Shown here: piece by piece, positions 1 through 64,000 of the stretch
Layout of the letters: the number at the start of each line of letters is the position of its first letter
Position numbering within the stretch: the stretch's first letter is position 1
Assembly (NCBI GenBank): GCA_032718475.1
Contig: JAUCBJ010008850.1
Coordinates: 1,492-65,491, forward strand
DNA length: 64,000 nucleotides
Direction: 5' to 3'
DNA from: Nemertoderma westbladi
Taxonomy: Eukaryota > Animalia > Xenacoelomorpha
Program-made: the position numbers and the translations under genes
Notes under the pieces: model-generated
Told to the model about the DNA's origin: nothing
The model's database searches: none
Seen by the model: only the letters and a program-made list of their open reading frames with translations

Positions 1-356
1 ATTATTAGCCAATAGGGGCGAGGGAAGCATCCACTAGGTTAAGAGGCCACAGTAGTATAGGAGTAATTATACATATATATATTATCCTGCTACCGGTCTG
101 TAAATCAGTTATTCAGTTATTGGTTATTAGTGCAGACTGGTGACAATCCTCACCGTCAGCAATATATCCACATACCGGTACCCTATACAACTGTCAGTAT
201 CCACTGCTCTTCATTGTGCTATTATTCAGTCACCTATATTCAGTATTAACATTGAAAGCATCAGAGAGATAACAACTGAACAAACTCTTATTTTATTTCA
301 CTACTACGGTGACGCGTGGTCTATTTAACCGGTCGGGATCCCTTGATCCCGTCACA
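1..356 (+). mobile_element. 3' part of a solo or 3' LTR related to the LTR at 60201-60751
   Basis: Shares AGCCAATAGGGG..GGAAGCAT, GACGCGT and the terminal hairpin CGGGATC..ATCCCGTCACA with 60430-60751; ends in TCACA at 356. Confidence 0.7.
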
Positions 357-1841
357 GTTTCAATAAAAAATTATCAAATCCCTCGAGCCCCGAAAAAGTC
401 GGCCCAGATAATAAAAATTACAGAAAATAATTGATAAAATAAAAAACTATATTTTGGTACAGTACATCCCAGTATTTCACAGTATTGCAGTAGGCCTATT
501 TCACTCCACGACAATAACTTTTTAATTATTTGTTTTGAAATTTTGATATCCAGTTTTGTAATTTATTTTTTTGTTACATAGACTTTTTCAAACTTGTATC
601 CAAACTTATTTAAAAACATACACGAGGCTCTGCTATGAGATACAAATTATAATTGAGCAATTCTATCATAAACCGTGCTCGTCCCATGCTAAATGTATTC
701 ATTCGATATACAATCATATATTAATCCGCTAGGTGGTGTCAAATTCTTATTCTGCAATTTCGTACTTACCAGTGCACAGTAGCCTACACTTCGTAAAAGA
801 TAGACTTCATGATTCTCTACAAGCAACCAAAATTTAACATTAAAAAAAACCACATAACCTGGCTTAGTTTTTCACCAAACTTTACAAATTTTCTAAATTT
901 TCCGTCTACTACTTACCAACTAAGTTTGGTTCAATTCCGAATCAGCGATGCCGAGAAATTCGCGTTCAAACATTTACCAGACTGACAGACGGACGGACGG
1001 ACATGCCCCATTTGCCCTAATATAAACCGTATGTCAAGGCTCGCCGACTTCGTGTCTCGCCCCACAGAATATCCAATCAAATTTGTTTCCCCAATTTTGC
1101 AAACTCGTTCTAAAGGCTTTTCAAAACTTTGTTAGTTAAGAGTTGTTATTTTGTTATGATTTGGGATTGATAAGAAGGTACCGGTACATGTTTATCATAT
1201 AAAATGCTAAAATTTGTTTATTTTATTTGCAGATTATGATCAATTGTGGTGCTTTTCGTCAAGAACAGTTCAATATCATTTGATTGTGGAAATTAGGATT
1301 TAGTTAACACTTACTAAATAGATACTGTACTCGACTACTTGCTACATATAAAAAATGTGACTTCAGTAGGCCAGTAGATTTGGGTTGTATAAGGGCGTAC
1401 TAACTATTATAGAGTAGATTTAATGTGTATATTTGATATACAATAATAGTATTGTATCACTTCTTTGTTATCAAATATAATTAATAAAAGATAATGATGT
1501 TTAACTTTCAGGTATTATTTTGTGGTGGCAGGACACTTATTATGGTTACGAATGAGTAGGCCTATTATATTTTTATAAACGCTACTCAATTATTACAAGT
1601 TGTAAAATTAAATACATCTGGGGAAGATAGAAAATAATTTAAAAACTCTCATAGAGACTGTGTTGGAAAAAATAATAAAGTAGGGATATTCTGTGAAAAT
1701 CGAATAATGATTCTAAAAATATAAAAAAAAATCGTAGCCTACTATTAGTGTTTCTAGCAGAACACATATTTTTGTTATTGATTACCGGTAATAATTTATA
1801 TTAATTATTTTTTATATTAACATTATTTATTTGGATCCGGA

Positions 1842-1955
1842 GAAATCCGACCCAGACAATTCCGATCTAGAACAATTCCGACCCGGACAATTCCGACCCA
1901 TGAAAATTTCTTTCGACCTCTGAGTGGGCCGGAATTGTCCGGGTCGGAATTGTCC
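1842..1955. repeat. Small foldback/MITE remnant built from ACAATTCCGACCC units
   Basis: About 4 direct copies of the AATTCCGACCC-type unit followed by inverted copies (GGGTCGGAATTGTCC). Confidence 0.55.
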
Positions 1956-3420
1956 TAACTTCCCAAGAGGCCTGTACGTATAGTAGGTCTGGTGTTTCAT
2001 AGAAAGAAGCTGTAATGTTTTGAGAATACCCGACTTCGAATTCTTAATACATGCTTTTAATAATTCAGGTAAATTGGATAATAATAATTAAACTTTATTA
2101 TGGATTGCCTGCTAAATAAATATTGACGAAGTTATAATATGTTTAAAAGAAAAAACTCAGAACAGTAGAAAATGTGAAAAAGTGAGAAAAAGGGATATAA
2201 ATCCAAGTATAAAATGACTTCATTGGATGGTTCCTTATTAATAGACGGGCGGAATTTAAACTGGCAATACAACAAGTAATATGTAAATATACCACTATGT
2301 ACATTAAAATTTACAGTGTCAATTTCAATTTCTTAATTAATGTTAACATCTTGCTCCTTTAGGTTATACATTACTTCATTTATAAGATAATAAATATAAC
2401 ATTTCTGTGTTAAGTTTACTTTAACACAACGTCTATAGTACCCGTGTAGTTCTATTTTAGAGTTTCACAAATGGTTCCATTAGTGGTTCTGTATTATCAA
2501 CCAATTAGCTGGTGAATGATTAGGCCCCTACTCACTCATGTCACCTAAAGCTTGGTTGGTGCATGTTTCTATCCGAGATGAGTCAATTACAGTTCCGTGT
2601 GGCAAACCAGCAATCTGTTGGCAGAGTAAAGAAAGGCAGTTGCGGAGTGTTCCTCCTTGGGGTTGAGGTGATGCCATCGCTACCTTACAGGTAACATTCA
2701 AGAGAGAAGAGATTCGATATTTCGAGTTTCATGATCATGATAAATTTACATTACTTTTACTGAAAAAAAGCAGTACTGTAACTATATTACAGTATGTTTC
2801 TGACACATCCCGCAATAAAGACACTATTCAACATTATCCAAGCATTTCAACGAGATACCTCATGCCATTCAAAAGTGATTACCTATGAATGAATCACCCT
2901 GTATTACATGACATGTTCAAATTGGATGCTTTCTTCCTGAAAGTCAAATTAGTAACATGAATTTCCCAAATCGCGTAAAAATTTCCCCGATGTAAATGAA
3001 TAAATTATCGTATTTAATGGCAAATAATTCCATCTCCCTGCCGGCTGCCGCCCCAGAAATGTTAACGCAGTTTCTGTTGTTACCAATACATAATATATAA
3101 CTGCTTAATTACCATACAACGCTTTTAAGAATATTCGTAGTAAAATTTTGATGTACTGCTCGGCGTAGGAATAAAAATGATGTGTGCGTTGAATTCAAGC
3201 TTTCTATTGGCTACCAATTCAACTTTTGGGCTTCTTCCATTGGTCATTGCCCCGGAGACCATACCTAGAATGTTTTTCTTGAAAAGTTAACCGACGGATT
3301 AATTAACCATTTATAAGGCGCAGTTTGTTGTAACTCCTCGAATAAGTTTAATACGTATCTCGCTTAATTTGAATATTAAGAAGATTAACTGAACACGTAA
3401 GTACCTAAATGTATTATTTT

Positions 3421-4542
3421 AACTAGAGACGGGCCTAGCGGCCCGTGAAGCAAGTCGTAGGAGACAGTACGAGTCAAGTAGAAGCTTTTTGTTCTGTCTG
3501 ATATAATCAATTAGTGTGAGCGTAGTCCCAATGGTGTACGAGAAATTTTCTAGACAACTTCAAACTATAATTATTATGTTGTAATCATCTAATGAATTAT
3601 AAAAGCTGTTGTGATTATAGAAGATAGAGAGCTGTTAGCGAAATGATTATTTTGTTCTATCGGATAGAGTAGTCAGAGGAGTCGAGGTGTCAATTGATTA
3701 ATAAAATAACAGCATGTTGTCTTGAATTCAATACAATCGCGCACAAGAAGTGATAAAGACAAATTCGGTCTTATTTTTGTAATAAATAAAACAAGTTGAG
3801 ATGTTTCAATGTAAACCGCGATTGATTAACAATTTACAGTGTTCAATGTAAACTACGATATTAATTAAATACAACAATGAAATTATTATTATAACAGATT
3901 TTTATATTTCAAACGATTATGGAGAATCATTATGAGGCTGAGTAAACATTCAGCCTTATTATAAGCATACAGCCTCCACAGTATTAATGTTGGCACAAAG
4001 ATTTCAAAATAAAACAATTATTATTAGATGAGAGCTAGAGAGCACAGTTGGGAAGAGTTATTCAGCTGAGACTGTAATAGCCAGCTAAACCAGTTAATGT
4101 TTGCTTACTGTCTGGGTTGTAGAGTAGAGTGATATTAAAACTTGGCAGAGAAAGTACTTCTTTGTTAGTTGGCCCTTCCTATTGAATGCATTACCAGGCC
4201 ATCTCTATACATATTTCATGAGTGCCAGCTGGTGTTTTATCATTGCGCCTATGGCAATTTTCGTGTTTTGGGGCTATTTTTCGAAATAAAACAAGTTTAA
4301 ATGTTTCAATTTAAACCGCGATTTCACAAGTACCCATAGAAATCTATTTTCATGGTTCATGCAAAATTTAATCAAAATCGTAAGCGCCGTTTTTGCTCTA
4401 GGTCAGTAGCCAGCCAGTAGTCAATAGCCAGTAGTCAGTAGCCAGTAGTCAGTAGTCAATAGCCAGTAGTCAGTAGCCAGTAGTCAGTAGTCAGTAGCTT
4501 TTTTTCTTATAGTAGACCTAATCAAGTCTGACGACTTGCTAA
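3421..4542 (+). mobile_element. Putative non-autonomous Helentron-type (HINE/DINE-1-like) element
   Basis: Starts after a T-run with AACTAG and hairpin ACGGGCC-TAGC-GGCCCGT; (AGTAGTC/AGTAGCC)n microsatellite at ~4405-4498; 3' hairpin CAAGTC-TGAC-GACTTG at 4523-4538. Boundaries inferred. Confidence 0.45.
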
Positions 4543-5919
4543 TTATAAGGTTCCCTAAACACTTAATTCCAACATCATGGTGGCCCTGAACGGCGATTTT
4601 TGTAATTTTTTTTTGTTTCCCCGAATGATGCAAACTCGTTCAAACTGTTTAATTTACAATATTGTATTTTCTAATAAACAATGAGACACTCTCAGACTTT
4701 ATATGTAATCCCAACACATTGACTTTCCTATTCTGTACTTCGGTACAACTGTGTACTACTCAGTACTTCACATGTACTTACTGTACTACATACAACTACG
4801 AAATTCGCAAACTGCCTGAACTTTATAGTAAAACATTTAACTGAAGCAATAGTAAACACGAACGACTTTACTAAACTCGGATAAACAAATCGAATTGGTT
4901 GGAGTGGTTTCTAAAACATGTGGTATATCAGTTACAGTATGGTTGTTAGGTATAGGCCTACATAAGAAACTAATCATTTATTTTGCAAAGTAGGTGTTTC
5001 CCCAAGTTTTGTAAAGTCGTCGAAACAAATGCTGCATGCAGTCATATAAGGCATAGGATATTAGAAAATAAAAAGCTTTAAATGTTTATTAAATGTTTAT
5101 TAAATGTTGTTTATTAAATTACCCTTAGGATCAGTAGTATATTACGTAGTTTCAAAAAATACTAGTGAATACTGCGGAATGTGATGCTTTTAAAAAAACT
5201 TTTAAAAAATGTTATAGCAAGAAGTTTTGTCTTTTCACACCTCACTCCCAAAACGAATCTGCTATTGTTGAGAGTATCTAGAAAACGCCACATATTACAG
5301 ACACCCAGGCCTGTGTAACATTTTTTGCTGTAACTTATGTCCACAGTAAAAATTGAGGACCGGCGAGGTGATATACTTATATATATATAGGTTAGATACA
5401 CGTATGTCTAACTGAGTACGCCGATCATATTATGCGCCCCCAGTCTGAGACTAGAATCTCTGTAGTATTTCGTGGTTCAAAAATACCGGTCGACTTTGTC
5501 TATTAGTGTAGACCTACAGTAATTGTCCTGCCAAAATTGGTAGATACTTTAGAGTAGAGTGTACTATATAACTACACCTACAGTATACCGTTAGTCGCTG
5601 TGATGGTTCATGGTTATTATACAGTACAGTACCATTTCATTGCAGCGAATAGTTAAAGACTGCCAAGTACAGTAGGATTGAGCACAGTGGTTGTAGATGA
5701 TGATATTGACAGTTTGAAGGAAAAAAATAGGACCAATATCAGGTAATTGTTCAAGGTCTACCTTTTATCTTAGACGCTATGTGAATAGTTAGATTGCCAG
5801 ACTTCCATTCTGGAAGTAACCTGACTGGTAAAGGGTTAATAATCTTTTTACCTCAAGCTGGACAGTCCCCGGGTTCAATCCTGGACGGATTCAAGTAAAA
5901 TTTCGTAACTGGAGAGTGC

Positions 5920-6614
5920 ACCCACCACCCAGCACCCATCACACAGCATCCAGCATCCAGCACCCAGCACACAGCACCCAGCACTCAGTACACAGCACCC
6001 AGCAACCAGCACACCGCACCCAGCACACAGCACCCAGCACACAGCACCTAGCACACAGCACCCAGCATACAGCACCCAGCACCCAGCATACAGCACCCAG
6101 CACACAGCACCTAGCACACAACACCCATCACACAGCACCCAGCATACAGCAATACTACAACATCCCGGGAGAGTGCACCCAGCACCCAGCAATGCTACAA
6201 CATCCCGGGAGAGTGTATCCAGCACCCAGCAATGCTACAACATCCCGGGAGAGTGCACCCAGCACACAGCAATGCTACAACATCCCGGGAGAGTGTATCC
6301 AGCACCCAGCAATGCTACAACATCCCGGGAGAGTGCACCCAGCACCCAGCAATGCTACAACATCCCGGGAGAGTGTATCCAGCACCCAGCAATGCTACAA
6401 CATCCCGGGAGAGTGCACCCAGCACACAGCAATGCTACAACATCCCGGGAGAGTGCACCCAGCACACAGCAATGCTACAACATCCCGGGAGAGTGCACCC
6501 AGCACACAGCAATGCTACAACATCCCGGGAGAGTGCACCCAGCACACAGCAATGCTACAACATCCCGGGAGAGTGCACCCAGCACACAGCACACAGCAAT
6601 GCTACAACATCCCG
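5920..6614. repeat. Compound tandem repeat: CAGCAC(C/A) short units, then ~11 copies of a 40-bp unit
   Basis: Unit GAGAGTG(C/T)A(C/T)CCAGCAC(A/C)CAGCAATGCTACAACATCCCGG repeats from ~6155. Confidence 0.95.
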
Positions 6615-7090
6615 TAGTATTGTATAACAACATTTTCCCCGTTTACAAATTGAAAATTCGAAATTCATTGTTCTACAGTAAAAGTAATCGAAAATATCCA
6701 TGATGTGAAGGTTGTCAGTAAACTGACGCCATTAAAAAACTGAAGTACAGCAAGTTTTATTATTCATAGCGGGAGGCTAACCTATTTATGTAGAGGGCCA
6801 AAGTCCGTGTCTCCATGGTAAATGTACTCGCCTAATTGACTGAGAGGGGCTTCAGCTGTGTATTGTACGTTGAATCTTGAAGTAATTAAATGTGGCGTGT
6901 CTCTGGTAAGCCAATATAAGCTACACAGTAACATTAGTCAGGTGCGGCGGTTTGTTAGCACTAATGGAAAGGAAGTCCCTCAGGGTTGGTCCATCAATGA
7001 TTTCTAAAGAGTGCGAATGTTATTAGAGGTGGAGCTCTTTGGTAACTCTTAAGTTGTCTTTCTTAGATTCCCTGCTTTGGTGCTCTTGTA

Positions 7091-7169
7091 GAGTGTAGCG
7101 AGTGTAGCGAGTGTAGCGAGTGTAGCGAGTGTAGCGAGTGTAGCGAGTGTAGCGAGTGTAGCGAGTGTA
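7091..7169. repeat. (GAGTGTAGC)n 9-bp minisatellite
   Basis: About 9 perfect copies. Confidence 0.95.
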
Positions 7170-7686
7170 ACTGTGAAGTAATCTTGTTTCATTTACTGTA
7201 TCATCAATTGTACAGTTACACGAGTGAGGCCGCAAAAAAAGTCGCGCAGTCGTGCAGCAAAAGCTGCAAGCCATCTTAGCGAACAATTATAAATTGACTA
7301 TGGCTAGTTATATATTGGCTTCCGACACACACACACACCTACACACACACACAGACTTTTAGAAAACGGCCATAGTATAATTATAACAGTTCGCTGATGG
7401 CTCGCAGTTTTGACTCGCCCCCCAAGTTTTTGTAGAAAAGCCACCTTTCTGGGTTAAAGCCTAAAACCAAGAATTTTCATTAGAAAGTTTCACTTCACCA
7501 AATTACTCAACCTTGCTTAATTAATTCCTACAACCCTCCTTCCAACTCCTTCCAATTTAAATAACATACAGTATGTACAGATTTTGTAGTACATTAAGTA
7601 TTTTATTCGTAAATGTGAAATATTATGTAACTCGCAAGGTGCTATATAAGAACTTTTTACTAAGATCATTTTGACATACTGTACTC

Positions 7687-8305
7687 GGGACTCTTACACT
7701 TTGCCGTGCCATTGTAGCAATTATGTTTCTTGATATAATAAAATGATCTTAAAATATTTATTCTAGAACAAAATAATTTTTATGTTAAATGAATAGATAA
7801 TTATGTTTTCAAACATTTAGAAAAAAGTAACAAAAACTAGCTACCGGTAGTGTAAAAAATTTATACAAAGATAACATACAATAAAATTAAAAAAATTAAC
7901 AAATTAGCTAGTGCTTTTTATTTTTTGTTCTAGAACAAAAAATATTTCTTCTAGAACAACATTTTTATATTAACTGAATATATAATATGTTCTAGAAGAT
8001 TAAAAAAAAGAAACAAAAACTAGCTAGTATAAAAAATTTATACAAAGATAACATACAATAAAAAATTAAGAAATTAACTAGTGCTTTTTATTTTTTCTTC
8101 TAGAACAAAAAATATTTGTTCTAGAACAAAATTGTTATATTAAGTGAATAGATAATATGTTCTAGAATATTTAAAAAAAGAAACAAAAACTAGCTAATAT
8201 AAAAAATTTAAACGTAACAAAATGTAATTGTACGTAGAGTATTATTACAATCTAAATATAATTATATTGAATATATAGATGGCACGGCAAACTGTAAGAG
8301 AGCCC
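7687..8305. mobile_element. MITE with ~26-bp TIRs and internal AT-rich tandem repeats
   Basis: GGGACTCTTACACTTTGCCGTGCCAT / ATGGCACGGCAAACTGTAAGAGAGCCC; TGTACTC on both flanks (7680-7686, 8306-8312). Confidence 0.8.
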
Positions 8306-8688
8306 TGTACTCTTCTGAACCACGACCTAGTATTTTAAATATGATTACAATTCTTGCCTCTATTGATAACGCTCTGATCTTAAGCTTATAAGATAAGATA
8401 TAAGTCTTAAAGCGTTGAAGGAAATGGCTAATCTTAAAATACTTTTTGTACTACTTTTTTTCAAGTTTGCTATAGAGTTGGATCATCCTTAGTCCTGTTT
8501 AATTACTTAATAATTTATACAATCTATGGATGTTAAAACATATAAACAATAAGATTCGTTTGCAGTACAGGTCATAACTGCTACTGTATTAGAATACAGA
8601 TTAAATCCATCCGTAAGGAGGACTGTATTCAATAGCAACCGTAAGGTAGCTTACCACCTATAGCAAAACAAATCGGAAAGATGCAGGA

Positions 8689-8760
8689 GCCCCCGTGGTG
8701 TAGTGGTTAGCATACCTGAACGTTTATCGGGAGACGCGGGTTCGATCCCCGCTGGTGGCG
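8689..8760 (+). pseudogene. tRNA-like sequence (tRNA pseudogene or SINE head), nominal GTT anticodon
   Basis: 72-nt cloverleaf GCCCCCG TG GTGT AGTGGTTA GCAT A CCTGA ACGTTTA TCGGG AGAC GCGGG TTCGATC CCCGC TGGTGGC G. Anticodon loop lacks Y32-U33; one acceptor-stem mismatch. Confidence 0.7.
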
Positions 8761-11660
8761 AATTCATGTTTCCGCAAGTCCTGTTTAAATAAATTACTTA
8801 ATAATTTTTTCAAGTTTTTTCCTGTAATTTAACACCCTATCCCTCTCCCGCAGAAAACTACTGAAATACCAGTTAATTACAACTGCAGAACTAATAAAAC
8901 TTGCTGCACCGCGTTATTTTCTATTAATCGATAATTACATTGTTGTTGTTGTTGTTGTTGATATATACAGATAGATTTTCTTGCGTCTATAAGTCTATAA
9001 CCCCCCCCCCCCCCCCCCGTGCGCCCAGGTGCTTATTGTAAACATCATATAATGCTGTAAATTTTTTATGAGATCATATAAACAAGCAAGTTGATTGAGC
9101 TGTCGCTCTTGATAGCTAGATCAAAGGATTTGAATGTTAAATCAGGATTTTATTTCCTATGCTACCGTTCTTTTAACCACTTCTTTCTTTGCACCCCTGT
9201 ATAAGATATACAGTACAGTTTACGGTACAGCTCACTGTCTTTAGATTTACCTTTGGTAGGCCTGAAAATATATCCACCTCTTGCGTCTATCACAATTATA
9301 TCTTTATACAGTAGATTAACCAATAGCCTACTGTACTGTGTACCATACGTTTTAATGAGAGTAGCTGAATCTTTTTAACTTTTCAAACCCACAAAGGTTG
9401 TGGGAAATCTCGATCTGGTGTATACATCCGACTTGAAGGTGCAACAGCGTCGACACAAAGTCCACACGATTTCCTGCCTAAATCAACAGCATACCGGCCA
9501 GAGTCCCTAAACTGACCACTTCTCAGGCACTCTGATCAAATTTCCTTCCTGTGAACTGTGTTAATGATGATTATATTAACTATATATTCGCGTGATTGTT
9601 AGCTGCAGCGGTTTGGCCTTCCTTTCCGGTACAGTCAGTGAGTGTAGCTGCAGGTACGGTAAATGGCTTTATGCAGGTCACAACTTCATTAAAAGCCCTG
9701 TCCAAATTACAAGGCTACTTATCAAAGCCCTGTGGAATGCTTTCTTGGGAGAAATCAATAACAATTTGCGAATTGTGTTAAATGAAGAGTTGCTAGATAG
9801 CATCAAAGCTGTGAAGTTACACTAAATAGAAATTGAAATACTGAACATTGAAAAAGTAGCAGTATATTTCAACCTGTAAACTTTAAATGGGATTCCCCAG
9901 AAATACTGTAGTTTGATATTTTGAATATATCAATATCCGCTCCCCGTTAGATTTAAGTACCTTCGAAGTAGAATGGTTATTATCCAACGGCTTCCACCAC
10001 AAGATTAGTTCGCTAAAGGTGCGTTGTCTGTGGGTTCAACGCACAGTCCGCTGCCCATGCCTTGATTTTGCAGCCAACTAATTCGACTCCATGTCAAAAC
10101 CTCTGAGCAAACCAAAACTTTTAAATTATTTTAAATGATTTGTACGTACAGTAGTTACTGTAATTATTACATGCAGTATTTATTTTATTTTGAATTTTAA
10201 GTTAATTCAAACTTATCAGTTAGATATATTAAATGCGTCATATCCTCAATATATTAATTTTTACTAGCCGTCCCACGTACTGCAATATTGTCTGCAATTG
10301 ATTATTCACAAGCTGCTATTTTCTATTGTTGTTTTGTAAACATTATTGTTTTTTTTTATTAAAAACATTGGGCCTTTGAATAATTAAATCTGTGGGCCAT
10401 TCATTTATATGAGTCATAAACACACATCGTCGTAAAACGTAGAGCAGCAATGCTGCCGATTATGGTAAGAAACCATAAATAATACCGCCTTACTTTTTAC
10501 CAACATAAATACAGTATATATAATTATCATTCCTCCCTATATATTTTACATCATAGAATTCGATTAACAAGTATGCATTCCCGATTGGTTTATTTATTCA
10601 TCGTCTTCACCCTCTTTATTGTCTGCCAGACTTCATACATCCCCCGAATGGACTTGGAACCAATGGATTCAGTCTACCTAGGCGATCCTGACAGACAGGT
10701 TAGCTTGGAAAATTGTTATACTATTTAAAATTGTTCTGAATAAAATCCTGGTAAAATATCATTAAAGTTTAAATAAATTCATAAGACCTACATTATGTGT
10801 GACGAGTCAGAACAGTGAGCTATCAGCTTCCACAATTCGGGAGGTTTTCCAAATTGGGGGGTGTGTGTGCGTTATTGCCGAAAGCCAATGATTGGGCATT
10901 CTGATACAACCCCCCCCCCCCCCCCCCCCCAAGTTGCGGCCATTTTGAGGGCTGCCATGTACCACTGCACTTTTTCGGTGAGTTATTTTGCAAGAAGGCC
11001 CAAGACCTGTTATATGTACTGTAGGTCTACATACTGTGTAAACATATTTCAGTGTTCTGTAGAAACTGTAGGCCTACATGGCCATGGCCAGCATTACAGT
11101 AAAGCATAGGCAAGTACACCGTTCCCCGGAATATAATGTCGTAGTGCATTTCGGCCCCTACCGCCAATTTTTACTACAAAATATTCATGAGATTCCATGC
11201 AATTTAAAGGCAATGGTTTCACCTTCATCCTCCTTTCTTGGTTGCCAAAATTTATATTTTCACTTTCAATCCTTAGCTACTGTAAAACAAGCATTTAAAA
11301 AGTGTCTCCGTCGAAATTACACAAGTTACACTGTAAGATTCATTTGTGTCGTATCTGTCACTGACTTTTGACACTACAGTATATTCCGGGGCATGGTGGT
11401 TGTTACTGTAGGAGGTTTTATCAACTTATAGAAACACGCCTATGATGACGTATACAGTAATACTGTAGTAGTAGCGGGCTTTTTGAAAATCCTAAAGATA
11501 TTTTCTAATTTGTAATTTGAAGTCAATAAATAGTTCTTTTAGCACACAGTTTTAGTACGTGGTAAATTCGTATTGTTTGTCGGCCAGTCGGTCTGACTCA
11601 ATGTGTGAACATGTACAACCCAACAACCACTCGAATATAATTTAATTTAAATTTAAATTA

Positions 11661-11772
11661 TTAATAAGGTCTAACGGTGTTCTGTATTATTATACTTAAA
11701 GTAAATTAAATTAAATTAAATTAATAATTTAAATAATGTAAAATAATACAGAACACCGTTAGACCTTATTAA
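11661..11772. repeat. ~31-bp perfect inverted repeat around an AT-rich spacer (MITE-like)
   Basis: TTAATAAGGTCTAACGGTGTTCTGTATTATT ... AATAATACAGAACACCGTTAGACCTTATTAA. Confidence 0.8.
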
Positions 11773-12851
11773 TTATTATTATTTTAGGAAATATTAGCCA
11801 ATGACAACATGAATGGGCAATTCGGAGGGTTTATGGGAAATAGACAAATTAAAAGAGATGTGTGTATCGACAGACGACGTAAAATTATATATAAATGTGG
11901 TTCAAGGCCGAACGTATAAAGCGTAAGTTATATAAGTATAAAAACAGTACATAGTTTACCTGCAAATATCGCCCATGTGAAGAATACCATGTTTTCAGTT
12001 TTCGGTGATATTTTATTTGAATTTATGAAGCATTTTGTATTTTTTTTATTTCTCCCCATTAAGCGACTTATAACGACTATATCTATCTTATAACCTGTAC
12101 ATACAGTATGCTAATTCGTTTATTGTTTTGGTTAGATTCAGCCCTACTGTAACCTGGGTTTTAAGCGAAAACCTGGAACTGTAGGCCAATTCTTCACATG
12201 GGGGTAAACTGCAAAGTGACATATTGCGTGGTAAATACAGTAACATTATTTATCGTACAGTTAACTTAGTCTGTCGAAGACCTTCGCTATTTGGAAGCCA
12301 ACTCCAAACCAACATGGCCTGCGTGACAGTTTGACTTTTTAAGGATAATAAGTATTATAATCACTCAATGACTCTAACAATACATTAGACTTACATTACA
12401 TATGGAACTTAAACAAACGTAAAAATACTGTATATAATGTTTTATATTTTAGGTTCATTGAGGTAATCATGGATCTCGCCTGCTTGAGTAACTCCCACTA
12501 CCAAGAAAATTAGCTTTAATATAAGTTAATTGTTAATTATTAACTCTTTTAGTAAACTGGTTTTTCGCTTTATTATTAAAATATGGTTCCACGTGTAGGT
12601 CTACAATACTGTATTTGAACAACTAGCGTTATATTGTAGCTTTACGTTTCTGTAACAATGTAAGGATAAATAGCATTTTATTATGTTAAGAATATAGGTA
12701 GGCCTATATGACTTAATGTACAGGTATAGAATTATATTCCCTAAATGCCGTGGATTTTCAAAATTTTATTTTATTCGGATTAACTTTTGTAAAGATTGCT
12801 TTGAGTTCTCATTAGTATTGGTTCTATCTATTGTACATCTATCGGTCAAGT

Positions 12852-12938
12852 GGTTCAGTAGCTCAGTTGGTAGAGCGTTGGAAATTATATGTGTAGTAGG
12901 TATCGAGTTCGAATCCTAGTAAGTGCGAATTATTTTTT
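12852..12938 (+). promoter_or_regulatory. tRNA-derived Pol III type-2 promoter in U3 (copy at 27513-27599)
   Basis: A box TAGCTCAGTTGG (12859-12870) with GCTC/GAGC D-stem, B box GAGTTCGAATCC (12905-12916), T6 at 12933-12938. Confidence 0.75.
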
Positions 12939-12995
12939 GTACAGAATTTCAACTCGTTTAAATTAACCGCTACAAATTAATTGCATTTGTCTGTA

Positions 12996-13200
12996 CCAAT
13001 GAGACTGTAGTTATTTGATTGTAACCAATGTCGTGCAAGTTATATATTAGCTGGACCAATAGCTATCTTTAAAACCTTGTTAGAACCCATAGAACAATCG
13101 AGAATTTTCTCGATTGATTGCGGCACAAATTTGCTATAAAAGGGTGCGATTTGTTCATTAGTTATTATTCTATATTACTCTCTCAGTTATTCAGTTATCT
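12996..13200 (+). promoter_or_regulatory. Putative Pol II LTR promoter
   Basis: CCAAT at 12996, 13025, 13056 and CCCAT at 13086 (~30-bp spacing); palindrome 13095-13116 with GAAnnTTC; TATAAAAG at 13135; TCAGTT initiator-like motifs at ~13183-13196. Confidence 0.65.
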
Positions 13201-14645
13201 GATATTTGTTTATTCTGTGATTAGTTTTCAGATTACATCGTATTATAATTATATCTTCTGTAATAAAGTCAGAATATTCTCTCAGCTTTTCTATCTGTTT
13301 TACTATGAATTCACTACGGTGAACAAACTCAGGGACAGGATGGCCGGCTAGAGATCGGGCCGCAGCAATGAACGGGAACATCACGGGAATGTAGACGAGA
13401 GACAACCCGCAATACCATTTAGAGTTATTCGCCCATCGCCTGAAAGGTTAGACAGCGTTCGATCCTTGCTACCTAAGTGTAAGACCAAAAGATCAAAAGG
13501 TAGACGTAGTGACACGCTGTAAGCCCAAAATTACATCATAGGGACTGTACTGTCTTGATTCAGGAAAAACCCACAGTAGACCTTCACATTCCTACGGGGG
13601 GAGAGAGAGCGCAGGCAGATACTAGTACGCAGATAGGACGTAGGCACACCGGTACAAGGCATACACATTGGTTAGGGTGCAGCAAACTGTACGCTTAACT
13701 CTTGCTAAGTACAGGTGTGTGTGCGACTATTTGCAGTACGTCAGTGTCCATTGCATTAGAACTTGTAGGCTAGGGGGGTTGCTGTGTTTTCACCTGAATT
13801 GGGATTGTACCGTTCGGGCGGTAGGGCAGTTTACACTAGGCGCAAATAAATTGAGGCTATCAGGGATATACTAACATCTACCGTGTCCCCGCCAACGCCC
13901 TAATAGGAAGTTACCCGGACTACCTGGGTGACTAAAATTCTAGATAGGAGCCAGGATAGCTATTAGTACCCGTACGCCTACAGTAGTAAACTAACACATC
14001 TCTTCTTAGTATCAGGGACCTGGTACCTAAAATTGCCGAATTCTGGGCGTAGTATTAACCTTATGCCTGAATTTGAGTCCTGGAAATACGCAAGAGGGGA
14101 AGGAACCTTATCATTCGTGAGTATTGGACCTACAAGTTATAAAATTGGAATATTCGTAAATGCACACCGTACCCAGTAATTATATATGTGAAGGAGCAAA
14201 ACTGTTTTGACCGTTCAGAATTATCACACGCGCGTTAGAAATTATTTACACCTCGAAATATATAAAATTAACTTTGTCCGTACTGTGCTTTGCCCGCTAG
14301 TTAGACATCTCCAAATCTCTGCCTGTACCTAGCTAGCGTCTCTTTGCCCAACCATATAAATCACACCGCGGCAAAGTATACGAGCCCCTTAGTCCGTCAG
14401 TGAGTCAGCCTGATTTTAGGATTCGCTGCGCGGGATTTTGTTTTATCGAAGTTTGTCTGCTCGTAGACTGTTTTCTGCCTCACCGGTTATAAGAGATCGA
14501 TACTGCAATATATTCGCTTACTTAGAGTTTACTGTTTTGGTGAGAAGGTCGGATTTATGATTTGATTTACAAACTTTACAGTAGGATATTGCAGGTATTG
14601 TTACCGTCTTTTCGTATAGTAGGAATAGGCGTATCTCTTCCAATA

Positions 14646-14656
14646 GTAGGAATGTG
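14646..14656 (+). promoter_or_regulatory. Primer-binding-site position, self-complementary to LTR 13585-13595
   Basis: GTAGGAATGTG abuts the 5' LTR, lacks TGG, and is the exact reverse complement of CACATTCCTAC. Confidence 0.7.
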
Positions 14657-15454
14657 TTTTACTGAACTACGGTTCGGTAGGACTAAAGTTATTTGAAAAT
14701 TTTGTATTTTGAGGTAAAAATTTATATTTGATTAGCTAAGTGCTAATTTTTTGAAATAAAATTTGATTTGAACCGCGTGTAAAATATTTTGGAATTGAAT
14801 ACCGGTGTTTAAAAGGGTTTAAATACCATATTGTACCGGTACAAAATTTTTCGTAAAGTAAAACCTAACTCTTTTGTTTTTCAGGATTCAGAACTCATTT
14901 CTAGACTGTAACGGGAGCAAGACCGTGTTTAGCAAGTTTGGGAGATAGATAACTCAACAACTTTGGTTGGGAAAATCGCGTTTCGTCCGCAACGTTAAAA
15001 ACGGAAGGGTTCACGTCCGGTTTGTATCTGGGAATCTGTTTTTCTGGAGAATTATTGGAGTGGGTGAGTTCGAAAAGTTGCATAAATAAGTTAGGCATTA
15101 CCGTATTAGTTAAAAATTATTGTGGGTTCCACTGTCTCAAGTATTTATGCATTCCGTACGATTTCTTTGTTCATTGCTGAATTAGTCCGTATTATTGTAT
15201 TTAATTTATCTTTTGATAACGCATATCGTTATCCGATTTATTTGTTATAAAATTGGGCGCTAGGCTAATTTTATTATATACTCATTCCGTGACATTTATT
15301 TGCTGTAAAATTGGCCGTTTAGGCTAATTTTATCCATCTGCTATAAAATCGGCCGGTAGGCTAATTTTATAAGACTGTAATTAGTACCGTTTAGATATAA
15401 ATACGGTAAACTCGATACTTTGACACTCACTTTACTTGACTTACAACTACCGAA

Positions 15455-18400
15455 ATGAGTGACAAACAAGACTATACGAAGAATACACAAACCGACTATG
15501 ACTCATGCGACGGAGATAAGTCAGCAGCGGAAGAACAACAGGGGAAGACTCGCGAGCCTACCGAACCTACACCGTGTGCGTCACCAGTACATCCAACGGG
15601 AGTACCGGATGCCGTAGTACGAGGTGACGGCAGGACCGAGGACTTTCTAACTGTTCCGCAACCTAGATACAGGGAAACGGAAATGGTAAGTTCAGCAGGA
15701 AGCACAGAAAGTGTGGTTAGAAGCGTCGGAGGTTACATGGTGCATATTACCAGGAGTATTGGAGAAGGCCAACGCATATTAGACGGGTTGACCGCTCCGA
15801 TGTCTCGATTCGAGTTCTACACCCTCCAGGTTAGAGTACAGAGTAAAGTATATAAGTCCGTAGATAATCTAGTTGGCCTACAAGATCTAGCTAGACAGAG
15901 ACAGGACATGGATACTCAACTTAGAATCCTCGAGAAACTAATGATCGCTAGAGAGAAACTGATTCAGTTTAAGTCGACGATTAGACAGATACAACAGGAA
16001 CAAGCGGACCAGTTGTTAGGTGAGTCAGTTTCGGACGAATTATTACAACCCGAGGAAGAACAGGAACTGTACCGACTGGATGGACAATTAAAACACCTGA
16101 CGGACCACTTACGCATGTGCGGCGAAGACGTCGGCGATTTGGAAACCGTGCCGGAATATACGAGGGAAACTTCATTCGCACAAATCGAATCGGCACCGGG
16201 AATACTAAATCAATCGCTGGTAAGTATTCGTAGCGAAATCTGCGAGGGAAGTATGGTCACGTCAGAAGTTGCTCGACAACAGCAACAGTTCTACAGACAG
16301 CAACACGATATGGAAGAACAAGCTCAACTTCTAATGATACAAACAGCGGTAGAGGAAGAGAAAATACGTGTCGCGAATGTAGCGAGAATCTCTCATCTGC
16401 AGGAACAAGCCGAACTCGAAGCGGCCGAAATGGAAAGGTTAGAGTTGGACATTGCCCAACAAGCGGCAGCGGCCAAGTTAGCGCAACGAACGGCAACGGC
16501 CGAGTTAGAGCGACAAACGGCGGCAGCCGAGTTAGAGCGACAAACGGCGGCAGCCGAGTTAGAGCGACAAACGGCGGCAGCCGAGTTAGAGCGACAAACG
16601 GAAGTGGCGGAGTTAGAAAGAAAGCGACTAGTTTCAGAAGCCAGAGTCGAGATGAAGACACGGCAAATAAAAGCCCAACAAGCGATACGACAAGCAGAGT
16701 TCGAGGCGCAACAACAACAAACGGAACAACGAGAAAAGGAAGTTAAACTCCGTTTCGAACTTGAGAAAAGGGCGAGAGAATTAGCCGAAACCAAGGAAAA
16801 TCTGGATCTTCTAGCTCGTGATCGATCGATGAGATCTCGTGACGGACATGATCTAGACCAGTTAGAGGTAAGGCACCGCCAAATCCAGGAACGAATGAAG
16901 GAAGGTTCGGTAGGGGCACCTGGACGAGAAAGACAATTAGTTAAGGACTTATGTCAAAGATTCCCTCAGGTAACTCCTATGTTTGCACCTGTTACGACTA
17001 AGGAACCTGTTTCGATTGCTGGTAGCAGTGATATCTCTCCTATCCATGGTGTGACGGAACACAGGTTTGTTATTCCGGACAAGTTTATACCTTCAAGAGC
17101 AACGTCGTCGCCTATTTTGAGGGTCAAGGTAAGTAACCCACCGATTACAGATCGTAGTAGTTTATTGACCGGACCTGCACTACTGACGACAAAACAGGTG
17201 AGTCCACCTTTGACACCTAAACCCGTTACGCACTACGAATACCCAATGACGTTTCGACCTACAAGGCCAGTTGATTCAAATGCTGTCATTCGTCCACCGG
17301 TTCAGTTTGCATCGCAATCTACGACTTCAAGGAAGACTTGTGAGCCTACCGAACAACGGAGACCAGTGGATACGCGACCGCTCAACCAGTTCACATCGCA
17401 ATCTACGACTTCGAGGAAGACTTGTGAGCCTACCGAACAACGGAGACCAGTGGATACGCGACCGCTCAACCAGTTCACATCGCAATCTACGACTTCGAGG
17501 AAGACTTGTGAGCCTACCGAACAACGGAGATCAGTGGACGATGTTCCGAAACGAAATGTTAAAATTCGTACGACGCAACGGACGCGAGCACGTCGACCAC
17601 CATATCCGGATGATAGTAGTACTTCGAGCGAATCGGATTACCCGAAACGCGAGGTATTTAGAACAGGGGCGGCCGATGAATATAAACGCGAGCGTTCAGA
17701 CAACTCCTTTGCAGACAATCCTCCACAGAATACACCAACACCGAAGGCGTTACAACCAACGGACGCAATTAGTACACAACAGTTCGCCGACATTCTGCGA
17801 CCAGTTGTCAATAAGTTGGCTCAGATCGAGGAACGTCTGGAGGAAGGTTACACCGACAGTTCGAGAAATTCCGAATTCGAACACAATAGACACCCGAAGG
17901 CACCACAAAGACCGGTACCTTCAAACCCCACATCGTATCAGGGAAAAGCGCCAAGAAGGGAGAACATCAACCAGACTACCAACCAAGGACGCGAAACTCT
18001 GAACGTTGCCGAGGAGATAGCGAAATTCGCAGCCAGACAGGGATTGCCGGTACAACAACCACCGAAGTTTTCCGGTAGCTCAAAACACTGGCATACCTTC
18101 GTAGACTATATCGAATCCCAGATCGCCGTGTGCGCCTTTACATCACGGGAGAAGTTCAATTACCTGCTCCAAACGTTGTCAGGAGAACCTAAACGTTTGG
18201 CGGAGACTTTCGTCGGTGTACCGGACGCTTTCGAACTAGCGTACGATCGTTTAACTTCGATATACGGAGGTACAGTGAGTATGGCCAGGTCAGTAATAGA
18301 GGAACTCTGTAAGGGAGGGGCTATCACTAAACCCGTCGACTTACTAAAACTAGCTGACGAGATCAAGAACGCTATCACTACCTTAAGATCAATTGGACAA

Positions 18401-21400
18401 CTTGATTACGGGAATACCCCTACAGTTCTATTAAAGATAATAGGACGACTCCACCATCGACTTCGTCGGGAGTGGAGGAAGGTCGAATACCAGCGAGAGG
18501 AGCGAGGAGGATTCCTAAAATTAGAAGATGTGTACCTTTTAATATCCAGGGAGGCGGTAGTAGAAACTCGATCTAACTATACCGACCAGCACATCGTGGC
18601 AGAAGGGATCACACTGCCATCCTCCAACCGACAAAAACCCCAGACAACATCCACAAAGACGGCCACTTACGCCACACCGACGGAATCACGACAATTCTCA
18701 GACGGTAATAGAGTATCTGCGCCCATTGGGACAAAACAGACGAGACAGCAACTCAGCACCGACTTCAACGGCTGCCAATACTGCGAGCATCTAGGTAAGC
18801 GGTATATTGGTCACAAGTTACGAGGTTGTCGACAATTTCGCGAGTTGAACTCGGAAGAACGACGGCTGCAGATACGGCCACTGGACTCTTGTTGGCGGTG
18901 TACGCGACACGGACACGTGCGTAAGGATTGCCCAAATACTGACACTTGTCCATCCTGTGGACGCAACCACGACGGTCTGCTCCACACAGACAGCCACACG
19001 CCGACGAAACGCTTCGCCAGGGAACACCCGGAAGCAGCAGCGAGATGTGATGCGGCCTACCGAAAACGAGAATCGAAAACGACTCCAACCTTTGTGACCC
19101 ATATTGAGGATTGCTTCTCAGAACAATCCGGATCGTCGGACGAAGAATCAGAAGACGACGATGAATATTCCAATGGAGACGAACAACCGTCGATCGCGCT
19201 CCTGACTACTGATCAACTGAAGGGATTCAGTGTAATCCCGATTAAGGTTACTGGCACAAAGGGAAGTAAGAGGATCTATGCGATTCTAGATTCAGCCTCA
19301 TCCCATAGCTACGTGGACGAAAAGATAGCTGACGTCGTAACGGATCTCAGACAAGGTAAACACGTCAGTTATACAGTAAGTAGTATGCACGGCCAGCGTG
19401 CAATACCAGTGACACGAGTTAAGTTGGACTTAGACTCTCTTCTTCCAAAATCGCAACACAGCGAGAGGGAGAGGTCTTTGTTACCCTTTAGAGATCTAAC
19501 CTTTGCGGCCACGAAGGACTTTAGTAACCTACTAGGTCCAGTGCCGGAACAATCTCTGGAGGACCGTAAGTATTTCAGACACCTTGGTGTACCCGAATGT
19601 CCTGTCAATTATAGATCGGTAGCAATGCTGATCGGGACGGACCAATTCAACCTACATCAGGTGTGGGAAACCAGACCATCGGCAGTTGTAGCGGGAAACG
19701 CATACGCCTGCAGAACGCCGATAGGGTGGTATACTCGAGCGCCTGTGCGCACACTAGACGTAAGTGACGAGGAAGACGATGTACAGAGTACATGTAGTTT
19801 ATTAACTACAAATTCTATTCATTCCTTTTCACACGACGTGAACCATACTACGCTACAGTCGACAAAACATGACAGACGGGTAACTAGTATGATAAGTCAC
19901 AAGGAGCAGCTAATCCACAAGGTGAGTTTGGAACTTGGGGAGAAGATGAGTCAGCTAGAGATTCCATCGACGACAGATGATAGGCTTGCGAGTCTACCTA
20001 CCCCAATAACCTCAACAGTGCCCGTCGATATCGATGATGACGCGTTGAAAATTCATCAGTTGGAACAAGCGGACCTGGACAAAGAATTAACGGAGAAGAC
20101 TATCAGGTGGTTTGAACAAGATACAGCTGAACCTGGTAGCTACGAACCTTGTATGTCGGAACAGGAGAAACAATCTCTAAAGATCATGGAAGATACTATC
20201 CGACAGACGGAGGACGGACATTACGAGGTGGGGATGTTATGGCGTAGCCAAAGTCCAAAACTTATAAATAACTACCCACTGGCTTTGAGACGTCTACACT
20301 CAATACGACAACGTCTATTAAAGGACGAGAAAGCCCATCTGCAGTACAACACTCAGATGGAGACGTATTTGACTGAAGGATACGCTATCCGAATGACTAA
20401 CCCGGAGCGAGTGACCGACCAGACGTACTACTTGCCACATCACTACGTGAGACACCCCGATAAACCAGACAAAGTACGTGTAGTCAATGACTGTGCGGCT
20501 CTGTTTGAGGGAATGTCCCTCAATAGTGAGTTGATGGATGGACCGAACATGAATAATTATCTAATGGGGGTGATTATGCGCTTCCGTCAGCGTCAAGTAG
20601 CCTTTACTTGCGACGTTGAAGCGATGTTTCACCAAGTAAAGGCTTTAGAGCGAGACAAAGACAGTTTGCGGTTCCTCTGGTATCCGGAAGGAGACTTAAG
20701 TCTACCACCAGCGACTTACCAAATGCAAGTTCGCGTTTTCGGTGCCAGAGACAGCCCAAATTGTACGATGTACGCCTTGAAGCAAGCCGCTAGAGATCAG
20801 AAACATCTGTATGACCCAGAGATAATTAGAATTGTGGAGCGTGACTTTTATGTAGATGACGGTTTACAAAGTTGCGACACAGTAGAACGTGCTACAACAG
20901 TAGCACATCAATTACGGGACTGCTTGGCGGGCGGAGGTTTTAACCTCACCAAATTCGCCTCAAACAGTGCCGAATTAGTTGACTCATTCGGAACTACTGA
21001 GCGTGGAGGTGGTGACATAGACCTAGAGTTCGAACCACTACCGACGACTAAGGTGTTGGGGCTCTTTTGGGACCCAAACACAGACAACTTTCGAGTGAAG
21101 GTGAGACTGGACAGTCAAGGAAACACACTGACCAAGAGATCATGCTTGTCAAAGTTGAGCCGATTGTTCGATCCGTTAGGATTCATCAGTCCAGTGATAC
21201 TGCAAGCCCGCATTTACATGCGCAGTATATGGAAGGATGGACTAACGTGGGACGAGCCGATCTCATCAGACCAAGTGGACTTATGGAAGACCTGGGAGGC
21301 GGAATTATCTTCGCTAGAGGATTATTTCATACCCAGGGTTTACTTTCCATTACAAAGTACATTTCCTGACAACTTGGAACTACACTGTTTTTCTGACGCC

Positions 21401-24253
21401 AGTGACAACGGTTTTGGTGTGGCAGCGTACTTGCGCAGACAAGTAGAATCAGACGAGTTCGATGTTTCGCTCATTACTTCCAAGGCTAAGACCATGCCTA
21501 CTAAGTATATGACGACACCACGAGCCGAGCTACAAGCCGCGACCCTGTCAACCACCATCGTGAACCTCATACAGACAGAACTACAGTCGAGTTTACAGAT
21601 ATTTTATTGGACTGAGGCGACGTTGGTTTTATTTTACATAAACAACGACACACTCGAATTCAAGACATTCGTAGCTAACCGTCGCGCAGAGATTCTAGAC
21701 CGTTCGATAAAAGAGGATTGGCGACATTGTCCAGGACCACAAAACCCAGCTGATATTGCGTCGCGAGGAATGATGCCTGAGGAATTCTGTAAACCGGAGA
21801 ACAAAGGGTTTTGGCAACACGGACCCCAGTTCTTGCAGAAATCGACACAAGATTGGCCTCCGTTATACGACAACAAGTCCAACACCATTCCAAAGGACGC
21901 CGAAATCAAGAAACCAAAAAAGGGGAAGACAAAGAAAAGGACAACGGCGGCAAAACTCAAGAAAAAACCGAAGGCAAAATGGAAGGATATAACTTCAAAG
22001 GTCAAGAGAGGAAGACTTGCGAGCCTTTCTACACCAGACATATCGCCAGACGGTCAACCAGACATGTTACTAGACAGCCAACCAGACATTTTGCCAGACA
22101 TATCACAAAATGTTCCACCAGACGCTAGTAACACACTGACAAACAGTAAAGCCGCAGTTTCCCTATTGGAGCGGCCTTCTATTGACAAACAACCAGATAC
22201 GTTACCAGACGTATCGCCAGACACATTACTAGACAGTCGACTAGACATTTTGTCAGAAACATCACAAAATGTTCTACCGGACATTAGTAATGTATCGACT
22301 AACAATAAAGCCGCAGTTTCCCTATTGGAGCGGCCTTGTATTGACAAACTACCAATTTTGACACACTTGAGCAACCATAAGCACGGTGAAACCTCATGTA
22401 TTACAGATGTGGGTAGTACCTACGCTAATGTAAATACAGGTGTTACTTTGCGCTCAAGAGACATACCGAACTTGCAACCTACGGTGAGACCTGGGATTAA
22501 TGTCGGCAGGAAAATAAGTTTACCGAAACCTGCTGACCCCATAGAGTTCAAACCACCATTAACGATCGACTTACAAAGTACCGACAATCAAGGTAAGAAG
22601 ACAAAGAAGGACAAATTACTTGTAGACCCCGACGGATCAACAGTCAACAAGGGAATACTTACCGGCGGACCCGTGGGCCCTTCTAGTAATTTAAAACCTT
22701 CCAAAATCTCCATTGACTTACCTGATGACGTCACAAATACTCATGTCGACCGTATTGTAAACTTAACAGATTCTTGGTCAAACGCTTGCCGAAAATTAGC
22801 GTGGATTGTACGTTTTGTACAATACGTTAAAGGCAAACGTGACTTTACACGTCGACTTACATTGGCTGAGATTGACAGGTGTGAGATTAAATTAATTCGC
22901 CATTATCAAATGCGATATTTCGCGCGCGAATTCACATCTATAAATCAAGGTCAACCAATCAAGTCGTCACCGATACTGAGTTGGAGTCCGATAATTTATA
23001 ATGGCTTAATTTGTCATAAATCTCGGCTTCAAAACATTGACTTTAATACGAATTTTAGATACCCAATAATAATACCGCAACACCACGAACTACAACGTGC
23101 AATGATACTGGACGCACATTTACATCTGAAACACGCTGGAAGACACCACTGTCTTTCCTACTTACGTACTAGATTTGTATTAATTAGACCCAGTAAAGCG
23201 TTAAGTTCAGTGACACGTACGTGTATTATTTGTAAAAAGGTACATTCTAGAATAGGTACCCAAGAAATGAGTGAACTACCACAAGCACGACTTCAAGCAT
23301 TCAAACCACCTTTTACAGAGACTGGAATTGATTGCTTTGGTCCCATACATACGAAACGTGGACGTATACTAGTAAAACGCTGGGGACTGATTTTCACATG
23401 TATGTCCAGTAGGGCAGTTCATATTGAACGTGTGATGGATCTTTCCACTAACGCGTTTATACTAGCACTGCGGCGATTTATCGCTAGACGCGGACTAGTG
23501 AAATGCTTGTACTCAGACCAAGGGACAAACTTTGTTGGTGCTCGGAATGAGATTGCTAGAGCCTTTAAGAAATTAGATCATGATCAAATCTCAAACGAAC
23601 TGCAACCTCACAAGATTGTTTGGAAGTTCAATCCTCCAGATAGTCCTTGGAGAGGCGGAGTCTGGGAGAGACTGATTAGATCTATAAAGACAGCAATGGC
23701 AAAGGTCATTCCAGTAAACCACATATTAACAGACGACCAACTGACAACATTGTTTGTTGAAATCGAGGCAATACTAAATACTAGACCAATAGTATTAGTA
23801 CCCGATGACAAACAATCTCAGTTTGCTTTGACACCGGCACACCTGCTAATGCAGGCACCGACGACTTTGACACCGATTTCTATTCCAATAGAAAGCGACA
23901 GCTACGGTAGAAAAGCGTGGAAAATCACGCAACTACTGGCTAACAAATTCTGGGAAATATGGCAAAACCATTATTTGCCCTCTATTTCTGCCAGAACAAC
24001 ATGGTACAATAACACCCGCGCATTAAAGCCGGGAGATCACGTGCTGTTGGCAGAAGTGAATCTAAAAAGACGCTTCTGGATAACAGGTGTAATTTTAGCC
24101 ACACATCCATCTATGGATGGAGTGACAAGAACTGTGACGGTACGAACAATTGACGGTCGTACAGTAGACAGACCGACTCAACGTCTCGTACTTCTTGAAG
24201 AAACTCGTAACGAGTCTGGAGACTACAAATCTCCACCTAATACTAGTAAATAA
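15455..24253 (+). CDS. BEL/Pao gag-pol polyprotein (2932 aa)
   Basis: Coiled-coil N-terminus; DUF1759-like PPKFSG..EKFNYL; Cys/His fingers (CWRCTRHGHVRKDC, CPSCGRNH..LLH); protease LDSAS; RT YYLPHH/FYVDD; RNase H FSDAS..PRAEL..NPAD; integrase HHCC, IDCFGP, SDQGTNF, GGVWERL. Confidence 0.97.
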   Translation: MSDKQDYTKNTQTDYDSCDGDKSAAEEQQGKTREPTEPTPCASPVHPTGVPDAVVRGDGRTEDFLTVPQPRYRETEMVSSAGSTESVVRSVGGYMVHITRSIGEGQRILDGLTAPMSRFEFYTLQVRVQSKVYKSVDNLVGLQDLARQRQDMDTQLRILEKLMIAREKLIQFKSTIRQIQQEQADQLLGESVSDELLQPEEEQELYRLDGQLKHLTDHLRMCGEDVGDLETVPEYTRETSFAQIESAPGILNQSLVSIRSEICEGSMVTSEVARQQQQFYRQQHDMEEQAQLLMIQTAVEEEKIRVANVARISHLQEQAELEAAEMERLELDIAQQAAAAKLAQRTATAELERQTAAAELERQTAAAELERQTAAAELERQTEVAELERKRLVSEARVEMKTRQIKAQQAIRQAEFEAQQQQTEQREKEVKLRFELEKRARELAETKENLDLLARDRSMRSRDGHDLDQLEVRHRQIQERMKEGSVGAPGRERQLVKDLCQRFPQVTPMFAPVTTKEPVSIAGSSDISPIHGVTEHRFVIPDKFIPSRATSSPILRVKVSNPPITDRSSLLTGPALLTTKQVSPPLTPKPVTHYEYPMTFRPTRPVDSNAVIRPPVQFASQSTTSRKTCEPTEQRRPVDTRPLNQFTSQSTTSRKTCEPTEQRRPVDTRPLNQFTSQSTTSRKTCEPTEQRRSVDDVPKRNVKIRTTQRTRARRPPYPDDSSTSSESDYPKREVFRTGAADEYKRERSDNSFADNPPQNTPTPKALQPTDAISTQQFADILRPVVNKLAQIEERLEEGYTDSSRNSEFEHNRHPKAPQRPVPSNPTSYQGKAPRRENINQTTNQGRETLNVAEEIAKFAARQGLPVQQPPKFSGSSKHWHTFVDYIESQIAVCAFTSREKFNYLLQTLSGEPKRLAETFVGVPDAFELAYDRLTSIYGGTVSMARSVIEELCKGGAITKPVDLLKLADEIKNAITTLRSIGQLDYGNTPTVLLKIIGRLHHRLRREWRKVEYQREERGGFLKLEDVYLLISREAVVETRSNYTDQHIVAEGITLPSSNRQKPQTTSTKTATYATPTESRQFSDGNRVSAPIGTKQTRQQLSTDFNGCQYCEHLGKRYIGHKLRGCRQFRELNSEERRLQIRPLDSCWRCTRHGHVRKDCPNTDTCPSCGRNHDGLLHTDSHTPTKRFAREHPEAAARCDAAYRKRESKTTPTFVTHIEDCFSEQSGSSDEESEDDDEYSNGDEQPSIALLTTDQLKGFSVIPIKVTGTKGSKRIYAILDSASSHSYVDEKIADVVTDLRQGKHVSYTVSSMHGQRAIPVTRVKLDLDSLLPKSQHSERERSLLPFRDLTFAATKDFSNLLGPVPEQSLEDRKYFRHLGVPECPVNYRSVAMLIGTDQFNLHQVWETRPSAVVAGNAYACRTPIGWYTRAPVRTLDVSDEEDDVQSTCSLLTTNSIHSFSHDVNHTTLQSTKHDRRVTSMISHKEQLIHKVSLELGEKMSQLEIPSTTDDRLASLPTPITSTVPVDIDDDALKIHQLEQADLDKELTEKTIRWFEQDTAEPGSYEPCMSEQEKQSLKIMEDTIRQTEDGHYEVGMLWRSQSPKLINNYPLALRRLHSIRQRLLKDEKAHLQYNTQMETYLTEGYAIRMTNPERVTDQTYYLPHHYVRHPDKPDKVRVVNDCAALFEGMSLNSELMDGPNMNNYLMGVIMRFRQRQVAFTCDVEAMFHQVKALERDKDSLRFLWYPEGDLSLPPATYQMQVRVFGARDSPNCTMYALKQAARDQKHLYDPEIIRIVERDFYVDDGLQSCDTVERATTVAHQLRDCLAGGGFNLTKFASNSAELVDSFGTTERGGGDIDLEFEPLPTTKVLGLFWDPNTDNFRVKVRLDSQGNTLTKRSCLSKLSRLFDPLGFISPVILQARIYMRSIWKDGLTWDEPISSDQVDLWKTWEAELSSLEDYFIPRVYFPLQSTFPDNLELHCFSDASDNGFGVAAYLRRQVESDEFDVSLITSKAKTMPTKYMTTPRAELQAATLSTTIVNLIQTELQSSLQIFYWTEATLVLFYINNDTLEFKTFVANRRAEILDRSIKEDWRHCPGPQNPADIASRGMMPEEFCKPENKGFWQHGPQFLQKSTQDWPPLYDNKSNTIPKDAEIKKPKKGKTKKRTTAAKLKKKPKAKWKDITSKVKRGRLASLSTPDISPDGQPDMLLDSQPDILPDISQNVPPDASNTLTNSKAAVSLLERPSIDKQPDTLPDVSPDTLLDSRLDILSETSQNVLPDISNVSTNNKAAVSLLERPCIDKLPILTHLSNHKHGETSCITDVGSTYANVNTGVTLRSRDIPNLQPTVRPGINVGRKISLPKPADPIEFKPPLTIDLQSTDNQGKKTKKDKLLVDPDGSTVNKGILTGGPVGPSSNLKPSKISIDLPDDVTNTHVDRIVNLTDSWSNACRKLAWIVRFVQYVKGKRDFTRRLTLAEIDRCEIKLIRHYQMRYFAREFTSINQGQPIKSSPILSWSPIIYNGLICHKSRLQNIDFNTNFRYPIIIPQHHELQRAMILDAHLHLKHAGRHHCLSYLRTRFVLIRPSKALSSVTRTCIICKKVHSRIGTQEMSELPQARLQAFKPPFTETGIDCFGPIHTKRGRILVKRWGLIFTCMSSRAVHIERVMDLSTNAFILALRRFIARRGLVKCLYSDQGTNFVGARNEIARAFKKLDHDQISNELQPHKIVWKFNPPDSPWRGGVWERLIRSIKTAMAKVIPVNHILTDDQLTTLFVEIEAILNTRPIVLVPDDKQSQFALTPAHLLMQAPTTLTPISIPIESDSYGRKAWKITQLLANKFWEIWQNHYLPSISARTTWYNNTRALKPGDHVLLAEVNLKRRFWITGVILATHPSMDGVTRTVTVRTIDGRTVDRPTQRLVLLEETRNESGDYKSPPNTSK
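17303..17540 (+). repeat. 84-bp (28-aa) in-frame tandem repeat x~3 in gag; a 27-bp AAAELERQT repeat lies at ~16490-16620
   Basis: GGAAGAC recurs at 17331, 17415 and 17499. Confidence 0.9.
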
Positions 24254-24914
24254 TTAGGAGTTTGTTTACAAATAGATTTCCACGTACCTGTACACCGTAG
24301 TAAGGACAGCGGTAGAATTCCATTGTCTTTATATGTGAACATTGAGGGTAGTACCCTTATGTGTCACATAGGAGCGGGATTTGTAGGTATAAGAAATGGA
24401 ATTCTACTTGGAACTCACAATATTGAGACATTTTCGAAATTTTAGACAATCCATTTGGATTTGAAAAATTTTAAAATTTTCTCCAGTGAATAGATTTCAG
24501 GGTACAGTCGGGTGGAACTTAAAATTAGAGAAACAAGAGAGGAAGACTTGCGAGCCTTTCTTAAAATTTTAATTAAATTTTACACGGTCTTGTTTCAATA
24601 AGTTACGTCAAATAGACTCCCCTATATTTATTACTAATTCTTGATTGCTTATTTTCTGATAATAGTTTGGGATCAAAAGGTGAGTATTTTAGACTCACGG
24701 CCAGTTTAGCCCAAATTCGTTTTTACTTCGGCAAAAATTTTAGATAAGAAGCAGCGTGTCATTAAAGAAACCTTAGATCTTAGGCTATGGGTAGGAGGTT
24801 AGAGCGTTGTCGAAGCCCAAAAGGCAGACGAAACTCTCACGTCTCCTCACAACTAACCACAAACTCTGTTGTATTCCCTCTAGTAGTAATGATTATGTAA
24901 CTACACCTCTAATT

Positions 24915-25250
24915 ATGGAGAAAGGGATACAAGGAGAGCCGAGATGGGGATATGATATCCAAGAGGAGGCAGCAGCGCCATTCAAAAGATTTGGAGCCAA
25001 GGACTACACTATATTTGGTATAAAGGAATTATCAGAAAGTACAGCGAAGCTCGCAAAGACAGCAATGCCTTTACTCGAGCAGGATTTAGCATATTTCGAG
25101 ACGTGTATCTTCGCTGTGCGGGATCTCTTATCGAAAGACCATCTATGTTTACATTGTTACCCTATGAAGGAGAACGTATCGTGGAGATTACGGATGAATC
25201 ACGGCAGACGCGCGCGCCTATCGGTCACCTTGGTGATGAATTCGAAGTAA
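24915..25250 (+). CDS. Accessory ORF2a of BEL element (probable N-terminal, zero-frame part of ORF2)
   Basis: attATGG start in good context after a splice acceptor at 24883; overlaps the -1 frame ORF by ~295 nt. Confidence 0.55.
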   Translation: MEKGIQGEPRWGYDIQEEAAAPFKRFGAKDYTIFGIKELSESTAKLAKTAMPLLEQDLAYFETCIFAVRDLLSKDHLCLHCYPMKENVSWRLRMNHGRRARLSVTLVMNSK

Positions 25251-26617
25251 CTACTACGATCACCGACGATCCTTTAGAGGAACTTCTTGAGATAGAAAGG
25301 AACCTCCCGAAGAAATCTCAGACGGAGATTCGACAACTTGAAGCAACGGATGCTATAGTTTGTATACAACCTTCAGAAACCTACCAACCCATAGACCCAG
25401 ATGATTACGATTATAGTATGGGAGGAAGCGCTCGACCGATTGGAGATCTTATATACGAACGAGTGTGGTACCCTGCCAATACGATGTGTAGTAAATGTGG
25501 CGTCGCTGGACATCATATGGCAAAGTGCAGTGGAAAGCACATTACTACGACTCAGCTAATCTGTGGATGGTGTGGGGATCAAGGGTCTCATACCTTTTAT
25601 ACTTGCTGGAGATTTATGGCTCAATGTACTTACTGCAATATAAAGGGACATCGAGCATCTGAATGCCAACTGAGAGACATACCTTATGAACACGAATCTG
25701 TTAAACTCGTGAGGAAATTATTTGATGAGTGGGAAGATTTGGCCGACGAACATGTATCGGCACAGAGAAGACGGTTTCCGATGAGAGCGCATCTCGGATT
25801 TTGGGCGGTAAATCCCCAGACGATGATGTCGGAAGGATATATCTCCGCTATGCCCCAATATGACGAACTTATCGAGGTTGTCGATATTTTACCCCACGAC
25901 AGCGGATTCCGAGTGGTGCGCGAGTATCTGTTACAAATTCACCCGGATAACAAAAACACGTGGAATTTTCAGAAAGTCGTTAATCGGATTACGTATGGTG
26001 AATTCGATCGTTTCCGAACTGAAAAGCGGAACAAGGGAGCTTGGTTAACCGTCGCATGGGCGTACCGAGCCGCGTTTTACCACAAACGTATACGAGCGAG
26101 CGTATTCGAGGAAGAAGAGGTCCTAGAGGCGACGAATATACCAGCCACTCCGGTTGCGCCGTCTGCACGTCACCCTCGGGAGGACGGACAGGGTAGGATC
26201 ATACGGGTCCAGAAGGTGGGCCAACATTTGAAGAAAATTATTAATGTAGAAGAACGCAAGGGAGTTGAGCCGACCATTCGAGTTACTCGGGATACGGTAT
26301 CACTTCCAAGAGAACCAGTAGGAGGATCGGGACATACACCAGCTGATCAACAGGGGGCGCAAGCTACTCTTGGGTCTGCGTCGTCCGCTTCTCACGCGTT
26401 CCCAGACGTTCTACCAACTGTAGTGACAACTGATCGGTCACGAGGAATCGGTCGAGGTTTTGGGATGCCAAATAGACGAATTTGCGAGGAAATAGTCGCA
26501 CCGTCTCTCAACGTCCCAAGTAAACCAGTGACTCGCCCCACAAGTCCCATATCGCGAGCAAAGTCACCTGTGCGCAGTTTTCGAGGACGCGGCAGGGCTC
26601 GATCTACTAAGCGATAA
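24956..26617 (+). CDS. Accessory ORF2b: triple zinc-knuckle protein with basic RS/RG-rich tail
   Basis: Frame open 24956-26617 (track ORF 25103-26617); CSKCGVAGHHMAKC, CGWCGDQGSHTFYTC, CTYCNIKGHRASEC; tail SPISRAKSPVRSFRGRGRARSTKR; no signal peptide or TM segment seen, so not env. Confidence 0.85.
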   Translation, partial: YPRGGSSAIQKIWSQGLHYIWYKGIIRKYSEARKDSNAFTRAGFSIFRDVYLRCAGSLIERPSMFTLLPYEGERIVEITDESRQTRAPIGHLGDEFEVTTTITDDPLEELLEIERNLPKKSQTEIRQLEATDAIVCIQPSETYQPIDPDDYDYSMGGSARPIGDLIYERVWYPANTMCSKCGVAGHHMAKCSGKHITTTQLICGWCGDQGSHTFYTCWRFMAQCTYCNIKGHRASECQLRDIPYEHESVKLVRKLFDEWEDLADEHVSAQRRRFPMRAHLGFWAVNPQTMMSEGYISAMPQYDELIEVVDILPHDSGFRVVREYLLQIHPDNKNTWNFQKVVNRITYGEFDRFRTEKRNKGAWLTVAWAYRAAFYHKRIRASVFEEEEVLEATNIPATPVAPSARHPREDGQGRIIRVQKVGQHLKKIINVEERKGVEPTIRVTRDTVSLPREPVGGSGHTPADQQGAQATLGSASSASHAFPDVLPTVVTTDRSRGIGRGFGMPNRRICEEIVAPSLNVPSKPVTRPTSPISRAKSPVRSFRGRGRARSTKR

Positions 26618-27385
26618 AAGGGAGGGCAAGGGTGGACGGAAGACTCGTGGGCCTTTCTTATGATTTGTGATTTATTTTGAATTATATGTTTTATATTTAG
26701 AAAATTTAGTAAAACTTATATTTTATATTTGTGCTTATTCCGAACTTATGCAATTTGTATTGTTCCGAATTTATGAAATTTAGAAATAAGAATTTATATT
26801 TTGTAAAACTTATATTTAGTAAAACTTATATTTTATATTTGTGATTATTCCGAACTTATGCAATTTATATTGTTCCGAATATTATGCAATTTATATTTTA
26901 TAAGCAGTATTTGTATTTACAGTGAAATAGAAAGTTTTATAGATAGAAAAATTTGTGCTCAGAAAGACTCATATTTGTAATTATTCCAAACTTATGCAAT
27001 CTACATTTAGGTACGAAAGTATTTGTAATTACTTGAATTTATGCAAATATTTGAGATGCAATAGTAGATGGAAGACTCGCGAGCCTTTCTTATTGTTTTA
27101 ATTTGTTTGTGTTTGTAATTGTTTAAATTTATGCAATATTGAGATGCAATAGATTTATATTGGTGAATTTAATTTAGATTTATATTGTACTTACTTAGTA
27201 AAGCCTTAAATACGTAAAGTTTGAATTTGTAATTATTTTTGTATCGAATCATTACGTAGAAAGGAAGTATTGTATGAAATTTAATTGTAAATATGTAAGT
27301 ACGCCCTAAGTATTCTATAGTTTAATTGATTATTGGTGAAAACCGTATATTTTATGCACGATAATATCCTGTTTTCATGGAGCGG

Positions 27386-29306
27386 TATAGAATTATATTC
27401 CCTAAATGCCGTGGATTTTCAAAATTTTATTTTATTCGGATTAACTTTTGTAAAGATTGCTTTGAGTTCTCATTAGTATTGGTTCTATCTATTGTACATC
27501 TATCGGTCAAGTGGTTCAGTAGCTCAGTTGGTAGAGCGTTGGAAATTATATGTGTAGTAGGTATCGAGTTCGAATCCTAGTAAGTGCGAATTATTTTTTG
27601 TACAGAATTTCAACTCGTTTAAATTAACCGCTACAAATTAATTGCATTTGTCTGTACCAATGAGACTGTAGTTATTTGATTGTAACCAATGTCGTGCAAG
27701 TTATATATTAGCTGGACCAATAGCTATCTTTAAAACCTTGTTAGAACCCATAGAACAATCGAGAATTTTCTCGATTGATTGCGGCACAAATTTGCTATAA
27801 AAGGGTGCGATTTGTTCATTAGTTATTATTCTATATTACTCTCTCAGTTATTCAGTTATCTGATATTTGTTTATTCTGTGATTAGTTTTCAGATTACATC
27901 GTATTATAATTATATCTTCTGTAATAAAGTCAGAATATTCTCTCAGCTTTTCTATCTGTTTTACTATGAATTCACTACGGTGAACAAACTCAGGGACAGG
28001 ATGGCCGGCTAGAGATCGGGCCGCAGCAATGAACGGGAACATCACGGGAATGTAGACGAGAGACAACCCGCAATACCATTTAGAGTTATTCGCCCATCGC
28101 CTGAAAGGTTAGACAGCGTTCGATCCTTGCTACCTAAGTGTAAGACCAAAAGATCAAAAGGTAGACGTAGTGACACGCTGTAAGCCCAAAATTACATCAT
28201 AGGGACTGTACTGTCTTGATTCAGGAAAAACCCACAGTAGACCTTCACATTCCTACGGGGGGAGAGAGAGCGCAGGCAGATACTAGTACGCAGATAGGAC
28301 GTAGGCACACCGGTACAAGGCATACACATTGGTTAGGGTGCAGCAAACTGTACGCTTAACTCTTGCTAAGTACAGGTGTGTGTGCGACTATTTGCAGTAC
28401 GTCAGTGTCCATTGCATTAGAACTTGTAGGCTAGGGGGGTTGCTGTGTTTTCACCTGAATTGGGATTGTACCGTTCGGGCGGTAGGGCAGTTTACACTAG
28501 GCGCAAATAAATTGAGGCTATCAGGGATATACTAACATCTACCGTGTCCCCGCCAACGCCCTAATAGGAAGTTACCCGGACTACCTGGGTGACTAAAATT
28601 CTAGATAGGAGCCAGGATAGCTATTAGTACCCGTACGCCTACAGTAGTAAACTAACACATCTCTTCTTAGTATCAGGGACCTGGTACCTAAAATTGCCGA
28701 ATTCTGGGCGTAGTATTAACCTTATGCCTGAATTTGAGTCCTGGAAATACGCAAGAGGGGAAGGAACCTTATCATTCGTGAGTATTGGACCTACAAGTTA
28801 TAAAATTGGAATATTCGTAAATGCACACCGTACCCAGTAATTATATATGTGAAGGAGCAAAACTGTTTTGACCGTTCAGAATTAACACACGCGCGTTAGA
28901 AATTATTTACACCTCGAAATATATAAAATTAACTTTGTCCGTACTGTGCTTTGCCCGCTAGTTAGACATCTCCAAATCTCTGCCTGTACCTAGCTAGCGT
29001 CTCTTTGCCCAACCATATAAATCACACCGCGGCAAAGTATACGAGCCCCTTAGTCCGTCAGTGAGTCAGCCTGATTTTAGGATTCGCTGCGCGGGATTTT
29101 GTTTTATCGAAGTTTGTCTGCTCGTAGACTGTTTTCTGCCTCACCGGTTATAAGAGATCGATACTGCAATATATTCGCTTACTTAGAGTTTACTGTTTTG
29201 GTGAGAAGGTCGGATTTATGATTTGATTTACAAACTTTACAGTAGGATATTGCAGGTATTGTTACCGTCTTTTCGTATAGTAGGAATAGGCGTATCTCTT
29301 CCAATA
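27386..29306 (+). repeat. 3' LTR of BEL element
   Basis: Direct repeat of 12725-14645, followed by TSD ACAGG. Confidence 0.97.
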
Positions 29307-29847
29307 ACAGGTGTTGTACTTTATTTAAGTTGGTGTAATATCATTACACGATTATTTTCTCCTGAATATCAGTTAACAATTTTTACCAAAAACAACCCGG
29401 TGATGACTAGCTTGACATGTGCACATATCGCCCCGACTCTAGAACTCTAGCTTCCTACTGTATGTTTAACGCAGACTCCGGATAAGGAATGTTGATTACA
29501 AAGTTATCAGGCCTGTCATTAATTATTTAGGAGGTCATCTCATAAGCCTGAATATCTTATAAACAAAAAAAAATATAATAATCTCAAATTGCCGCAATGT
29601 GAAGGTAATCCAATATTTTCACGATTTTCCAAATTGGTTCAACGCATTACAGAACGCTGTTTCCAAAATTACTGATTACAGGTACTTTTTAAATTAGTTT
29701 TACTATTATAAAGATTACTTTAATGGGGAGTTGGTGCACAAAGGTAAATTACGATAAACAAAGTATCTTACAGTATAAAACCTCCTTCGGTTTCTAATGA
29801 ATACAGAAACTTCCTCTGTTGAGACGAGTTATAAAGTCAACACATTA

Positions 29848-32800
29848 TTATTCTTTGTCCCTGGCGTGATTTCTCTTAGCTTTAGCCAATATACTGGGAC
29901 ATTCTTCCATGCAGGCCAATGTGAGATAGTCAATATAGGATTCCAAGTCCTTTTTAACATTGCTTAGTTCTACAATCTGCGAAAAATAAATGCTATTTAA
30001 TAAAAAATATGTTATCAATTAATAGAAAAAAGCTGTTTTTTTTTTCACTACTGTACATAATTTTATTTGACCGAAAATATAAAAAGATGAAAAAAAGAAT
30101 ATAAAAATATTTTATTCTGTCTGCTTTAATTAACTTTTTTAATTAAGTACAACTTGTTTTACATCAATGCTCTTTCTATTCATATAATACTATCTGAGAA
30201 ATTCGACCAAAAATATTCAGTTTTTATTTTTATAAAATAATTTTCACTACAATTATGCATTTGTTCTCATAAGCAATTATTCCTCATGACGTTATAAATT
30301 AAGAATCAAACTACAGGTTAGGCCTACATACTGTACTGTATATTCGTTGCCAAGTAGGCCTACAGTACTACACTGACCTCAGAGCGCAGTTTTATAATTT
30401 CATTTACAAGAATATCTTTCTTTAACTTCTTTAAGGACGTCGGATCTTTAGCTGATTTCTCGGTGTTTGTCGGAGATGATTTAGGTGTCGGAATTTCTAC
30501 AACTATACTGGGTACCGGTAACTTCCTTCTAGAAGCTCTCAGTGAAATATTGGACAGAGTCCTAATAATAGCGGTAGACTTATAACGATGTTTCGTGTCT
30601 CTTTTAATCTCTGAACCCCCATTGGTGGAGGTAGACTCCCTAATGTACGGTGATACTACAGCTAAGTTATCTGTAGACTGGGATTGAAGTTTCTCTGAGA
30701 TGAAATTCCCCTTTTGTTTCGACTCGTTTAACAGTTTTTGAATTGTCTTAACATCGGCGCGTTTGTTCGGTTTTTCCACCGTATCAACTCTGTCGTCTGC
30801 AGCGAGCTCATCTACTGATTCCCATATCGGGGTTCGACTCTCCGTTTCGAAATCCAGTCGATTCGATGAAATATCGTTTAACGATAACGACATCCGTCGC
30901 ATCTGGCCAAGTGGACGACCTCCAATCTGTTATTACAAATAATAATTTTATTGGTAATATTAAACCAGAAATTTTCATCCAAAGTAATTTTTATTCCAGT
31001 GTCATGTTATCGGCGTTTTATATTTAATTTACACCCACTGCAAAATTGGCTATGTAAATCCATCTGAGTCAGTCGGTTTACATACTGTATTATTATTTTA
31101 CATGAATGGTTTATTACTTTACAAATTCTTTCCAATCAAACACAATCATTTATAAATAAGTATAATTAGGGCTTTTGCACACTTATAATATTAATTTAAC
31201 CGGTGTTCTGATGGCTGCTGGCTGACTTTCCGCCGTACGAATTGTTTCCAATTTGGCACCATTTTGGGACGATGACTTTTCCGTTGTAGTCTCATTTCTT
31301 CCAGTACGTTTATTTTTCAATGTCGCTTTTGTAACATATGCCTCGTAGGTCAATGAACCTTTGCGTAAATAAAGAAATATTAGCAATATAGACGACATAC
31401 TATAGAACGTAGATTTATTGTATGTTACCCGAGTGATTGTGTCACGTTTTACGTTCATGTATGTTTTAAAGGATAGTTTTCTAAATATATAAATAAAATT
31501 ATTATCAAATGACTTTGATCACAGATGATATAATTGAGGTTTTGTTCTTACCTAATTGTCCAGATTCGGATTTTTTGGTTTTTTTCGGATTTTCTATATT
31601 AACCGTCGTCGCATGCATACATATTCCCGGTATGGTTGTTATGGGAACGCTAACTTGCCCAATCAATGAGGCTTTGTCTTTCACAGTCATGAGGACTTCT
31701 CGACACAATTTGTCTATTTTACTAAAACATTTTGCAAAAATACTAAATATTGATGTACAACATTGTGAAATGACTAAACCAACACCGACTTACAGTATAA
31801 TACAATATACATACTGTACAGTTTCTCATACAATAAATAGGAACCGGAGTTAACATAAAGAATGGCAGTACTGTACTACAGATTCCTTGACCCCAATGCG
31901 ATCTGGTCCTGTCCATTTCATCCTTGCCATGTTAACTGACCGGGACCTCTGGTCATGTCCATCGTCTACAGAAGGTCAACTGTCTACGTCCATCGTCTAG
32001 GTCCACTGTCTACGTCCATCGTCTAGGTACACTGTCTATGTCCATCGTCTATGTCCACTGTCTACGTCCATCGTCTATGTCCACTGTCTATGTCCATCGT
32101 CTATGTCCACTGTCTATGTCCATCGTCTATGTCCACTGTCTACGTCCATCGTCTAGGACCACTGTCTACTTCTATCGTCTATGTCCACCCTCCATGTCCA
32201 TCGTCTAGGTCCTCTCTCTATGTCCATCGTCTATGTCCACTGTCTACTTCCATCGTCTATGTCCACCCTCTATGTCCATCGTCTAGGTCCTCTCTCTATG
32301 TCCATCGTCTATGTCCACTGTCTACGTCCATCGTCTATGTCCACCCTCTATGTCCATCGTCTGGGTCCACTCTCTATATGTCCATCGTCTAAGTCCACTG
32401 TCTACGTCCATCGTCTATGTCCACCCTCTATGTCCATCGTCTGGGTCCACTCTCTATGTCCATCGTCTAGGTCCACTGTCTACGTCCATCGTCTATGTCC
32501 ACCCTCTATGTCCATCGTCTAGGTCCACTCTCTATGTCCATCGTCTAGGTGCACTGTCTACGTCCATCGTCTATGTCCACCCTCTATGTCCATCGTCTAG
32601 GTCCACTCTCTATGTCCATCGTCTAGGTCCACTGTCTACGTCCATCGTCTATGTCCACCCTCTATGTCCATCGTCTAGGTCCACTGTCTACGTCCATCGT
32701 CTATGTCCACCCTCTATGTCCATCGTCTAGGTCCACTCTCTATGTCCATCGTCTAGGTCCACTGTCTACGTCCATCGTCTATGTCCACCCTCTATGTCCA

Positions 32801-35800
32801 TCGTCTAGGTCCACTATCTAGGTCCATCGTCTAGGTTCACTGTTTACGTCCATCGTCTATGTCCACCATCTATGTCCATCGTCTAGGTTCACTCTCTATG
32901 TCCATCGTCTATGTCCACTCTCTATGTCCATCGTCTAGGCAACTCTCTATTTCCATCGCCTAGGTCCACTCTCTAGGTCCATCGTCTAGGTCCACTGTCT
33001 ACGTCCATCTTCTATGTCCACCCTCTATGTCCATCGTCTAGGTCCACTCTCTATGTCCATCGTCTAGGTCCACTCTCTATTTCCATCGTCTAGGTCAATT
33101 CTCTATGTCCATCGTCTATGTCCATTGTCTACGTCCATCATCTAGGTCCACTGTCTACGTCCATCGTCTATGTCCACCCTGTATGTCCATCGTCTAGGTC
33201 CACTCTCTATTTCCATCGTCTAGGTCAATTCTCTATGTCCATCGTCTATGTCCATTGTCTACGTCCATCGTATATGTCTGCCCTCTATGTCCACCGCCTG
33301 GGTCCACTCACTATGTCCATCGTCTATTTCCACTGCCTACGTCCATCGTCTAGGTACACTCTCTATGTCAATCGTCTAGATCCACTCTCTATGTCCATCG
33401 TCTAAGTCCACTGTCTATGTCCATCGTCTGGGTCCACTGTCTATGTCCATCGTCTAGGTCCACTGTCTACGTCCATCGTCTAGGTCCACTGTCTACGTCC
33501 ATCGTCTAAGTCCACCCTCTATGTCCATCGTCTAGGTACACTCTATATGTCCATCGTCTAGGTCCACTCTCTATGTCCATCGTCTAGGTCCACTGTCTAC
33601 GTCCATCGTCTAGGTCCATCGTCTAGGTCCACTGTCTACGTCCATCTTCTATGTCCACCCTCTATGTCCATCGTCTAGGTCCACTGTCTACGTCCATCGT
33701 CTATGTCCACCCTCTATGTCCATCGTCTAGGTCCACTCTCTATTTCCATCGTCTAGGTCAATTCTCTATGTCCATCGTCTATGTCCATTGTCTACGTCCA
33801 TCGTCTAGGTCCACTGTCTACGTCCATCGTCTATGTCCACCCTCTATGTCCATCGTCTAGGTCCACTCTCTATTTCCATCGTCTAGGTCAATTCTCTATG
33901 TCCATCGTCTACGTCCATCGTCTATGTCTACCCTCTATATCTATCGCCTGGGTCCTCTCACTATGTCCATCGTCTATTTCCACTGTCTATGTCCATCGTC
34001 TAGGTACACTCTCTATGTCAATCGTCTAGGTCCACTCTCTATATCCATCGTCTAAGTCCACTGTCTATGTCCATCGTCTGGGTCCACTGTCTATGTCCAT
34101 CGTCTAGGTCCACTGTCTACGTCCATCGTCTAGGTCCACTGTCTACGTCCATCGTCTATGTCCACCCTATATGTCCATCGTCTAGGTCCACTCTATATGT
34201 CCATCGTCTAGGTCCACTCTCTATGTCCATCGTCTAGGTCCACTGTCTACGTCCATCGTCTAGGTCCACTCTCTATGTCCATCGTCTAGGCCCAAAGTCT
34301 ACGTCCATCGTCTAGGTCCACTGTCTACGTCCATCGTCTATGTCCACCCTCTATGTCCATCTTCTAGGTCCACTCTCTATTTCCATCGTCTAGGTCCACC
34401 CTCTATGTCCATCGTCTAGGTCCACTGCCTACGTCCATCGTATATGTCCACCCTCTATGTCCATCGTCTAGGTCCACTCTCTATGTCCATCGTCTAAGTC
34501 CACTCTCTATGTCCATCGTCTAGGTCCACTGTCTACGCCCATCGTCTAGGCCCACTCTCTATATGTCCATCGTCTAGGTCCAATGTCTACGTCCACCCTC
34601 TATGTCCATCGTCTGGGTCCACTCTCTATGTCCATCGTCTATGTCCACCATCTATGTCCATCGTCTATGTCCACCATCTATGTCCATCGTCTATGTCCAC
34701 CATCTATTTCCATCGTCTAGGTCCACTCTCTATGTCCATCGTTTAGGCCCACTGTCTACGTCCATCATCTAGGTCCACTGTCTACGTCCATCGTCTAGGT
34801 CCACTGCCTACGTCCATCGTCTATGTCCACCCTCTATGTCCATCGTCTAGGTCCACACTCTATGTCCATCGTCTAGGTCCACTGTCTATGTTCATCGTCT
34901 AGGTCTACTCTCTATGTCCATCGTCTAGGTCCACTGTCTATGGCATCCTCTAGGTCAACGCACTATGTCCATCGTCTAGGTCCACTGTCTACGTCCATCG
35001 TCTATGTCCACCCTCTATGTCCATCGTCTAGGTCCACTGTCTATGTCCATCGTCTATGTCCACTGTCTATGTCCATCGTCTAGGTCCACTCTCTATGTCC
35101 ATCGTCTAGGTCCACTGTCTAGGGCCATCGCCTAGGTCCACTGTCTATGTCCATCGTCTAGGTCCACTCTCTATGTCCATCGTCTAGGTCCACTGTCTAT
35201 GTCCATCGTCTAGGTCTACTCTCTATGTCCATCTTCTAGGTCCACTCTCTATATCCATCGTCTAGGTCCACCCTCTATGTCCATCGTCTAGGTCCACTCT
35301 CTATGTCCATCATCTTGGTCCACTGTCTATATGTCCATCGTCTAGGTCCACTGTTCACGTCCATCGTCTAGGTCCACTCTCTATGTCCATAGTCTAGGTC
35401 CACTGTCTATGTACATCGTCTAGGTCCACTGTCTACGTCCATAGTCTAGGCCCACTGTCTATATGTCCATCGTCTATGTCCACCCTCTATGTCCATCGTC
35501 TGGGTCCACTCTCTATGTCCATCGTCTATGTCCACCATCTATGTCCATCGTCTATGTCCACCATCTATGACCATCGTCTATGTCCACCCTCTATTTCCAT
35601 CGTCTAGGTCCACTCTCTATGTCCGTCGTCTAGGTCCACTGTCTATGTCCATCGTCTAGGTCTACTCTCTATGTCCATCGTCTAGGTCCACTGTCTATGG
35701 CATCCTCTAGGTCAACGCACTATGTCCATCGTCTAGGTCCACTGTCTACGTCCATCGTCTATGTCCACCCTCTATTTCCATCGTCTAGGTCCACTGTCTA

Positions 35801-36911
35801 TGTCCATCGTCTATGTCCACTGTCTATGTCCATCGTCTAGGTCCACTGTCTATGTCCATCGCCTAGGTCCACTGTCTATGTCCATCGTCTAGGTCCACTC
35901 TCTATGTCCATCGTCTAGGTCCACTGTCTATGTCCATCGTCTTGGTCCACTCTCAATTTCCATCGTCTAGGTCCACTGTCTACGTCCATCGTCTAGGTCC
36001 ACCGTCTATGTCCATCGTCTAGGTCCACTGTCTATGTCCATCGTCTAGGTCCACTCTCTATGTCCATCGTCTAGATCCACTGTCTATGTCCATTGTCTAC
36101 GTCCACTGTCTATGTCCATCATCTAGGTCCACCGTCTATGTCCATCGTCTAGGTCCACTGTCTATGTCTATTGGTCTAGGTCCACTGTCTATGTCCATCG
36201 TCTAGGTCCACTGTCTATGTCCATTGTCTACGTCCACTGTCTATGTCCATCGTCTAGGTCCACTGTCTATGTTCATCGTTAGGTCCACTGTCTATGTCCA
36301 TTGGTCTAGGTCCACTGTCTATGTCCATCGTCTAGGTCCACTGTCTATGTCCATTGTCTACGTCCACTGTCTATGTCAATCGTCTAGGTCCACTGTCTAT
36401 GTCCATCGTTAGGTCCACTGTCTATGTCCATCGTCTAGGTCCACTGTCTACATCCATCATCTAGGTCCACTGTCTATGTCCATCGTCTAGGTCCACTGTC
36501 TATGTCCATCGTCTAGGTCCACTGTCTACATCCATCATCTTGGTCCACTGTCTATGTCCATCGTCTAGGTCCACTGTCTACATCCATCATCTAGGTCCAC
36601 TGTCTATGTCCATCGTCTAGGTCCACTGTCTATGTCCATCGTCTAGGTCAACTGTCTACATCCATCATCTTGGTCCACTGTCTACGTCCATCGTCTATGT
36701 CCATTGTTGTTTATCTACGAATCGCCCTCATCCAATCTACTTACAAATCGGCTTCCTCTTTCCAGACCACATCCCCGGTTGCTGTGGGAACGACTTGCGT
36801 AGTAAAAGTCTGCCTTCCGACCCCAAAGATAACCCTCGGTCTGCAATGCTTTCGACGCGTTTTGATTGGCAGATTCGAAGCAGAAACCACTGAAAGGAAT
36901 ATAGTATGCAT
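29848..36911 (-). CDS. Rab11 family-interacting protein-like (class I architecture, C2 + FIP-RBD), ~390 aa, 5 coding exons: 36911-36745, 31721-31552, 31358-31201, 30926-30378, 29976-29848
   Basis: GT-AG introns with consistent phases (2,1,0,0) join to 1173 nt. N-terminal C2-like LSVVSASNL..FTTQVV..VVWKEEADF..IGQVSVPI; last exon KDLESYIDYLTLACMEECPSIL resembles FIP-RBD LEDYIDNLLVRVMEETPSIL. Exon-3 donor (GTTAAA) is weak. Confidence 0.8.
31957..36705. repeat. ~4.7-kb intronic satellite, 13-bp monomers alternating as a 26-bp dimer
   Basis: GTCCATCGTCTA(G/T) alternating with GTCCAC(T/C)(G/C)TCTA(T/C). Confidence 0.97.
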
Positions 36912-38448
36912 AAAAACTGAGACTGAAAGGATCATATAGATAAATTTTGGTCGAGCTTAAAAATATCTCAGTATAAACGATTAAAAACAACTTCTTTTAC
37001 AAACTTTTTGACAAAAATACAACCCGTGCCCGGTTCACTCGTTTAAAAAAGGATACTTACTTGTCGGCCTATCTGTTTCATATTACAGTGAAACGGGATC
37101 GAATATATTAACTCGGGCTCCGCCAACTAATCATATTGGCTATAGAAACCAAAGCTGCAGCATCTTTTGCATAAACCTGCTAACTGTGACGTCTTCCCAG
37201 CCTTAAAGGTACCGGTAACAGCCAAGAGAGAGGAACCTTCGTGTTTCACCCTAACCAACAACTGACTTTACTTTATGAGTTAATACGTACCTGTGACTTT
37301 AATCTCTTCAATTACAAACATTGTTTTAAATATCTGTAGGCCTATACATAATGATAAAATCAGCTAACGTTTATCAGTGTACTTAACTATTTTTTTTGCT
37401 TTGATTCGTTTATAATTAGGTCAAAGAAACTTTAATAAGTCTTTACATATTATATTAAAAGTAAAATTGTGAAATTATATCGTCAATTGGCAAGTTATGA
37501 ATTATACATTCAGTAAGTTCACCCTTCGGCATTGCAATTTACATCCAATAGACATAAACATTGTGGAGAACAATCAATATTATAGCCCAGAGTATTTTAA
37601 TATGGTAATGTAGTTACTGTAACAATAAAAAATATCGATGTACTGTACATTCAACATTTTACGACTTCTATATCAGATAAAAAAATTATTATGTCTCATT
37701 GCGAAAATAAACTGATATGGTAAGCAATATCTATAGTTATTCCACAACTCGGGGCCTAGAGTTTATAATATTATGCATTATTTTGGTGAGATTCAACAGG
37801 CAGATATACTGTATTTACGGCCTGAGAACATACAGTATATATCCGAAAAGAATGACTCGAATTAATGACTTTATTAATAACAAAGAATTGTAATTTATTT
37901 AGAAATTTATCTATTAGAAATTAAAAACTAGTCATACTAGCACAGTATACAAACTAATCAAAATGTTAAACTGTATCATGTTAATAATTGAATCAAGTAA
38001 TAGAAAAAGATTTGCAGGTTCATTAGAATAGTTGTACGGTAATTATAGTATCATGTAAGTTACCCTAGCAACGGGTTTCTTGTATGTATGGATGAAGCGT
38101 ATTCAATGACATCATCGCTCTAATGTTGACGATTGTTCATTATTGATCTATTATATTATTAAACCGACACATTAGCGACAGTATCTACATTATTACAGTA
38201 GTAGTAACTTATGCAGTTGGGATCTAAATAAACACATTTAACTCACTTTTAAAAGTGTATACAGTACTTAAAAACTTTAAAATATATACTCATCAATTCT
38301 CGGAGGAAACTTCTTACAAATAGGACATTATTATTTCATTTTATGTTTACTTTTTATATTATATATTTTACTTCTTTTTGATATTTATATTTTTACATTA
38401 CATTATTTAATTTAATGAATGGGATAACATTTTGGCTCAGTACGAATT

Positions 38449-41400
38449 CCTGTTCACCACCATGGGTGATCTTCCACAGTAAACCCTTCCACTCTGTTTC
38501 CTAAAGGAATGCCTGTTCACCACCATGGGTGATCTTCCACTTAAACCCTTCCATTATGTTTCCTAAAGGAATGTCTGTTCACCAAAATGGGTGATCTTCC
38601 ACAGTAAACCCTTCCACTCTGTTTCCTAAGGAATGCCTGTTCACCAAAATGGGTGATCTTCCACAGTAAACCCTTCCACTCTGTTTCCTAAAGGAATGCC
38701 TGTTCACCACCATGGCTGATATTCCACTTAAACCCTTCCATTATGTTTCCTAAAGGAATGTCTGTTCACCAAAATGGGTGATCTTCCACACTAAACCCTT
38801 CCACTCTGTTTCCTAAGGAATGCCTGTTCACCAAAATGGGTGATCTTCCACAGTAAACCCTTCCACTCTGTTTCCTAGAGGAATGTCTGTTCACCAAAAT
38901 GGGTGATCTTCCACAGTAAACCCTTCCACTCTGTTTCCTAAAGGAATGTCTGTTCACCAAAATGGGTGATCTTCCACAGTAAACCCTTCCACTCTGTTTC
39001 CTAAGGAATGCCTGTTCACCAAAATGGGTGATCTTCCACAGTAAACCCTTCCATTATGTTTACTAAAGGAATGCCTGTTCACCAAAATGGGTGATCTTCC
39101 ACAGTAAATCCTTCCACTCTGTTTCCTAAAGGAATGCCTGTTCACCACCATGGCTGATCTTCCACAGTAAATCCTTCCACTCTGTTTCCTAAAGGAATGC
39201 CTGTCCACCACCATGGCTGATCTTCCACAGTAAATCCTTCCACTCTGTTTCCTAAAGGAATGCCTGTCCACCACCATGGTCGATCTTCCACAGTAAATCC
39301 TTCCACTCTGTTTCCTAAAGGAATGCCTGTTCACCACCATGGCTGATCTTCCACAGTAAACCCTTCCACTCTGTTTCCGAAAGTAATGCCTGTTCACCAC
39401 AATGGGTGATCTTCCACAGTAAACCCTTCCACTCTGTTTCCTAAAGGAATGCCTGTTCACCACCATGGGTGATCTTCCACAGTAAACCCTTCCATTCTGT
39501 TTCCTAAAGGAATGCCTGTTCACCACCGTGGGTGATCTTCCACAGTAAACCCTTCCACTCTGTTTCCTAAATGAATGCCTGTTCACCACCATGGGTGATC
39601 TTCCACAGTAAACCCTTCCACTCTGTTTCCGAAAGTAATGCCTGTTCACCACAATGGGTGATCTTCCACAGTAAACCCTTCCACTCTGTTTCCTAAAGGA
39701 ATGCCTGTTCACCACCATGGGTGATCTTCCACAGTAAACCCTTCCACTCTGTTTCCGAAAGTAATGCCTGTTCACCACAATGGGTGATCTTCCACAGTAA
39801 ACCCTTCCACTCTGTTTCCTAAAGGAATGCCTGTTCACCACCATGGCTGATCTTCCACAGTAAATCCTTCCACTCTGTTTCCTAAAGGAATGCCTGTCCA
39901 CCACCATGGCTGATCTTCCACAGTAAATCCTTCCACTCTGTTTCCTAAAGGAATGCCTGTCCACCACCATGGTCGATTTTCCACAGTAAATCCTTCCACT
40001 CTGTTTCCTAAAGGAATGCCTGTTCACCACCATGGCTGATCTTCCACAGTAAACCCTTCCACTCTGTTTCCGAAAGTAATGCCTGTTCACCACAATGGGT
40101 GATCTTCCACAGTAAACCCTTCCACTCTGTTTCCTAAAGGAATGCCTGTTCACCACCATGGGTGATCTTCCACAGTAAACCCTTCCATTCTGTTTCCTAA
40201 AGGAATGCCTGTTCACCACCGTGGGTGATCTTCCACAGTAAACCCTTCCACTCTGTTTCCTAAAGGAATGCCTGTTCACCACCATGGGTGATCTTCCACA
40301 GTAAACCCTTCCACTCTGTTTCCGAAAGTAAAGCCTGTTCACCACAATGGGTGATCTTCCACAGTAAACCCTTCCACTCTCTTTCCTAAAGGAATGCCTG
40401 TTCACCACCATGGGTGATCTTCCACAGTAAACCCTTCCACTCTGTTTCCGAAAGTAATGCCTGTTCACCACAATGGGTGATCTTCCACAGTAAACCCTTC
40501 CACTCTGTTTCCTAAAGGAATGCCTGTTCACCACCATGGGTGATCTTCCACAGTAAACCCTTCCATTCTGTTTCCTAAAGGAATGCCTGTTCACCACCGT
40601 GGGTGATCTTCCACAGTAAACCCTTCCACTCTGTTTCCTAAAGGAATGCCTGTTCACCACCATGGGTGATCTTCCACAGTAAACCCTTCCACTCTGTTTC
40701 CTAAATGAATGCCTGTTCACCACCGTGGGTGATCTTCCACAGTAAACCCTTCCACTCTGTTTCCTAAAGGAATGCCTGTTCACCACCGTGGGTGATCTTC
40801 CACAGTAAACCCTTCCACTCTGTTTCCTAAAGGAATGCCTGTTCACCACCGTGGGTGATCTTCCGCAGTAAATTCTTCCACTCTGCTTCCCAAAGGAATG
40901 CCTGTTCACCAAAATGGGTGATCTTCCGCAGTAAATTCTTCCACTCTGCTTCCCAAAGGAATGCCTGTTCACCAAAATGGGTGATCTTCCGCAGTAAATT
41001 CTTCCACTCTGCTTCCCAAAGGAATGCCTGTTCACCAAAATGGGTGATCTTCCGCAGTAAACTCTTCCACTCTGTTTCCTAAAAGAATGCCTGTTCACCA
41101 AAAAGGGTGATCTTCCGCAGTAAATTCTTCCACTCTGCTTCCTAAAGGAATGCCTATTCACCACCATGGGTGATCTTCCATAGTAAACCCTTCCACTCTG
41201 CTTCCCAAAGGAATGCCTGTTCACCAAAATGGGTGATCTTCCGCAGTAAACTCTTCCACTCTTTGTTTCCTAAAAGAATGCCTGTTCACCAAAAAGGGTG
41301 ATCTTCCGCAGTAAATTCTTCCACTCTGCTTCCTAAAGGAATGCCTATTCACCACCATGGGTGATCTTCCATAGTAAACCCTTCCACTCTGTTTCCTAAA

Positions 41401-42890
41401 GGAATGCCTCTTCACCACCATGGGTGATCTTCCACAGTAAACCCTTCCACTGTGTTTCCTAAAAGAATGCCTGTTCACCACCGTGGGTGATCTTCCACAG
41501 TAAATTCTTCAACCCTGTTTCCTAAAGGAATGCGTGTTCACCAAAAAGGGTGATCTTCCACAGAAAACCCTTCCACTGTTTCCTAAAGGAATGCCTCTTC
41601 ACCACATGGGTGATCTTCCACGTAAACCCTTCCACTCTGTTTCATAAAGGAATGCCTCTTCACCACCATGGGTGATCTTCCACAGTAAACCCTTCCACTG
41701 TGTTTCCTAAAAGAATGCCTGTTCACCACCGTGGGTGATCTTCCACAGTAAACTCTTCCACCCTGTTTCCTAAAGGAATGCCTGTTCACCACCCCACCAT
41801 GGGTGATCTTCCACAGTAAACCCTTCCACTCTGGTTCCTAATGGAATGCCTGTTCACCACCATGGGTGATCTTCCACAGTAAATTCTTCAACCCTGTTTC
41901 CTAAAGGAATGCCTGTTCACCAAAAAGGGTGATCTTCCACAGAAAAACCTTCCACTGTTTCCTAAAGGAATGCCTCTTCACCACATGGGTGATCTTCCAC
42001 GTAAACCCTTCCACTCTGTTTCATAAAGGAATGCCTCTTCACCACCATGGGTGATCTTCCACAGTAAACCCTTCCACTGTGTTTCCTAAAAGAATGCCTG
42101 TTCACCACCGTGGGTGATCTTCCACAGTAAACTCTTCCACCCTGTTTCCTAAAGGAATGCCTGTTCACCACCCCACCATGGGTGATCTTCCACAGTAAAC
42201 CCTTCCACTCTGGTTCCTAATGGAATGCCTGTTCACCACAATGGGTGATCTTCCACAGTAAACCCTTCCACTCTGTTTCCCAAAGAATGCCTGTTCACCA
42301 CCATGGGTGATCTTCCACAGTAAACTCTTCAACCCTGTTTCCTAAAGGAATGCCTGTTCAACATAATGGGTGATCTTCCACAGAAAACCCTTCCACTCTG
42401 TTTCCTAAAGGAATGCCTCTTCACCACCATGGGTGATCTTCCACAGTAAACCCTTCCACACTGTTTCCCAAAGGAATGCCTATTCATCACCACGGGTGAT
42501 CTTCCACAGTAAACCCTTCCACTCTGTTTTCTAAAGGAATGCTTCTTCACCACCATGGGTGATCTTCCACAGTAAACCCTTGCACTGCGTTTCCCAAAGG
42601 AATGCCTATTCATCACCACGGGAGATCTTCCACAGAAAACCCTTCCACTCTGTTTCCTAAAGGAATGCCTCTTCACCACCATGGGTGATCTTCCACAGTA
42701 AACCCTTCCACACTGTTTCCCAAAGGAATGCATATTCATCACCACGGGTGATCTTCCACAGTAAACCCTTCCACTCTGTTTCCTAAAGGAATGCTTCTTC
42801 ACCACCATGGGTGATCTTCCACAGTAAACCCTTCCACTGCGTTTCCCAAAGGAATGCCTGTTCACAACCAAACCATGGGTGATCTTCCAC
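38449..42890. repeat. ~4.4-kb array of a 63-bp minisatellite (~70 copies)
   Basis: CCTGTTCACCACCATGGGTGATCTTCCACAGTAAACCCTTCCACTCTGTTTCCTAAAGGAATG repeated head to tail. Confidence 0.97.
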
Positions 42891-45800
42891 AATAAGCCCT
42901 TTCACGATTAAAACGTACATCGCCCCTGCCCTGCTGCCATCGCCGACTTAAGATTTGCAGGGACTTCCGCTGCCCGCTGCATTAACGATAAACCTGTGTG
43001 TTGTCTAGTCACCCACGATTTATAAATCGGACTGACAGCCAATTATATTATATACCATTTCCGGCTTCGCAAGGAAACCAACCTAGAGAGCGTTACGCGG
43101 CGCGGTTCTACAAACGGTAGAAGCGTTTTTAAAAAAAACATATAATAGGATTATTCTATAACGAAATACATCTGGATATTATTATCATTACATAAGTTTG
43201 TAAAATCAAGATAGTTACAATCAAAGGTTAAACATAAAATTATATACTAATAATAACCTACAAATTCCAAACAATATGGGTTATATGACTGGGAAACAAA
43301 TATACTATCTACTTGGAATGCAAAGCTTATTCAACGATATCAAACTATATTCCTATTTATTATTAAAAGATAGCGGTTTTTAAATACTAGTCACACCGAG
43401 TTATTTATATATAAGGCACATATATACGCGTTGCTATGCTAATAATACATTAAATAAATATATAGTGACAATTTCAAAGTAATGCAAAAGGCATATTTTA
43501 ATTTATTTAGAGTTTTCGTTCAATTTTAAATACAAGTAACTAAATGCTACGGCGCTAGTTGGAAACTGAGGTGGTATTTTAGATTTACCTTTGACTTTTT
43601 ACAAAATGATTTAAATTTTTCAAGTCACTAATATTACGAAATGTATTATATTTATAAATATGAAACAGAGTTTATTCCACCGTAAATCAAACTGCACTGC
43701 AAAATGAAATTTAACGAAAGTAACATGAAATTAAATGTTAACATTATTACAGTTACTACACGATATGGGCAAAGGGGGGGAGTTAACTGTTAATTAGAAG
43801 ATTTTATTATCATTATAATATTATGTTGTTACACGTCTACCACCATTCTAAACTATGTAATGTATATATATACTGTACGCATCATATACCAAATCCAGAA
43901 GCAAAATAAAAAATACAGATACATAAACTAATTCGCATATGTTTACGTATATTAAATCGAAACCAGTAAAAGTTGCTTAAAAGGCTGGAAGGCAACCTAA
44001 TTACAAAAAATGGTTTCAAGAAAATTAAAATTTTCTTTATTTATGGAATTGGTGTTTATTAAATCCTTCTATATACCGGTACTATATAATACTTTGCTTC
44101 TATGAAAACAATTTTTATGAAAACACTAATAAATATTTGCATTAATTTTTTTCATTAAACTCGATTGTGGCAGTTCACTTCACTAATATTGGAACTATAT
44201 TATAATATATATATCTAGATATTTGTAATTAAATACAATTTTCTATGAACCACAAACTTATTTTTATATTTATAGTGAAACTGAATTTAATTGAAAGATT
44301 GAATTAGTGGAAATATATATAATATTATTATATAGATTGATCTTAAGCTCGAAATGATATACGTTTTAAAGAATATTGTATTGTATTAAATTTTCCATAA
44401 AACTATCAACCAATTACAGTAACGCATACAGCCAGAATGATAATTCATTGAATACCTGCAGCAAACAAAATGGTAACATTATAAGTAGACCTAATTATAT
44501 GTATTAATTATATAAGTAATTATTTACTAATAAGTTAATTAATGATCAGTTTTATACACATATATTCAACATAGTAGGGAGAGGCCATCAATTTAGCCGA
44601 AATATATATACCCAGCTGTTGGAGTGAATATAAAGCTATTCACATAAAACCGTATAATTGCGCAAAGATAATTAAATTATGTATTATAGATTGTACCGAT
44701 GGTGACCTGGGGAATTATATAGAACTAATAGGCTGAAACAGTAGAGTATTAGCGCTGGTTCAACCCCAGGTGACGTTATTTCTTAACAAAATCGTATTAA
44801 ATTATCAGAAATAAAACCCGATACACAATATTGTATTTTTTAATATAGAAACTAAATATTTTTATCATATAGGCGCAATAATTATTCGTGAATACAAATA
44901 TGTTGAGTAACTTTAGATGATTAAGTATAAGTATGTTAGTTGAAACATAAGTTCATAACATATTTATTATATATTACACTGAATGGGCACCAACATTTAT
45001 GGTATAACTAAAGGCTACGTTAATCATAATGATAATATAAGACACAAGACAAGGTAAATCTATATTTATAAAAGAAAATGTTAAATATGAATCACAACAA
45101 GTTAGATTATAGTAATTAGTTAAATTACAATATGATATTAAATCATTGAGTTGCCTAAATTATAATTGAAATATTCTGACTAATTAATTATATTATAATT
45201 AAATGTAAATATATACACGAATGATACAGATTGATTGCCATTAAGTAAGATGGTTAGCTTTATATGATTGCATCGCGTTAGCAGCAACATTATGATAAAA
45301 TAAAGTAAAATAGAAAGCGTGTAAACTACTTTATTAAACAGGAGTATCGTAATACAAATGGCTTAAACATAGATTGTTGAATTCGGCCAAATTGTACTAA
45401 TACTGAGATTCACACATTATTTAACGGGGAAAAATACTGTATGTGTAGTGTGTACACATACTGGAAACCATATGCTTAGCTGAGATCACACACACACTCA
45501 AAGATGTAACTGAAGATACAAACAATACCAATTCCAGATAGATATACATTGTATATAGGGTTATCTTGATTGATTGATAAAACCAGAAATAAATATATTC
45601 AACAACTAATTTTAAAAGTTTAATTTCAGTTAAAGTTACAGCGGACTAACATAAAAATTATAGTATCGGGATGAAAATCTATTGCTTTTTCTTGGATAAC
45701 CAATATTCATATATAGAATGATTGTGATTGTGTTTTTGTGAGAGTAAATTATATACGAAATGTGGCAATTTGTGTTGTTTGTTATGAAAGTTACAGATAG

Positions 45801-46927
45801 TGCGGTGCGGTATATATAAATGTTGTATGTAATGTAAATATTAATTATATTTAAACTACTGTATAGCATAGCTATCATTAGTGGTAACAAAACAAACTGG
45901 AAGAAATTAACAGAATATTATTACAGGAAGATAAGAGGTTTAATGATTGGGGATATATTTACTTTCGAAAAGGGAAGAAATTTTTAGCACCACACAAAAA
46001 TTGAAGTAGACAAAACACGGTACCGGTATCAACAACAAAATGGGGAAATACGGGTTATATAGGGTTGTAGGGGAACTTTGGGTAAAAATTACATCAAATT
46101 ATTAAATTTTGTAACAAATACTGAGCACAGACCTTCAGTCAACCATGTATAGCTGATTGCCACGTTTTTTGCATACAGTTGAAAGATATGTAACTGATGA
46201 TTCAAAAATAATAATCTTCAAAAAATAAATTCCTGTACAATGCATCCTTGAAAAAACAGGGGAATCACGAAAGATATCACTGTTTCTACACAGCAAAACT
46301 AATTAATTAAGCACAATATATATAGGTATCTGGTTATATAATAAAATTATATTACACTGTAAGTTTTAAGAAAAATCTGGCGAATAACAGATCGAGTAGA
46401 AGCGGAAGTTATTTGGCCTCGATGTACATAATCAATGATAATTATTTTAGTTTCGAAGCCAGAAAGAGCTGTTGAGAGAGAGAGAGGGACCAAACTGTGT
46501 TTAAAACATAGGCACGGTTAGTTTGTCACCAGGGATGGCATGCTGGAATAAATAAATGAAACTAGTTAGTTAGGCTAACATAAATAATAATGACCTTATT
46601 AGCAACCAGTAATGTAGGCTAACTGTAGTAATGCACCCAAGTAATTGTGCACTGAAAGCACCATCTAATGCTACACGGCCCCAACAAAAAAATAACGGCA
46701 ACCTAGCTCTAAATTTTTGGTCGGCGAAAATGGAGAAATTCATTAAAACATCATCACATCCGGAAATTCATTAAAACATCATCACATCCGGGAATTCATT
46801 GAAACATCATCACATCCGGTCTAGCCAGTAGCCACTAGCTAAACAATGTATATATATTAAAGATAAAGTATATATAGAATATAATTAAACCAGTATTATT
46901 AGTATTAAAGAAACTATTAGGCGGCAT

Positions 46928-49900
46928 TCAACTTACAAATTCTCCTAATATTATTGGATGGCCATTTTCAATATTCTCCAATCCTAAAGGAAAGATACGA
47001 GATGATGGATTTCTCTGGAAATATAAAAGTTGATCTCGGGTATAACTAATTCGCATTTTAGTACCAAATTCGACACGTTTCGTCTGGGGTTCTTCCGACG
47101 TTACGTCACTAGAAGTGGAAACGTCAAGTGAGAACTGGCCAGAACTAACCGGCATTACGAAATCCAAAACAGATTGGATTGATATCAATGTTTCATCGTC
47201 AGCTGGATCGGCATCGCTGCAGACGAGAGATGACACTTTGGAGGGTTCAATCTCTGCCAGGGACGTCACTTTGAAGGGTTGGGCGGGTTTAAACTCCACC
47301 GCGATCGGATTGAGTATCGATGCGGAGACAACAAGCACGTCCATCTCGCTGGCAATCTCCTCTGGCGAAATGTAACAAGAGTTAAGTTTACCCGAAGCCG
47401 GGGGAGTTTCATTAGGGTTAACACGCGAAGGGGGTTGGTGAATATCGAGAGGTGAAGTATCCAGGGGTGAAGTGGGAGGGTAAACAGGAGATGTTGGAAA
47501 ATCATCCAATATTTTATGAAGCGGAGATATTATAACGCCAGCATTGGTTGGAACAACAGAGAACTCATTTATAACTGAAGTGTTATAGGGTTGATCTAGA
47601 TGAAGGCAGTTCGTTGTCTGGCTGTTGTTACAATCTGTGATATCAGATAAAATATCTCTTTTGTTCAAAGAGATTTCTTCATTGCCGAGAGGCAATTTGT
47701 AAGTTACTGGGGGTAGAAACTTACAATCGGTAAGTTGAGGAGAATTATTTTCTTTATTTTCCTCTACATGTCCAATTACTAAGTTTTCTTTCTCTTTCAC
47801 TATTGGTGCTTTGACGACTTCTTTGCAATAATAATTTGCAACATTATCTAACTGATGTAAACCAGCGGTGGAACTGGGATTTACAAACTTTTCCCCGATT
47901 GTATTAACATCAGCACTGCCCGAGGAAATAGCAATGCCGCTACAACCTAAAAAAGGCACCGCAGAAGCCAACGGTGTGTTCCTCTCGCTATCTAGATTGC
48001 CCGTGGAGCCGCCACTACTGCTGTTAGAGAACGCCTTCAGGGTCATTTGGAAGGAACCATTGAGATCGTCAACATTCACATTTAAGGGTTGTTTTATTTC
48101 AGCACATTTCACGTTAGTTTCAGCAGGAGAACTGAAAGGAGAAACTCCCAAATGTTCTATCGATGTCGGAAGATTCTTCAACATCTCCTCTATGGAATTA
48201 TCTAACTCTAACTCACCACTGTCGCGATTTCTTTCGGGTGGACCTTGAGGGTAAAGTTTATTCGCTTTCCCGAAGTCCCATTGACTAATTGTTGTTCTTG
48301 GCATCACCCCTGCATTAGATGGCACTTTAGCATTCGAACTATTAGAACCCATGCCTGGGACTCCTTTACCAATTTCATTGGATCTGTTGCTGTGAATATC
48401 ACGAGAGAGATAATTGGCATCAGAAGTTGGATTGAGAAAGTTAGAGAAATTCACTGCTGATGAGGAAGGTCTATAATTAATGGAATTTGGATGTGAAGTG
48501 TCGTCACCCAAACTGAAGGTATTACTAACACAACTGAAGGGCGCAGTGACACTTGAAGGCAAAAAGTTATTGGTTACTTTATGTCCGTCAAATGTATTAT
48601 AAGGGACTTGGAAATCTGGATCTCCTGTTTGTTGGCCCAAACTTTGCATTCCTTGTGGTTCCGGGTTGAATCGAGGCATTTCGAATGGCCTCGATAAAGA
48701 GTTCCCTCCAACCATGTTGGAGGGAGGAAGAGGCATATCGGGGCGACTATTGAATAAAGGTTGCTGTTTTAGGGGAGCGAAACCAGGTTGATTTGGGGGG
48801 AATTGAGGAGGGAGCTGTTGGGAATAACCTTGTGGCGTCTGTAGAAGGCCAGCGGAAGAAGCATTGCGAGAAGAATTCGGATCGATATTTGGCGGAACAA
48901 AAGGTAATTGCGGTGGTTGATTAATCCAGGGAGGGGGAAATTGTCCAAAATGTGAGAGATTAGGTGGTCTAGGATTAGGAGCAGTTCCCTGAATCGGGAA
49001 TGCGTTCATGGGATATTGCCCACGTGGCAACCCAAGGTGATCCTGATTGAAAACCCCTCGTCTACAATCCGCCCGCCATTCTGTTTGTATTAGATTCGAG
49101 TATCCTGCATTATGCTGGTTGTCGAAGAATTGTTTAGCCAACATTTGATCTTGATGCTGCTGCTGTTGATACTTTGCCAGATGAGGCAAGCCCGGGTCGG
49201 CAATGTCAAACGGGGGATGTAGAGGAGGATTTGGGAAATATGGGTTAATTCCCATACCTTGAGCACGAAGTTGTCGGAACATATGATCTTGCTGGGCTAA
49301 TAATTCTCTTGGTATTCCACTAATTCCAGGTTGATTAAATCTCGACATTCCGTACGTGTAGCCGCTGTTATGCTGACCCTGTGTGCTGTCGCTGTGGAGA
49401 TAATTCCTCGGTGCCGTTTTGTTGTCCGCACGATCGTCATTAACATTCCAATGAGTGATAGTTGGAAACTCTTGTTCTTTAGGTTTTCCACCAAAGTGAT
49501 TGACAACAGGAAAATCATCTTTATTTTGCGATGCATTTGTGGCGGCATTTATAAAAGCACCCACGGCATGGGGGTGTATACCTCTCTGCAACATAGCTAA
49601 AGCAATGTTATTAACTTGATCCTTTGTTGGCTGAAGGAATTTCTTATGAGGTTGTTTAAGAATCGAATTAGCCTCTTTAATCAAGTTATCCATACTGGAA
49701 CTTTTGAAGAGTTTCCCCGGGGAAGGTGGTATTGGGATGCGATGGTCAAATCGTGTGGGGGAACCAGGGCGTGATGATGACTTTGGTCTGGCACCGACAG
49801 CTTTAGAAGGGCTAGCACCCATCATTGATATACCAGATGGGTGGTATGAACCTGTCAGTCTATCTTTGACAGATTTATGACCGCTAAATAAGTCAAATGA

Positions 49901-50584
49901 CTTATAGCTACTCTCCTCATTCATCTTAGGAATCTTCACAGAATGATCTCTAAAATCATTTTTACTCCAAGGTGAATCTTCATTACTGGGATCAACATAT
50001 GAACCCTGCCCAGCAAGTATTTTCACCTTTATATCACCATAATATTCATGTTTAACCATAACTCCAGATTCAGGTGTGTTAAGATTGCTAGTAATGGTTT
50101 CTGGGTGATGTATATCCATGATATTCTTCTGAAATGCGACAGCATCTTGATTAGCAAAGTGAGAATTTGCTGAAAGAGATTCAGCATTCCAGAATCCCAT
50201 TCTTGCAGGTTTACCCAGTGACATTGGAGGAGGTTGTGAGAAGTCTGGGGAATTGTCAACAGACATTGGAGGTGGACATACAAACTTGGATGGCACTGGA
50301 CCCAAACCCATTATATAATCGCCCATAATATTTGCAGGACCAACAGTGCAATTACTGGCAAATAAACCTGCGGATGAAGGATCAGGTGCCATTGGAATAT
50401 AATTTGTAGTTGCTGCACTCATGGTAATGTTCCTATTGACATCAAGACCTTCAATAAACTTATTGTGGTGACTGACATTGTTTTCCATAGATACTGACAA
50501 ACTTTTGGGACCAAAGACATTGCTAATAATATTATTATTCACACCAGGTGACTCCTTAATAGTGAATGTCGGAGTTGTAGACAT
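46928..50584 (-). CDS. Large low-complexity (P/Q/N/S-rich) protein with PAM2 and C-terminal eIF4E-binding motif; 1218 aa from first ATG
   Basis: 3.7-kb non-repetitive open frame in AT-rich DNA; SILNPIAVEFKP (PAM2); GTKMRISYTRDQLL (YxxxxL-phi). May have an upstream exon (possible acceptor near 50614). Confidence 0.8.
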   Translation of the reverse strand: MSTTPTFTIKESPGVNNNIISNVFGPKSLSVSMENNVSHHNKFIEGLDVNRNITMSAATTNYIPMAPDPSSAGLFASNCTVGPANIMGDYIMGLGPVPSKFVCPPPMSVDNSPDFSQPPPMSLGKPARMGFWNAESLSANSHFANQDAVAFQKNIMDIHHPETITSNLNTPESGVMVKHEYYGDIKVKILAGQGSYVDPSNEDSPWSKNDFRDHSVKIPKMNEESSYKSFDLFSGHKSVKDRLTGSYHPSGISMMGASPSKAVGARPKSSSRPGSPTRFDHRIPIPPSPGKLFKSSSMDNLIKEANSILKQPHKKFLQPTKDQVNNIALAMLQRGIHPHAVGAFINAATNASQNKDDFPVVNHFGGKPKEQEFPTITHWNVNDDRADNKTAPRNYLHSDSTQGQHNSGYTYGMSRFNQPGISGIPRELLAQQDHMFRQLRAQGMGINPYFPNPPLHPPFDIADPGLPHLAKYQQQQHQDQMLAKQFFDNQHNAGYSNLIQTEWRADCRRGVFNQDHLGLPRGQYPMNAFPIQGTAPNPRPPNLSHFGQFPPPWINQPPQLPFVPPNIDPNSSRNASSAGLLQTPQGYSQQLPPQFPPNQPGFAPLKQQPLFNSRPDMPLPPSNMVGGNSLSRPFEMPRFNPEPQGMQSLGQQTGDPDFQVPYNTFDGHKVTNNFLPSSVTAPFSCVSNTFSLGDDTSHPNSINYRPSSSAVNFSNFLNPTSDANYLSRDIHSNRSNEIGKGVPGMGSNSSNAKVPSNAGVMPRTTISQWDFGKANKLYPQGPPERNRDSGELELDNSIEEMLKNLPTSIEHLGVSPFSSPAETNVKCAEIKQPLNVNVDDLNGSFQMTLKAFSNSSSGGSTGNLDSERNTPLASAVPFLGCSGIAISSGSADVNTIGEKFVNPSSTAGLHQLDNVANYYCKEVVKAPIVKEKENLVIGHVEENKENNSPQLTDCKFLPPVTYKLPLGNEEISLNKRDILSDITDCNNSQTTNCLHLDQPYNTSVINEFSVVPTNAGVIISPLHKILDDFPTSPVYPPTSPLDTSPLDIHQPPSRVNPNETPPASGKLNSCYISPEEIASEMDVLVVSASILNPIAVEFKPAQPFKVTSLAEIEPSKVSSLVCSDADPADDETLISIQSVLDFVMPVSSGQFSLDVSTSSDVTSEEPQTKRVEFGTKMRISYTRDQLLYFQRNPSSRIFPLGLENIENGHPIILGEFVS

Positions 50585-50908
50585 TCTAGGCCGTTCAAGA
50601 CTATGCGATAGCTCTGGTGGCAAAATTATGAACCGTGTATTATAATCTTCAACATGCAGTGAATTTGTGGATTGTTTATATATAGATATGTTACATCATT
50701 ATCCAGTTATCTAAACACTTTGCAGCTTTGAATAGGATTTGATTGAGAAGGCCAGTCCGAGCAAAGTCGAGTAATAGTCCTGAAATAGCCACTGTCTGGC
50801 TGTCAGGATTCAGTTTGCTGCAGCTATTTGCATCTCAAATTAAAATACACCACCTCCCTTAATACAACAACCATTTATAGGGGGTCGGAGCCCCCACCCA
50901 CCCACAAT

Positions 50909-51264
50909 ACATTAGAGACAGCCTAACTGATCTGCCACAACCAAGTAAAACGAACTCCAAAATGCTTATTTAGTAGGCCTAATACGGCAATCGAAACCCT
51001 AGACAATAAGTATCTTAAACCCCCCAACCCTATCTGGAAGTCCGATTTTGAGCACGAAGAGCTCAAAATGGCTTAAATGTGATTTCAGGGTTCCAATTAC
51101 CGGAAGGGTTAGCACGAGGGTTCCAGGTAGGGTTGGGGTTTAAGATGCTTTTTGACTAGGGTTTCGTCTACAGGGCAACCCTAACCTTTTGAATAAAAAA
51201 AGAGAATAGGGCCTACTCGAGAAAATGTAGAGTTGTGGCAGATCTGTTAGGCTGTCTTTAATGT
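50909..51264. mobile_element. MITE-like element with ~33-bp inverted ends and a nested inner inverted repeat
   Basis: ACATTAGAGACAGCCTAACTGATCTGCCACAAC / GTTGTGGCAGATCTGTTAGGCTGTCTTTAATGT; inner GAAACCCTAG..TAAACCCC / GGGGTTTA..CTAGGGTTTC. Confidence 0.65.
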
Positions 51265-52848
51265 TTTCTTGGAGCCCCCCCCCCCCTAATTATTGTCAAA
51301 TTTAAATAAAATGCTATGAAATTTGGTATGATGATAGATCGACACCTTTTCTTACTGCTGAGTGCTGGCTGGCCGGACTCTCTTCTATTTCTCAGTTTTT
51401 TCAATTCCAAAAGCCCTTTAAAAATGTTTATTTAGCAATGTTTAAAGACCTCAGCAGACTTTATTTTTCGTTATTGGAATAGACGGTAATCTGGATATTA
51501 TTAGAACCGCCTTTATATGCAGATTCCATATCAGAAAACCGTTTTAAATTTAAGCAAAAAATGGCAAAGATAATATCAAAATACTAATGTGCAAATTTTG
51601 AGATGCAAATCGCTTATACCGGTAATTCTAATCTTTTTTTTGACTTTATTCTAAAATATTAATTAGGCCTACTACTGTACTAATGGGTCCTACGAATTAT
51701 TCCCACCCAAAAAAACACAAAAATACACAAAAAAGCATTTTTTTTCGAATATTCATTACCAGGCCTACCACCTACCAGCCTACTGTACTGTATCATACCA
51801 CTATGTATGAAAAGACCGGTCCTACTAAAAACCGCAATTTACCGCAACTTACAACTTACCGCAACTAACCGCAATTTACCGCAACTAGTTGTTATTTTCA
51901 AGCAGCTGCATGGTCTAGTGGCGAAATTCCTAGGCTTCAAATTAAGAGGCCCCTGCAGCTGCAGCCCTGTTCGATCCCTTGCTGCCTTGACCGTGTAGCA
52001 CTGTTTTCTGTTTGTGTAGTGTTTTAAAAACGGTCCTACGAATTAACCCAAACCCAAATAGGCCTAGGCCTACCCCGAAATACTTGTTTTTCACTCGTTT
52101 ATTGTTTTGGTTAGAAAAACTTAGACAAACATTACAGCAAAATCTGAGTATAATAATAGAATTAGGGTGTAAAGTGGGACATCCGTGTCCGGGGTAAAGT
52201 GGGACACCATTTTTTTTTAATGACCAATATGTAGAGTTACACAAATACTGGAAATGAACCATTCTTAATAGTAAACCTATTTCTATACAATTCCGCACAG
52301 AGATTTACAGTTTTACTTTCAATTAAGGCACCAACTATGTATTATTTTTAGCACATAATGTTTATTGGACTAGGGTAAGGTACCCCAATTCCGGACATTG
52401 CAAATTCCGGACAACCTACTCAAATTCCGGACAAACCACTTATTCAACACAAATTTGTACCACGAAAATTAAGAATTCTGCGGTTTTTCTGTAACGTGTC
52501 TGTCTGTCTGTACTCTGTACTGCATTGCATTACTTTTATTACTGAATTGATTAGTAGATTAGGCCTAAATGTGTAAAGGGCCCTCAGAATAGGCGATAGT
52601 CAGTTACATAAGTCCTGACTTTTGCTATACAGCTATTGCTATACTATCGTATTCGTAATACTGTAATATAATACAGTAATAGGCCTATTTGAATTTGCTC
52701 TAATCTGCTAATTATTTTATACTATAATTGCTCTAATTTTCTCGATTTATAATATCTGATTAACCCTACACAATAGTCAATAGGCCTACCTATTTAAATT
52801 CGATCAATATCATTTTGTATTCAATATCATTTAGCAGTTTGTGATACA

Positions 52849-53463
52849 TTGGATGATACTTTTATACTACCTGATTTAATTGAATTAGAAGTCGAAAATG
52901 AACAAAATATTTATACGCCTACTTGCAGTTCACCACGCAGCCCAAGTACAAATGTAACACAAAGTGATACTTCATTGGTATCATCCGCATCCCAGGCTTC
53001 TACATCATCTATCTTATCACCTCACTCAGCAATGCGTCATGCTATACTAAGAGCCATTAGACCCGTGGCCTCTAAAGATACAAAATTTGCGATAGATAAT
53101 GCGAAACGAAAGAGGACAAGAGTGCAGAAGAAGCAGGGGGAAGTGTTAACATCTGATGTAGCACTTCATCGTCTAAATGAGGAACTCAAAGCACGGGAAG
53201 ATAAAAAGAAAAGTAAGAAGAATAATCCTAAGGTTGCAAAGTCCAAGTCAAAGACAACCACCCAGATTTCCACTACGAATACCAATGCGAATGAGATTGA
53301 TCTTTCTATATGCTATGCTTGTATGGAGGTGGAACCACCAATCAAGGAAGATCTTGAAGATGATAATGTGAGTTGGGTGGCTTGCGATTCCTGTAACCGC
53401 TGGTATCATGAGTCCTGCCTTGATGATATAACTGACCCCTGCCTATTTTGTTCAATTGAATAA
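52849..53463 (+). pseudogene. C-terminal fragment of pogo-like transposase (basic linker + PHD finger), no DDE domain
   Basis: GEVLTS..K-rich segment, then CYAC..WVACDSCNRWYHESC..CLFC; lies inside the TIRs. Confidence 0.75.
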
Positions 53464-53699
53464 ATATTTAGCTCAGTGCGATCCTGTTACCGTTGGAACC
53501 CCAGGTTGGGCCTTCCGGGTCTATGATGGGGATCCTCGCCTGTCTCATCATCGAGGTCGTACAGAGTTGGCTGGTTCTGTCAGTTTGCTGCATCCGTGGC
53601 TCATCTTGCTTAAACTGCTTTGCATCCTCGGTTTCTTCCCCATGATATATTCCCATATTAAATTTAATATGGTTAGGAAATAGTAAATAATTTTTGCAA

Positions 53700-55585
53700 T
53701 TTTTAGTGCATTAATACATTAGTAATAGGGCCTTTTTGGCTGTTTGTTTTTTAGTTGTTGATATAAATCTTTTTAATCATTATTCTAGAGTATGTACCTG
53801 TGTTATTTGTTATTTACATTACCATTAGCCTACTCTGTTAGGCTATACAAAGATTCTGATATATATATATACTCATAATACAGTAATATATGATGTATTT
53901 TACCTACTAACCCTACAGTCTACATGAATAAATAAATAATTGTAAATATGCCTAGGTTTTGTTCAAAGTTTTGTCAGCAACTTTTTGGCTGTCTAGGTGG
54001 TGTCTATTATCTTTACCGGTAGTAGTAAAAGAAACTAGTTGACCGTACCAAATGCTTGAGTTGGCCATTTAACATTTTTTAAATTCCATCAACATTTTCC
54101 CAATTTAGTTAAACAAGGTGACAAAATTAAACAATTATTACAGTTGCTGTGTTGTGCTGTCAGAAATGTAAATATTTTTGCAAAATTTTAAGTGCTTTTA
54201 TACATTAGTAATAGGGCCTTTTTGGCTGTTTGTTTTTTAGTTGTTGATATAAATCTTTTTAATCATTATTCTAGAGTATGTACCTGTGTTATTTGTTATT
54301 TACATTACCATTAGCCTACTCTGTTAGGCTATACAAAGATTCTGATATATATATATACTCATAATAGGCCTACAGTAATATATGATGTATTTTACCTACT
54401 AACCCTACAGTCTACATGAATAAATAAATAATTGTAAATATGCCTAGGTTTTGTTCAAAGTTTTGTCAGCAACTTTTTGGTTGTCTAGCTGGTGTCTATT
54501 ATCTTTACAGGTAGTAGTAAACGAAACTAGTTGACCGTACCAAATGCTTGAGTTGGCCATTTAACATTTTTTAAATTCCATCAACATTTTCCCAATTTTT
54601 TAGTTAGTGATATAAATCCTTTTAATCATTATTACAGTATGTACCTGTGTTATCTTGTATCTGTGGTATCTGAGATTTATATAATATATTGAATTATTAT
54701 CAACTCATCATCATTTTACAGTGATTGATAGTTATACTGCATAGAAATGGCTAGACAGAAAAACGAACAGACAGACAAACGAACAGACAGACAAATGACA
54801 GGTTTGTTTACAAATTATTGACATTCTGAGTCTGACATTAACGAATTGTGTTTGCTTAGAAATTCAACTGCATAGAAATTTAATAGAAATGATAAATATA
54901 ATTTAATAGAAAATAGAAATTATACAGCATAGAAATGGCTAGACAGAAAAACGAACAGACAGACAAACGAACAGACAGACAAATGACAGGTTGGTTTACA
55001 AATTATTGACATTCTGACATTAACAAATTGTGTTTGCTTAGAATTTCAACTGCATAGAAATTTAATAGAAATGATAAATATAATTTAATAGAAAATAGAA
55101 ATTATACAGCATAGAAATGGCTAGACAGAAAAACGAACAGACAGACAAACGAACAGACAGACAAATGACAGGTTGGTTTACAAATTATTGACATTCTGAC
55201 ATTAACAAATTGTGTTTGCTTAGAATTTCAACTGCATAGAAATTTAATAGAAATGATAAATATAATTTAATAGAAAATATAAATTATACAGCATAGAAAT
55301 GGCTAGACAGAAAAACGAACAGACAGACAAACGAACAGACAGACAAATGACAGGTTGGTTTACAAATTATTGACATTCTGACATTAACAAATTGTGTTTG
55401 CTTAGAATTTCAACTGCATAGAAATTTAATAGAAATGATAAATATAATTTAATAGAAAATAGAAATTATACAGCATAGAAATGGCTAGACAGAAAAACGA
55501 ACAGACAGACAAACGAACAGACAGACAAATGACAGGTTGGTTTACAAATTATTGACATTAACGAATTGTGCTTGCTTAGAAATTC
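53700..55585. repeat. ~485-bp tandem duplication followed by ~4.5 copies of a 182-bp unit
   Basis: ATACATTAGTAATAGGGCC at ~53715 and ~54200; GCATAGAAATGGCTAGACAG at 54739, 54927, 55109, 55291, 55473. Confidence 0.9.
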
Positions 55586-55813
55586 AAAACAAAAAAAAGT
55601 TGTGCAAATCGGAAAATTGTATGAATTCTGACTTTCATGAACTAGTGTTTTTAAGTGGTGGAAAGACAGACAAACAAACAGGTAGACAAGTGAACAGACC
55701 CCCCACCCCCTGGCAGCATGGTGATACATGTATTCGGGCTTTAGGCACCTTTCTATAATGTAAACTATAGATTTGTATAGCAAACAGACATAGGCAGAGA
55801 CAAATTTATACTC

Positions 55814-57115
55814 CAGTCTGGTTCCCGGCTTAATTTGACATTATGTCAAATTTGACATGTGGCATGTCAAATTTGTCACTAATGTCAAAATTGCCATTTC
55901 GTTGTTTAAATTCTAACTATACAGCTATAGGCATAGTTAAAAGACAGATGTCAAGGCAAATACGGGTAGTTGCAGTTGGTAGTTGATAGTTTATAGTACT
56001 TACTGACTTAATAGTTAAACAAATAGTTAATAGTACTTTCTTTAGTTGTATTCAGTAAAAATATAATCAGGCAATGTACAGATGTACGTGTACGAGCAAT
56101 CCCTCTGTGAGCAAGTCGAGTTCGATGGAAATGCTACATATGCCTGCCTATCCCATGTGTAGCGAGAGCGACCGGGTAAAAACAGAAGCAATTGCAAAAT
56201 TAACTGCGGAGCAACTGCGAGAAAAATTGATAGATGTTTTGTCTAATTGGCAGTCTGATTTCGTAGAATACTCAGAACTCCTTAAATTGTCTAAGAAAAA
56301 ACAAGAACTAGTCGATTTGTACTTCCAAATCCAACAAGATATGAGCAATAGCTAAATAGGTACCATAGAAGAGGAGCCTGAAACTGATGAATAGTCTGTT
56401 CTGAATAGGCTAATTGTATTGATATTGAGTTCCGAAATTGCATGTAGATATAATATAACAATGATTTGTGTTCTTTAAATAATTTACAGATTCTTGTTTA
56501 TGTTTAACATTGTTGGACGCAATAAAATTGCATCCCTCTCCAGGGGACATTGGACACAATTATAACAGTGGATTACTCTCAAAAATTAAACTGTAACCTG
56601 TTCTATTGTGTTTAGCTGTTTAGTATATTGTTTTGGTTAAAATAATGTGCCTTTGTAACCTGCTCCTTTCCAGAAGGAATCCGTAATTAAATATCCCATT
56701 TTTCATTTCATCAGTTGTCCAGTTTAAAATATAAAGCTATAATAATTAAAATTGATGTTGGATCAATTAAACAGATTTAATAATAAACCTTCAACATCAA
56801 ATCGTCTTATATATATATTTATACTACTGGTATAATATTGAATGTCAAATTTGGAATGTCATGTCAAATTTGAATCTTGCAGAATTTAAAACGTAATTAT
56901 TTCAAAAAATTCTTGGTGAATTTCAATTACCCCTGGTGAAAATGTTCAAATGGCAAATTAATGTCTACATATAAAAATTCAGATGCCCAATTAAATAATT
57001 GAACTCCCAAAGCACTTTTTCTCTTTTTCCATGTCAAATTTAGCATGAAATGTCAAATTTGAAAAGCAAAATGTCAAATTTGACATAATGTCAAATTAAG
57101 CCAGGAACCAGACTG
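55814..57115. mobile_element. Nested non-autonomous TIR element with 5-bp TSD
   Basis: ~45-bp TIRs CAGTCTGGTTCC(C/T)GGCTTAATTTGACATTATGTCAAATTTGACAT; TACTC at 55809-55813 and 57116-57120. Confidence 0.9.
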
Positions 57116-58346
57116 TACTCTGTCCGGAAATTGGGCACCTGCCCAAGTACCGGACAACCCAATCTTGTAAAAAAAAGTGCCCATTTGCGCCCATTAGATG
57201 GCGCTGGGCACTCAATGTTAAGATTTTATTTTGATGTAGGATAATGTCCTGTACTGTTAGAATCATCTTTTGATTGGAATAAACTATGGTTGAGCTACAA
57301 TAAAGGAAAAATCGAAATTCTGTCCGGAATTGGGGTACCCTACCCTACTGGACTATGTATAGTCATAGTATTGCACAATGCACAACGATATTATTCAGGA
57401 ACTGTAATACTACAGTCAGACAGTACCGGTACTAGAAATTTAGTTATGAGTTGAGTAGCCTATGAGAATATAAAAGAAAGAATTAAAATTATAAGAGTAT
57501 GAAATTATGAATGAATGAATAATATGAACCAAAGAATTAAGAATATTGGAATATAAACTATGAATGGCTGTCTGATCCTGATGTATCCCTGAGACCTGAC
57601 CTTTATACAGTTATATGGCTGTATGGTATGGCCTCATGAGTCATGAATCATGATGATACTAAGAGCTAGGCCTAATGCTGTAATAATAAATGCAGTAGTA
57701 GGAGTAGCCCTATAAAACTCAACAATCCCAGAGAAAAATCATCCAGGCATTATTTGCGGAGTTACGCCTATCTACGACTATCAAGGTAAAACGGGTCCTA
57801 CGAATTACCCAAAAAAACACAATATTACACAAAAAAAAACACAAAATACACAAAAAAACACAAAAAAATACAAAAAATTACACAAAAAAACACAATTTTG
57901 CCCAAAAAAACTACCCAAAAAAACAAAAAAAAAATGTTTTTTCATAAACAATGTATCTACAATAAGATTTAGGTTAATTGTAAGAAGAGTTTCAGTTTTC
58001 AATTTTCACTTTTTTCAAAATATTACATTTTGTTCATTTGAAGATTCCTTTAATGACCTACTGGCTACAGCCACCGGTTTAGGTTTACCGGTAAGCCTAC
58101 CCACCCATACTGCCATACTGCCAGACAGCACACAAAATCAGATTTCTTAATTAATGGAAAGGAGCAGGTTACAGACAAGTCCCTAAAAGGCAAAATAGCG
58201 CGGGAAATTCAAATGATTGAAAACACATGTAATTTGTACTGGAAAGGGTGGCAGATCAGATCTGCCACCTATATTTTGGCGGTAAATTCAAATCTGTTTT
58301 AACATTAAATACATGACTATAGAGTAAGACTAATAATGTAATTAAT

Positions 58347-59223
58347 TGAATCAGAATACATTATTTCTTATCGGTTTAACTCACTCATCCGTTATTGTTG
58401 TCGTTTTATCTATTCTAGGACTTCGAGCAGCACGTGGACAACTATGCTGACTGGTTAACTTGTCTGGGACTTCGAGCAGCACGTGCAACTAAGCAGACTG
58501 CTTAACTAGTCTGGGACTTCGAGCAAAATTGAGGGGGGGGGGGGGGGGGTGGGATCGGGGGATTTGGCTTAACTTCTACCCCAGTCAAATGTAAAGAACA
58601 TTTATTATTTGCTTGTATTAGTTATAATTACATCAGAACATTATAATTATCAGATTATAACAATTATACTCTTATACCTAGTATATTAATAGTAGATTTC
58701 AAGTAGATAGATGATAGAAAGGCGCAGTGAATAATGATATATTTTTGGCGGTTGATTCAAATTACAGAATTATCCTAAACTGTACACAGACCCAGACTAG
58801 ATAACCGCAGTCAGCTTAGTTGTTCACGTGCTGCTCGAAGTCCCATACTAGTTAACCAGTCGGCTTAGTTGTTCACGTGCTGCTCCAAGTCCCAGACTAG
58901 TTAACTGTTAACCAGGCAGCTTAGTAGTTCACGTGCTGCTCGAAGTTCCAGACCAGTCAGCTAGTTAACCAGTCAACTTAGTTTTTCACGTGCTGCTCGA
59001 AGTCCCAGACTCATTAACCAGTCAGCTTAGTTGTTCACGTGCTGCTCGAAGTTCCAGACTAGTTAACCAGTCAACTTAGTTTTTCACGTGCTGCTCGAAG
59101 TCCCAGACTAATTAACCAGTCAGCTTAGTTGTTCACGTGCTTCTCGAAGCCCCAGAATAGATAAAACAACAACAATAACGGATGAGTGAGTTAAACCAAT
59201 AAGAAATAATTTATTCTGATTCA
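58347..59223. mobile_element. Foldback element: long inverted arms with ~46-bp subterminal tandem repeats
   Basis: TGAATCAGAATA..AACTCACTCATCCGTTATTGTTG..GACTTCGAGCAGCACGTG mirrored at 58820-59223. Confidence 0.8.
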
Positions 59224-59231
59224 TTGAAGTA

Positions 59232-60200
59232 CAGGGTGTCCCATAAAATTTGTTACTACTTTGAATTTATATAACTCCCACGTATGTTGGATAAAATATA
59301 AGTTTTCTATATCAAATTAAAGCGAATATTCTAACTTATATTTTGGTCCATGTTTGGAGTCACAACGTTGTTATGGAAACAAAATACAGCCAATTGAATT
59401 CAAAAGCCAGATTTTATCCATTCGTAAGTGAAGCTTCGAGGCCGTTTAAATAGGTAATGCGCTATTTGGACGATACATGGTCATGAACATTGCTTGTTTG
59501 TTATGAAAGGTTAAAATTCGAGGAACGTTGGTCATAAAGTGTATTTATTTTTGGTTATTTATTTTATTACAATTTATTTTGTGCCAATATTCAACATACT
59601 AACTAATCTGACAAACAAATAAAGTATACAATCAATGCAATACTGTATGTATGCATACACACACTAGCATTAAATAATAAATAATGCCTGTGACAATATA
59701 ATAAACCTGGAATAATTGTAATGTACTTGTAATGTAATTTAATCTAAGAGTTAGACTAGACACTAGAAGTTTAATGCTATTATTGTACCGGTATCTATTT
59801 GTAAATCTCTATGTGGCCACCTCCTATTACCTGCACTTTTTCTAGTCTAGTCATCATTTCTGCAAAGGATCTCTGAAGATGGGCTTTCGGTATTCCGTTG
59901 AAGGCTTCAGTAATAGCAGGACGAAGTTGGGCCAAGGATTCAATCGGTTGGCTATAAACTAAGTTCTTAATGTGGCCCCAAAAATAGAAATCGCAAGGTG
60001 TCAGGTCCGGGGAGCGTGGTGGCCAGGCCACAGCACTGGTCCATCCCTGCCAATCCAATGTCCGTTAAAATGACAGTCCAAATAATTCCTAATGATAAGC
60101 CCCCAGTGTGGCGGTGCACCATCTTGCTGGAACACAATATCGCTATGATGGATTCCTAACCGAGGAACAAAAAATGAAGATATCAAATCTAAATAACTGG
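59232..60200 (-). pseudogene. 3' half of a Tc1/mariner DD41D (rosa/Visitor-type) transposon, frameshifted and interrupted by an LTR element
   Basis: TA-CAGGGTGTCCC terminus; FQQDGAPPHW..WIGR..WPPRSPDLTPCDFYFWG gives D41D spacing once a 5-nt insertion near 60030 is removed. Confidence 0.85.
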
Positions 60201-60751
60201 TGTGAGCGTTTTCAATTCCGCCACACCAACCCCCATAAAGTTGGCATTAAGTATTATTGGAACTACAAGGTTGATTACCATCAACCTTGTATCACCCCAA
60301 TAAGCGGGGCAACAAACCCCAAAGGAGACACACACAATGGGGGTCAGAGGTTATACCTCCAGGGGAGAGAGAATAACAGTAGCGGGGGAGAAACACTCCC
60401 AGGGGGATAGGGGTAAGAAGTGAGTTATCAGCCAATAGGGGGGAAGCATTGACTGAGTAACACGGCCAAACCTAGAGTAGTATATTACCGGTCGGTGTTG
60501 CTCATTCATTCAGTTTACCCAGTACAGTTACGGCAGTACGGTGACAGTTAAGACCGTCGCCGCCGTCATCAGTATACTTACACAATTATCTTGCTGTCTG
60601 GTGCTATCTCTGTATATATATATTATACTATCAACCGTATTACTGTATCAACAATATCGGAAGAACTTATAACAACCCTTTTCACTCACACGGCGGGGAC
60701 GCGTACGTAAACAACACCGGATAAACCGGGATCCTCTCGAATCCCGTCACA
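60201..60751 (+). repeat. 5' LTR (551 bp) of a second LTR retrotransposon
   Basis: TGTGA...TCACA termini; starts where the transposase frame breaks off; homologous to 1-356. Confidence 0.75.
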
Positions 60752-60822
60752 GTCTTAACTCACAAGAGTCTTAACCTCTAAGACCTGCCGAACTGTGACT
60801 GCTAGCCACCGACAGAGTAAAG

Positions 60823-63800
60823 ATGAGTAGAGAAGGAAAGACGACACCGTCGCGGACCCCGGACGGCGACCTAACGATCCGCGAGGCCGCGACGAGACGG
60901 TATCGACCCACGACGCCGGATCCGTCGACTACAGACGATCCGGCAATCCAAACGGAGGGGGGCCGTCTACAACGAGAAGGGAGAGACGAGTTGAGAGAAG
61001 GGAGAGACGAGTCGGGAGGAGAGAGAGACGAGTCGACACACAGCGGCGGTCGACGTGCCGATGTCGCCGGCCAGCCACAGGCCGAGGGCGACGGACGGCC
61101 CACCGGAACGGCAACGGTGGAGCCGCTGGTACGACGCCGGACCCGGAGAGATAGAGGAGATGTCGGCGACGAGGACGTCGGGGTCAGTGACCGGCTTCGA
61201 CGAGCCTACGCCGCGACCCGAAAGCAGTTGAGAGAGGCCAAAGGAGGGGCGAAGATAGACGAGGTGAGATTGAGGAAATGACTAGGTGAGTCGAACAGAC
61301 ACTTTGATTACCTAATGCGTTTTGGGCAGGGAGAACTAGCCGACGAGAGAGCGAAAGGGGTTGCCAGCGAACTGTTTGAACTATGGGAATGTGGGGGTAT
61401 GGAACCTAGCGTAGTGTACATAGGGCCATACTTAGTCGATGCCCGGGGAGTAAAATTAGTGGGTTGGAAGAGACCTGAGGAGGGCGAATCCGATCCGAAT
61501 AGGATTCGGTCTCGTCAGTCGGAGGAAGTTCCGGGAGGCGGGGGAAAGTTAGCAGGACGGGAAGGCGACGGGAGTCCGTCGCGACCGATAAGTCTGCTAT
61601 CCTCCGCGAAAGAAAGAAGGGTGCGGGCAATAGATCTGGCGTGCCAACTCGATCTGGCGGCGCTAGACCAGAGAGAATTAGTGAGACAGTTAGAGGAAGA
61701 GAGTGCGTTAATAGAGCAGGAGAAAGAGCTGGTTAGAGAGAACAAAGAGAGGGCCGAGAGGGCTGCGAGAAGCTTTATGGAGTGCGAGGAAATAGGGAGG
61801 ATGGAAAGGAAGGAGCAAGAAGAGCGCGAGGCAGAGCGTGAGGCGGAACGTAAAGAGCGCGAGGTGAGTGCGGATAATGAGCGAAAAGAGCACGAGGCGA
61901 GACGACTGGAGAGAGTTGCGAGAGAGGCAGAGTTAGCCGATCAGAATTCACGAGAGGGTAGAGAGAGGGAGAGTGAGAGAAAACGTGTGCGGGATGGTAT
62001 GCATGCCCGGCTAAAGGGGCTTATGCAGTATCAGGCGAAACAGAAACGCCGACTAGAACTGGCGCAGATGGGGCTGTCAGAGAGCAAGACTGGCTCGAGT
62101 ATTTATGAGGAGCCAAGGGCTGTGGAAACATTTATTAGTACCCCACTTACAGGGACCGCAAGACAGACCCAAGACTGGTGTGACCGTACGGGTGGGGGCG
62201 GGGGGGGGGGGTAATAATAATACAGTAGATAACGTTAATATTAATAGTACCGTAGTGGATAATTCTAACCAAACTCTCATTGCAGGAAATATAGAAGTAA
62301 TTGTAGTAGTAATACAGTAGTAGTAGTAAAGTAAAGTAGTAGTAAATTACTGTAGTAGTAATTTAGATTTAAATCCAAATACTTCATAGTAATATTAATC
62401 TACAAAATAATTCAAATAATGATATTAATTCAAATTTACAAAATAATCCGAATAATTTTAATTTAAATACGCAGAATAATTCAGATAATCTTATTTCGAA
62501 CGAACAAAATAATTCCGTTTCTAATTTAGGCGTGCAAAACAATTTAATTGATTTGGAGGATTTAATTGATTTAACGGGTGATACTAGTGATGGTGCTATT
62601 AATATAAACGCGGCGGGTGCGGGCAGCCCGACGGACGAGGGCCTGGTAGGCCACGTAGTTAGTAGGCAGGAAGTGGCGGGGTTGAGTCAACCCAGTGAGG
62701 GCCTGGTAGGCCACGTAGTTAGTAGGCAGGAAGTAGAGGGCCTGGTAGGCCACACAGTAGAAGAGGGAGAGGCGGGGGTGAATATACCAAGCCGCAGTAG
62801 GGTTAATGTGTCGGCTAGAGAGGGGTGTAGTAGCGAAGTAAGAGATAGTGAAGTTAGATGTGGCGAGTGGGGGGGGGAGGGGCTACAGGAGCCCCACAAC
62901 GAGAGATTAGCGGCGAGCGGGGGGGGAGGGGGCAAAGAGTGTCCCACAAGCGTCGGCGGATAGTGCGCGGGGCGAATTAGGTGAACCGCAGCACCCGGCG
63001 ACGGAGAGTAGTAGGGGGATTTCGAGTATCCCCAGCGGCGTGCGATCGAGCAGAGAGAGACAGGTTGACGTCGCGAGAGGGCGAGTGACGAGGCGTCGAG
63101 CCCGATCAGAAGAGGGAAGAAAAACAATGGAGTTTAACTGGGAGGTCGACGAGAGATCTCACGAGCGGGAATACTGCACTGCAGAGAGAAGAAAGGAAGA
63201 GAGTAGAAGAAGTGTCGCCGCGAACGACAGGAGAGCGAGGACGGATAGTGAGCCGTCGGTAGTAGAGGTGGAGACGGAGGGTCAGTGGGGTCGAACTTCG
63301 GGAGGTTGCCGTCGCCCCGGAGGAACGCGACCTGACGAGGCGTATTACGCGCAGAGAGAGGGGTACGGGATGTACCGGCACGAGGACGAGAGCAGTAGAG
63401 GGGGTCGAAGAGAAACTTCCCGACCGGATATACCTACCGATCGAGAATACGGTAGCCGCGGGGAGGATTATTCGAGAAGGATAAACTTTGATCCCGAGCG
63501 ACACATACAGACTGCAGGACATACTGTAGGCCTTACTGCACATACCATAGGCCATGCTGAGAGAGATAATTAGGCGATAGGATAGCGCGAACAACGGGAT
63601 TAAACCCGGAAGTCGCGGAGTATATACCGGCAGGGAGGCCAGAAGTAGATAGGCCTATACCGGTACCAGCACAGCAGTATGACTACAGCATGCAAGGACA
63701 TAACATATACCCAGGGGAGGGGAGAATTATTGCGGATACGTGTATGCGCCCCAATATATTAACATCAACCCCAGTACCAAACATACCGGTGGGGGGGGGG

Positions 63801-64000
63801 GGACATCACAATATCAACAATATACCCCAATAGGAGTAAGAACATCGAACCCCTTGGATGAGAATAGATCGTGTGACACAGAAATATGGAGGGGGCCACT
63901 ACCCCCTATGATATATCCAAGTCAGAGGAAAGCAGCAGACAGGACGAACGGACCGCACCCAACGGGAGAACCTATACAGCACCCATTGAACCCATTGGAA
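60823..64000 (+). pseudogene. Degenerate gag-like region of the second LTR element (probably Ty3/Gypsy; runs off the window)
   Basis: Purine-rich R/E-rich coiled-coil ORFs (60823-61281, 61315-62214, 62532-62963, 63040-63573) broken by stops and G-run frameshifts. No pol motifs in the window, so the family is unproven. Confidence 0.55.

Follow-up and report, generated by a model that had tools for sequence, protein, structure and literature searches.

What primes reverse transcription in a BEL/Pao retrotransposon whose 5' LTR is followed by no tRNA-type site? The question is raised by an element in a 64,000-nt stretch of Nemertoderma westbladi DNA, the whole of which is referred to here as the window; positions are those of the window, and the element and its features lie on the forward (+) strand. 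The Belpaoviridae are described by the ICTV as tRNA-primed, with an 18-nt site for tRNA-Arg or tRNA-Gly (PMC8742986). For the window element, comparison of sequences makes it quite probable that a primer encoded by the element itself takes the place of the tRNA; this was the core of the original prediction, and covariation across relatives supports it.

Element Structure and Gene Content

Self-comparison of the window delimited a BEL/Pao element of 16.6 kb (12725–29306), flanked by the target-site duplication ACAGG (12720–12724, with a copy at 29307–29311). The element is a young copy, and its 5' LTR (12725–14645) and 3' LTR (27386–29306), each of 1921 bp, have a single base difference, at 14224. 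The LTR termini are TAT..ATA (12725–12729 and 14641–14645) and not TG..CA; in two relatives (L002 and L012) the LTR ends in TATA at its 3' side and starts with TGT. A short purine tract (27379–27385) lies directly ahead of the 3' LTR. The single, uninterrupted Gag-Pol ORF (15440–24253; feature entry 15455–24253) encodes the Pfam domains DUF1759, Peptidase_A17, Integrase_H2C2, and DUF5641 (PF03564, PF05380, PF17921, and PF18701) in the order PR-RT-RH-IN, and the best protein matches carry the same domains. The assignment to BEL/Pao is based on these protein domains; the LTR pair, purine tract, and target-site duplication are also as expected for the group, whereas the 18-nt site for the 3' end of a host tRNA described by the ICTV has no counterpart (there is no TGG at the LTR edge). 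The closest RT-region matches are approximately 40–43% identical, the named ones coming mostly from marine invertebrates, and comparison of sequencing-run contigs with the window indicates that the family is high-copy in three samples of one organism.

At 2937 aa, Gag-Pol is of unusual length; it has internal repeats (17303–17538 and 22058–22354) and, separating RNase H from integrase, a long insert. One of the four catalytic acidic positions of the RNase H deviates from the residue present in 49 of 49 aligned relatives, while the other three positions and the RT motif match those relatives; this particular copy may therefore be unable to cut RNA by itself. A second ORF (24956–26617; 553 aa from stop to stop) has three CCHC-like motifs and no Pfam match, and an atlas search leads from it to zinc-knuckle proteins with scores under 0.9. 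Its first ATG in frame is the one at 25145; earlier, a frame of 111 aa opens. Its product could be a nucleic-acid chaperone or export factor.

Elsewhere the window contains a tRNA-Asn(GTT) gene or pseudogene (8689–8760), a long satellite with a 13-bp sub-period (31845–43000), and long frames at 46928–50695 (–) and 60799–63654 (+), the two that were tested against Pfam, without matches; the latter region could be the gag side of another element.

Candidate Primer-Binding Site and LTR Complement

The candidate primer-binding site, GTAGGAATGTG (14646–14656), adjoins the 5' LTR with zero gap and lacks a TGG. Its exact complement, the candidate self-primer CACATTCCTAC, lies inside the 5' LTR at 13585–13595, precisely where it had been predicted, and recurs by sequence match in the 3' LTR at 28246–28256. 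GTAGGAATGTG has a single occurrence in the window and CACATTCCTAC occurs only at 13585 and 28246; within the element there is no other complement of at least 10 nt to the first 11 bases after the LTR. A perfect complement of about 11 nt in the element's own LTR, with its 3' end facing the LTR edge, is one of the features expected of Tf1-type self-priming, and it is what we find here. The 11-mer is situated approximately 420 nt behind the predicted transcription start and approximately 1050 nt ahead of the LTR end. Two candidate polyadenylation signals flank it: an AATAAA upstream (13262–13267) and a second 250 nt downstream (13845–13850), the latter spanned by a contig of sequencing run X4 (13774–14185). 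A primer longer than 8 nt built by splicing, as an alternative to the contiguous 11-mer, was not found in this LTR. A rare variant at 13587 was observed in sequencing-run contigs, and DNA runs X1 and X3 contain a low-depth relative in which a different U5 end (14555–14645) is joined to the same primer-site side.

U3 contains a degenerate stretch (12834–12928 and 27495–27589) that is tRNA-like, has A/B-box-like motifs, and precedes a T run. It was missed by default ARAGORN and by Rfam and was called only at a relaxed score; from its sequence it is possibly a Pol III promoter or a captured SINE head. As a source of the primer it was rejected, its complementarity to the site being a chance-level 8-mer. 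The Rfam search gave no significant match.

A match of this kind could have arisen by chance within a long LTR, the more so as many features had been scanned in the original prediction. Of 10,000 dinucleotide-shuffled LTRs, 3 contained the 11-mer, or 9 with offsets of 0–3 admitted, which argues against coincidence. The extended primer:site duplex has a predicted energy of approximately –57 to –59 kcal/mol, compared with a mean of –22.8 and a best value of –36.4 kcal/mol for other LTR windows against the same target (n = 154). However, 1 of 20 control targets also reached –56.4 kcal/mol (13360–13420 with 15112–15185), so that duplex energy alone is not unique to the site, a point in favor of coincidence.

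Covariation Among Relatives

An alignment of 50 RT-region sequences led to 78 metagenome loci (from the best 80 of 561 confirmed stretches) and 56 MAG-contig loci; among these 134, RT was surrounded by a direct repeat in 54. Nineteen relatives with a readable 5' LTR end were hand-picked ahead of scoring, and the remaining 35 repeat-bearing loci were left out because they reached a contig edge, consisted of tandem repeats, or were ambiguous. At six loci the 3' copy supplied the LTR, whose start was placed following an initial inspection. Complements were scored by one fixed rule: an offset of 0–3, a GTRAG/GTRCG donor, and an acceptor having YAG and no fewer than 8 pyrimidines out of 12. By this rule, 10 of the 19 relatives have an 11–15 nt complement to the site in their own LTR, with different letters in each. 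The complement is contiguous in two (L002 and L048) and assembled across a GT..AG intron in eight (L010, L013, L042, L064, L082, L083, L089, and L090); the across-intron test was suggested by acceptors directly ahead of partial complements, and the split primers have GTRAG/GTRCG donors and pyrimidine-tract acceptors. None of 378 swapped pairs and none of 160 shifted sites (0/538 controls) reached 11 nt. With a less strict requirement on the acceptor, an eleventh relative, L095, also has 11 nt. In each of the 11 strict cases, that of the window element included, the helix is perfect Watson–Crick, 11–15 nt long, and 0–3 nt from the LTR edge, with its 3' end facing that edge. The co-variation between site and LTR called for by the original prediction was thus recovered, including its compensatory changes: these are found across families and within one closely related pair (L082 and L083), near-identical in RT, in which two site positions differ and both are compensated at the exon end. 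The sequences thereby show that the pairing exists, that it is in register with the LTR edge, and that a clade has kept it while its letters changed.

This clade-level result, 10 of 19 relatives against 0 of 538 controls, largely refutes chance, which we regard as the least probable of all the explanations considered.

A further explanation is priming by a host RNA, either a tRNA half or a small RNA that terminates in the 11-mer, the LTR copy being captured or coincidental. Half-tRNA priming is known in copia lineages, according to the available part of PMC6317226, and element-derived small RNAs are possible. However, primer sites all differ among the self-complement families, which rules out one shared host primer, and it would be unexpected for eleven different sites each to be matched by their own LTR, eight of them only across a splice junction; moreover, the 11-mer is absent from the one tRNA gene of the window and from the U3 tRNA-like stretch. 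Priming by a host RNA is very improbable, if a little less so than chance.

Four families with a tRNA-type TGG site (L108, L110, L115, and L125), of the kind that could have contradicted self-priming, have no complement (0/4), and all fall outside the clade. In a tree of 20 rows (L134 was left out as too short and L119 was added), the window element and all self-complement families form a 15-row group with support of 100/99, apart from the TGG families; the branch of the window element is long (1.83), and no tree row is more than 42% identical to it. Four relatives without TGG (L012, L088, L127, and L134) showed no LTR complement, the boundaries of L127 and L134 being doubtful. Two of them (L012:6973–7540 and L088:5615–6200) are well bounded and belong to the clade, with neither TGG nor complement found and with splice donors in their LTRs. 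In L048 one LTR copy has the acceptor and the other the joined primer, likely an intron-loss variant in a mixed assembly. A[AT]TAAA is present in 7 of the 10 strict relatives, each time 1–90 nt downstream of the primer.

No relatives were found among viral contigs; the single 19-base match (L001) lacked an LTR complement and resembled the element in no other way, and it was dismissed as chance. BEL/Pao contigs (L080–L135) are present in many bacterial and archaeal MAGs, where they are most likely host-DNA contamination.

RNA Folding Around Primer and Site

Beyond the core helix, the original prediction extended the pairing outward and inward. All of these flanking pairs can be drawn; across families, however, the inner stem is not conserved (permutation p = 0.23), the outer stem is weakly conserved (p = 0.027), and local hairpins compete with the extended structure. 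What is general across families is the core helix only. The inner stem (13599–13606 with 14634–14641 at the LTR end; 8 bp) is specific to the window family, where it outdoes 22 of 22 swaps. The c(UACG)g-capped hairpin behind the primer site is also obtained by folding, but it extends over 14660–14679 rather than 14664–14675, and the outer pairing of CAGTAGA (pair probability 0.16) has to compete with it.

Folding of the whole region bore out the helix in part. Only the 11-bp helix and the inner stem form, and only if the fold starts at 13560 or 13585, in which case the primer helix has a probability near 1. In folds from 13165 or 13400, a local hairpin (13574–13645 with 13719–13784) that would hide the primer is favored by 4–5 kcal/mol, rising to 11 kcal/mol when the leader to 15460 is included. 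This rival arm is a prediction, and such a hairpin would conceal the primer in either LTR copy. In L002 the primer helix probability is only 0.28. The control pair of equal energy, 13360–13420 with 15112–15185, is predicted to form a long-range stem that links the first exon to the leader and encloses the primer:site helix.

These competing folds of similar energy, together with the long-range stem, which is a leader helix unrelated to the primer site, would be compatible with a conserved regulatory structure acting in splicing, packaging, or as a translation switch, with a protein or a different RNA as the primer. We consider this improbable, although less so than a host RNA, given that the 11 strict helices are all perfectly paired at 0–3 nt from the edge and occur only in families without TGG, and that no other primer site was seen.

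Transcription and Splicing

A TATA box (13135–13140) predicts a transcription start near 13165. One contig of run X4 contains a joint called at 13444→14883 that becomes GT..AG with the cut moved by +2, connecting 13446 to 14885; its shorter side has 26 letters, below the caution limit of 30. The donor GT is inside the LTR (13447–13448), and the joint opens a leader exon (14885–15063) lying between an acceptor AG (14883–14884) and a donor GT at 15064. The joint is absent from runs X1, X3, and X5, of which X5 (labelled "RNA?") comprises only 10 contigs, without the primer or the site; the run search listed no RNA run as carrying the sequence. Run X4 is labelled "DNA?"; however, A>G changes account for 106 of the 177 variant places listed for it, and from this excess and a GT..AG joint missing from the other three runs we infer that X4 represents RNA. 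In one X4 contig, dense A>G changes at 14186–14303 resemble ADAR editing, which would imply double-stranded RNA. The depths of X4 contigs step down after approximately 13280, 13446, and 14185, although such depths cannot rank the parts.

A joint leaving from 13446 makes a start upstream of that position likely, as had been predicted, with the TATA box at 13135 as the candidate. There is no TATA box 30 nt ahead of the 11-mer in the window element, and among 12 families one at about that distance from the primer is clear only in L010. The primer is therefore likely an internal segment of RNA and not the first 11 bases as in Tf1, while a second start near the 11-mer may exist. Contigs of X4 cover 13527–13717 and 13774–14185, and none of the contig joints listed leads from 13446 to the region of the primer.

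Splicing from 13446 to 14885 would remove both primer and site, yielding an mRNA for Gag-Pol and the second ORF, and the unspliced RNA would serve as genome. One contig leaves the leader at 15063 and resumes like the window from 24884; the second ORF is thus likely reached by splicing from 15063 to about 24884. None of the nine self-complement relatives with a located ORF start has an acceptor between site and gag, as the window element does, which indicates that this splice is not a trait of the clade.

Proposed Source of the Primer

Under self-priming, LTR RNA would anneal to the 11-base site next to the 5' LTR and start reverse transcription there, after being cut directly 3' of the 11-mer, probably by the RNase H of the element (by analogy with Tf1), and it would then be extended. 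The DNA sequence fits three topologies: the 5' copy acting in cis, the 3' copy acting in cis, or an LTR-only transcript acting in trans.

In the first of these, the 5' LTR copy of unspliced genomic RNA would pair in cis and be cut after C13595, leaving a capped primer of approximately 430 nt, and strand transfer would need 3' ends beyond 28257. This has the same topology as Tf1, and it is consistent with the inner stem peculiar to the window family, with the AATAAA downstream of the primer, with the X4 contigs on both sides of 13717–13774, and with the near-certain helix in folds from 13560 or 13585. On the other hand, the local hairpin wins when folding begins at the predicted start. In intron-bearing relatives, moreover, a single RNA would need to lose the 5' intron by splicing, pass over the AATAAA that follows, and retain the same intron at its 3' end in every generation, and there is no obvious reason for plus-strand copying to stop once 11 nt of so long a primer have been copied. 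We rate this sub-case of self-priming as a credible second choice.

The reading we favor, though it falls a little short of an even chance, is that the primer comes from an RNA ending in the LTR, either the 3' LTR copy folding back or an LTR-only transcript. The preference over the 5' copy derives from three inferences concerning the introns of relatives and RNA processing rather than from data on the window element, which has no intron in its primer, so that the argument is borrowed from those relatives. Eight of the 10 strict relatives can form the primer only by splicing and nevertheless pass the intron on; template and primer would consequently be differently processed copies, a spliced and polyadenylated 3' copy priming on an unspliced 5' LTR. 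Splicing of a last intron promotes use of an AATAAA behind it, while an unspliced donor suppresses such a signal, a rule in keeping with splicing at the 3' end but not at the 5' end. Were a 3' copy the primer, strand transfer onto the flank upstream of it would trim it, a possible reason for the nearly constant length of 11–12 nt. With the 3' copy as primer, strong-stop DNA would run to the cap, and transfer would require no long 3' read-through.

Extending priming by a 3' copy to a whole clade of animal BEL/Pao elements is somewhat more doubtful than either topology for the window element. In such a scheme each element's own RNA would, at its processed 3' end, supply the primer: the 3' LTR copy, made ready by host splicing and polyadenylation, would fold back onto the site and be cut, serving as both primer and strand-transfer acceptor, and the window element would be a version lacking the intron, with its 5' copy concealed by a hairpin instead.

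Comparison With Known Systems

BEL/Pao replication is poorly understood according to the ICTV profile, which gives LTRs of 0.2–1.2 kb and genomes of 4.2–10 kb (PMC8742986). The window element resembles the Belpaoviridae in its LTRs, its 5-bp target duplication, and its DUF1759, Peptidase_A17, integrase, and DUF5641 domains in PR-RT-RH-IN order; it differs in having no site for a tRNA 3' end, LTRs of 1.9 kb with TAT..ATA ends, a length of 16.6 kb, and an extra ORF with zinc-knuckle-like motifs. In the literature searched we found no report of self-priming in BEL/Pao elements; subscription papers, Repbase, GyDB, and supplements could hold one. The available text of a BEL/Pao survey (PMC3118150) has no mention of primer, PBS, or tRNA, that of the Sinbad paper (PMC554778) none of PBS, tRNA, or self, and BEL/Pao self-priming is unmentioned in the portions available of PMC3601003, PMC6934838, PMC13524379, and PMC8220671. 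The clade-level feature is real, and the self-priming that it makes likely would, in this form, be new for a superfamily whose priming is ascribed to tRNA.

Should the members of a broad clade be primed by RNA of their own LTRs in this way, self-priming would occur in a third LTR superfamily, in a form unlike that of Tf1, with an internal primer usually assembled by splicing. Host RNA processing would then be tied to the start of reverse transcription, and the failure of PBS searches in such elements would be explained.

Self-primers have been predicted from site/LTR complementarity, as here, for the plant TAR elements Houba as well as Osr-1 (Ty1/copia) and for Tcn1 (Ty3/gypsy), as far as the available part of PMC6317226 reports; those elements belong to other superfamilies and kingdoms, and a primer built by splicing is unmentioned in that part. 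Tf1 uses an 11-nt 5' primer released by an RNase H cut (PMC7175516, PMC4600332, PMC5341516, and PMC11042837, each in the parts available). Like Tf1, Tf2, Tj1, and the Tf1/sushi group of Ty3/gypsy as described there, the window element has no tRNA site and has an 11-nt perfect complement in its own LTR in priming register, with flanking stems possible (PMC7175516, PMC4600332, and PMC5341516, in the same parts). It belongs to a different superfamily, however, its domains being those of BEL/Pao and not of a Ty3/gypsy chromovirus polyprotein. Unlike that of Tf1, its primer is likely internal, and most relatives assemble theirs by splicing; cleavage by RNase H, demonstrated for Tf1, is proposed for the window element by analogy. 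The window element is thereby likened to Tf1 in its mode of priming, but it is not a member of the Tf1/sushi group.

Follow-up and report, generated by a model that had tools for sequence, protein, structure and literature searches.

Eleven copies of a 20-nt near-palindrome were found in the 64-kb window (the whole stretch of DNA that was analyzed, 64,000 nt), all of them between the long terminal repeats (LTRs) of a single BEL/Pao element and spanning 11.5 kb. Pair-keeping changes among the copies, together with a YGYG center on the + strand, favor a paired RNA signal as judged from the sequence, and some RNA-level role for the motif is probable. Tentatively, and at rather less than even chances, the copies may be dispersed RNA tags that are read by the product of a second reading frame, ORF2, for export or protection of the element RNA.

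Structure of the host element

The element is an intact BEL/Pao LTR retrotransposon (Table 1). Its LTRs differ at one base and are flanked by a target-site duplication of 5 bp (upstream copy at 12720-12724, downstream copy at 29307-29311), and it therefore represents a recent, intact insertion of 16.6 kb. LTRs usually end in TG..CA, while TA..TA ends were found here. The element is also unusually large, both as a whole and in its LTRs of 1,921 bp, when compared with the 4.2-10 kb and 0.2-1.2 kb that one account gives as usual for BEL/Pao elements and their LTRs, respectively (PMC3118150).

The Gag-Pol frame comprises 2,937 codons from stop to stop, compared with a median of 1,922 aa among 120 listed relatives, and carries BEL Gag, Pao RT/RH, and, last, integrase in one ORF. 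Pfam matches included DUF1759 (BEL Gag), Peptidase_A17 (Pao RT/RH), and DUF5641, and a match to Integrase_H2C2 fell below the cut-off. The RT/RH region shared 36-43% identity with BEL/Pao proteins among the 120 matches listed. Full-length matches reached at most 43%, and partial ones at most 48%. As a close Pol relative was missing, motif-encoded peptides were unusable as a proxy for the motif. In a quick tree of 33 rows, the element was placed on a long branch among cnidarian, mollusc, and echinoderm elements; none of the starred groups contained it, and this placement is not firm. The host is likely an invertebrate animal. The family is abundant in organism A and young, with most family contigs being 90-100% alike; a subfamily of low depth and about 80% identity was present in runs X1 and X3. 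CpG was not depleted in the element (observed/expected 0.8-1.5).

Table 1. Features of the BEL/Pao element and its motif copies, in window coordinates.
Feature	Position	Strand	Description
5' LTR	12725..14645	+	1921 bp; TA..TA ends; 1 mismatch to 3' LTR
Intron 1 (likely)	13447..14884	+	GT..AG; joint in one contig, run X4 only
Intron 2 (likely)	15064..24883	+	GT..AG; joint in one contig, run X4 only
Gag-Pol	15455..24253	+	Single ORF, 2932 aa from first ATG; BEL/Pao type; three Gag zinc fingers
Motif copy	15543..15562	+	Center CGCG; N-terminal part of Gag (aa 35)
Three motif copies (17331, 17415, 17499)	17331..17518	+	Center TGTG; 84-nt tandem repeat in gag
Diverged copy	19979..19998		Center TGCG; PR-RT linker; inverted form, 2 mismatches on - strand
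Motif copy	22010..22029	+	Center TGCG; RH-IN linker
Diverged copy	22664..22683	+	Center CGTG; two-sided changes at pairs 4-17 and 8-13
Doubtful copy	23138..23157	+	Both arms kept; center CCAC; inside integrase zinc-binding domain
Motif copy	24541..24560	+	Center TGCG; non-coding, between pol and ORF2
ORF X	24915..25250	+	111 aa; first long ORF past intron 2 acceptor; overlaps ORF2 in another frame
ORF2	25145..26617	+	490 aa from first ATG; three CCHC-type knuckles (aa 115-174); middle part unassigned; R/G-rich tail
Diverged copy	25203..25222	+	Center CGCG; pair 8-13 changed on both sides; ORF X/ORF2 overlap
Motif copy	26638..26657	+	Center CGTG; 3' non-coding; G at 26650 is the minority allele
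Motif copy	27070..27089	+	Center CGCG; 3' non-coding
3' LTR	27386..29306	+	Target-site duplication copy directly after, 29307-29311

Distribution and origin of the motif copies

A preliminary description of the window had reported eight copies, and its pattern indeed matched exactly eight times, in each case where it had been reported and on the + strand, with no match in the LTRs or in the rest of the window. Its account of the sites was also borne out: the gag copies are read in codon phase 1 (KTREPT, KTCEPT) and that of the RH-IN linker is read in phase 0 (RLASLS), the copies at 24541, 26638, and 27070 are non-coding, positions 22003-22030 and 24534-24561 are identical over 28 nt, and the copies at 17.3-17.5 kb arose through the 84-nt tandem repeat. 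The count itself was too low, as three diverged copies (19979, 22664, and 25203) had been missed, to which the doubtful site at 23138 may be added. These three were found by a matrix built, on sequence alone, from six canonical sites; when 4,000 strands of 12.7 kb were simulated, 229 contained a match of at least 11 bits and 11 a match of at least 19 bits. The eight canonical copies share 16-20 of their 20 nt, gaps between copies range from 0.4 to 2.5 kb, and 8 of the 11 copies are coding.

The prominence of the motif was also evident in a motif-blind search of the internal region, where families of 20-mers with members more than 300 nt apart were collected. The motif family ranked first with eight dispersed members, compared with three to four in all 12 block-wise dinucleotide shuffles.

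The five independent sites in gag-pol fall in stretches with a mean identity of 0.00-0.08 to the 120 listed relatives, and stretches of such low identity make up approximately 40% of Gag-Pol. An origin at the peptide level was considered for the RLASLxTP shared by 19979 and 22010, and was rejected as the twin copy at 24541 is non-coding. Joints and loose ends in other members of the family pointed to a further copy after 26935 and to the loss of two 84-nt units.

Recent copying is indicated by the 28-nt identity of a coding and a non-coding copy and by the flanks common to copies of the same subtype, and the motif could be a by-product of replication, where a palindrome pauses reverse transcriptase, copies itself through short template switches, and persists wherever the protein tolerates it. 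The youth of the family, with members mostly 90-100% alike, agrees with such an origin, as does a level of variation that is not lowered at the motif: 2 of the 12 listed substitutions fell in the 40 motif nt of 531 nt. The family is too young for such a test of protection. However, homology between dispersed sites stops 0-7 nt from the motif, copies persist in two codon phases as well as in non-coding DNA, and the diverged copies retain both the pairing and an A.C or G-U position, and a mere by-product is thus regarded as quite improbable.

Pairing and strand asymmetry

Four pairs of the proposed stem (4-17, 5-16, 7-14, and 8-13) were kept in all three diverged copies, which was the case for only 32 of 235 simulated matches. 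Changes on both sides of a pair were found twice in the copy at 22664 and once in that at 25203, while two such changes were seen in none and one in 15 of the 235 simulated matches. Among eight distinct rows of the alignment, 81% of the cells pair. The covariation score of 0.268 was above those of all six slid registers and was reached by 11 of 500 shuffles, whereas the number of pairs with a two-sided change did not exceed that of the shuffles, 90 of 500 of which reached it. Position 6-15 was A.C in 10 copies and G-U in one; A.C and G-U pairs are similar in shape.

All 11 copies read YGYG at the center on the + strand, while the - strand fitted only for the three CGCG copies. Approximately five independent changes were identified in the center, all of them C-to-T on the + strand and none G-to-A, and A/G differences among the family copies were as common as C/T differences. 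The compensatory changes in the newly identified copies and the invariable YGYG thus support a dispersed, paired signal on the + strand.

The hairpin itself is marginal. The eight canonical hairpins alone were predicted at -0.4 to -2.0 kcal/mol, and none of the 40-nt contexts clearly surpassed its shuffles (best z -1.7). Within their context, just two copies were predicted to form the stem, that at 27070 and, when 100 nt were added on either side, that at 24541. RNAalifold predicted no structure for the copies. An alternative register (G1-C16, G2-C15, and a 12-nt loop) was predicted only at 22010 and 24541 and was rejected as the general fold. In Rfam, no family scored above threshold, with RydC as the one match at chance level (E 0.1). 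On these models, any real hairpin would have to be stabilized by a protein. The fold put forward in the preliminary description gains from the conserved A.C position, the YGYG center, and the pair-keeping changes, but loses from the low stability. Its G-U pair at 26638 depends on the G at 26650, a minority allele; A in place of G accounted for 77, 83, and 95% of the summed contig depth in runs X1, X2, and X3, respectively, and for 47% in X4.

Symmetry and pairing between copies

The motif is close to its own reverse complement over all 20 nt, with two 7-nt arms and a 6-nt spacer, and copies can therefore pair with each other. Self and cross duplexes, with predicted energies of -8 to -30 kcal/mol, greatly exceeded the hairpins in stability, and all other copies paired best with that at 19979 (-20 to -30 kcal/mol). 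Duplexes of the motif with the LTR, the leader, or a tRNA of the 64-kb window reached -14 to -19 kcal/mol, values that are uncontrolled and came with no shared site.

The copy at 19979 is more simply read as an inverted one. Read on the + strand, it shows a G-U in place of the A.C, and its center obeys the YGYG rule of that strand. As inversion turns A.C into G-U, its stem does not discriminate between RNA and DNA readings, and only its center does. Occurrence on both strands, which had been named at the outset as the mark of a DNA site, is thus formally seen at this copy, which nevertheless also reads as a + strand hairpin.

The stability of these duplexes raises the alternative that the copies are dispersed packaging or dimer-linkage signals, where Gag fingers bind the loops, or where the 20-mers pair within or between RNAs and compact a 15-kb genome. 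Every center variant is pairable through G-U on the + strand, the strongest partner is the copy at 19979, and the gaps of 0.4-2.5 kb distribute the copies along the genome. Dispersed packaging signals have reportedly been described for ssRNA viruses and HBV, which provides a precedent. The size of the element, 16.6 kb against the usual 4.2-10 kb (PMC3118150), is in line with a need for such compaction. In contrast, the A.C mismatch weakens the duplex and is kept in 10 of the 11 copies, spliced RNAs would retain some or all copies, no such motif family was found in distant BEL/Pao loci, and the LTR and leader, which harbor the packaging signals of retroviruses according to one source (PMC7599994), are free of copies. 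This reading comes close behind that of ORF2-read tags and is itself somewhat unlikely.

The two-fold symmetry would also suit a site in duplex DNA, to which ORF2, ORF X, or a host factor would bind as a dimer and maintain the activity of the element in a VANC-like manner. An arms-only pattern, set after the fact, identified 12 sites, each of them within the element, and had no match in 541 kb of relatives; it was through this pattern that the site at 23138 was found (model E 0.79). A free spacer at that site, the inverted copy at 19979, and the gain of copies by tandem duplication in gag and, in other family members, in the 3' region are all consistent with a DNA site, and VANC motifs are described as likewise lineage-specific and often in one orientation (PMC5735166). 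However, a duplex-binding protein needs no two-sided complementary changes, and center changes that are all C-to-T would have an estimated chance of about 0.03-0.06 if the process were symmetric. Moreover, CCHC knuckles bind single strands, no copy is present in the LTR promoter, and CpG loss was not observed. A DNA site is therefore considered unlikely. Consensus sites of the host transcription factors p53, BANP, Smad, and CSL did not fit the motif by eye.

Probable splicing and the accessory reading frames

Contigs of run X4 join position 13446 to 14885 and 15063 to 24884, with good donor and acceptor contexts. Each joint was found in a single contig, the shorter side of which comprised 26-29 letters, and both were absent from the contigs of runs X1, X3, and X5. 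Run X4, recorded by guess as 'DNA?', is read here as RNA because of these GT..AG joints. The first intron would take out most of the 3' part of the LTR and the primer-site position. The second would take out gag-pol and 8 of the 11 motif copies, and would likely yield a spliced mRNA for ORF X and ORF2 in which three copies stay.

No Pfam match was found for ORF X. For ORF2, no homologue was found at E 0.001 among 7,994 candidates of 269-858 aa, and none was found in metagenome contigs. A search of 1.84 billion representatives returned two matches, both reflecting knuckle likeness only, and in the Atlas all matches were under 0.9 and none was obtained for aa 175-335. By sequence, ORF2 is thus a protein with no real homologue beyond the likeness of its knuckles. 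Single-sequence structure prediction of aa 101-332 yielded no usable fold (pLDDT 37.5). The top match of the knuckles among solved structures was the RSV nucleocapsid (E 0.005), a generic CCHC likeness. The first knuckle of that protein is reported to bind a UGCG tetraloop, while the same study also states that changing UGCG did not lower the specificity of RSV Gag (PMC5035970). More generally, retroviral knuckles are described as binding exposed loop guanosines (PMC7599994).

Occurrence in distant relatives

The relatives compared were the best 80 of 545 confirmed BEL/Pao loci, which share 35-43% identity with the element, are shorter than it, and are partly redundant. The motif was found in none of these 80 distant loci, where the top matrix score was 14.1 bits and three model matches had E values of 4-7. 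Among the 64 loci of at least 5 kb, the largest dispersed family had two members in 54, three in nine, and four in one, several of which reach their count through LTRs or duplicated ends, compared with seven in the element at the same setting. Neither the motif nor BEL relatives were found in viral contigs.

ORF2 and ORF X were encoded by none of the 80 distant loci. In 22 of the 24 loci with a repeat past the integrase, the repeat begins within 925 nt, which leaves no room for an ORF2-like gene. Long ORFs past the integrase in loci L019 and L042 proved to be their own Gag in permuted contigs. The preliminary description had tied its proposal to the presence of the motif in close relatives and to its co-occurrence with ORF2 across families; what emerged is absence of the motif at 35-43% identity, and motif and ORF2 together in one lineage only among the loci compared. 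This joint restriction is compatible with a functional pair.

Comparison with known systems

HIV Rev/RRE and HTLV Rex/RxRE combine overlapping accessory ORFs on a spliced mRNA, an R-rich tail, and a cis RNA signal. The element resembles them in its overlapping-frame accessory ORFs, which would lie on a putative spliced mRNA, in the R-rich tail, and in a putative cis RNA signal. The RRE and RxRE are single, large, and stable structures, whereas the element carries 11 small and weak copies over 11.5 kb, 20-nt marginal hairpins rather than one large, stably folded response element, and its candidate reader uses zinc knuckles. Response elements of the Rex/Rec type are present in all RNAs. The motif is not confined to intron-containing RNA as in the HIV type, since intron 2 contains 8 of the 11 copies and the ORF2 mRNA would retain the other three. 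The motif is hence not of the RRE kind, though it may work like one.

The packaging signals of ssRNA viruses and HBV are likewise many short and degenerate stem-loops in coding and non-coding regions, and the element also has many related stem-loops with weak stems along its genome. Those dispersed signals share only a short loop motif and are read by the coat protein, whereas the canonical copies of the element share 16-20 of 20 nt. In RSV, the nucleocapsid and SL-C (PDB 2IHX) offer a likeness in CCHC knuckles and a UGCG-type loop, but SL-C, as described, is one site in the 5' packaging signal and is read by Gag (PMC5035970), and the structural match is weak (E 0.005).

The VANC/VANDAL system of Arabidopsis resembles the element in combining an accessory gene with a lineage-specific motif multiplied by tandem duplication. 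Here, too, tandem repeats have multiplied the motif, which is restricted to the family. VANDALs differ in being DNA transposons with non-palindromic duplex motifs of 8-9 bp that are described as mainly non-coding (PMC5735166), whereas in the element most copies (8 of 11) lie in coding sequence and pairing changes are seen.

By analogy, the closest precedent for ORF2-read tags is CERV of Cer1, an LTR retrotransposon of C. elegans, which is reported to be made from a spliced mRNA and to be required for export of unspliced RNA (PMC10309623). Like CERV, ORF2 has a Cys-rich part and would be an accessory protein that an LTR retrotransposon makes from a spliced mRNA. CERV, however, has exons in common with Gag, the finger proposed for it is of the C4 type, and the available portion of that report names no response element (PMC10309623), while the BEL/Pao element has its ORF2 3' of pol, three CCHC knuckles, and a candidate cis motif. 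No sequence kinship between ORF2 and CERV was noticed in passing.

A tentative model of RNA tags read by ORF2

As tentatively favored here, each tag would consist of a weak stem that includes an A.C (or G-U) pair and is capped by a YGYG loop, and binding by the three ORF2 zinc knuckles would stabilize it. Bound tags may then license intron-containing element RNA for nuclear export or shield it from decay. The spliced mRNA from which ORF2 would be translated would have three tags, while gag-pol and genomic RNA would carry all 11, and the number of tags would set the avidity. The splice joints, which would make an ORF2 mRNA, support a Rev-like setting. Several observations count against this model: three copies remain in the ORF2 mRNA, Gag has three zinc fingers of its own, variation within the family shows no protection of the motif, motif and ORF2 occur together in one lineage only, and the site at 23138, if real, is without a loop G. 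The Rev/RRE-like pair envisaged in the preliminary description is strengthened by the joints and weakened by the marginal hairpin, by the 3 of 11 copies kept in the spliced mRNA, and by the one inverted copy.

Implications

A literature search, in which the family name was poorly searchable, revealed neither a spliced zinc-knuckle accessory gene nor a dispersed motif in any BEL/Pao element. The means by which unspliced RNA escapes nuclear retention and is selected for packaging have been shown for few LTR retrotransposons. The element offers both a candidate protein and a well-delimited 20-nt target, which makes the question amenable to tests with a reporter and short oligonucleotides.

While the anatomy is surprising, the function proposed for it is an inference from one lineage. 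In its boldest form, which we hold to be doubtful, a 'complex' BEL/Pao element would have evolved a zinc-knuckle accessory protein independently of Rev, Rex, and CERV, with a response element made of a dozen small hairpins in linkers and UTRs, where the number of tags left after splicing would tell genomic, gag-pol, and accessory RNAs apart. If true, a response element split into many tags in coding linkers would be a design unlike the RRE, and the spliced two-ORF accessory mRNA would move BEL/Pao towards the organization of complex retroviruses.

Leader-LTR complementarity and regulatory signals of the LTR

No TGG-type tRNA primer site was seen directly after the 5' LTR (14646-14656) of the BEL/Pao element. 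The 11 nt at this position are the exact complement of an LTR-internal 11-mer at 13585-13595 (28246-28256; parentheses give the 3' LTR counterpart), which is followed by a G run, and a comparable complementary match was found for just three of 794 11-mers in the leader. Self-priming is described for Tf1/Sushi, Tcn1, and TAR in passages of PMC6317226 that name no BEL/Pao case. By analogy with these elements, it is possible that the complementarity serves self-priming here.

The LTR ends carry TA..TA rather than TG..CA (12725-12729 and 14641-14645), and a weak purine tract lies ahead of the 3' LTR (27373-27385). The LTR also includes a TATA box, along with a pair of AATAAA signals (13135, 13262, and 13845). 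The latter flank the candidate self-primer, one upstream and one downstream, and together these signals suggest two start or end sites. Motifs resembling A and B boxes lie in a tRNA-like stretch of the LTR at 12850-12930 (27511-27591), which ARAGORN called at a lowered threshold only.

Sequencing runs and additional features

In run X4, taken to be RNA, the summed contig depth, a poor measure, dropped about 10-fold past the bin 21900-22000. This bin is A-rich and Lys-coding, directly preceding the copy of the 20-nt near-palindromic motif at 22010, and the drop perhaps reflects internal oligo-dT priming.

Features outside the element are listed below together with ORF X, which contains a Cys/His cluster. 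Neither ORF X nor the 1255-codon ORF had a match in Pfam, and no Pfam match was found among those of the purine-rich ORFs that were scanned.

ORF X and features of the window outside the element
Feature	Position	Strand	Remarks
tRNA-Asn gene	8689-8760	+	
ORF X, 111 aa	24915-25250		Overlaps ORF2 (zinc-knuckle ORF) in another frame; on likely spliced mRNA
Tandem array, 13/26-nt unit	31973-36704		182 units of 26 nt
Tandem array, 63-nt unit	38444-42905		71 units; - strand open for 771 codons
ORF, 1255 codons	46928-50695	-	Low complexity, P/Q/N-rich
PHD-finger ORF fragment	52798-53463	+	
Purine-rich ORFs	60799-63654		End of window

Low-depth contigs of runs X1 and X3 were about 80% alike to the element over 17984-18300, 23516-24006, and 25402-25689. 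The contigs reveal a diverged sister subfamily, with the ORF2 region included.

What the first reader, a model, noticed from the sequence alone, without database searches (positions are those of the whole stretch)
24915..26617. Non-env accessory gene after pol encoding a triple zinc-knuckle protein
Seen: a >500-codon intact sense ORF between integrase and the 3' LTR with three Cx2Cx4-5Hx4C knuckles, an unrecognised W/F/R-rich region and an RS/RG basic tail. Known: extra 3' ORFs in BEL/Pao elements (roo, Tas, Cer7) are usually envelope-like, and tandem knuckles bind RNA (nucleocapsid, CNBP, Air1/2). Inference: a dedicated RNA chaperone, export factor or silencing suppressor.
Basis: partly seen in the sequence, partly recalled or inferred. 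Interest (0 to 1): 0.8.

Follow-up and report, generated by a model that had tools for sequence, protein, structure and literature searches.

The report
Spliced zinc-knuckle accessory gene in retrotransposon
Where an envelope gene would normally sit, a young, intact animal retrotransposon carries two overlapping conserved reading frames; one encodes a three-zinc-knuckle protein with no relative found, which is likely made from a spliced RNA and would most plausibly help the element's full-length RNA leave the nucleus.

Summary
The three CCHC knuckles, the aromatic-rich domain, the basic tail and the position between integrase and the 3' LTR are all real. But 24915-26617 is not one ORF. ATG 24915 opens a 111-aa frame (A). 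The knuckles lie in an overlapping frame (B: open 24956-26617, first ATG 25145, 490 aa). Other copies keep this layout, and their variants fit frame A upstream and frame B downstream. B is under purifying selection (21 of 28 variants synonymous) and is present in relatives about 78-84% identical, so it is not a decaying gag fragment. It has no membrane segment, so it is not Env. One contig joins a 5'-leader splice donor (15064) exactly to an acceptor at 24883, an env-style subgenomic splice. No homologue was found beyond generic knuckles, and folding failed. The element is a 16.6-kb BEL/Pao retrotransposon with TA...TA ends and an apparent Tf1-like self-primer. Best guess (0.4): an RNA-binding regulator that licenses export of unspliced genomic RNA, like CERV or Rev. 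Function and the route into frame B are untested. New variant of a known kind.

The parts
12720..12724 (.). 5-bp target-site duplication, left copy (identical to 29307-29311)
12725..14645 (+). 5' LTR, 1,921 nt, ends TA...TA rather than TG...CA; one mismatch to the 3' LTR (at 14224)
13585..13595 (+). Candidate self-primer inside the LTR: exact complement of the 11 nt that follow the 5' LTR
   Evidence: 0 of 2,000 random internal positions reach 11 nt
14646..14656 (+). Primer-binding position; no TGG start; complementary to 13585-13595
14885..15063 (+). AUG-free leader exon: pyrimidine-rich acceptor before 14885 (predicted), G|GTGAGT donor at 15063|15064
   Evidence: motif scan; donor use seen in one contig of run X4 (table 7, located)
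15455..24253 (+). Single gag-pol ORF, 2,932 aa: DUF1759, Cys-His boxes, protease, RT (YVDD), RNase H (DAS), integrase, DUF5641
24860..24883 (+). Splice acceptor (pyrimidine tract, CTAG|) for the subgenomic message
24915..25250 (+). ORF A, 111 aa, strong start context (A at -3, G at +4); no family or homologue found; variants fit this frame over 24915-25007
24956..26617 (+). ORF B frame, 553 codons open; first ATG 25145 (weak context, seventh ATG after the acceptor), 490 aa; under purifying selection from about 25195-25230 onward
25487..25666 (+). Three CCHC zinc knuckles (B aa 115-128, 140-154, 161-174)
25670..26134 (+). Orphan aromatic-rich domain (B aa 176-330); 8 of 8 listed variants synonymous
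26435..26614 (+). Basic RS/RG-rich tail (B aa 431-490)
26618..27385 (+). AT-rich 3' non-coding region with short internal repeats, ending in a short purine run (27379-27385) before the 3' LTR
27386..29306 (+). 3' LTR, 1,921 nt
29307..29311 (.). 5-bp target-site duplication, right copy

Best explanation
This is a selected, non-envelope accessory cassette of a young BEL/Pao retrotransposon, two overlapping frames (A, 111 aa; B, three zinc knuckles) likely expressed from a spliced subgenomic RNA, whose B protein is predicted to bind the element's own RNA and would most plausibly let the unspliced genomic RNA leave the nucleus, as Rev does for HIV and CERV for Cer1. Steps: (1) shown in one contig: the leader donor at 15064 is joined to the acceptor at 24883, removing all of gag-pol; (2) inferred: this spliced message is exported normally and makes A, and makes B by a route not resolved (a second acceptor near 25080/25083 is my first choice, then a -1 frameshift or a small intron); (3) inferred: the basic tail takes B into the nucleus and the knuckles bind element RNA; (4) inferred: bound B lets the intron-containing genomic RNA escape splicing or retention, switching on Gag-Pol synthesis and packaging.
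For: Selection: 21 of 28 variants downstream of 25250 are synonymous in frame B, against 23-32% expected (p = 4e-6; rough pN/pS 0.10-0.16). None of the 12 indels shown (of 27) falls in 24915-26617, and the only indel listed for 24860-25660 is at 24908, upstream of ATG 24915. Relatives 78% and 84% identical align over the knuckle region with 0 gaps (records 6 and 12; record 22). Splice junction at canonical GT/AG sites in one X4 contig. No hydrophobic segment (best 19-residue hydropathy 0.78 in B, 0.94 in A) and no N-glycosylation sequon in B. The genomic RNA must retain a near-consensus donor and at least one strong acceptor, the problem that CERV solves for Cer1 (PMC10309623). Gag keeps its own Cys-His boxes, so B is not replacing a lost nucleocapsid.
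Against: No function was tested. No homologue, family or fold links B to an export factor. The splice rests on one contig in one of the five runs laid. The route into frame B is unresolved: no canonical slippery heptamer in the overlap, no unusual RNA structure there (z +0.85), no joint listed that links A to B, and a minor 99-nt-shorter form lacks the stretch holding both ATG 25145 and the 25080/25083 acceptor. Low-depth joints that skip the whole cassette (24800 to 26579, 24563 to 27112; contents unknown) may be relatives that live without it. Many retroelements export unspliced RNA through an RNA structure without any protein (PMC10309623 section 15).
Confidence: 0.4

Rival explanations
1. 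B is a counter-defence protein: it binds element RNA or small-RNA machinery and shields the element from piRNA/siRNA silencing or RNA surveillance.
For: Separate spliced expression, knuckles and an orphan domain fit an arms-race accessory gene. The weak Atlas neighbours include AIR2-like knuckle clusters (score 0.77-0.78, lead only). The family appears abundant in its host (hundreds to thousands of contigs laid per run).
Against: The orphan domain is the most constrained part (8 of 8 listed variants synonymous), not rapidly changing. No suppressor homologue was found.
Confidence: 0.2
2. B is a free-standing nucleocapsid-like chaperone that works in the cytoplasm or particle: RNA dimerisation, packaging, transport, or annealing the long-range self-primer duplex.
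For: The only sequence hits are Gag-like knuckle arrays (P0001, P0002). The element seems to prime by a fold-back across about 1 kb of a long LTR, which could need a chaperone.
Against: Gag keeps its own Cys-His boxes. A separate spliced message would uncouple B from Gag stoichiometry. Most of the constraint lies outside what a chaperone needs.
Confidence: 0.2
3. A and/or B are transcriptional regulators of the long LTR (a Tas- or Tat-like transactivator, or a repressor).
For: Acidic N-terminal region of B (24 D/E in aa 1-110), basic tail, 1.9-kb LTR, and two ORFs next to the 3' LTR as for foamy virus tas and bel-2 (PMC7828637 figure legend).
Against: CCHC knuckles usually bind single-stranded nucleic acid (established knowledge). 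No DNA-binding family matched.
Confidence: 0.12
4. The cassette is a captured gag or LINE ORF1 fragment, decaying neutrally and read by chance in two frames.
For: The knuckle spacing resembles Gag arrays of other retroelements, so a Gag-derived origin of the knuckles is plausible. The frame break looks like a mutation at first sight.
Against: Strong synonymous bias in both frames where each is expected (8 of 10 variants synonymous in A and 1 of 10 in B over 24956-25007; 21 of 28 in B downstream). No indels in the coding span. Dedicated splice acceptor. No similarity to own Gag-Pol (best E 0.28).
Confidence: 0.03

Closest known systems
CERV of Cer1 (C. elegans LTR retrotransposon; PMC10309623)
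   Same: Large (517 aa) non-env protein made from a spliced message of an LTR retrotransposon with no stop between gag and pol; a Cys-rich finger is needed for export of unspliced genomic RNA.
   Different: CERV has H, M and G domains with a candidate C4 finger and shares its 5' end with gag. B has three CCHC knuckles, lies wholly downstream of pol and overlaps a second ORF. No sequence comparison was possible.
Env-bearing BEL/Pao elements: Tas, Cer7, Atlas virus (PMC554778; bioRxiv 10.1101/2021.11.23.469668)
   Same: Same superfamily and an extra gene 3' of integrase. Overlapping ORFs are reported in C. elegans belpaoviruses.
   Different: Their extra gene is a membrane fusion glycoprotein. 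A and B have no transmembrane segment, and B has no sequon.
Non-env ORF3s of bdelloid LTR retrotransposons (GDSL esterase, DEDDy exonuclease; PMC5408684) and plant 3' extra ORFs (PMC7264820, PMC6317226)
   Same: Non-envelope genes in the env position, typically expressed from spliced messages; heterogeneous and often orphan.
   Different: Different lineages. The passages I saw describe no triple-knuckle extra ORF and no two-frame cassette.
Foamy virus tas / bel-2 (Bet)
   Same: Two accessory ORFs just upstream of the 3' LTR (PMC7828637 legend). That they overlap and are joined by splicing into Bet is recalled, not read here.
   Different: Vertebrate retrovirus with env and an internal promoter. 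No homology shown; A-B splicing here is only a candidate.
Tf1/Sushi, Tcn1 and TAR self-priming elements (PMC6317226)
   Same: At least 10 nt of complementarity between the LTR and the bases just after the 5' LTR, with no tRNA-type primer site.
   Different: Those are Ty3/gypsy or Ty1/copia lineages. The match here lies 860 nt into the LTR and the transcription start is unknown.

Membership tests
BEL/Pao (Belpaoviridae) | Pol order protease-RT-RNase H-integrase in one gag-pol ORF, with YVDD and DAS motifs | tested here: met
   LDSA aa 1278, YVDD 1799, SDAS 1980, integrase zinc finger 2557 and D/D/E motifs 2624-2735
BEL/Pao (Belpaoviridae) | Signature Pfam domains Peptidase_A17, DUF1759, DUF5641 | tested here: met
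   all three above curated cut-offs
BEL/Pao (Belpaoviridae) | Triple Cys-His box in Gag ending CX2-4CX3HX4H (PMC554778) | tested here: inconclusive
   second and third motifs fit; the first has 9 residues between C and H instead of 3-4
BEL/Pao (Belpaoviridae) | Placement in a named clade by RT phylogeny | not tested
   tree script failed and no reference clade members were held; the 120 listed relatives are 36-43% identical
Typical LTR retrotransposon ends (recalled) | TG...CA termini and a tRNA-complementary primer site | tested here: not met
   TA...TA with a perfect 5-bp duplication; no TGG within 5 nt of the LTR; no tRNA library was searched
Env / env-like ORF | Transmembrane segment, signal peptide, glycosylation sequons | tested here: not met
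   best 19-residue hydropathy 0.78 (B) and 0.94 (A); 0 sequons in B
Env / env-like ORF | Expression from a spliced subgenomic RNA that skips gag-pol | tested here: met
   one contig joining donor 15064 to acceptor 24883
Captured gag or LINE ORF1 fragment | Homology to Gag/ORF1 outside the knuckles, and neutral decay | tested here: not met
   hits confined to or centred on the knuckles; own Gag-Pol best E 0.28; purifying selection
CERV family | H, M (ring-forming, Cys loop) and G domains | tested here: inconclusive
   no CERV sequence held; models unusable (pLDDT 35 and 43); B has CCHC knuckles rather than a C4 loop
Rev/CERV-like export factors (works-like) | Nuclear localisation, binding to genomic RNA, requirement for its export | not testable with these tools
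   needs cell assays
Air1/2, CNBP, HEXBP cellular knuckle proteins | Sequence homology beyond the knuckle pattern | tested here: not met
   no such hit; Atlas neighbours score under 0.9, none for the post-knuckle domain
Self-priming LTR retrotransposons | At least 10 nt complement in the 5' LTR to a region starting 0-5 nt after it (PMC6317226 methods) | tested here: met
   11 nt at offset 0
Self-priming LTR retrotransposons | Primer is the 5' end of the transcript and is released by cleavage (recalled from Tf1) | not testable with these tools
   transcription start unknown; a TATA motif at 13135 would put it about 420 nt upstream of the match

The most novel reading that the evidence does not exclude
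A BEL/Pao lineage has independently evolved complex-retrovirus gene regulation: an env-position cassette of two overlapping ORFs, reached by alternative splicing or frameshifting, supplies a new zinc-knuckle Rev-like switch for genomic RNA export, in an element that also primes reverse transcription on its own RNA and integrates through TA ends.
Probability: 0.22. Interest if true: 0.82.

Novelty: new variant of a known kind. Interest (0 to 1): 0.62.

Why it matters
How LTR retrotransposons export intron-containing genomic RNA is known for very few elements; in my searches CERV was the only dedicated invertebrate retrotransposon protein that came up. The extra 3' genes of BEL/Pao elements in the papers I saw are envelopes. 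A selected, spliced, non-envelope knuckle protein in a young element with intact gag-pol gives a concrete candidate for a second, independent regulator and a new conserved 150-residue domain to solve. The apparent self-primer and TA ends, if they hold, would extend two unusual replication features to this superfamily.

Tried and rejected
Homologue searches with B: near-length (0 of 7,994 candidates), shorter proteins for aa 95-330 (0 of 18), 50%-cluster library (2 hits, both generic Gag-like knuckle arrays), PDB sequences (best E 0.76), metagenome and viral contigs (none), NCBIfam (none for B; a sub-threshold VOC hit for A rejected), exact look-up (0 of 5). Longer proteins were not searched, and A was not run against the large protein libraries (only Pfam, NCBIfam, viral contigs and the 122 fetched proteins). 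Atlas: DUF8363 at 0.88 for aa 95-330 is a lead only; nothing for aa 176-328. Single-sequence folds were unusable, so the Foldseek list (none at E <= 0.001) was ignored. Rfam gave only a chance RydC match. No RNA holder listed. Depth in run X4 climbs about 30-fold from the pol end to the 3' LTR while X1 and X2 stay roughly level; this would fit poly(A) RNA, but contig depth cannot show that, so it is not used. Bins without cover in X5 are not interpreted. The lack of variants over 25008-25194 is not used: diverged forms stop aligning there and a similar gap exists at 25521-25660. Assembly error as the cause of the frame break was rejected. The one metagenome BEL/Pao locus (L001, 37% identical integrase) has no long ORF in the 744 nt held after pol and is too distant to count as a sister. 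No whole genome is held. Three look-ups of earlier findings returned nothing. No complex prediction was run.

Full report
The element. The finding sits in a 16,582-nt LTR retrotransposon at 12725-29306. The LTRs are 1,921 nt with one mismatch, and a perfect 5-bp target duplication flanks them, so the insertion is recent. One 2,932-aa ORF (15455-24253) carries DUF1759, Peptidase_A17 and DUF5641 above their Pfam cut-offs, with protease, RT, RNase H and integrase motifs in that order. This is BEL/Pao. The 120 listed relatives of the RT-RNase H region are only 36-43% identical; those with names come from sea urchins, a hemichordate, a tunicate, molluscs, fish, a fluke, a barnacle and a coral. The host and clade are therefore not established. 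The size is large but within the range given for the Sinbad superfamily (up to 21,008 nt, LTR up to 2,110; PMC3118150 supplement 9, that row only).

The observation. The knuckles, the aromatic-rich region and the basic tail are as described. The coordinates are not one frame. ATG 24915 opens ORF A (111 aa, stop at 25250). The knuckles are in frame B, open from 24956 to 26617, first ATG 25145.

The two-frame layout is family-wide. Contigs from five public runs were laid on the region (X1, X2, X4, X5; X1-X4; four studies in all; one may be the source sample). In one search the only indel listed for 24860-25660 is at 24908, upstream of ATG 24915. In one search all 12 indels shown (of 27) lie outside 24915-26617. 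Of the 40 variant rows, I dropped the 6 upstream of 24915 and classified 34. Over 24956-25007, where both frames are open, 8 of 10 are synonymous in A and 1 of 10 in B. Over 24915-24955, 1 of 3 is synonymous in A. Over 25195-25250, 5 of 7 fall at third positions of B and one puts a stop in A, although only 2 of 7 are synonymous in either frame. So A is the constrained frame upstream, B downstream, and the switch lies between about 25010 and 25230.

Selection on B. Pooling the rows downstream of 25250 (40 rows shown of 143 in all) and one search gives 28 variants, 21 synonymous. Neutral expectation is 23% for all changes and 32% for transitions; binomial p = 4e-6, rough pN/pS 0.10-0.16. The post-knuckle domain has 8 of 8 synonymous, the tail 3 of 6. 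The variants are not independent events, so the p-value overstates certainty. Diverged relatives keep the knuckle region: two contigs align over 25402-25689 with 62 differences and no gaps (78%) and one over 25345-25660 with 52 differences and no gaps (84%). Against universal presence, low-depth joints skip 24800-26579 and 24563-27112 with unknown contents.

Expression route. One contig of run X4 aligns from 24883 onward, and its 29 unaligned upstream letters match window 15034-15062. That joins a G|GTGAGT donor at 15064 to a pyrimidine-tract acceptor ending at 24883, removing a 9.8-kb intron that holds all of gag-pol. The run is guessed to be DNA, so the contig is either a spliced RNA or a DNA copy of one; both imply the splice occurs. 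It is one contig in one run. On that message, after a three-codon upstream frame, the first strong start is ATG 24915, so A is readily made. ATG 25145 is the seventh ATG and weak, so B needs another route. The most pyrimidine-rich AGs between the last upstream ATG and 25145 are at 25080/25083. Used from the leader donor they would make 25145 the first ATG; used from a donor inside A they would be in frame with B (crude scoring of 18 pairs). No such joint was listed, though 29 loose ends were not shown. There is no canonical slippery heptamer and no unusual structure. A minor form replaces 25058-25175 by 19 other letters (net 99 nt shorter; one X2 contig); it lacks both that acceptor and ATG 25145 yet keeps the offset between frames, which favours a switch near 25176-25230 if that form is functional. 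My odds: second acceptor 0.4, frameshift 0.25, small intron 0.15, other 0.2.

What B is. An acidic first 110 aa, three knuckles, a conserved 155-aa domain, a proline-rich linker and a basic tail. No membrane segment, so not Env. No similarity to the element's own Gag-Pol. The only database hits are Gag-like knuckle arrays, which suggests the knuckles came from some Gag but does not explain the rest. All other sequence, profile and fold searches were blank or unusable. These libraries do not hold even this element's gag-pol sequence, so the blanks say little about relatives in other animals.

Mechanism. The genomic RNA must keep a strong donor and acceptors unspliced, and the spliced product encodes a predicted RNA-binding protein with a basic tail. 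That is the logic of Rev and of CERV, which is made from a spliced Cer1 message and is required for export of genomic RNA (PMC10309623: abstract, passages, sections 6 and 15). I give this 0.4. Suppressor of silencing (0.2), nucleocapsid-like chaperone (0.2) and transactivator (0.12) remain open; neutral fragment 0.03. That the gene is a selected, non-env, element-encoded accessory function I put near 0.9.

Other oddities. The LTRs end TA...TA, and the 11 nt after the 5' LTR are the exact complement of LTR 13585-13595; none of 2,000 random internal positions reached 11 nt (mean 5.3). This meets the screening rule for self-primers in PMC6317226 (passages), which lists self-priming for Tf1/Sushi, Tcn1 and TAR lineages.

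Literature seen. Ten searches returned no listing that describes a zinc-knuckle extra ORF or self-priming in BEL/Pao; the library lacks most subscription papers and Repbase was not available. Unread supplements of the BEL/Pao surveys could hold similar elements. Bet splicing, the roo env, Tf1 primer cleavage and TG...CA as the usual ends are recalled.

Verdict. Observation partly confirmed; interpretation partly supported; new variant of a known kind; interest 0.62.

Noticed in passing
window 13585-13595 and 14646-14656: Exact 11-nt complement between the LTR and the primer-binding position, suggesting Tf1-like self-priming in a BEL/Pao element; a shorter echo of the same motif lies at about 14620.
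   Followed up: partly
window 12725, 14645, 27386, 29306: LTR ends are TA...TA, fixed by a perfect 5-bp target duplication, not TG...CA.
   Followed up: partly
window 12850-12925 (and 27511-27586): tRNA-like stretch with well-formed Pol III A and B boxes in the LTR (recalled consensus); not called by ARAGORN or Rfam.
   Followed up: partly
window 14540-14885: Several further donor motifs (near 14540, 14594, 14713) and a strong acceptor before 14885; splicing from those inside the LTR would remove the primer site from the message.
   Followed up: no
window 24679: A near-consensus donor motif (AAG|GTGAGT) between pol and the ORF A acceptor; role unknown.
   Followed up: no
window about 16550-16650, 17330-17520 and 21900-22700: Short in-frame repeats and low-complexity inserts inside gag-pol, including a long linker between RNase H and integrase.
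   Followed up: no
window 25113: A contig of run X4 joins over 255 unrelated letters at a non-AG position; not examined.
   Followed up: no
window 24000-27500, run X5: A run labelled as a different organism holds pieces about 96-99% alike across the cassette: related species, shared sample content or mislabelling.
   Followed up: no
window 8689-8760: ARAGORN calls a tRNA-Asn.
   Followed up: no
window 31845 to about 37000 and 38954-42901: Long tandem arrays (13/26-nt period in the first) that give repetitive open frames.
   Followed up: no
window 46928-50695 (-): 1,255-codon open frame with no Pfam match.
   Followed up: partly
window 52798-53463 (+): Open frame with a PHD-finger match (E 1.4e-5), possibly from another transposon.
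   Followed up: partly
window 60799-63573 (+): Cluster of GC-rich open frames with no Pfam match, possibly the start of another retroelement.
   Followed up: partly
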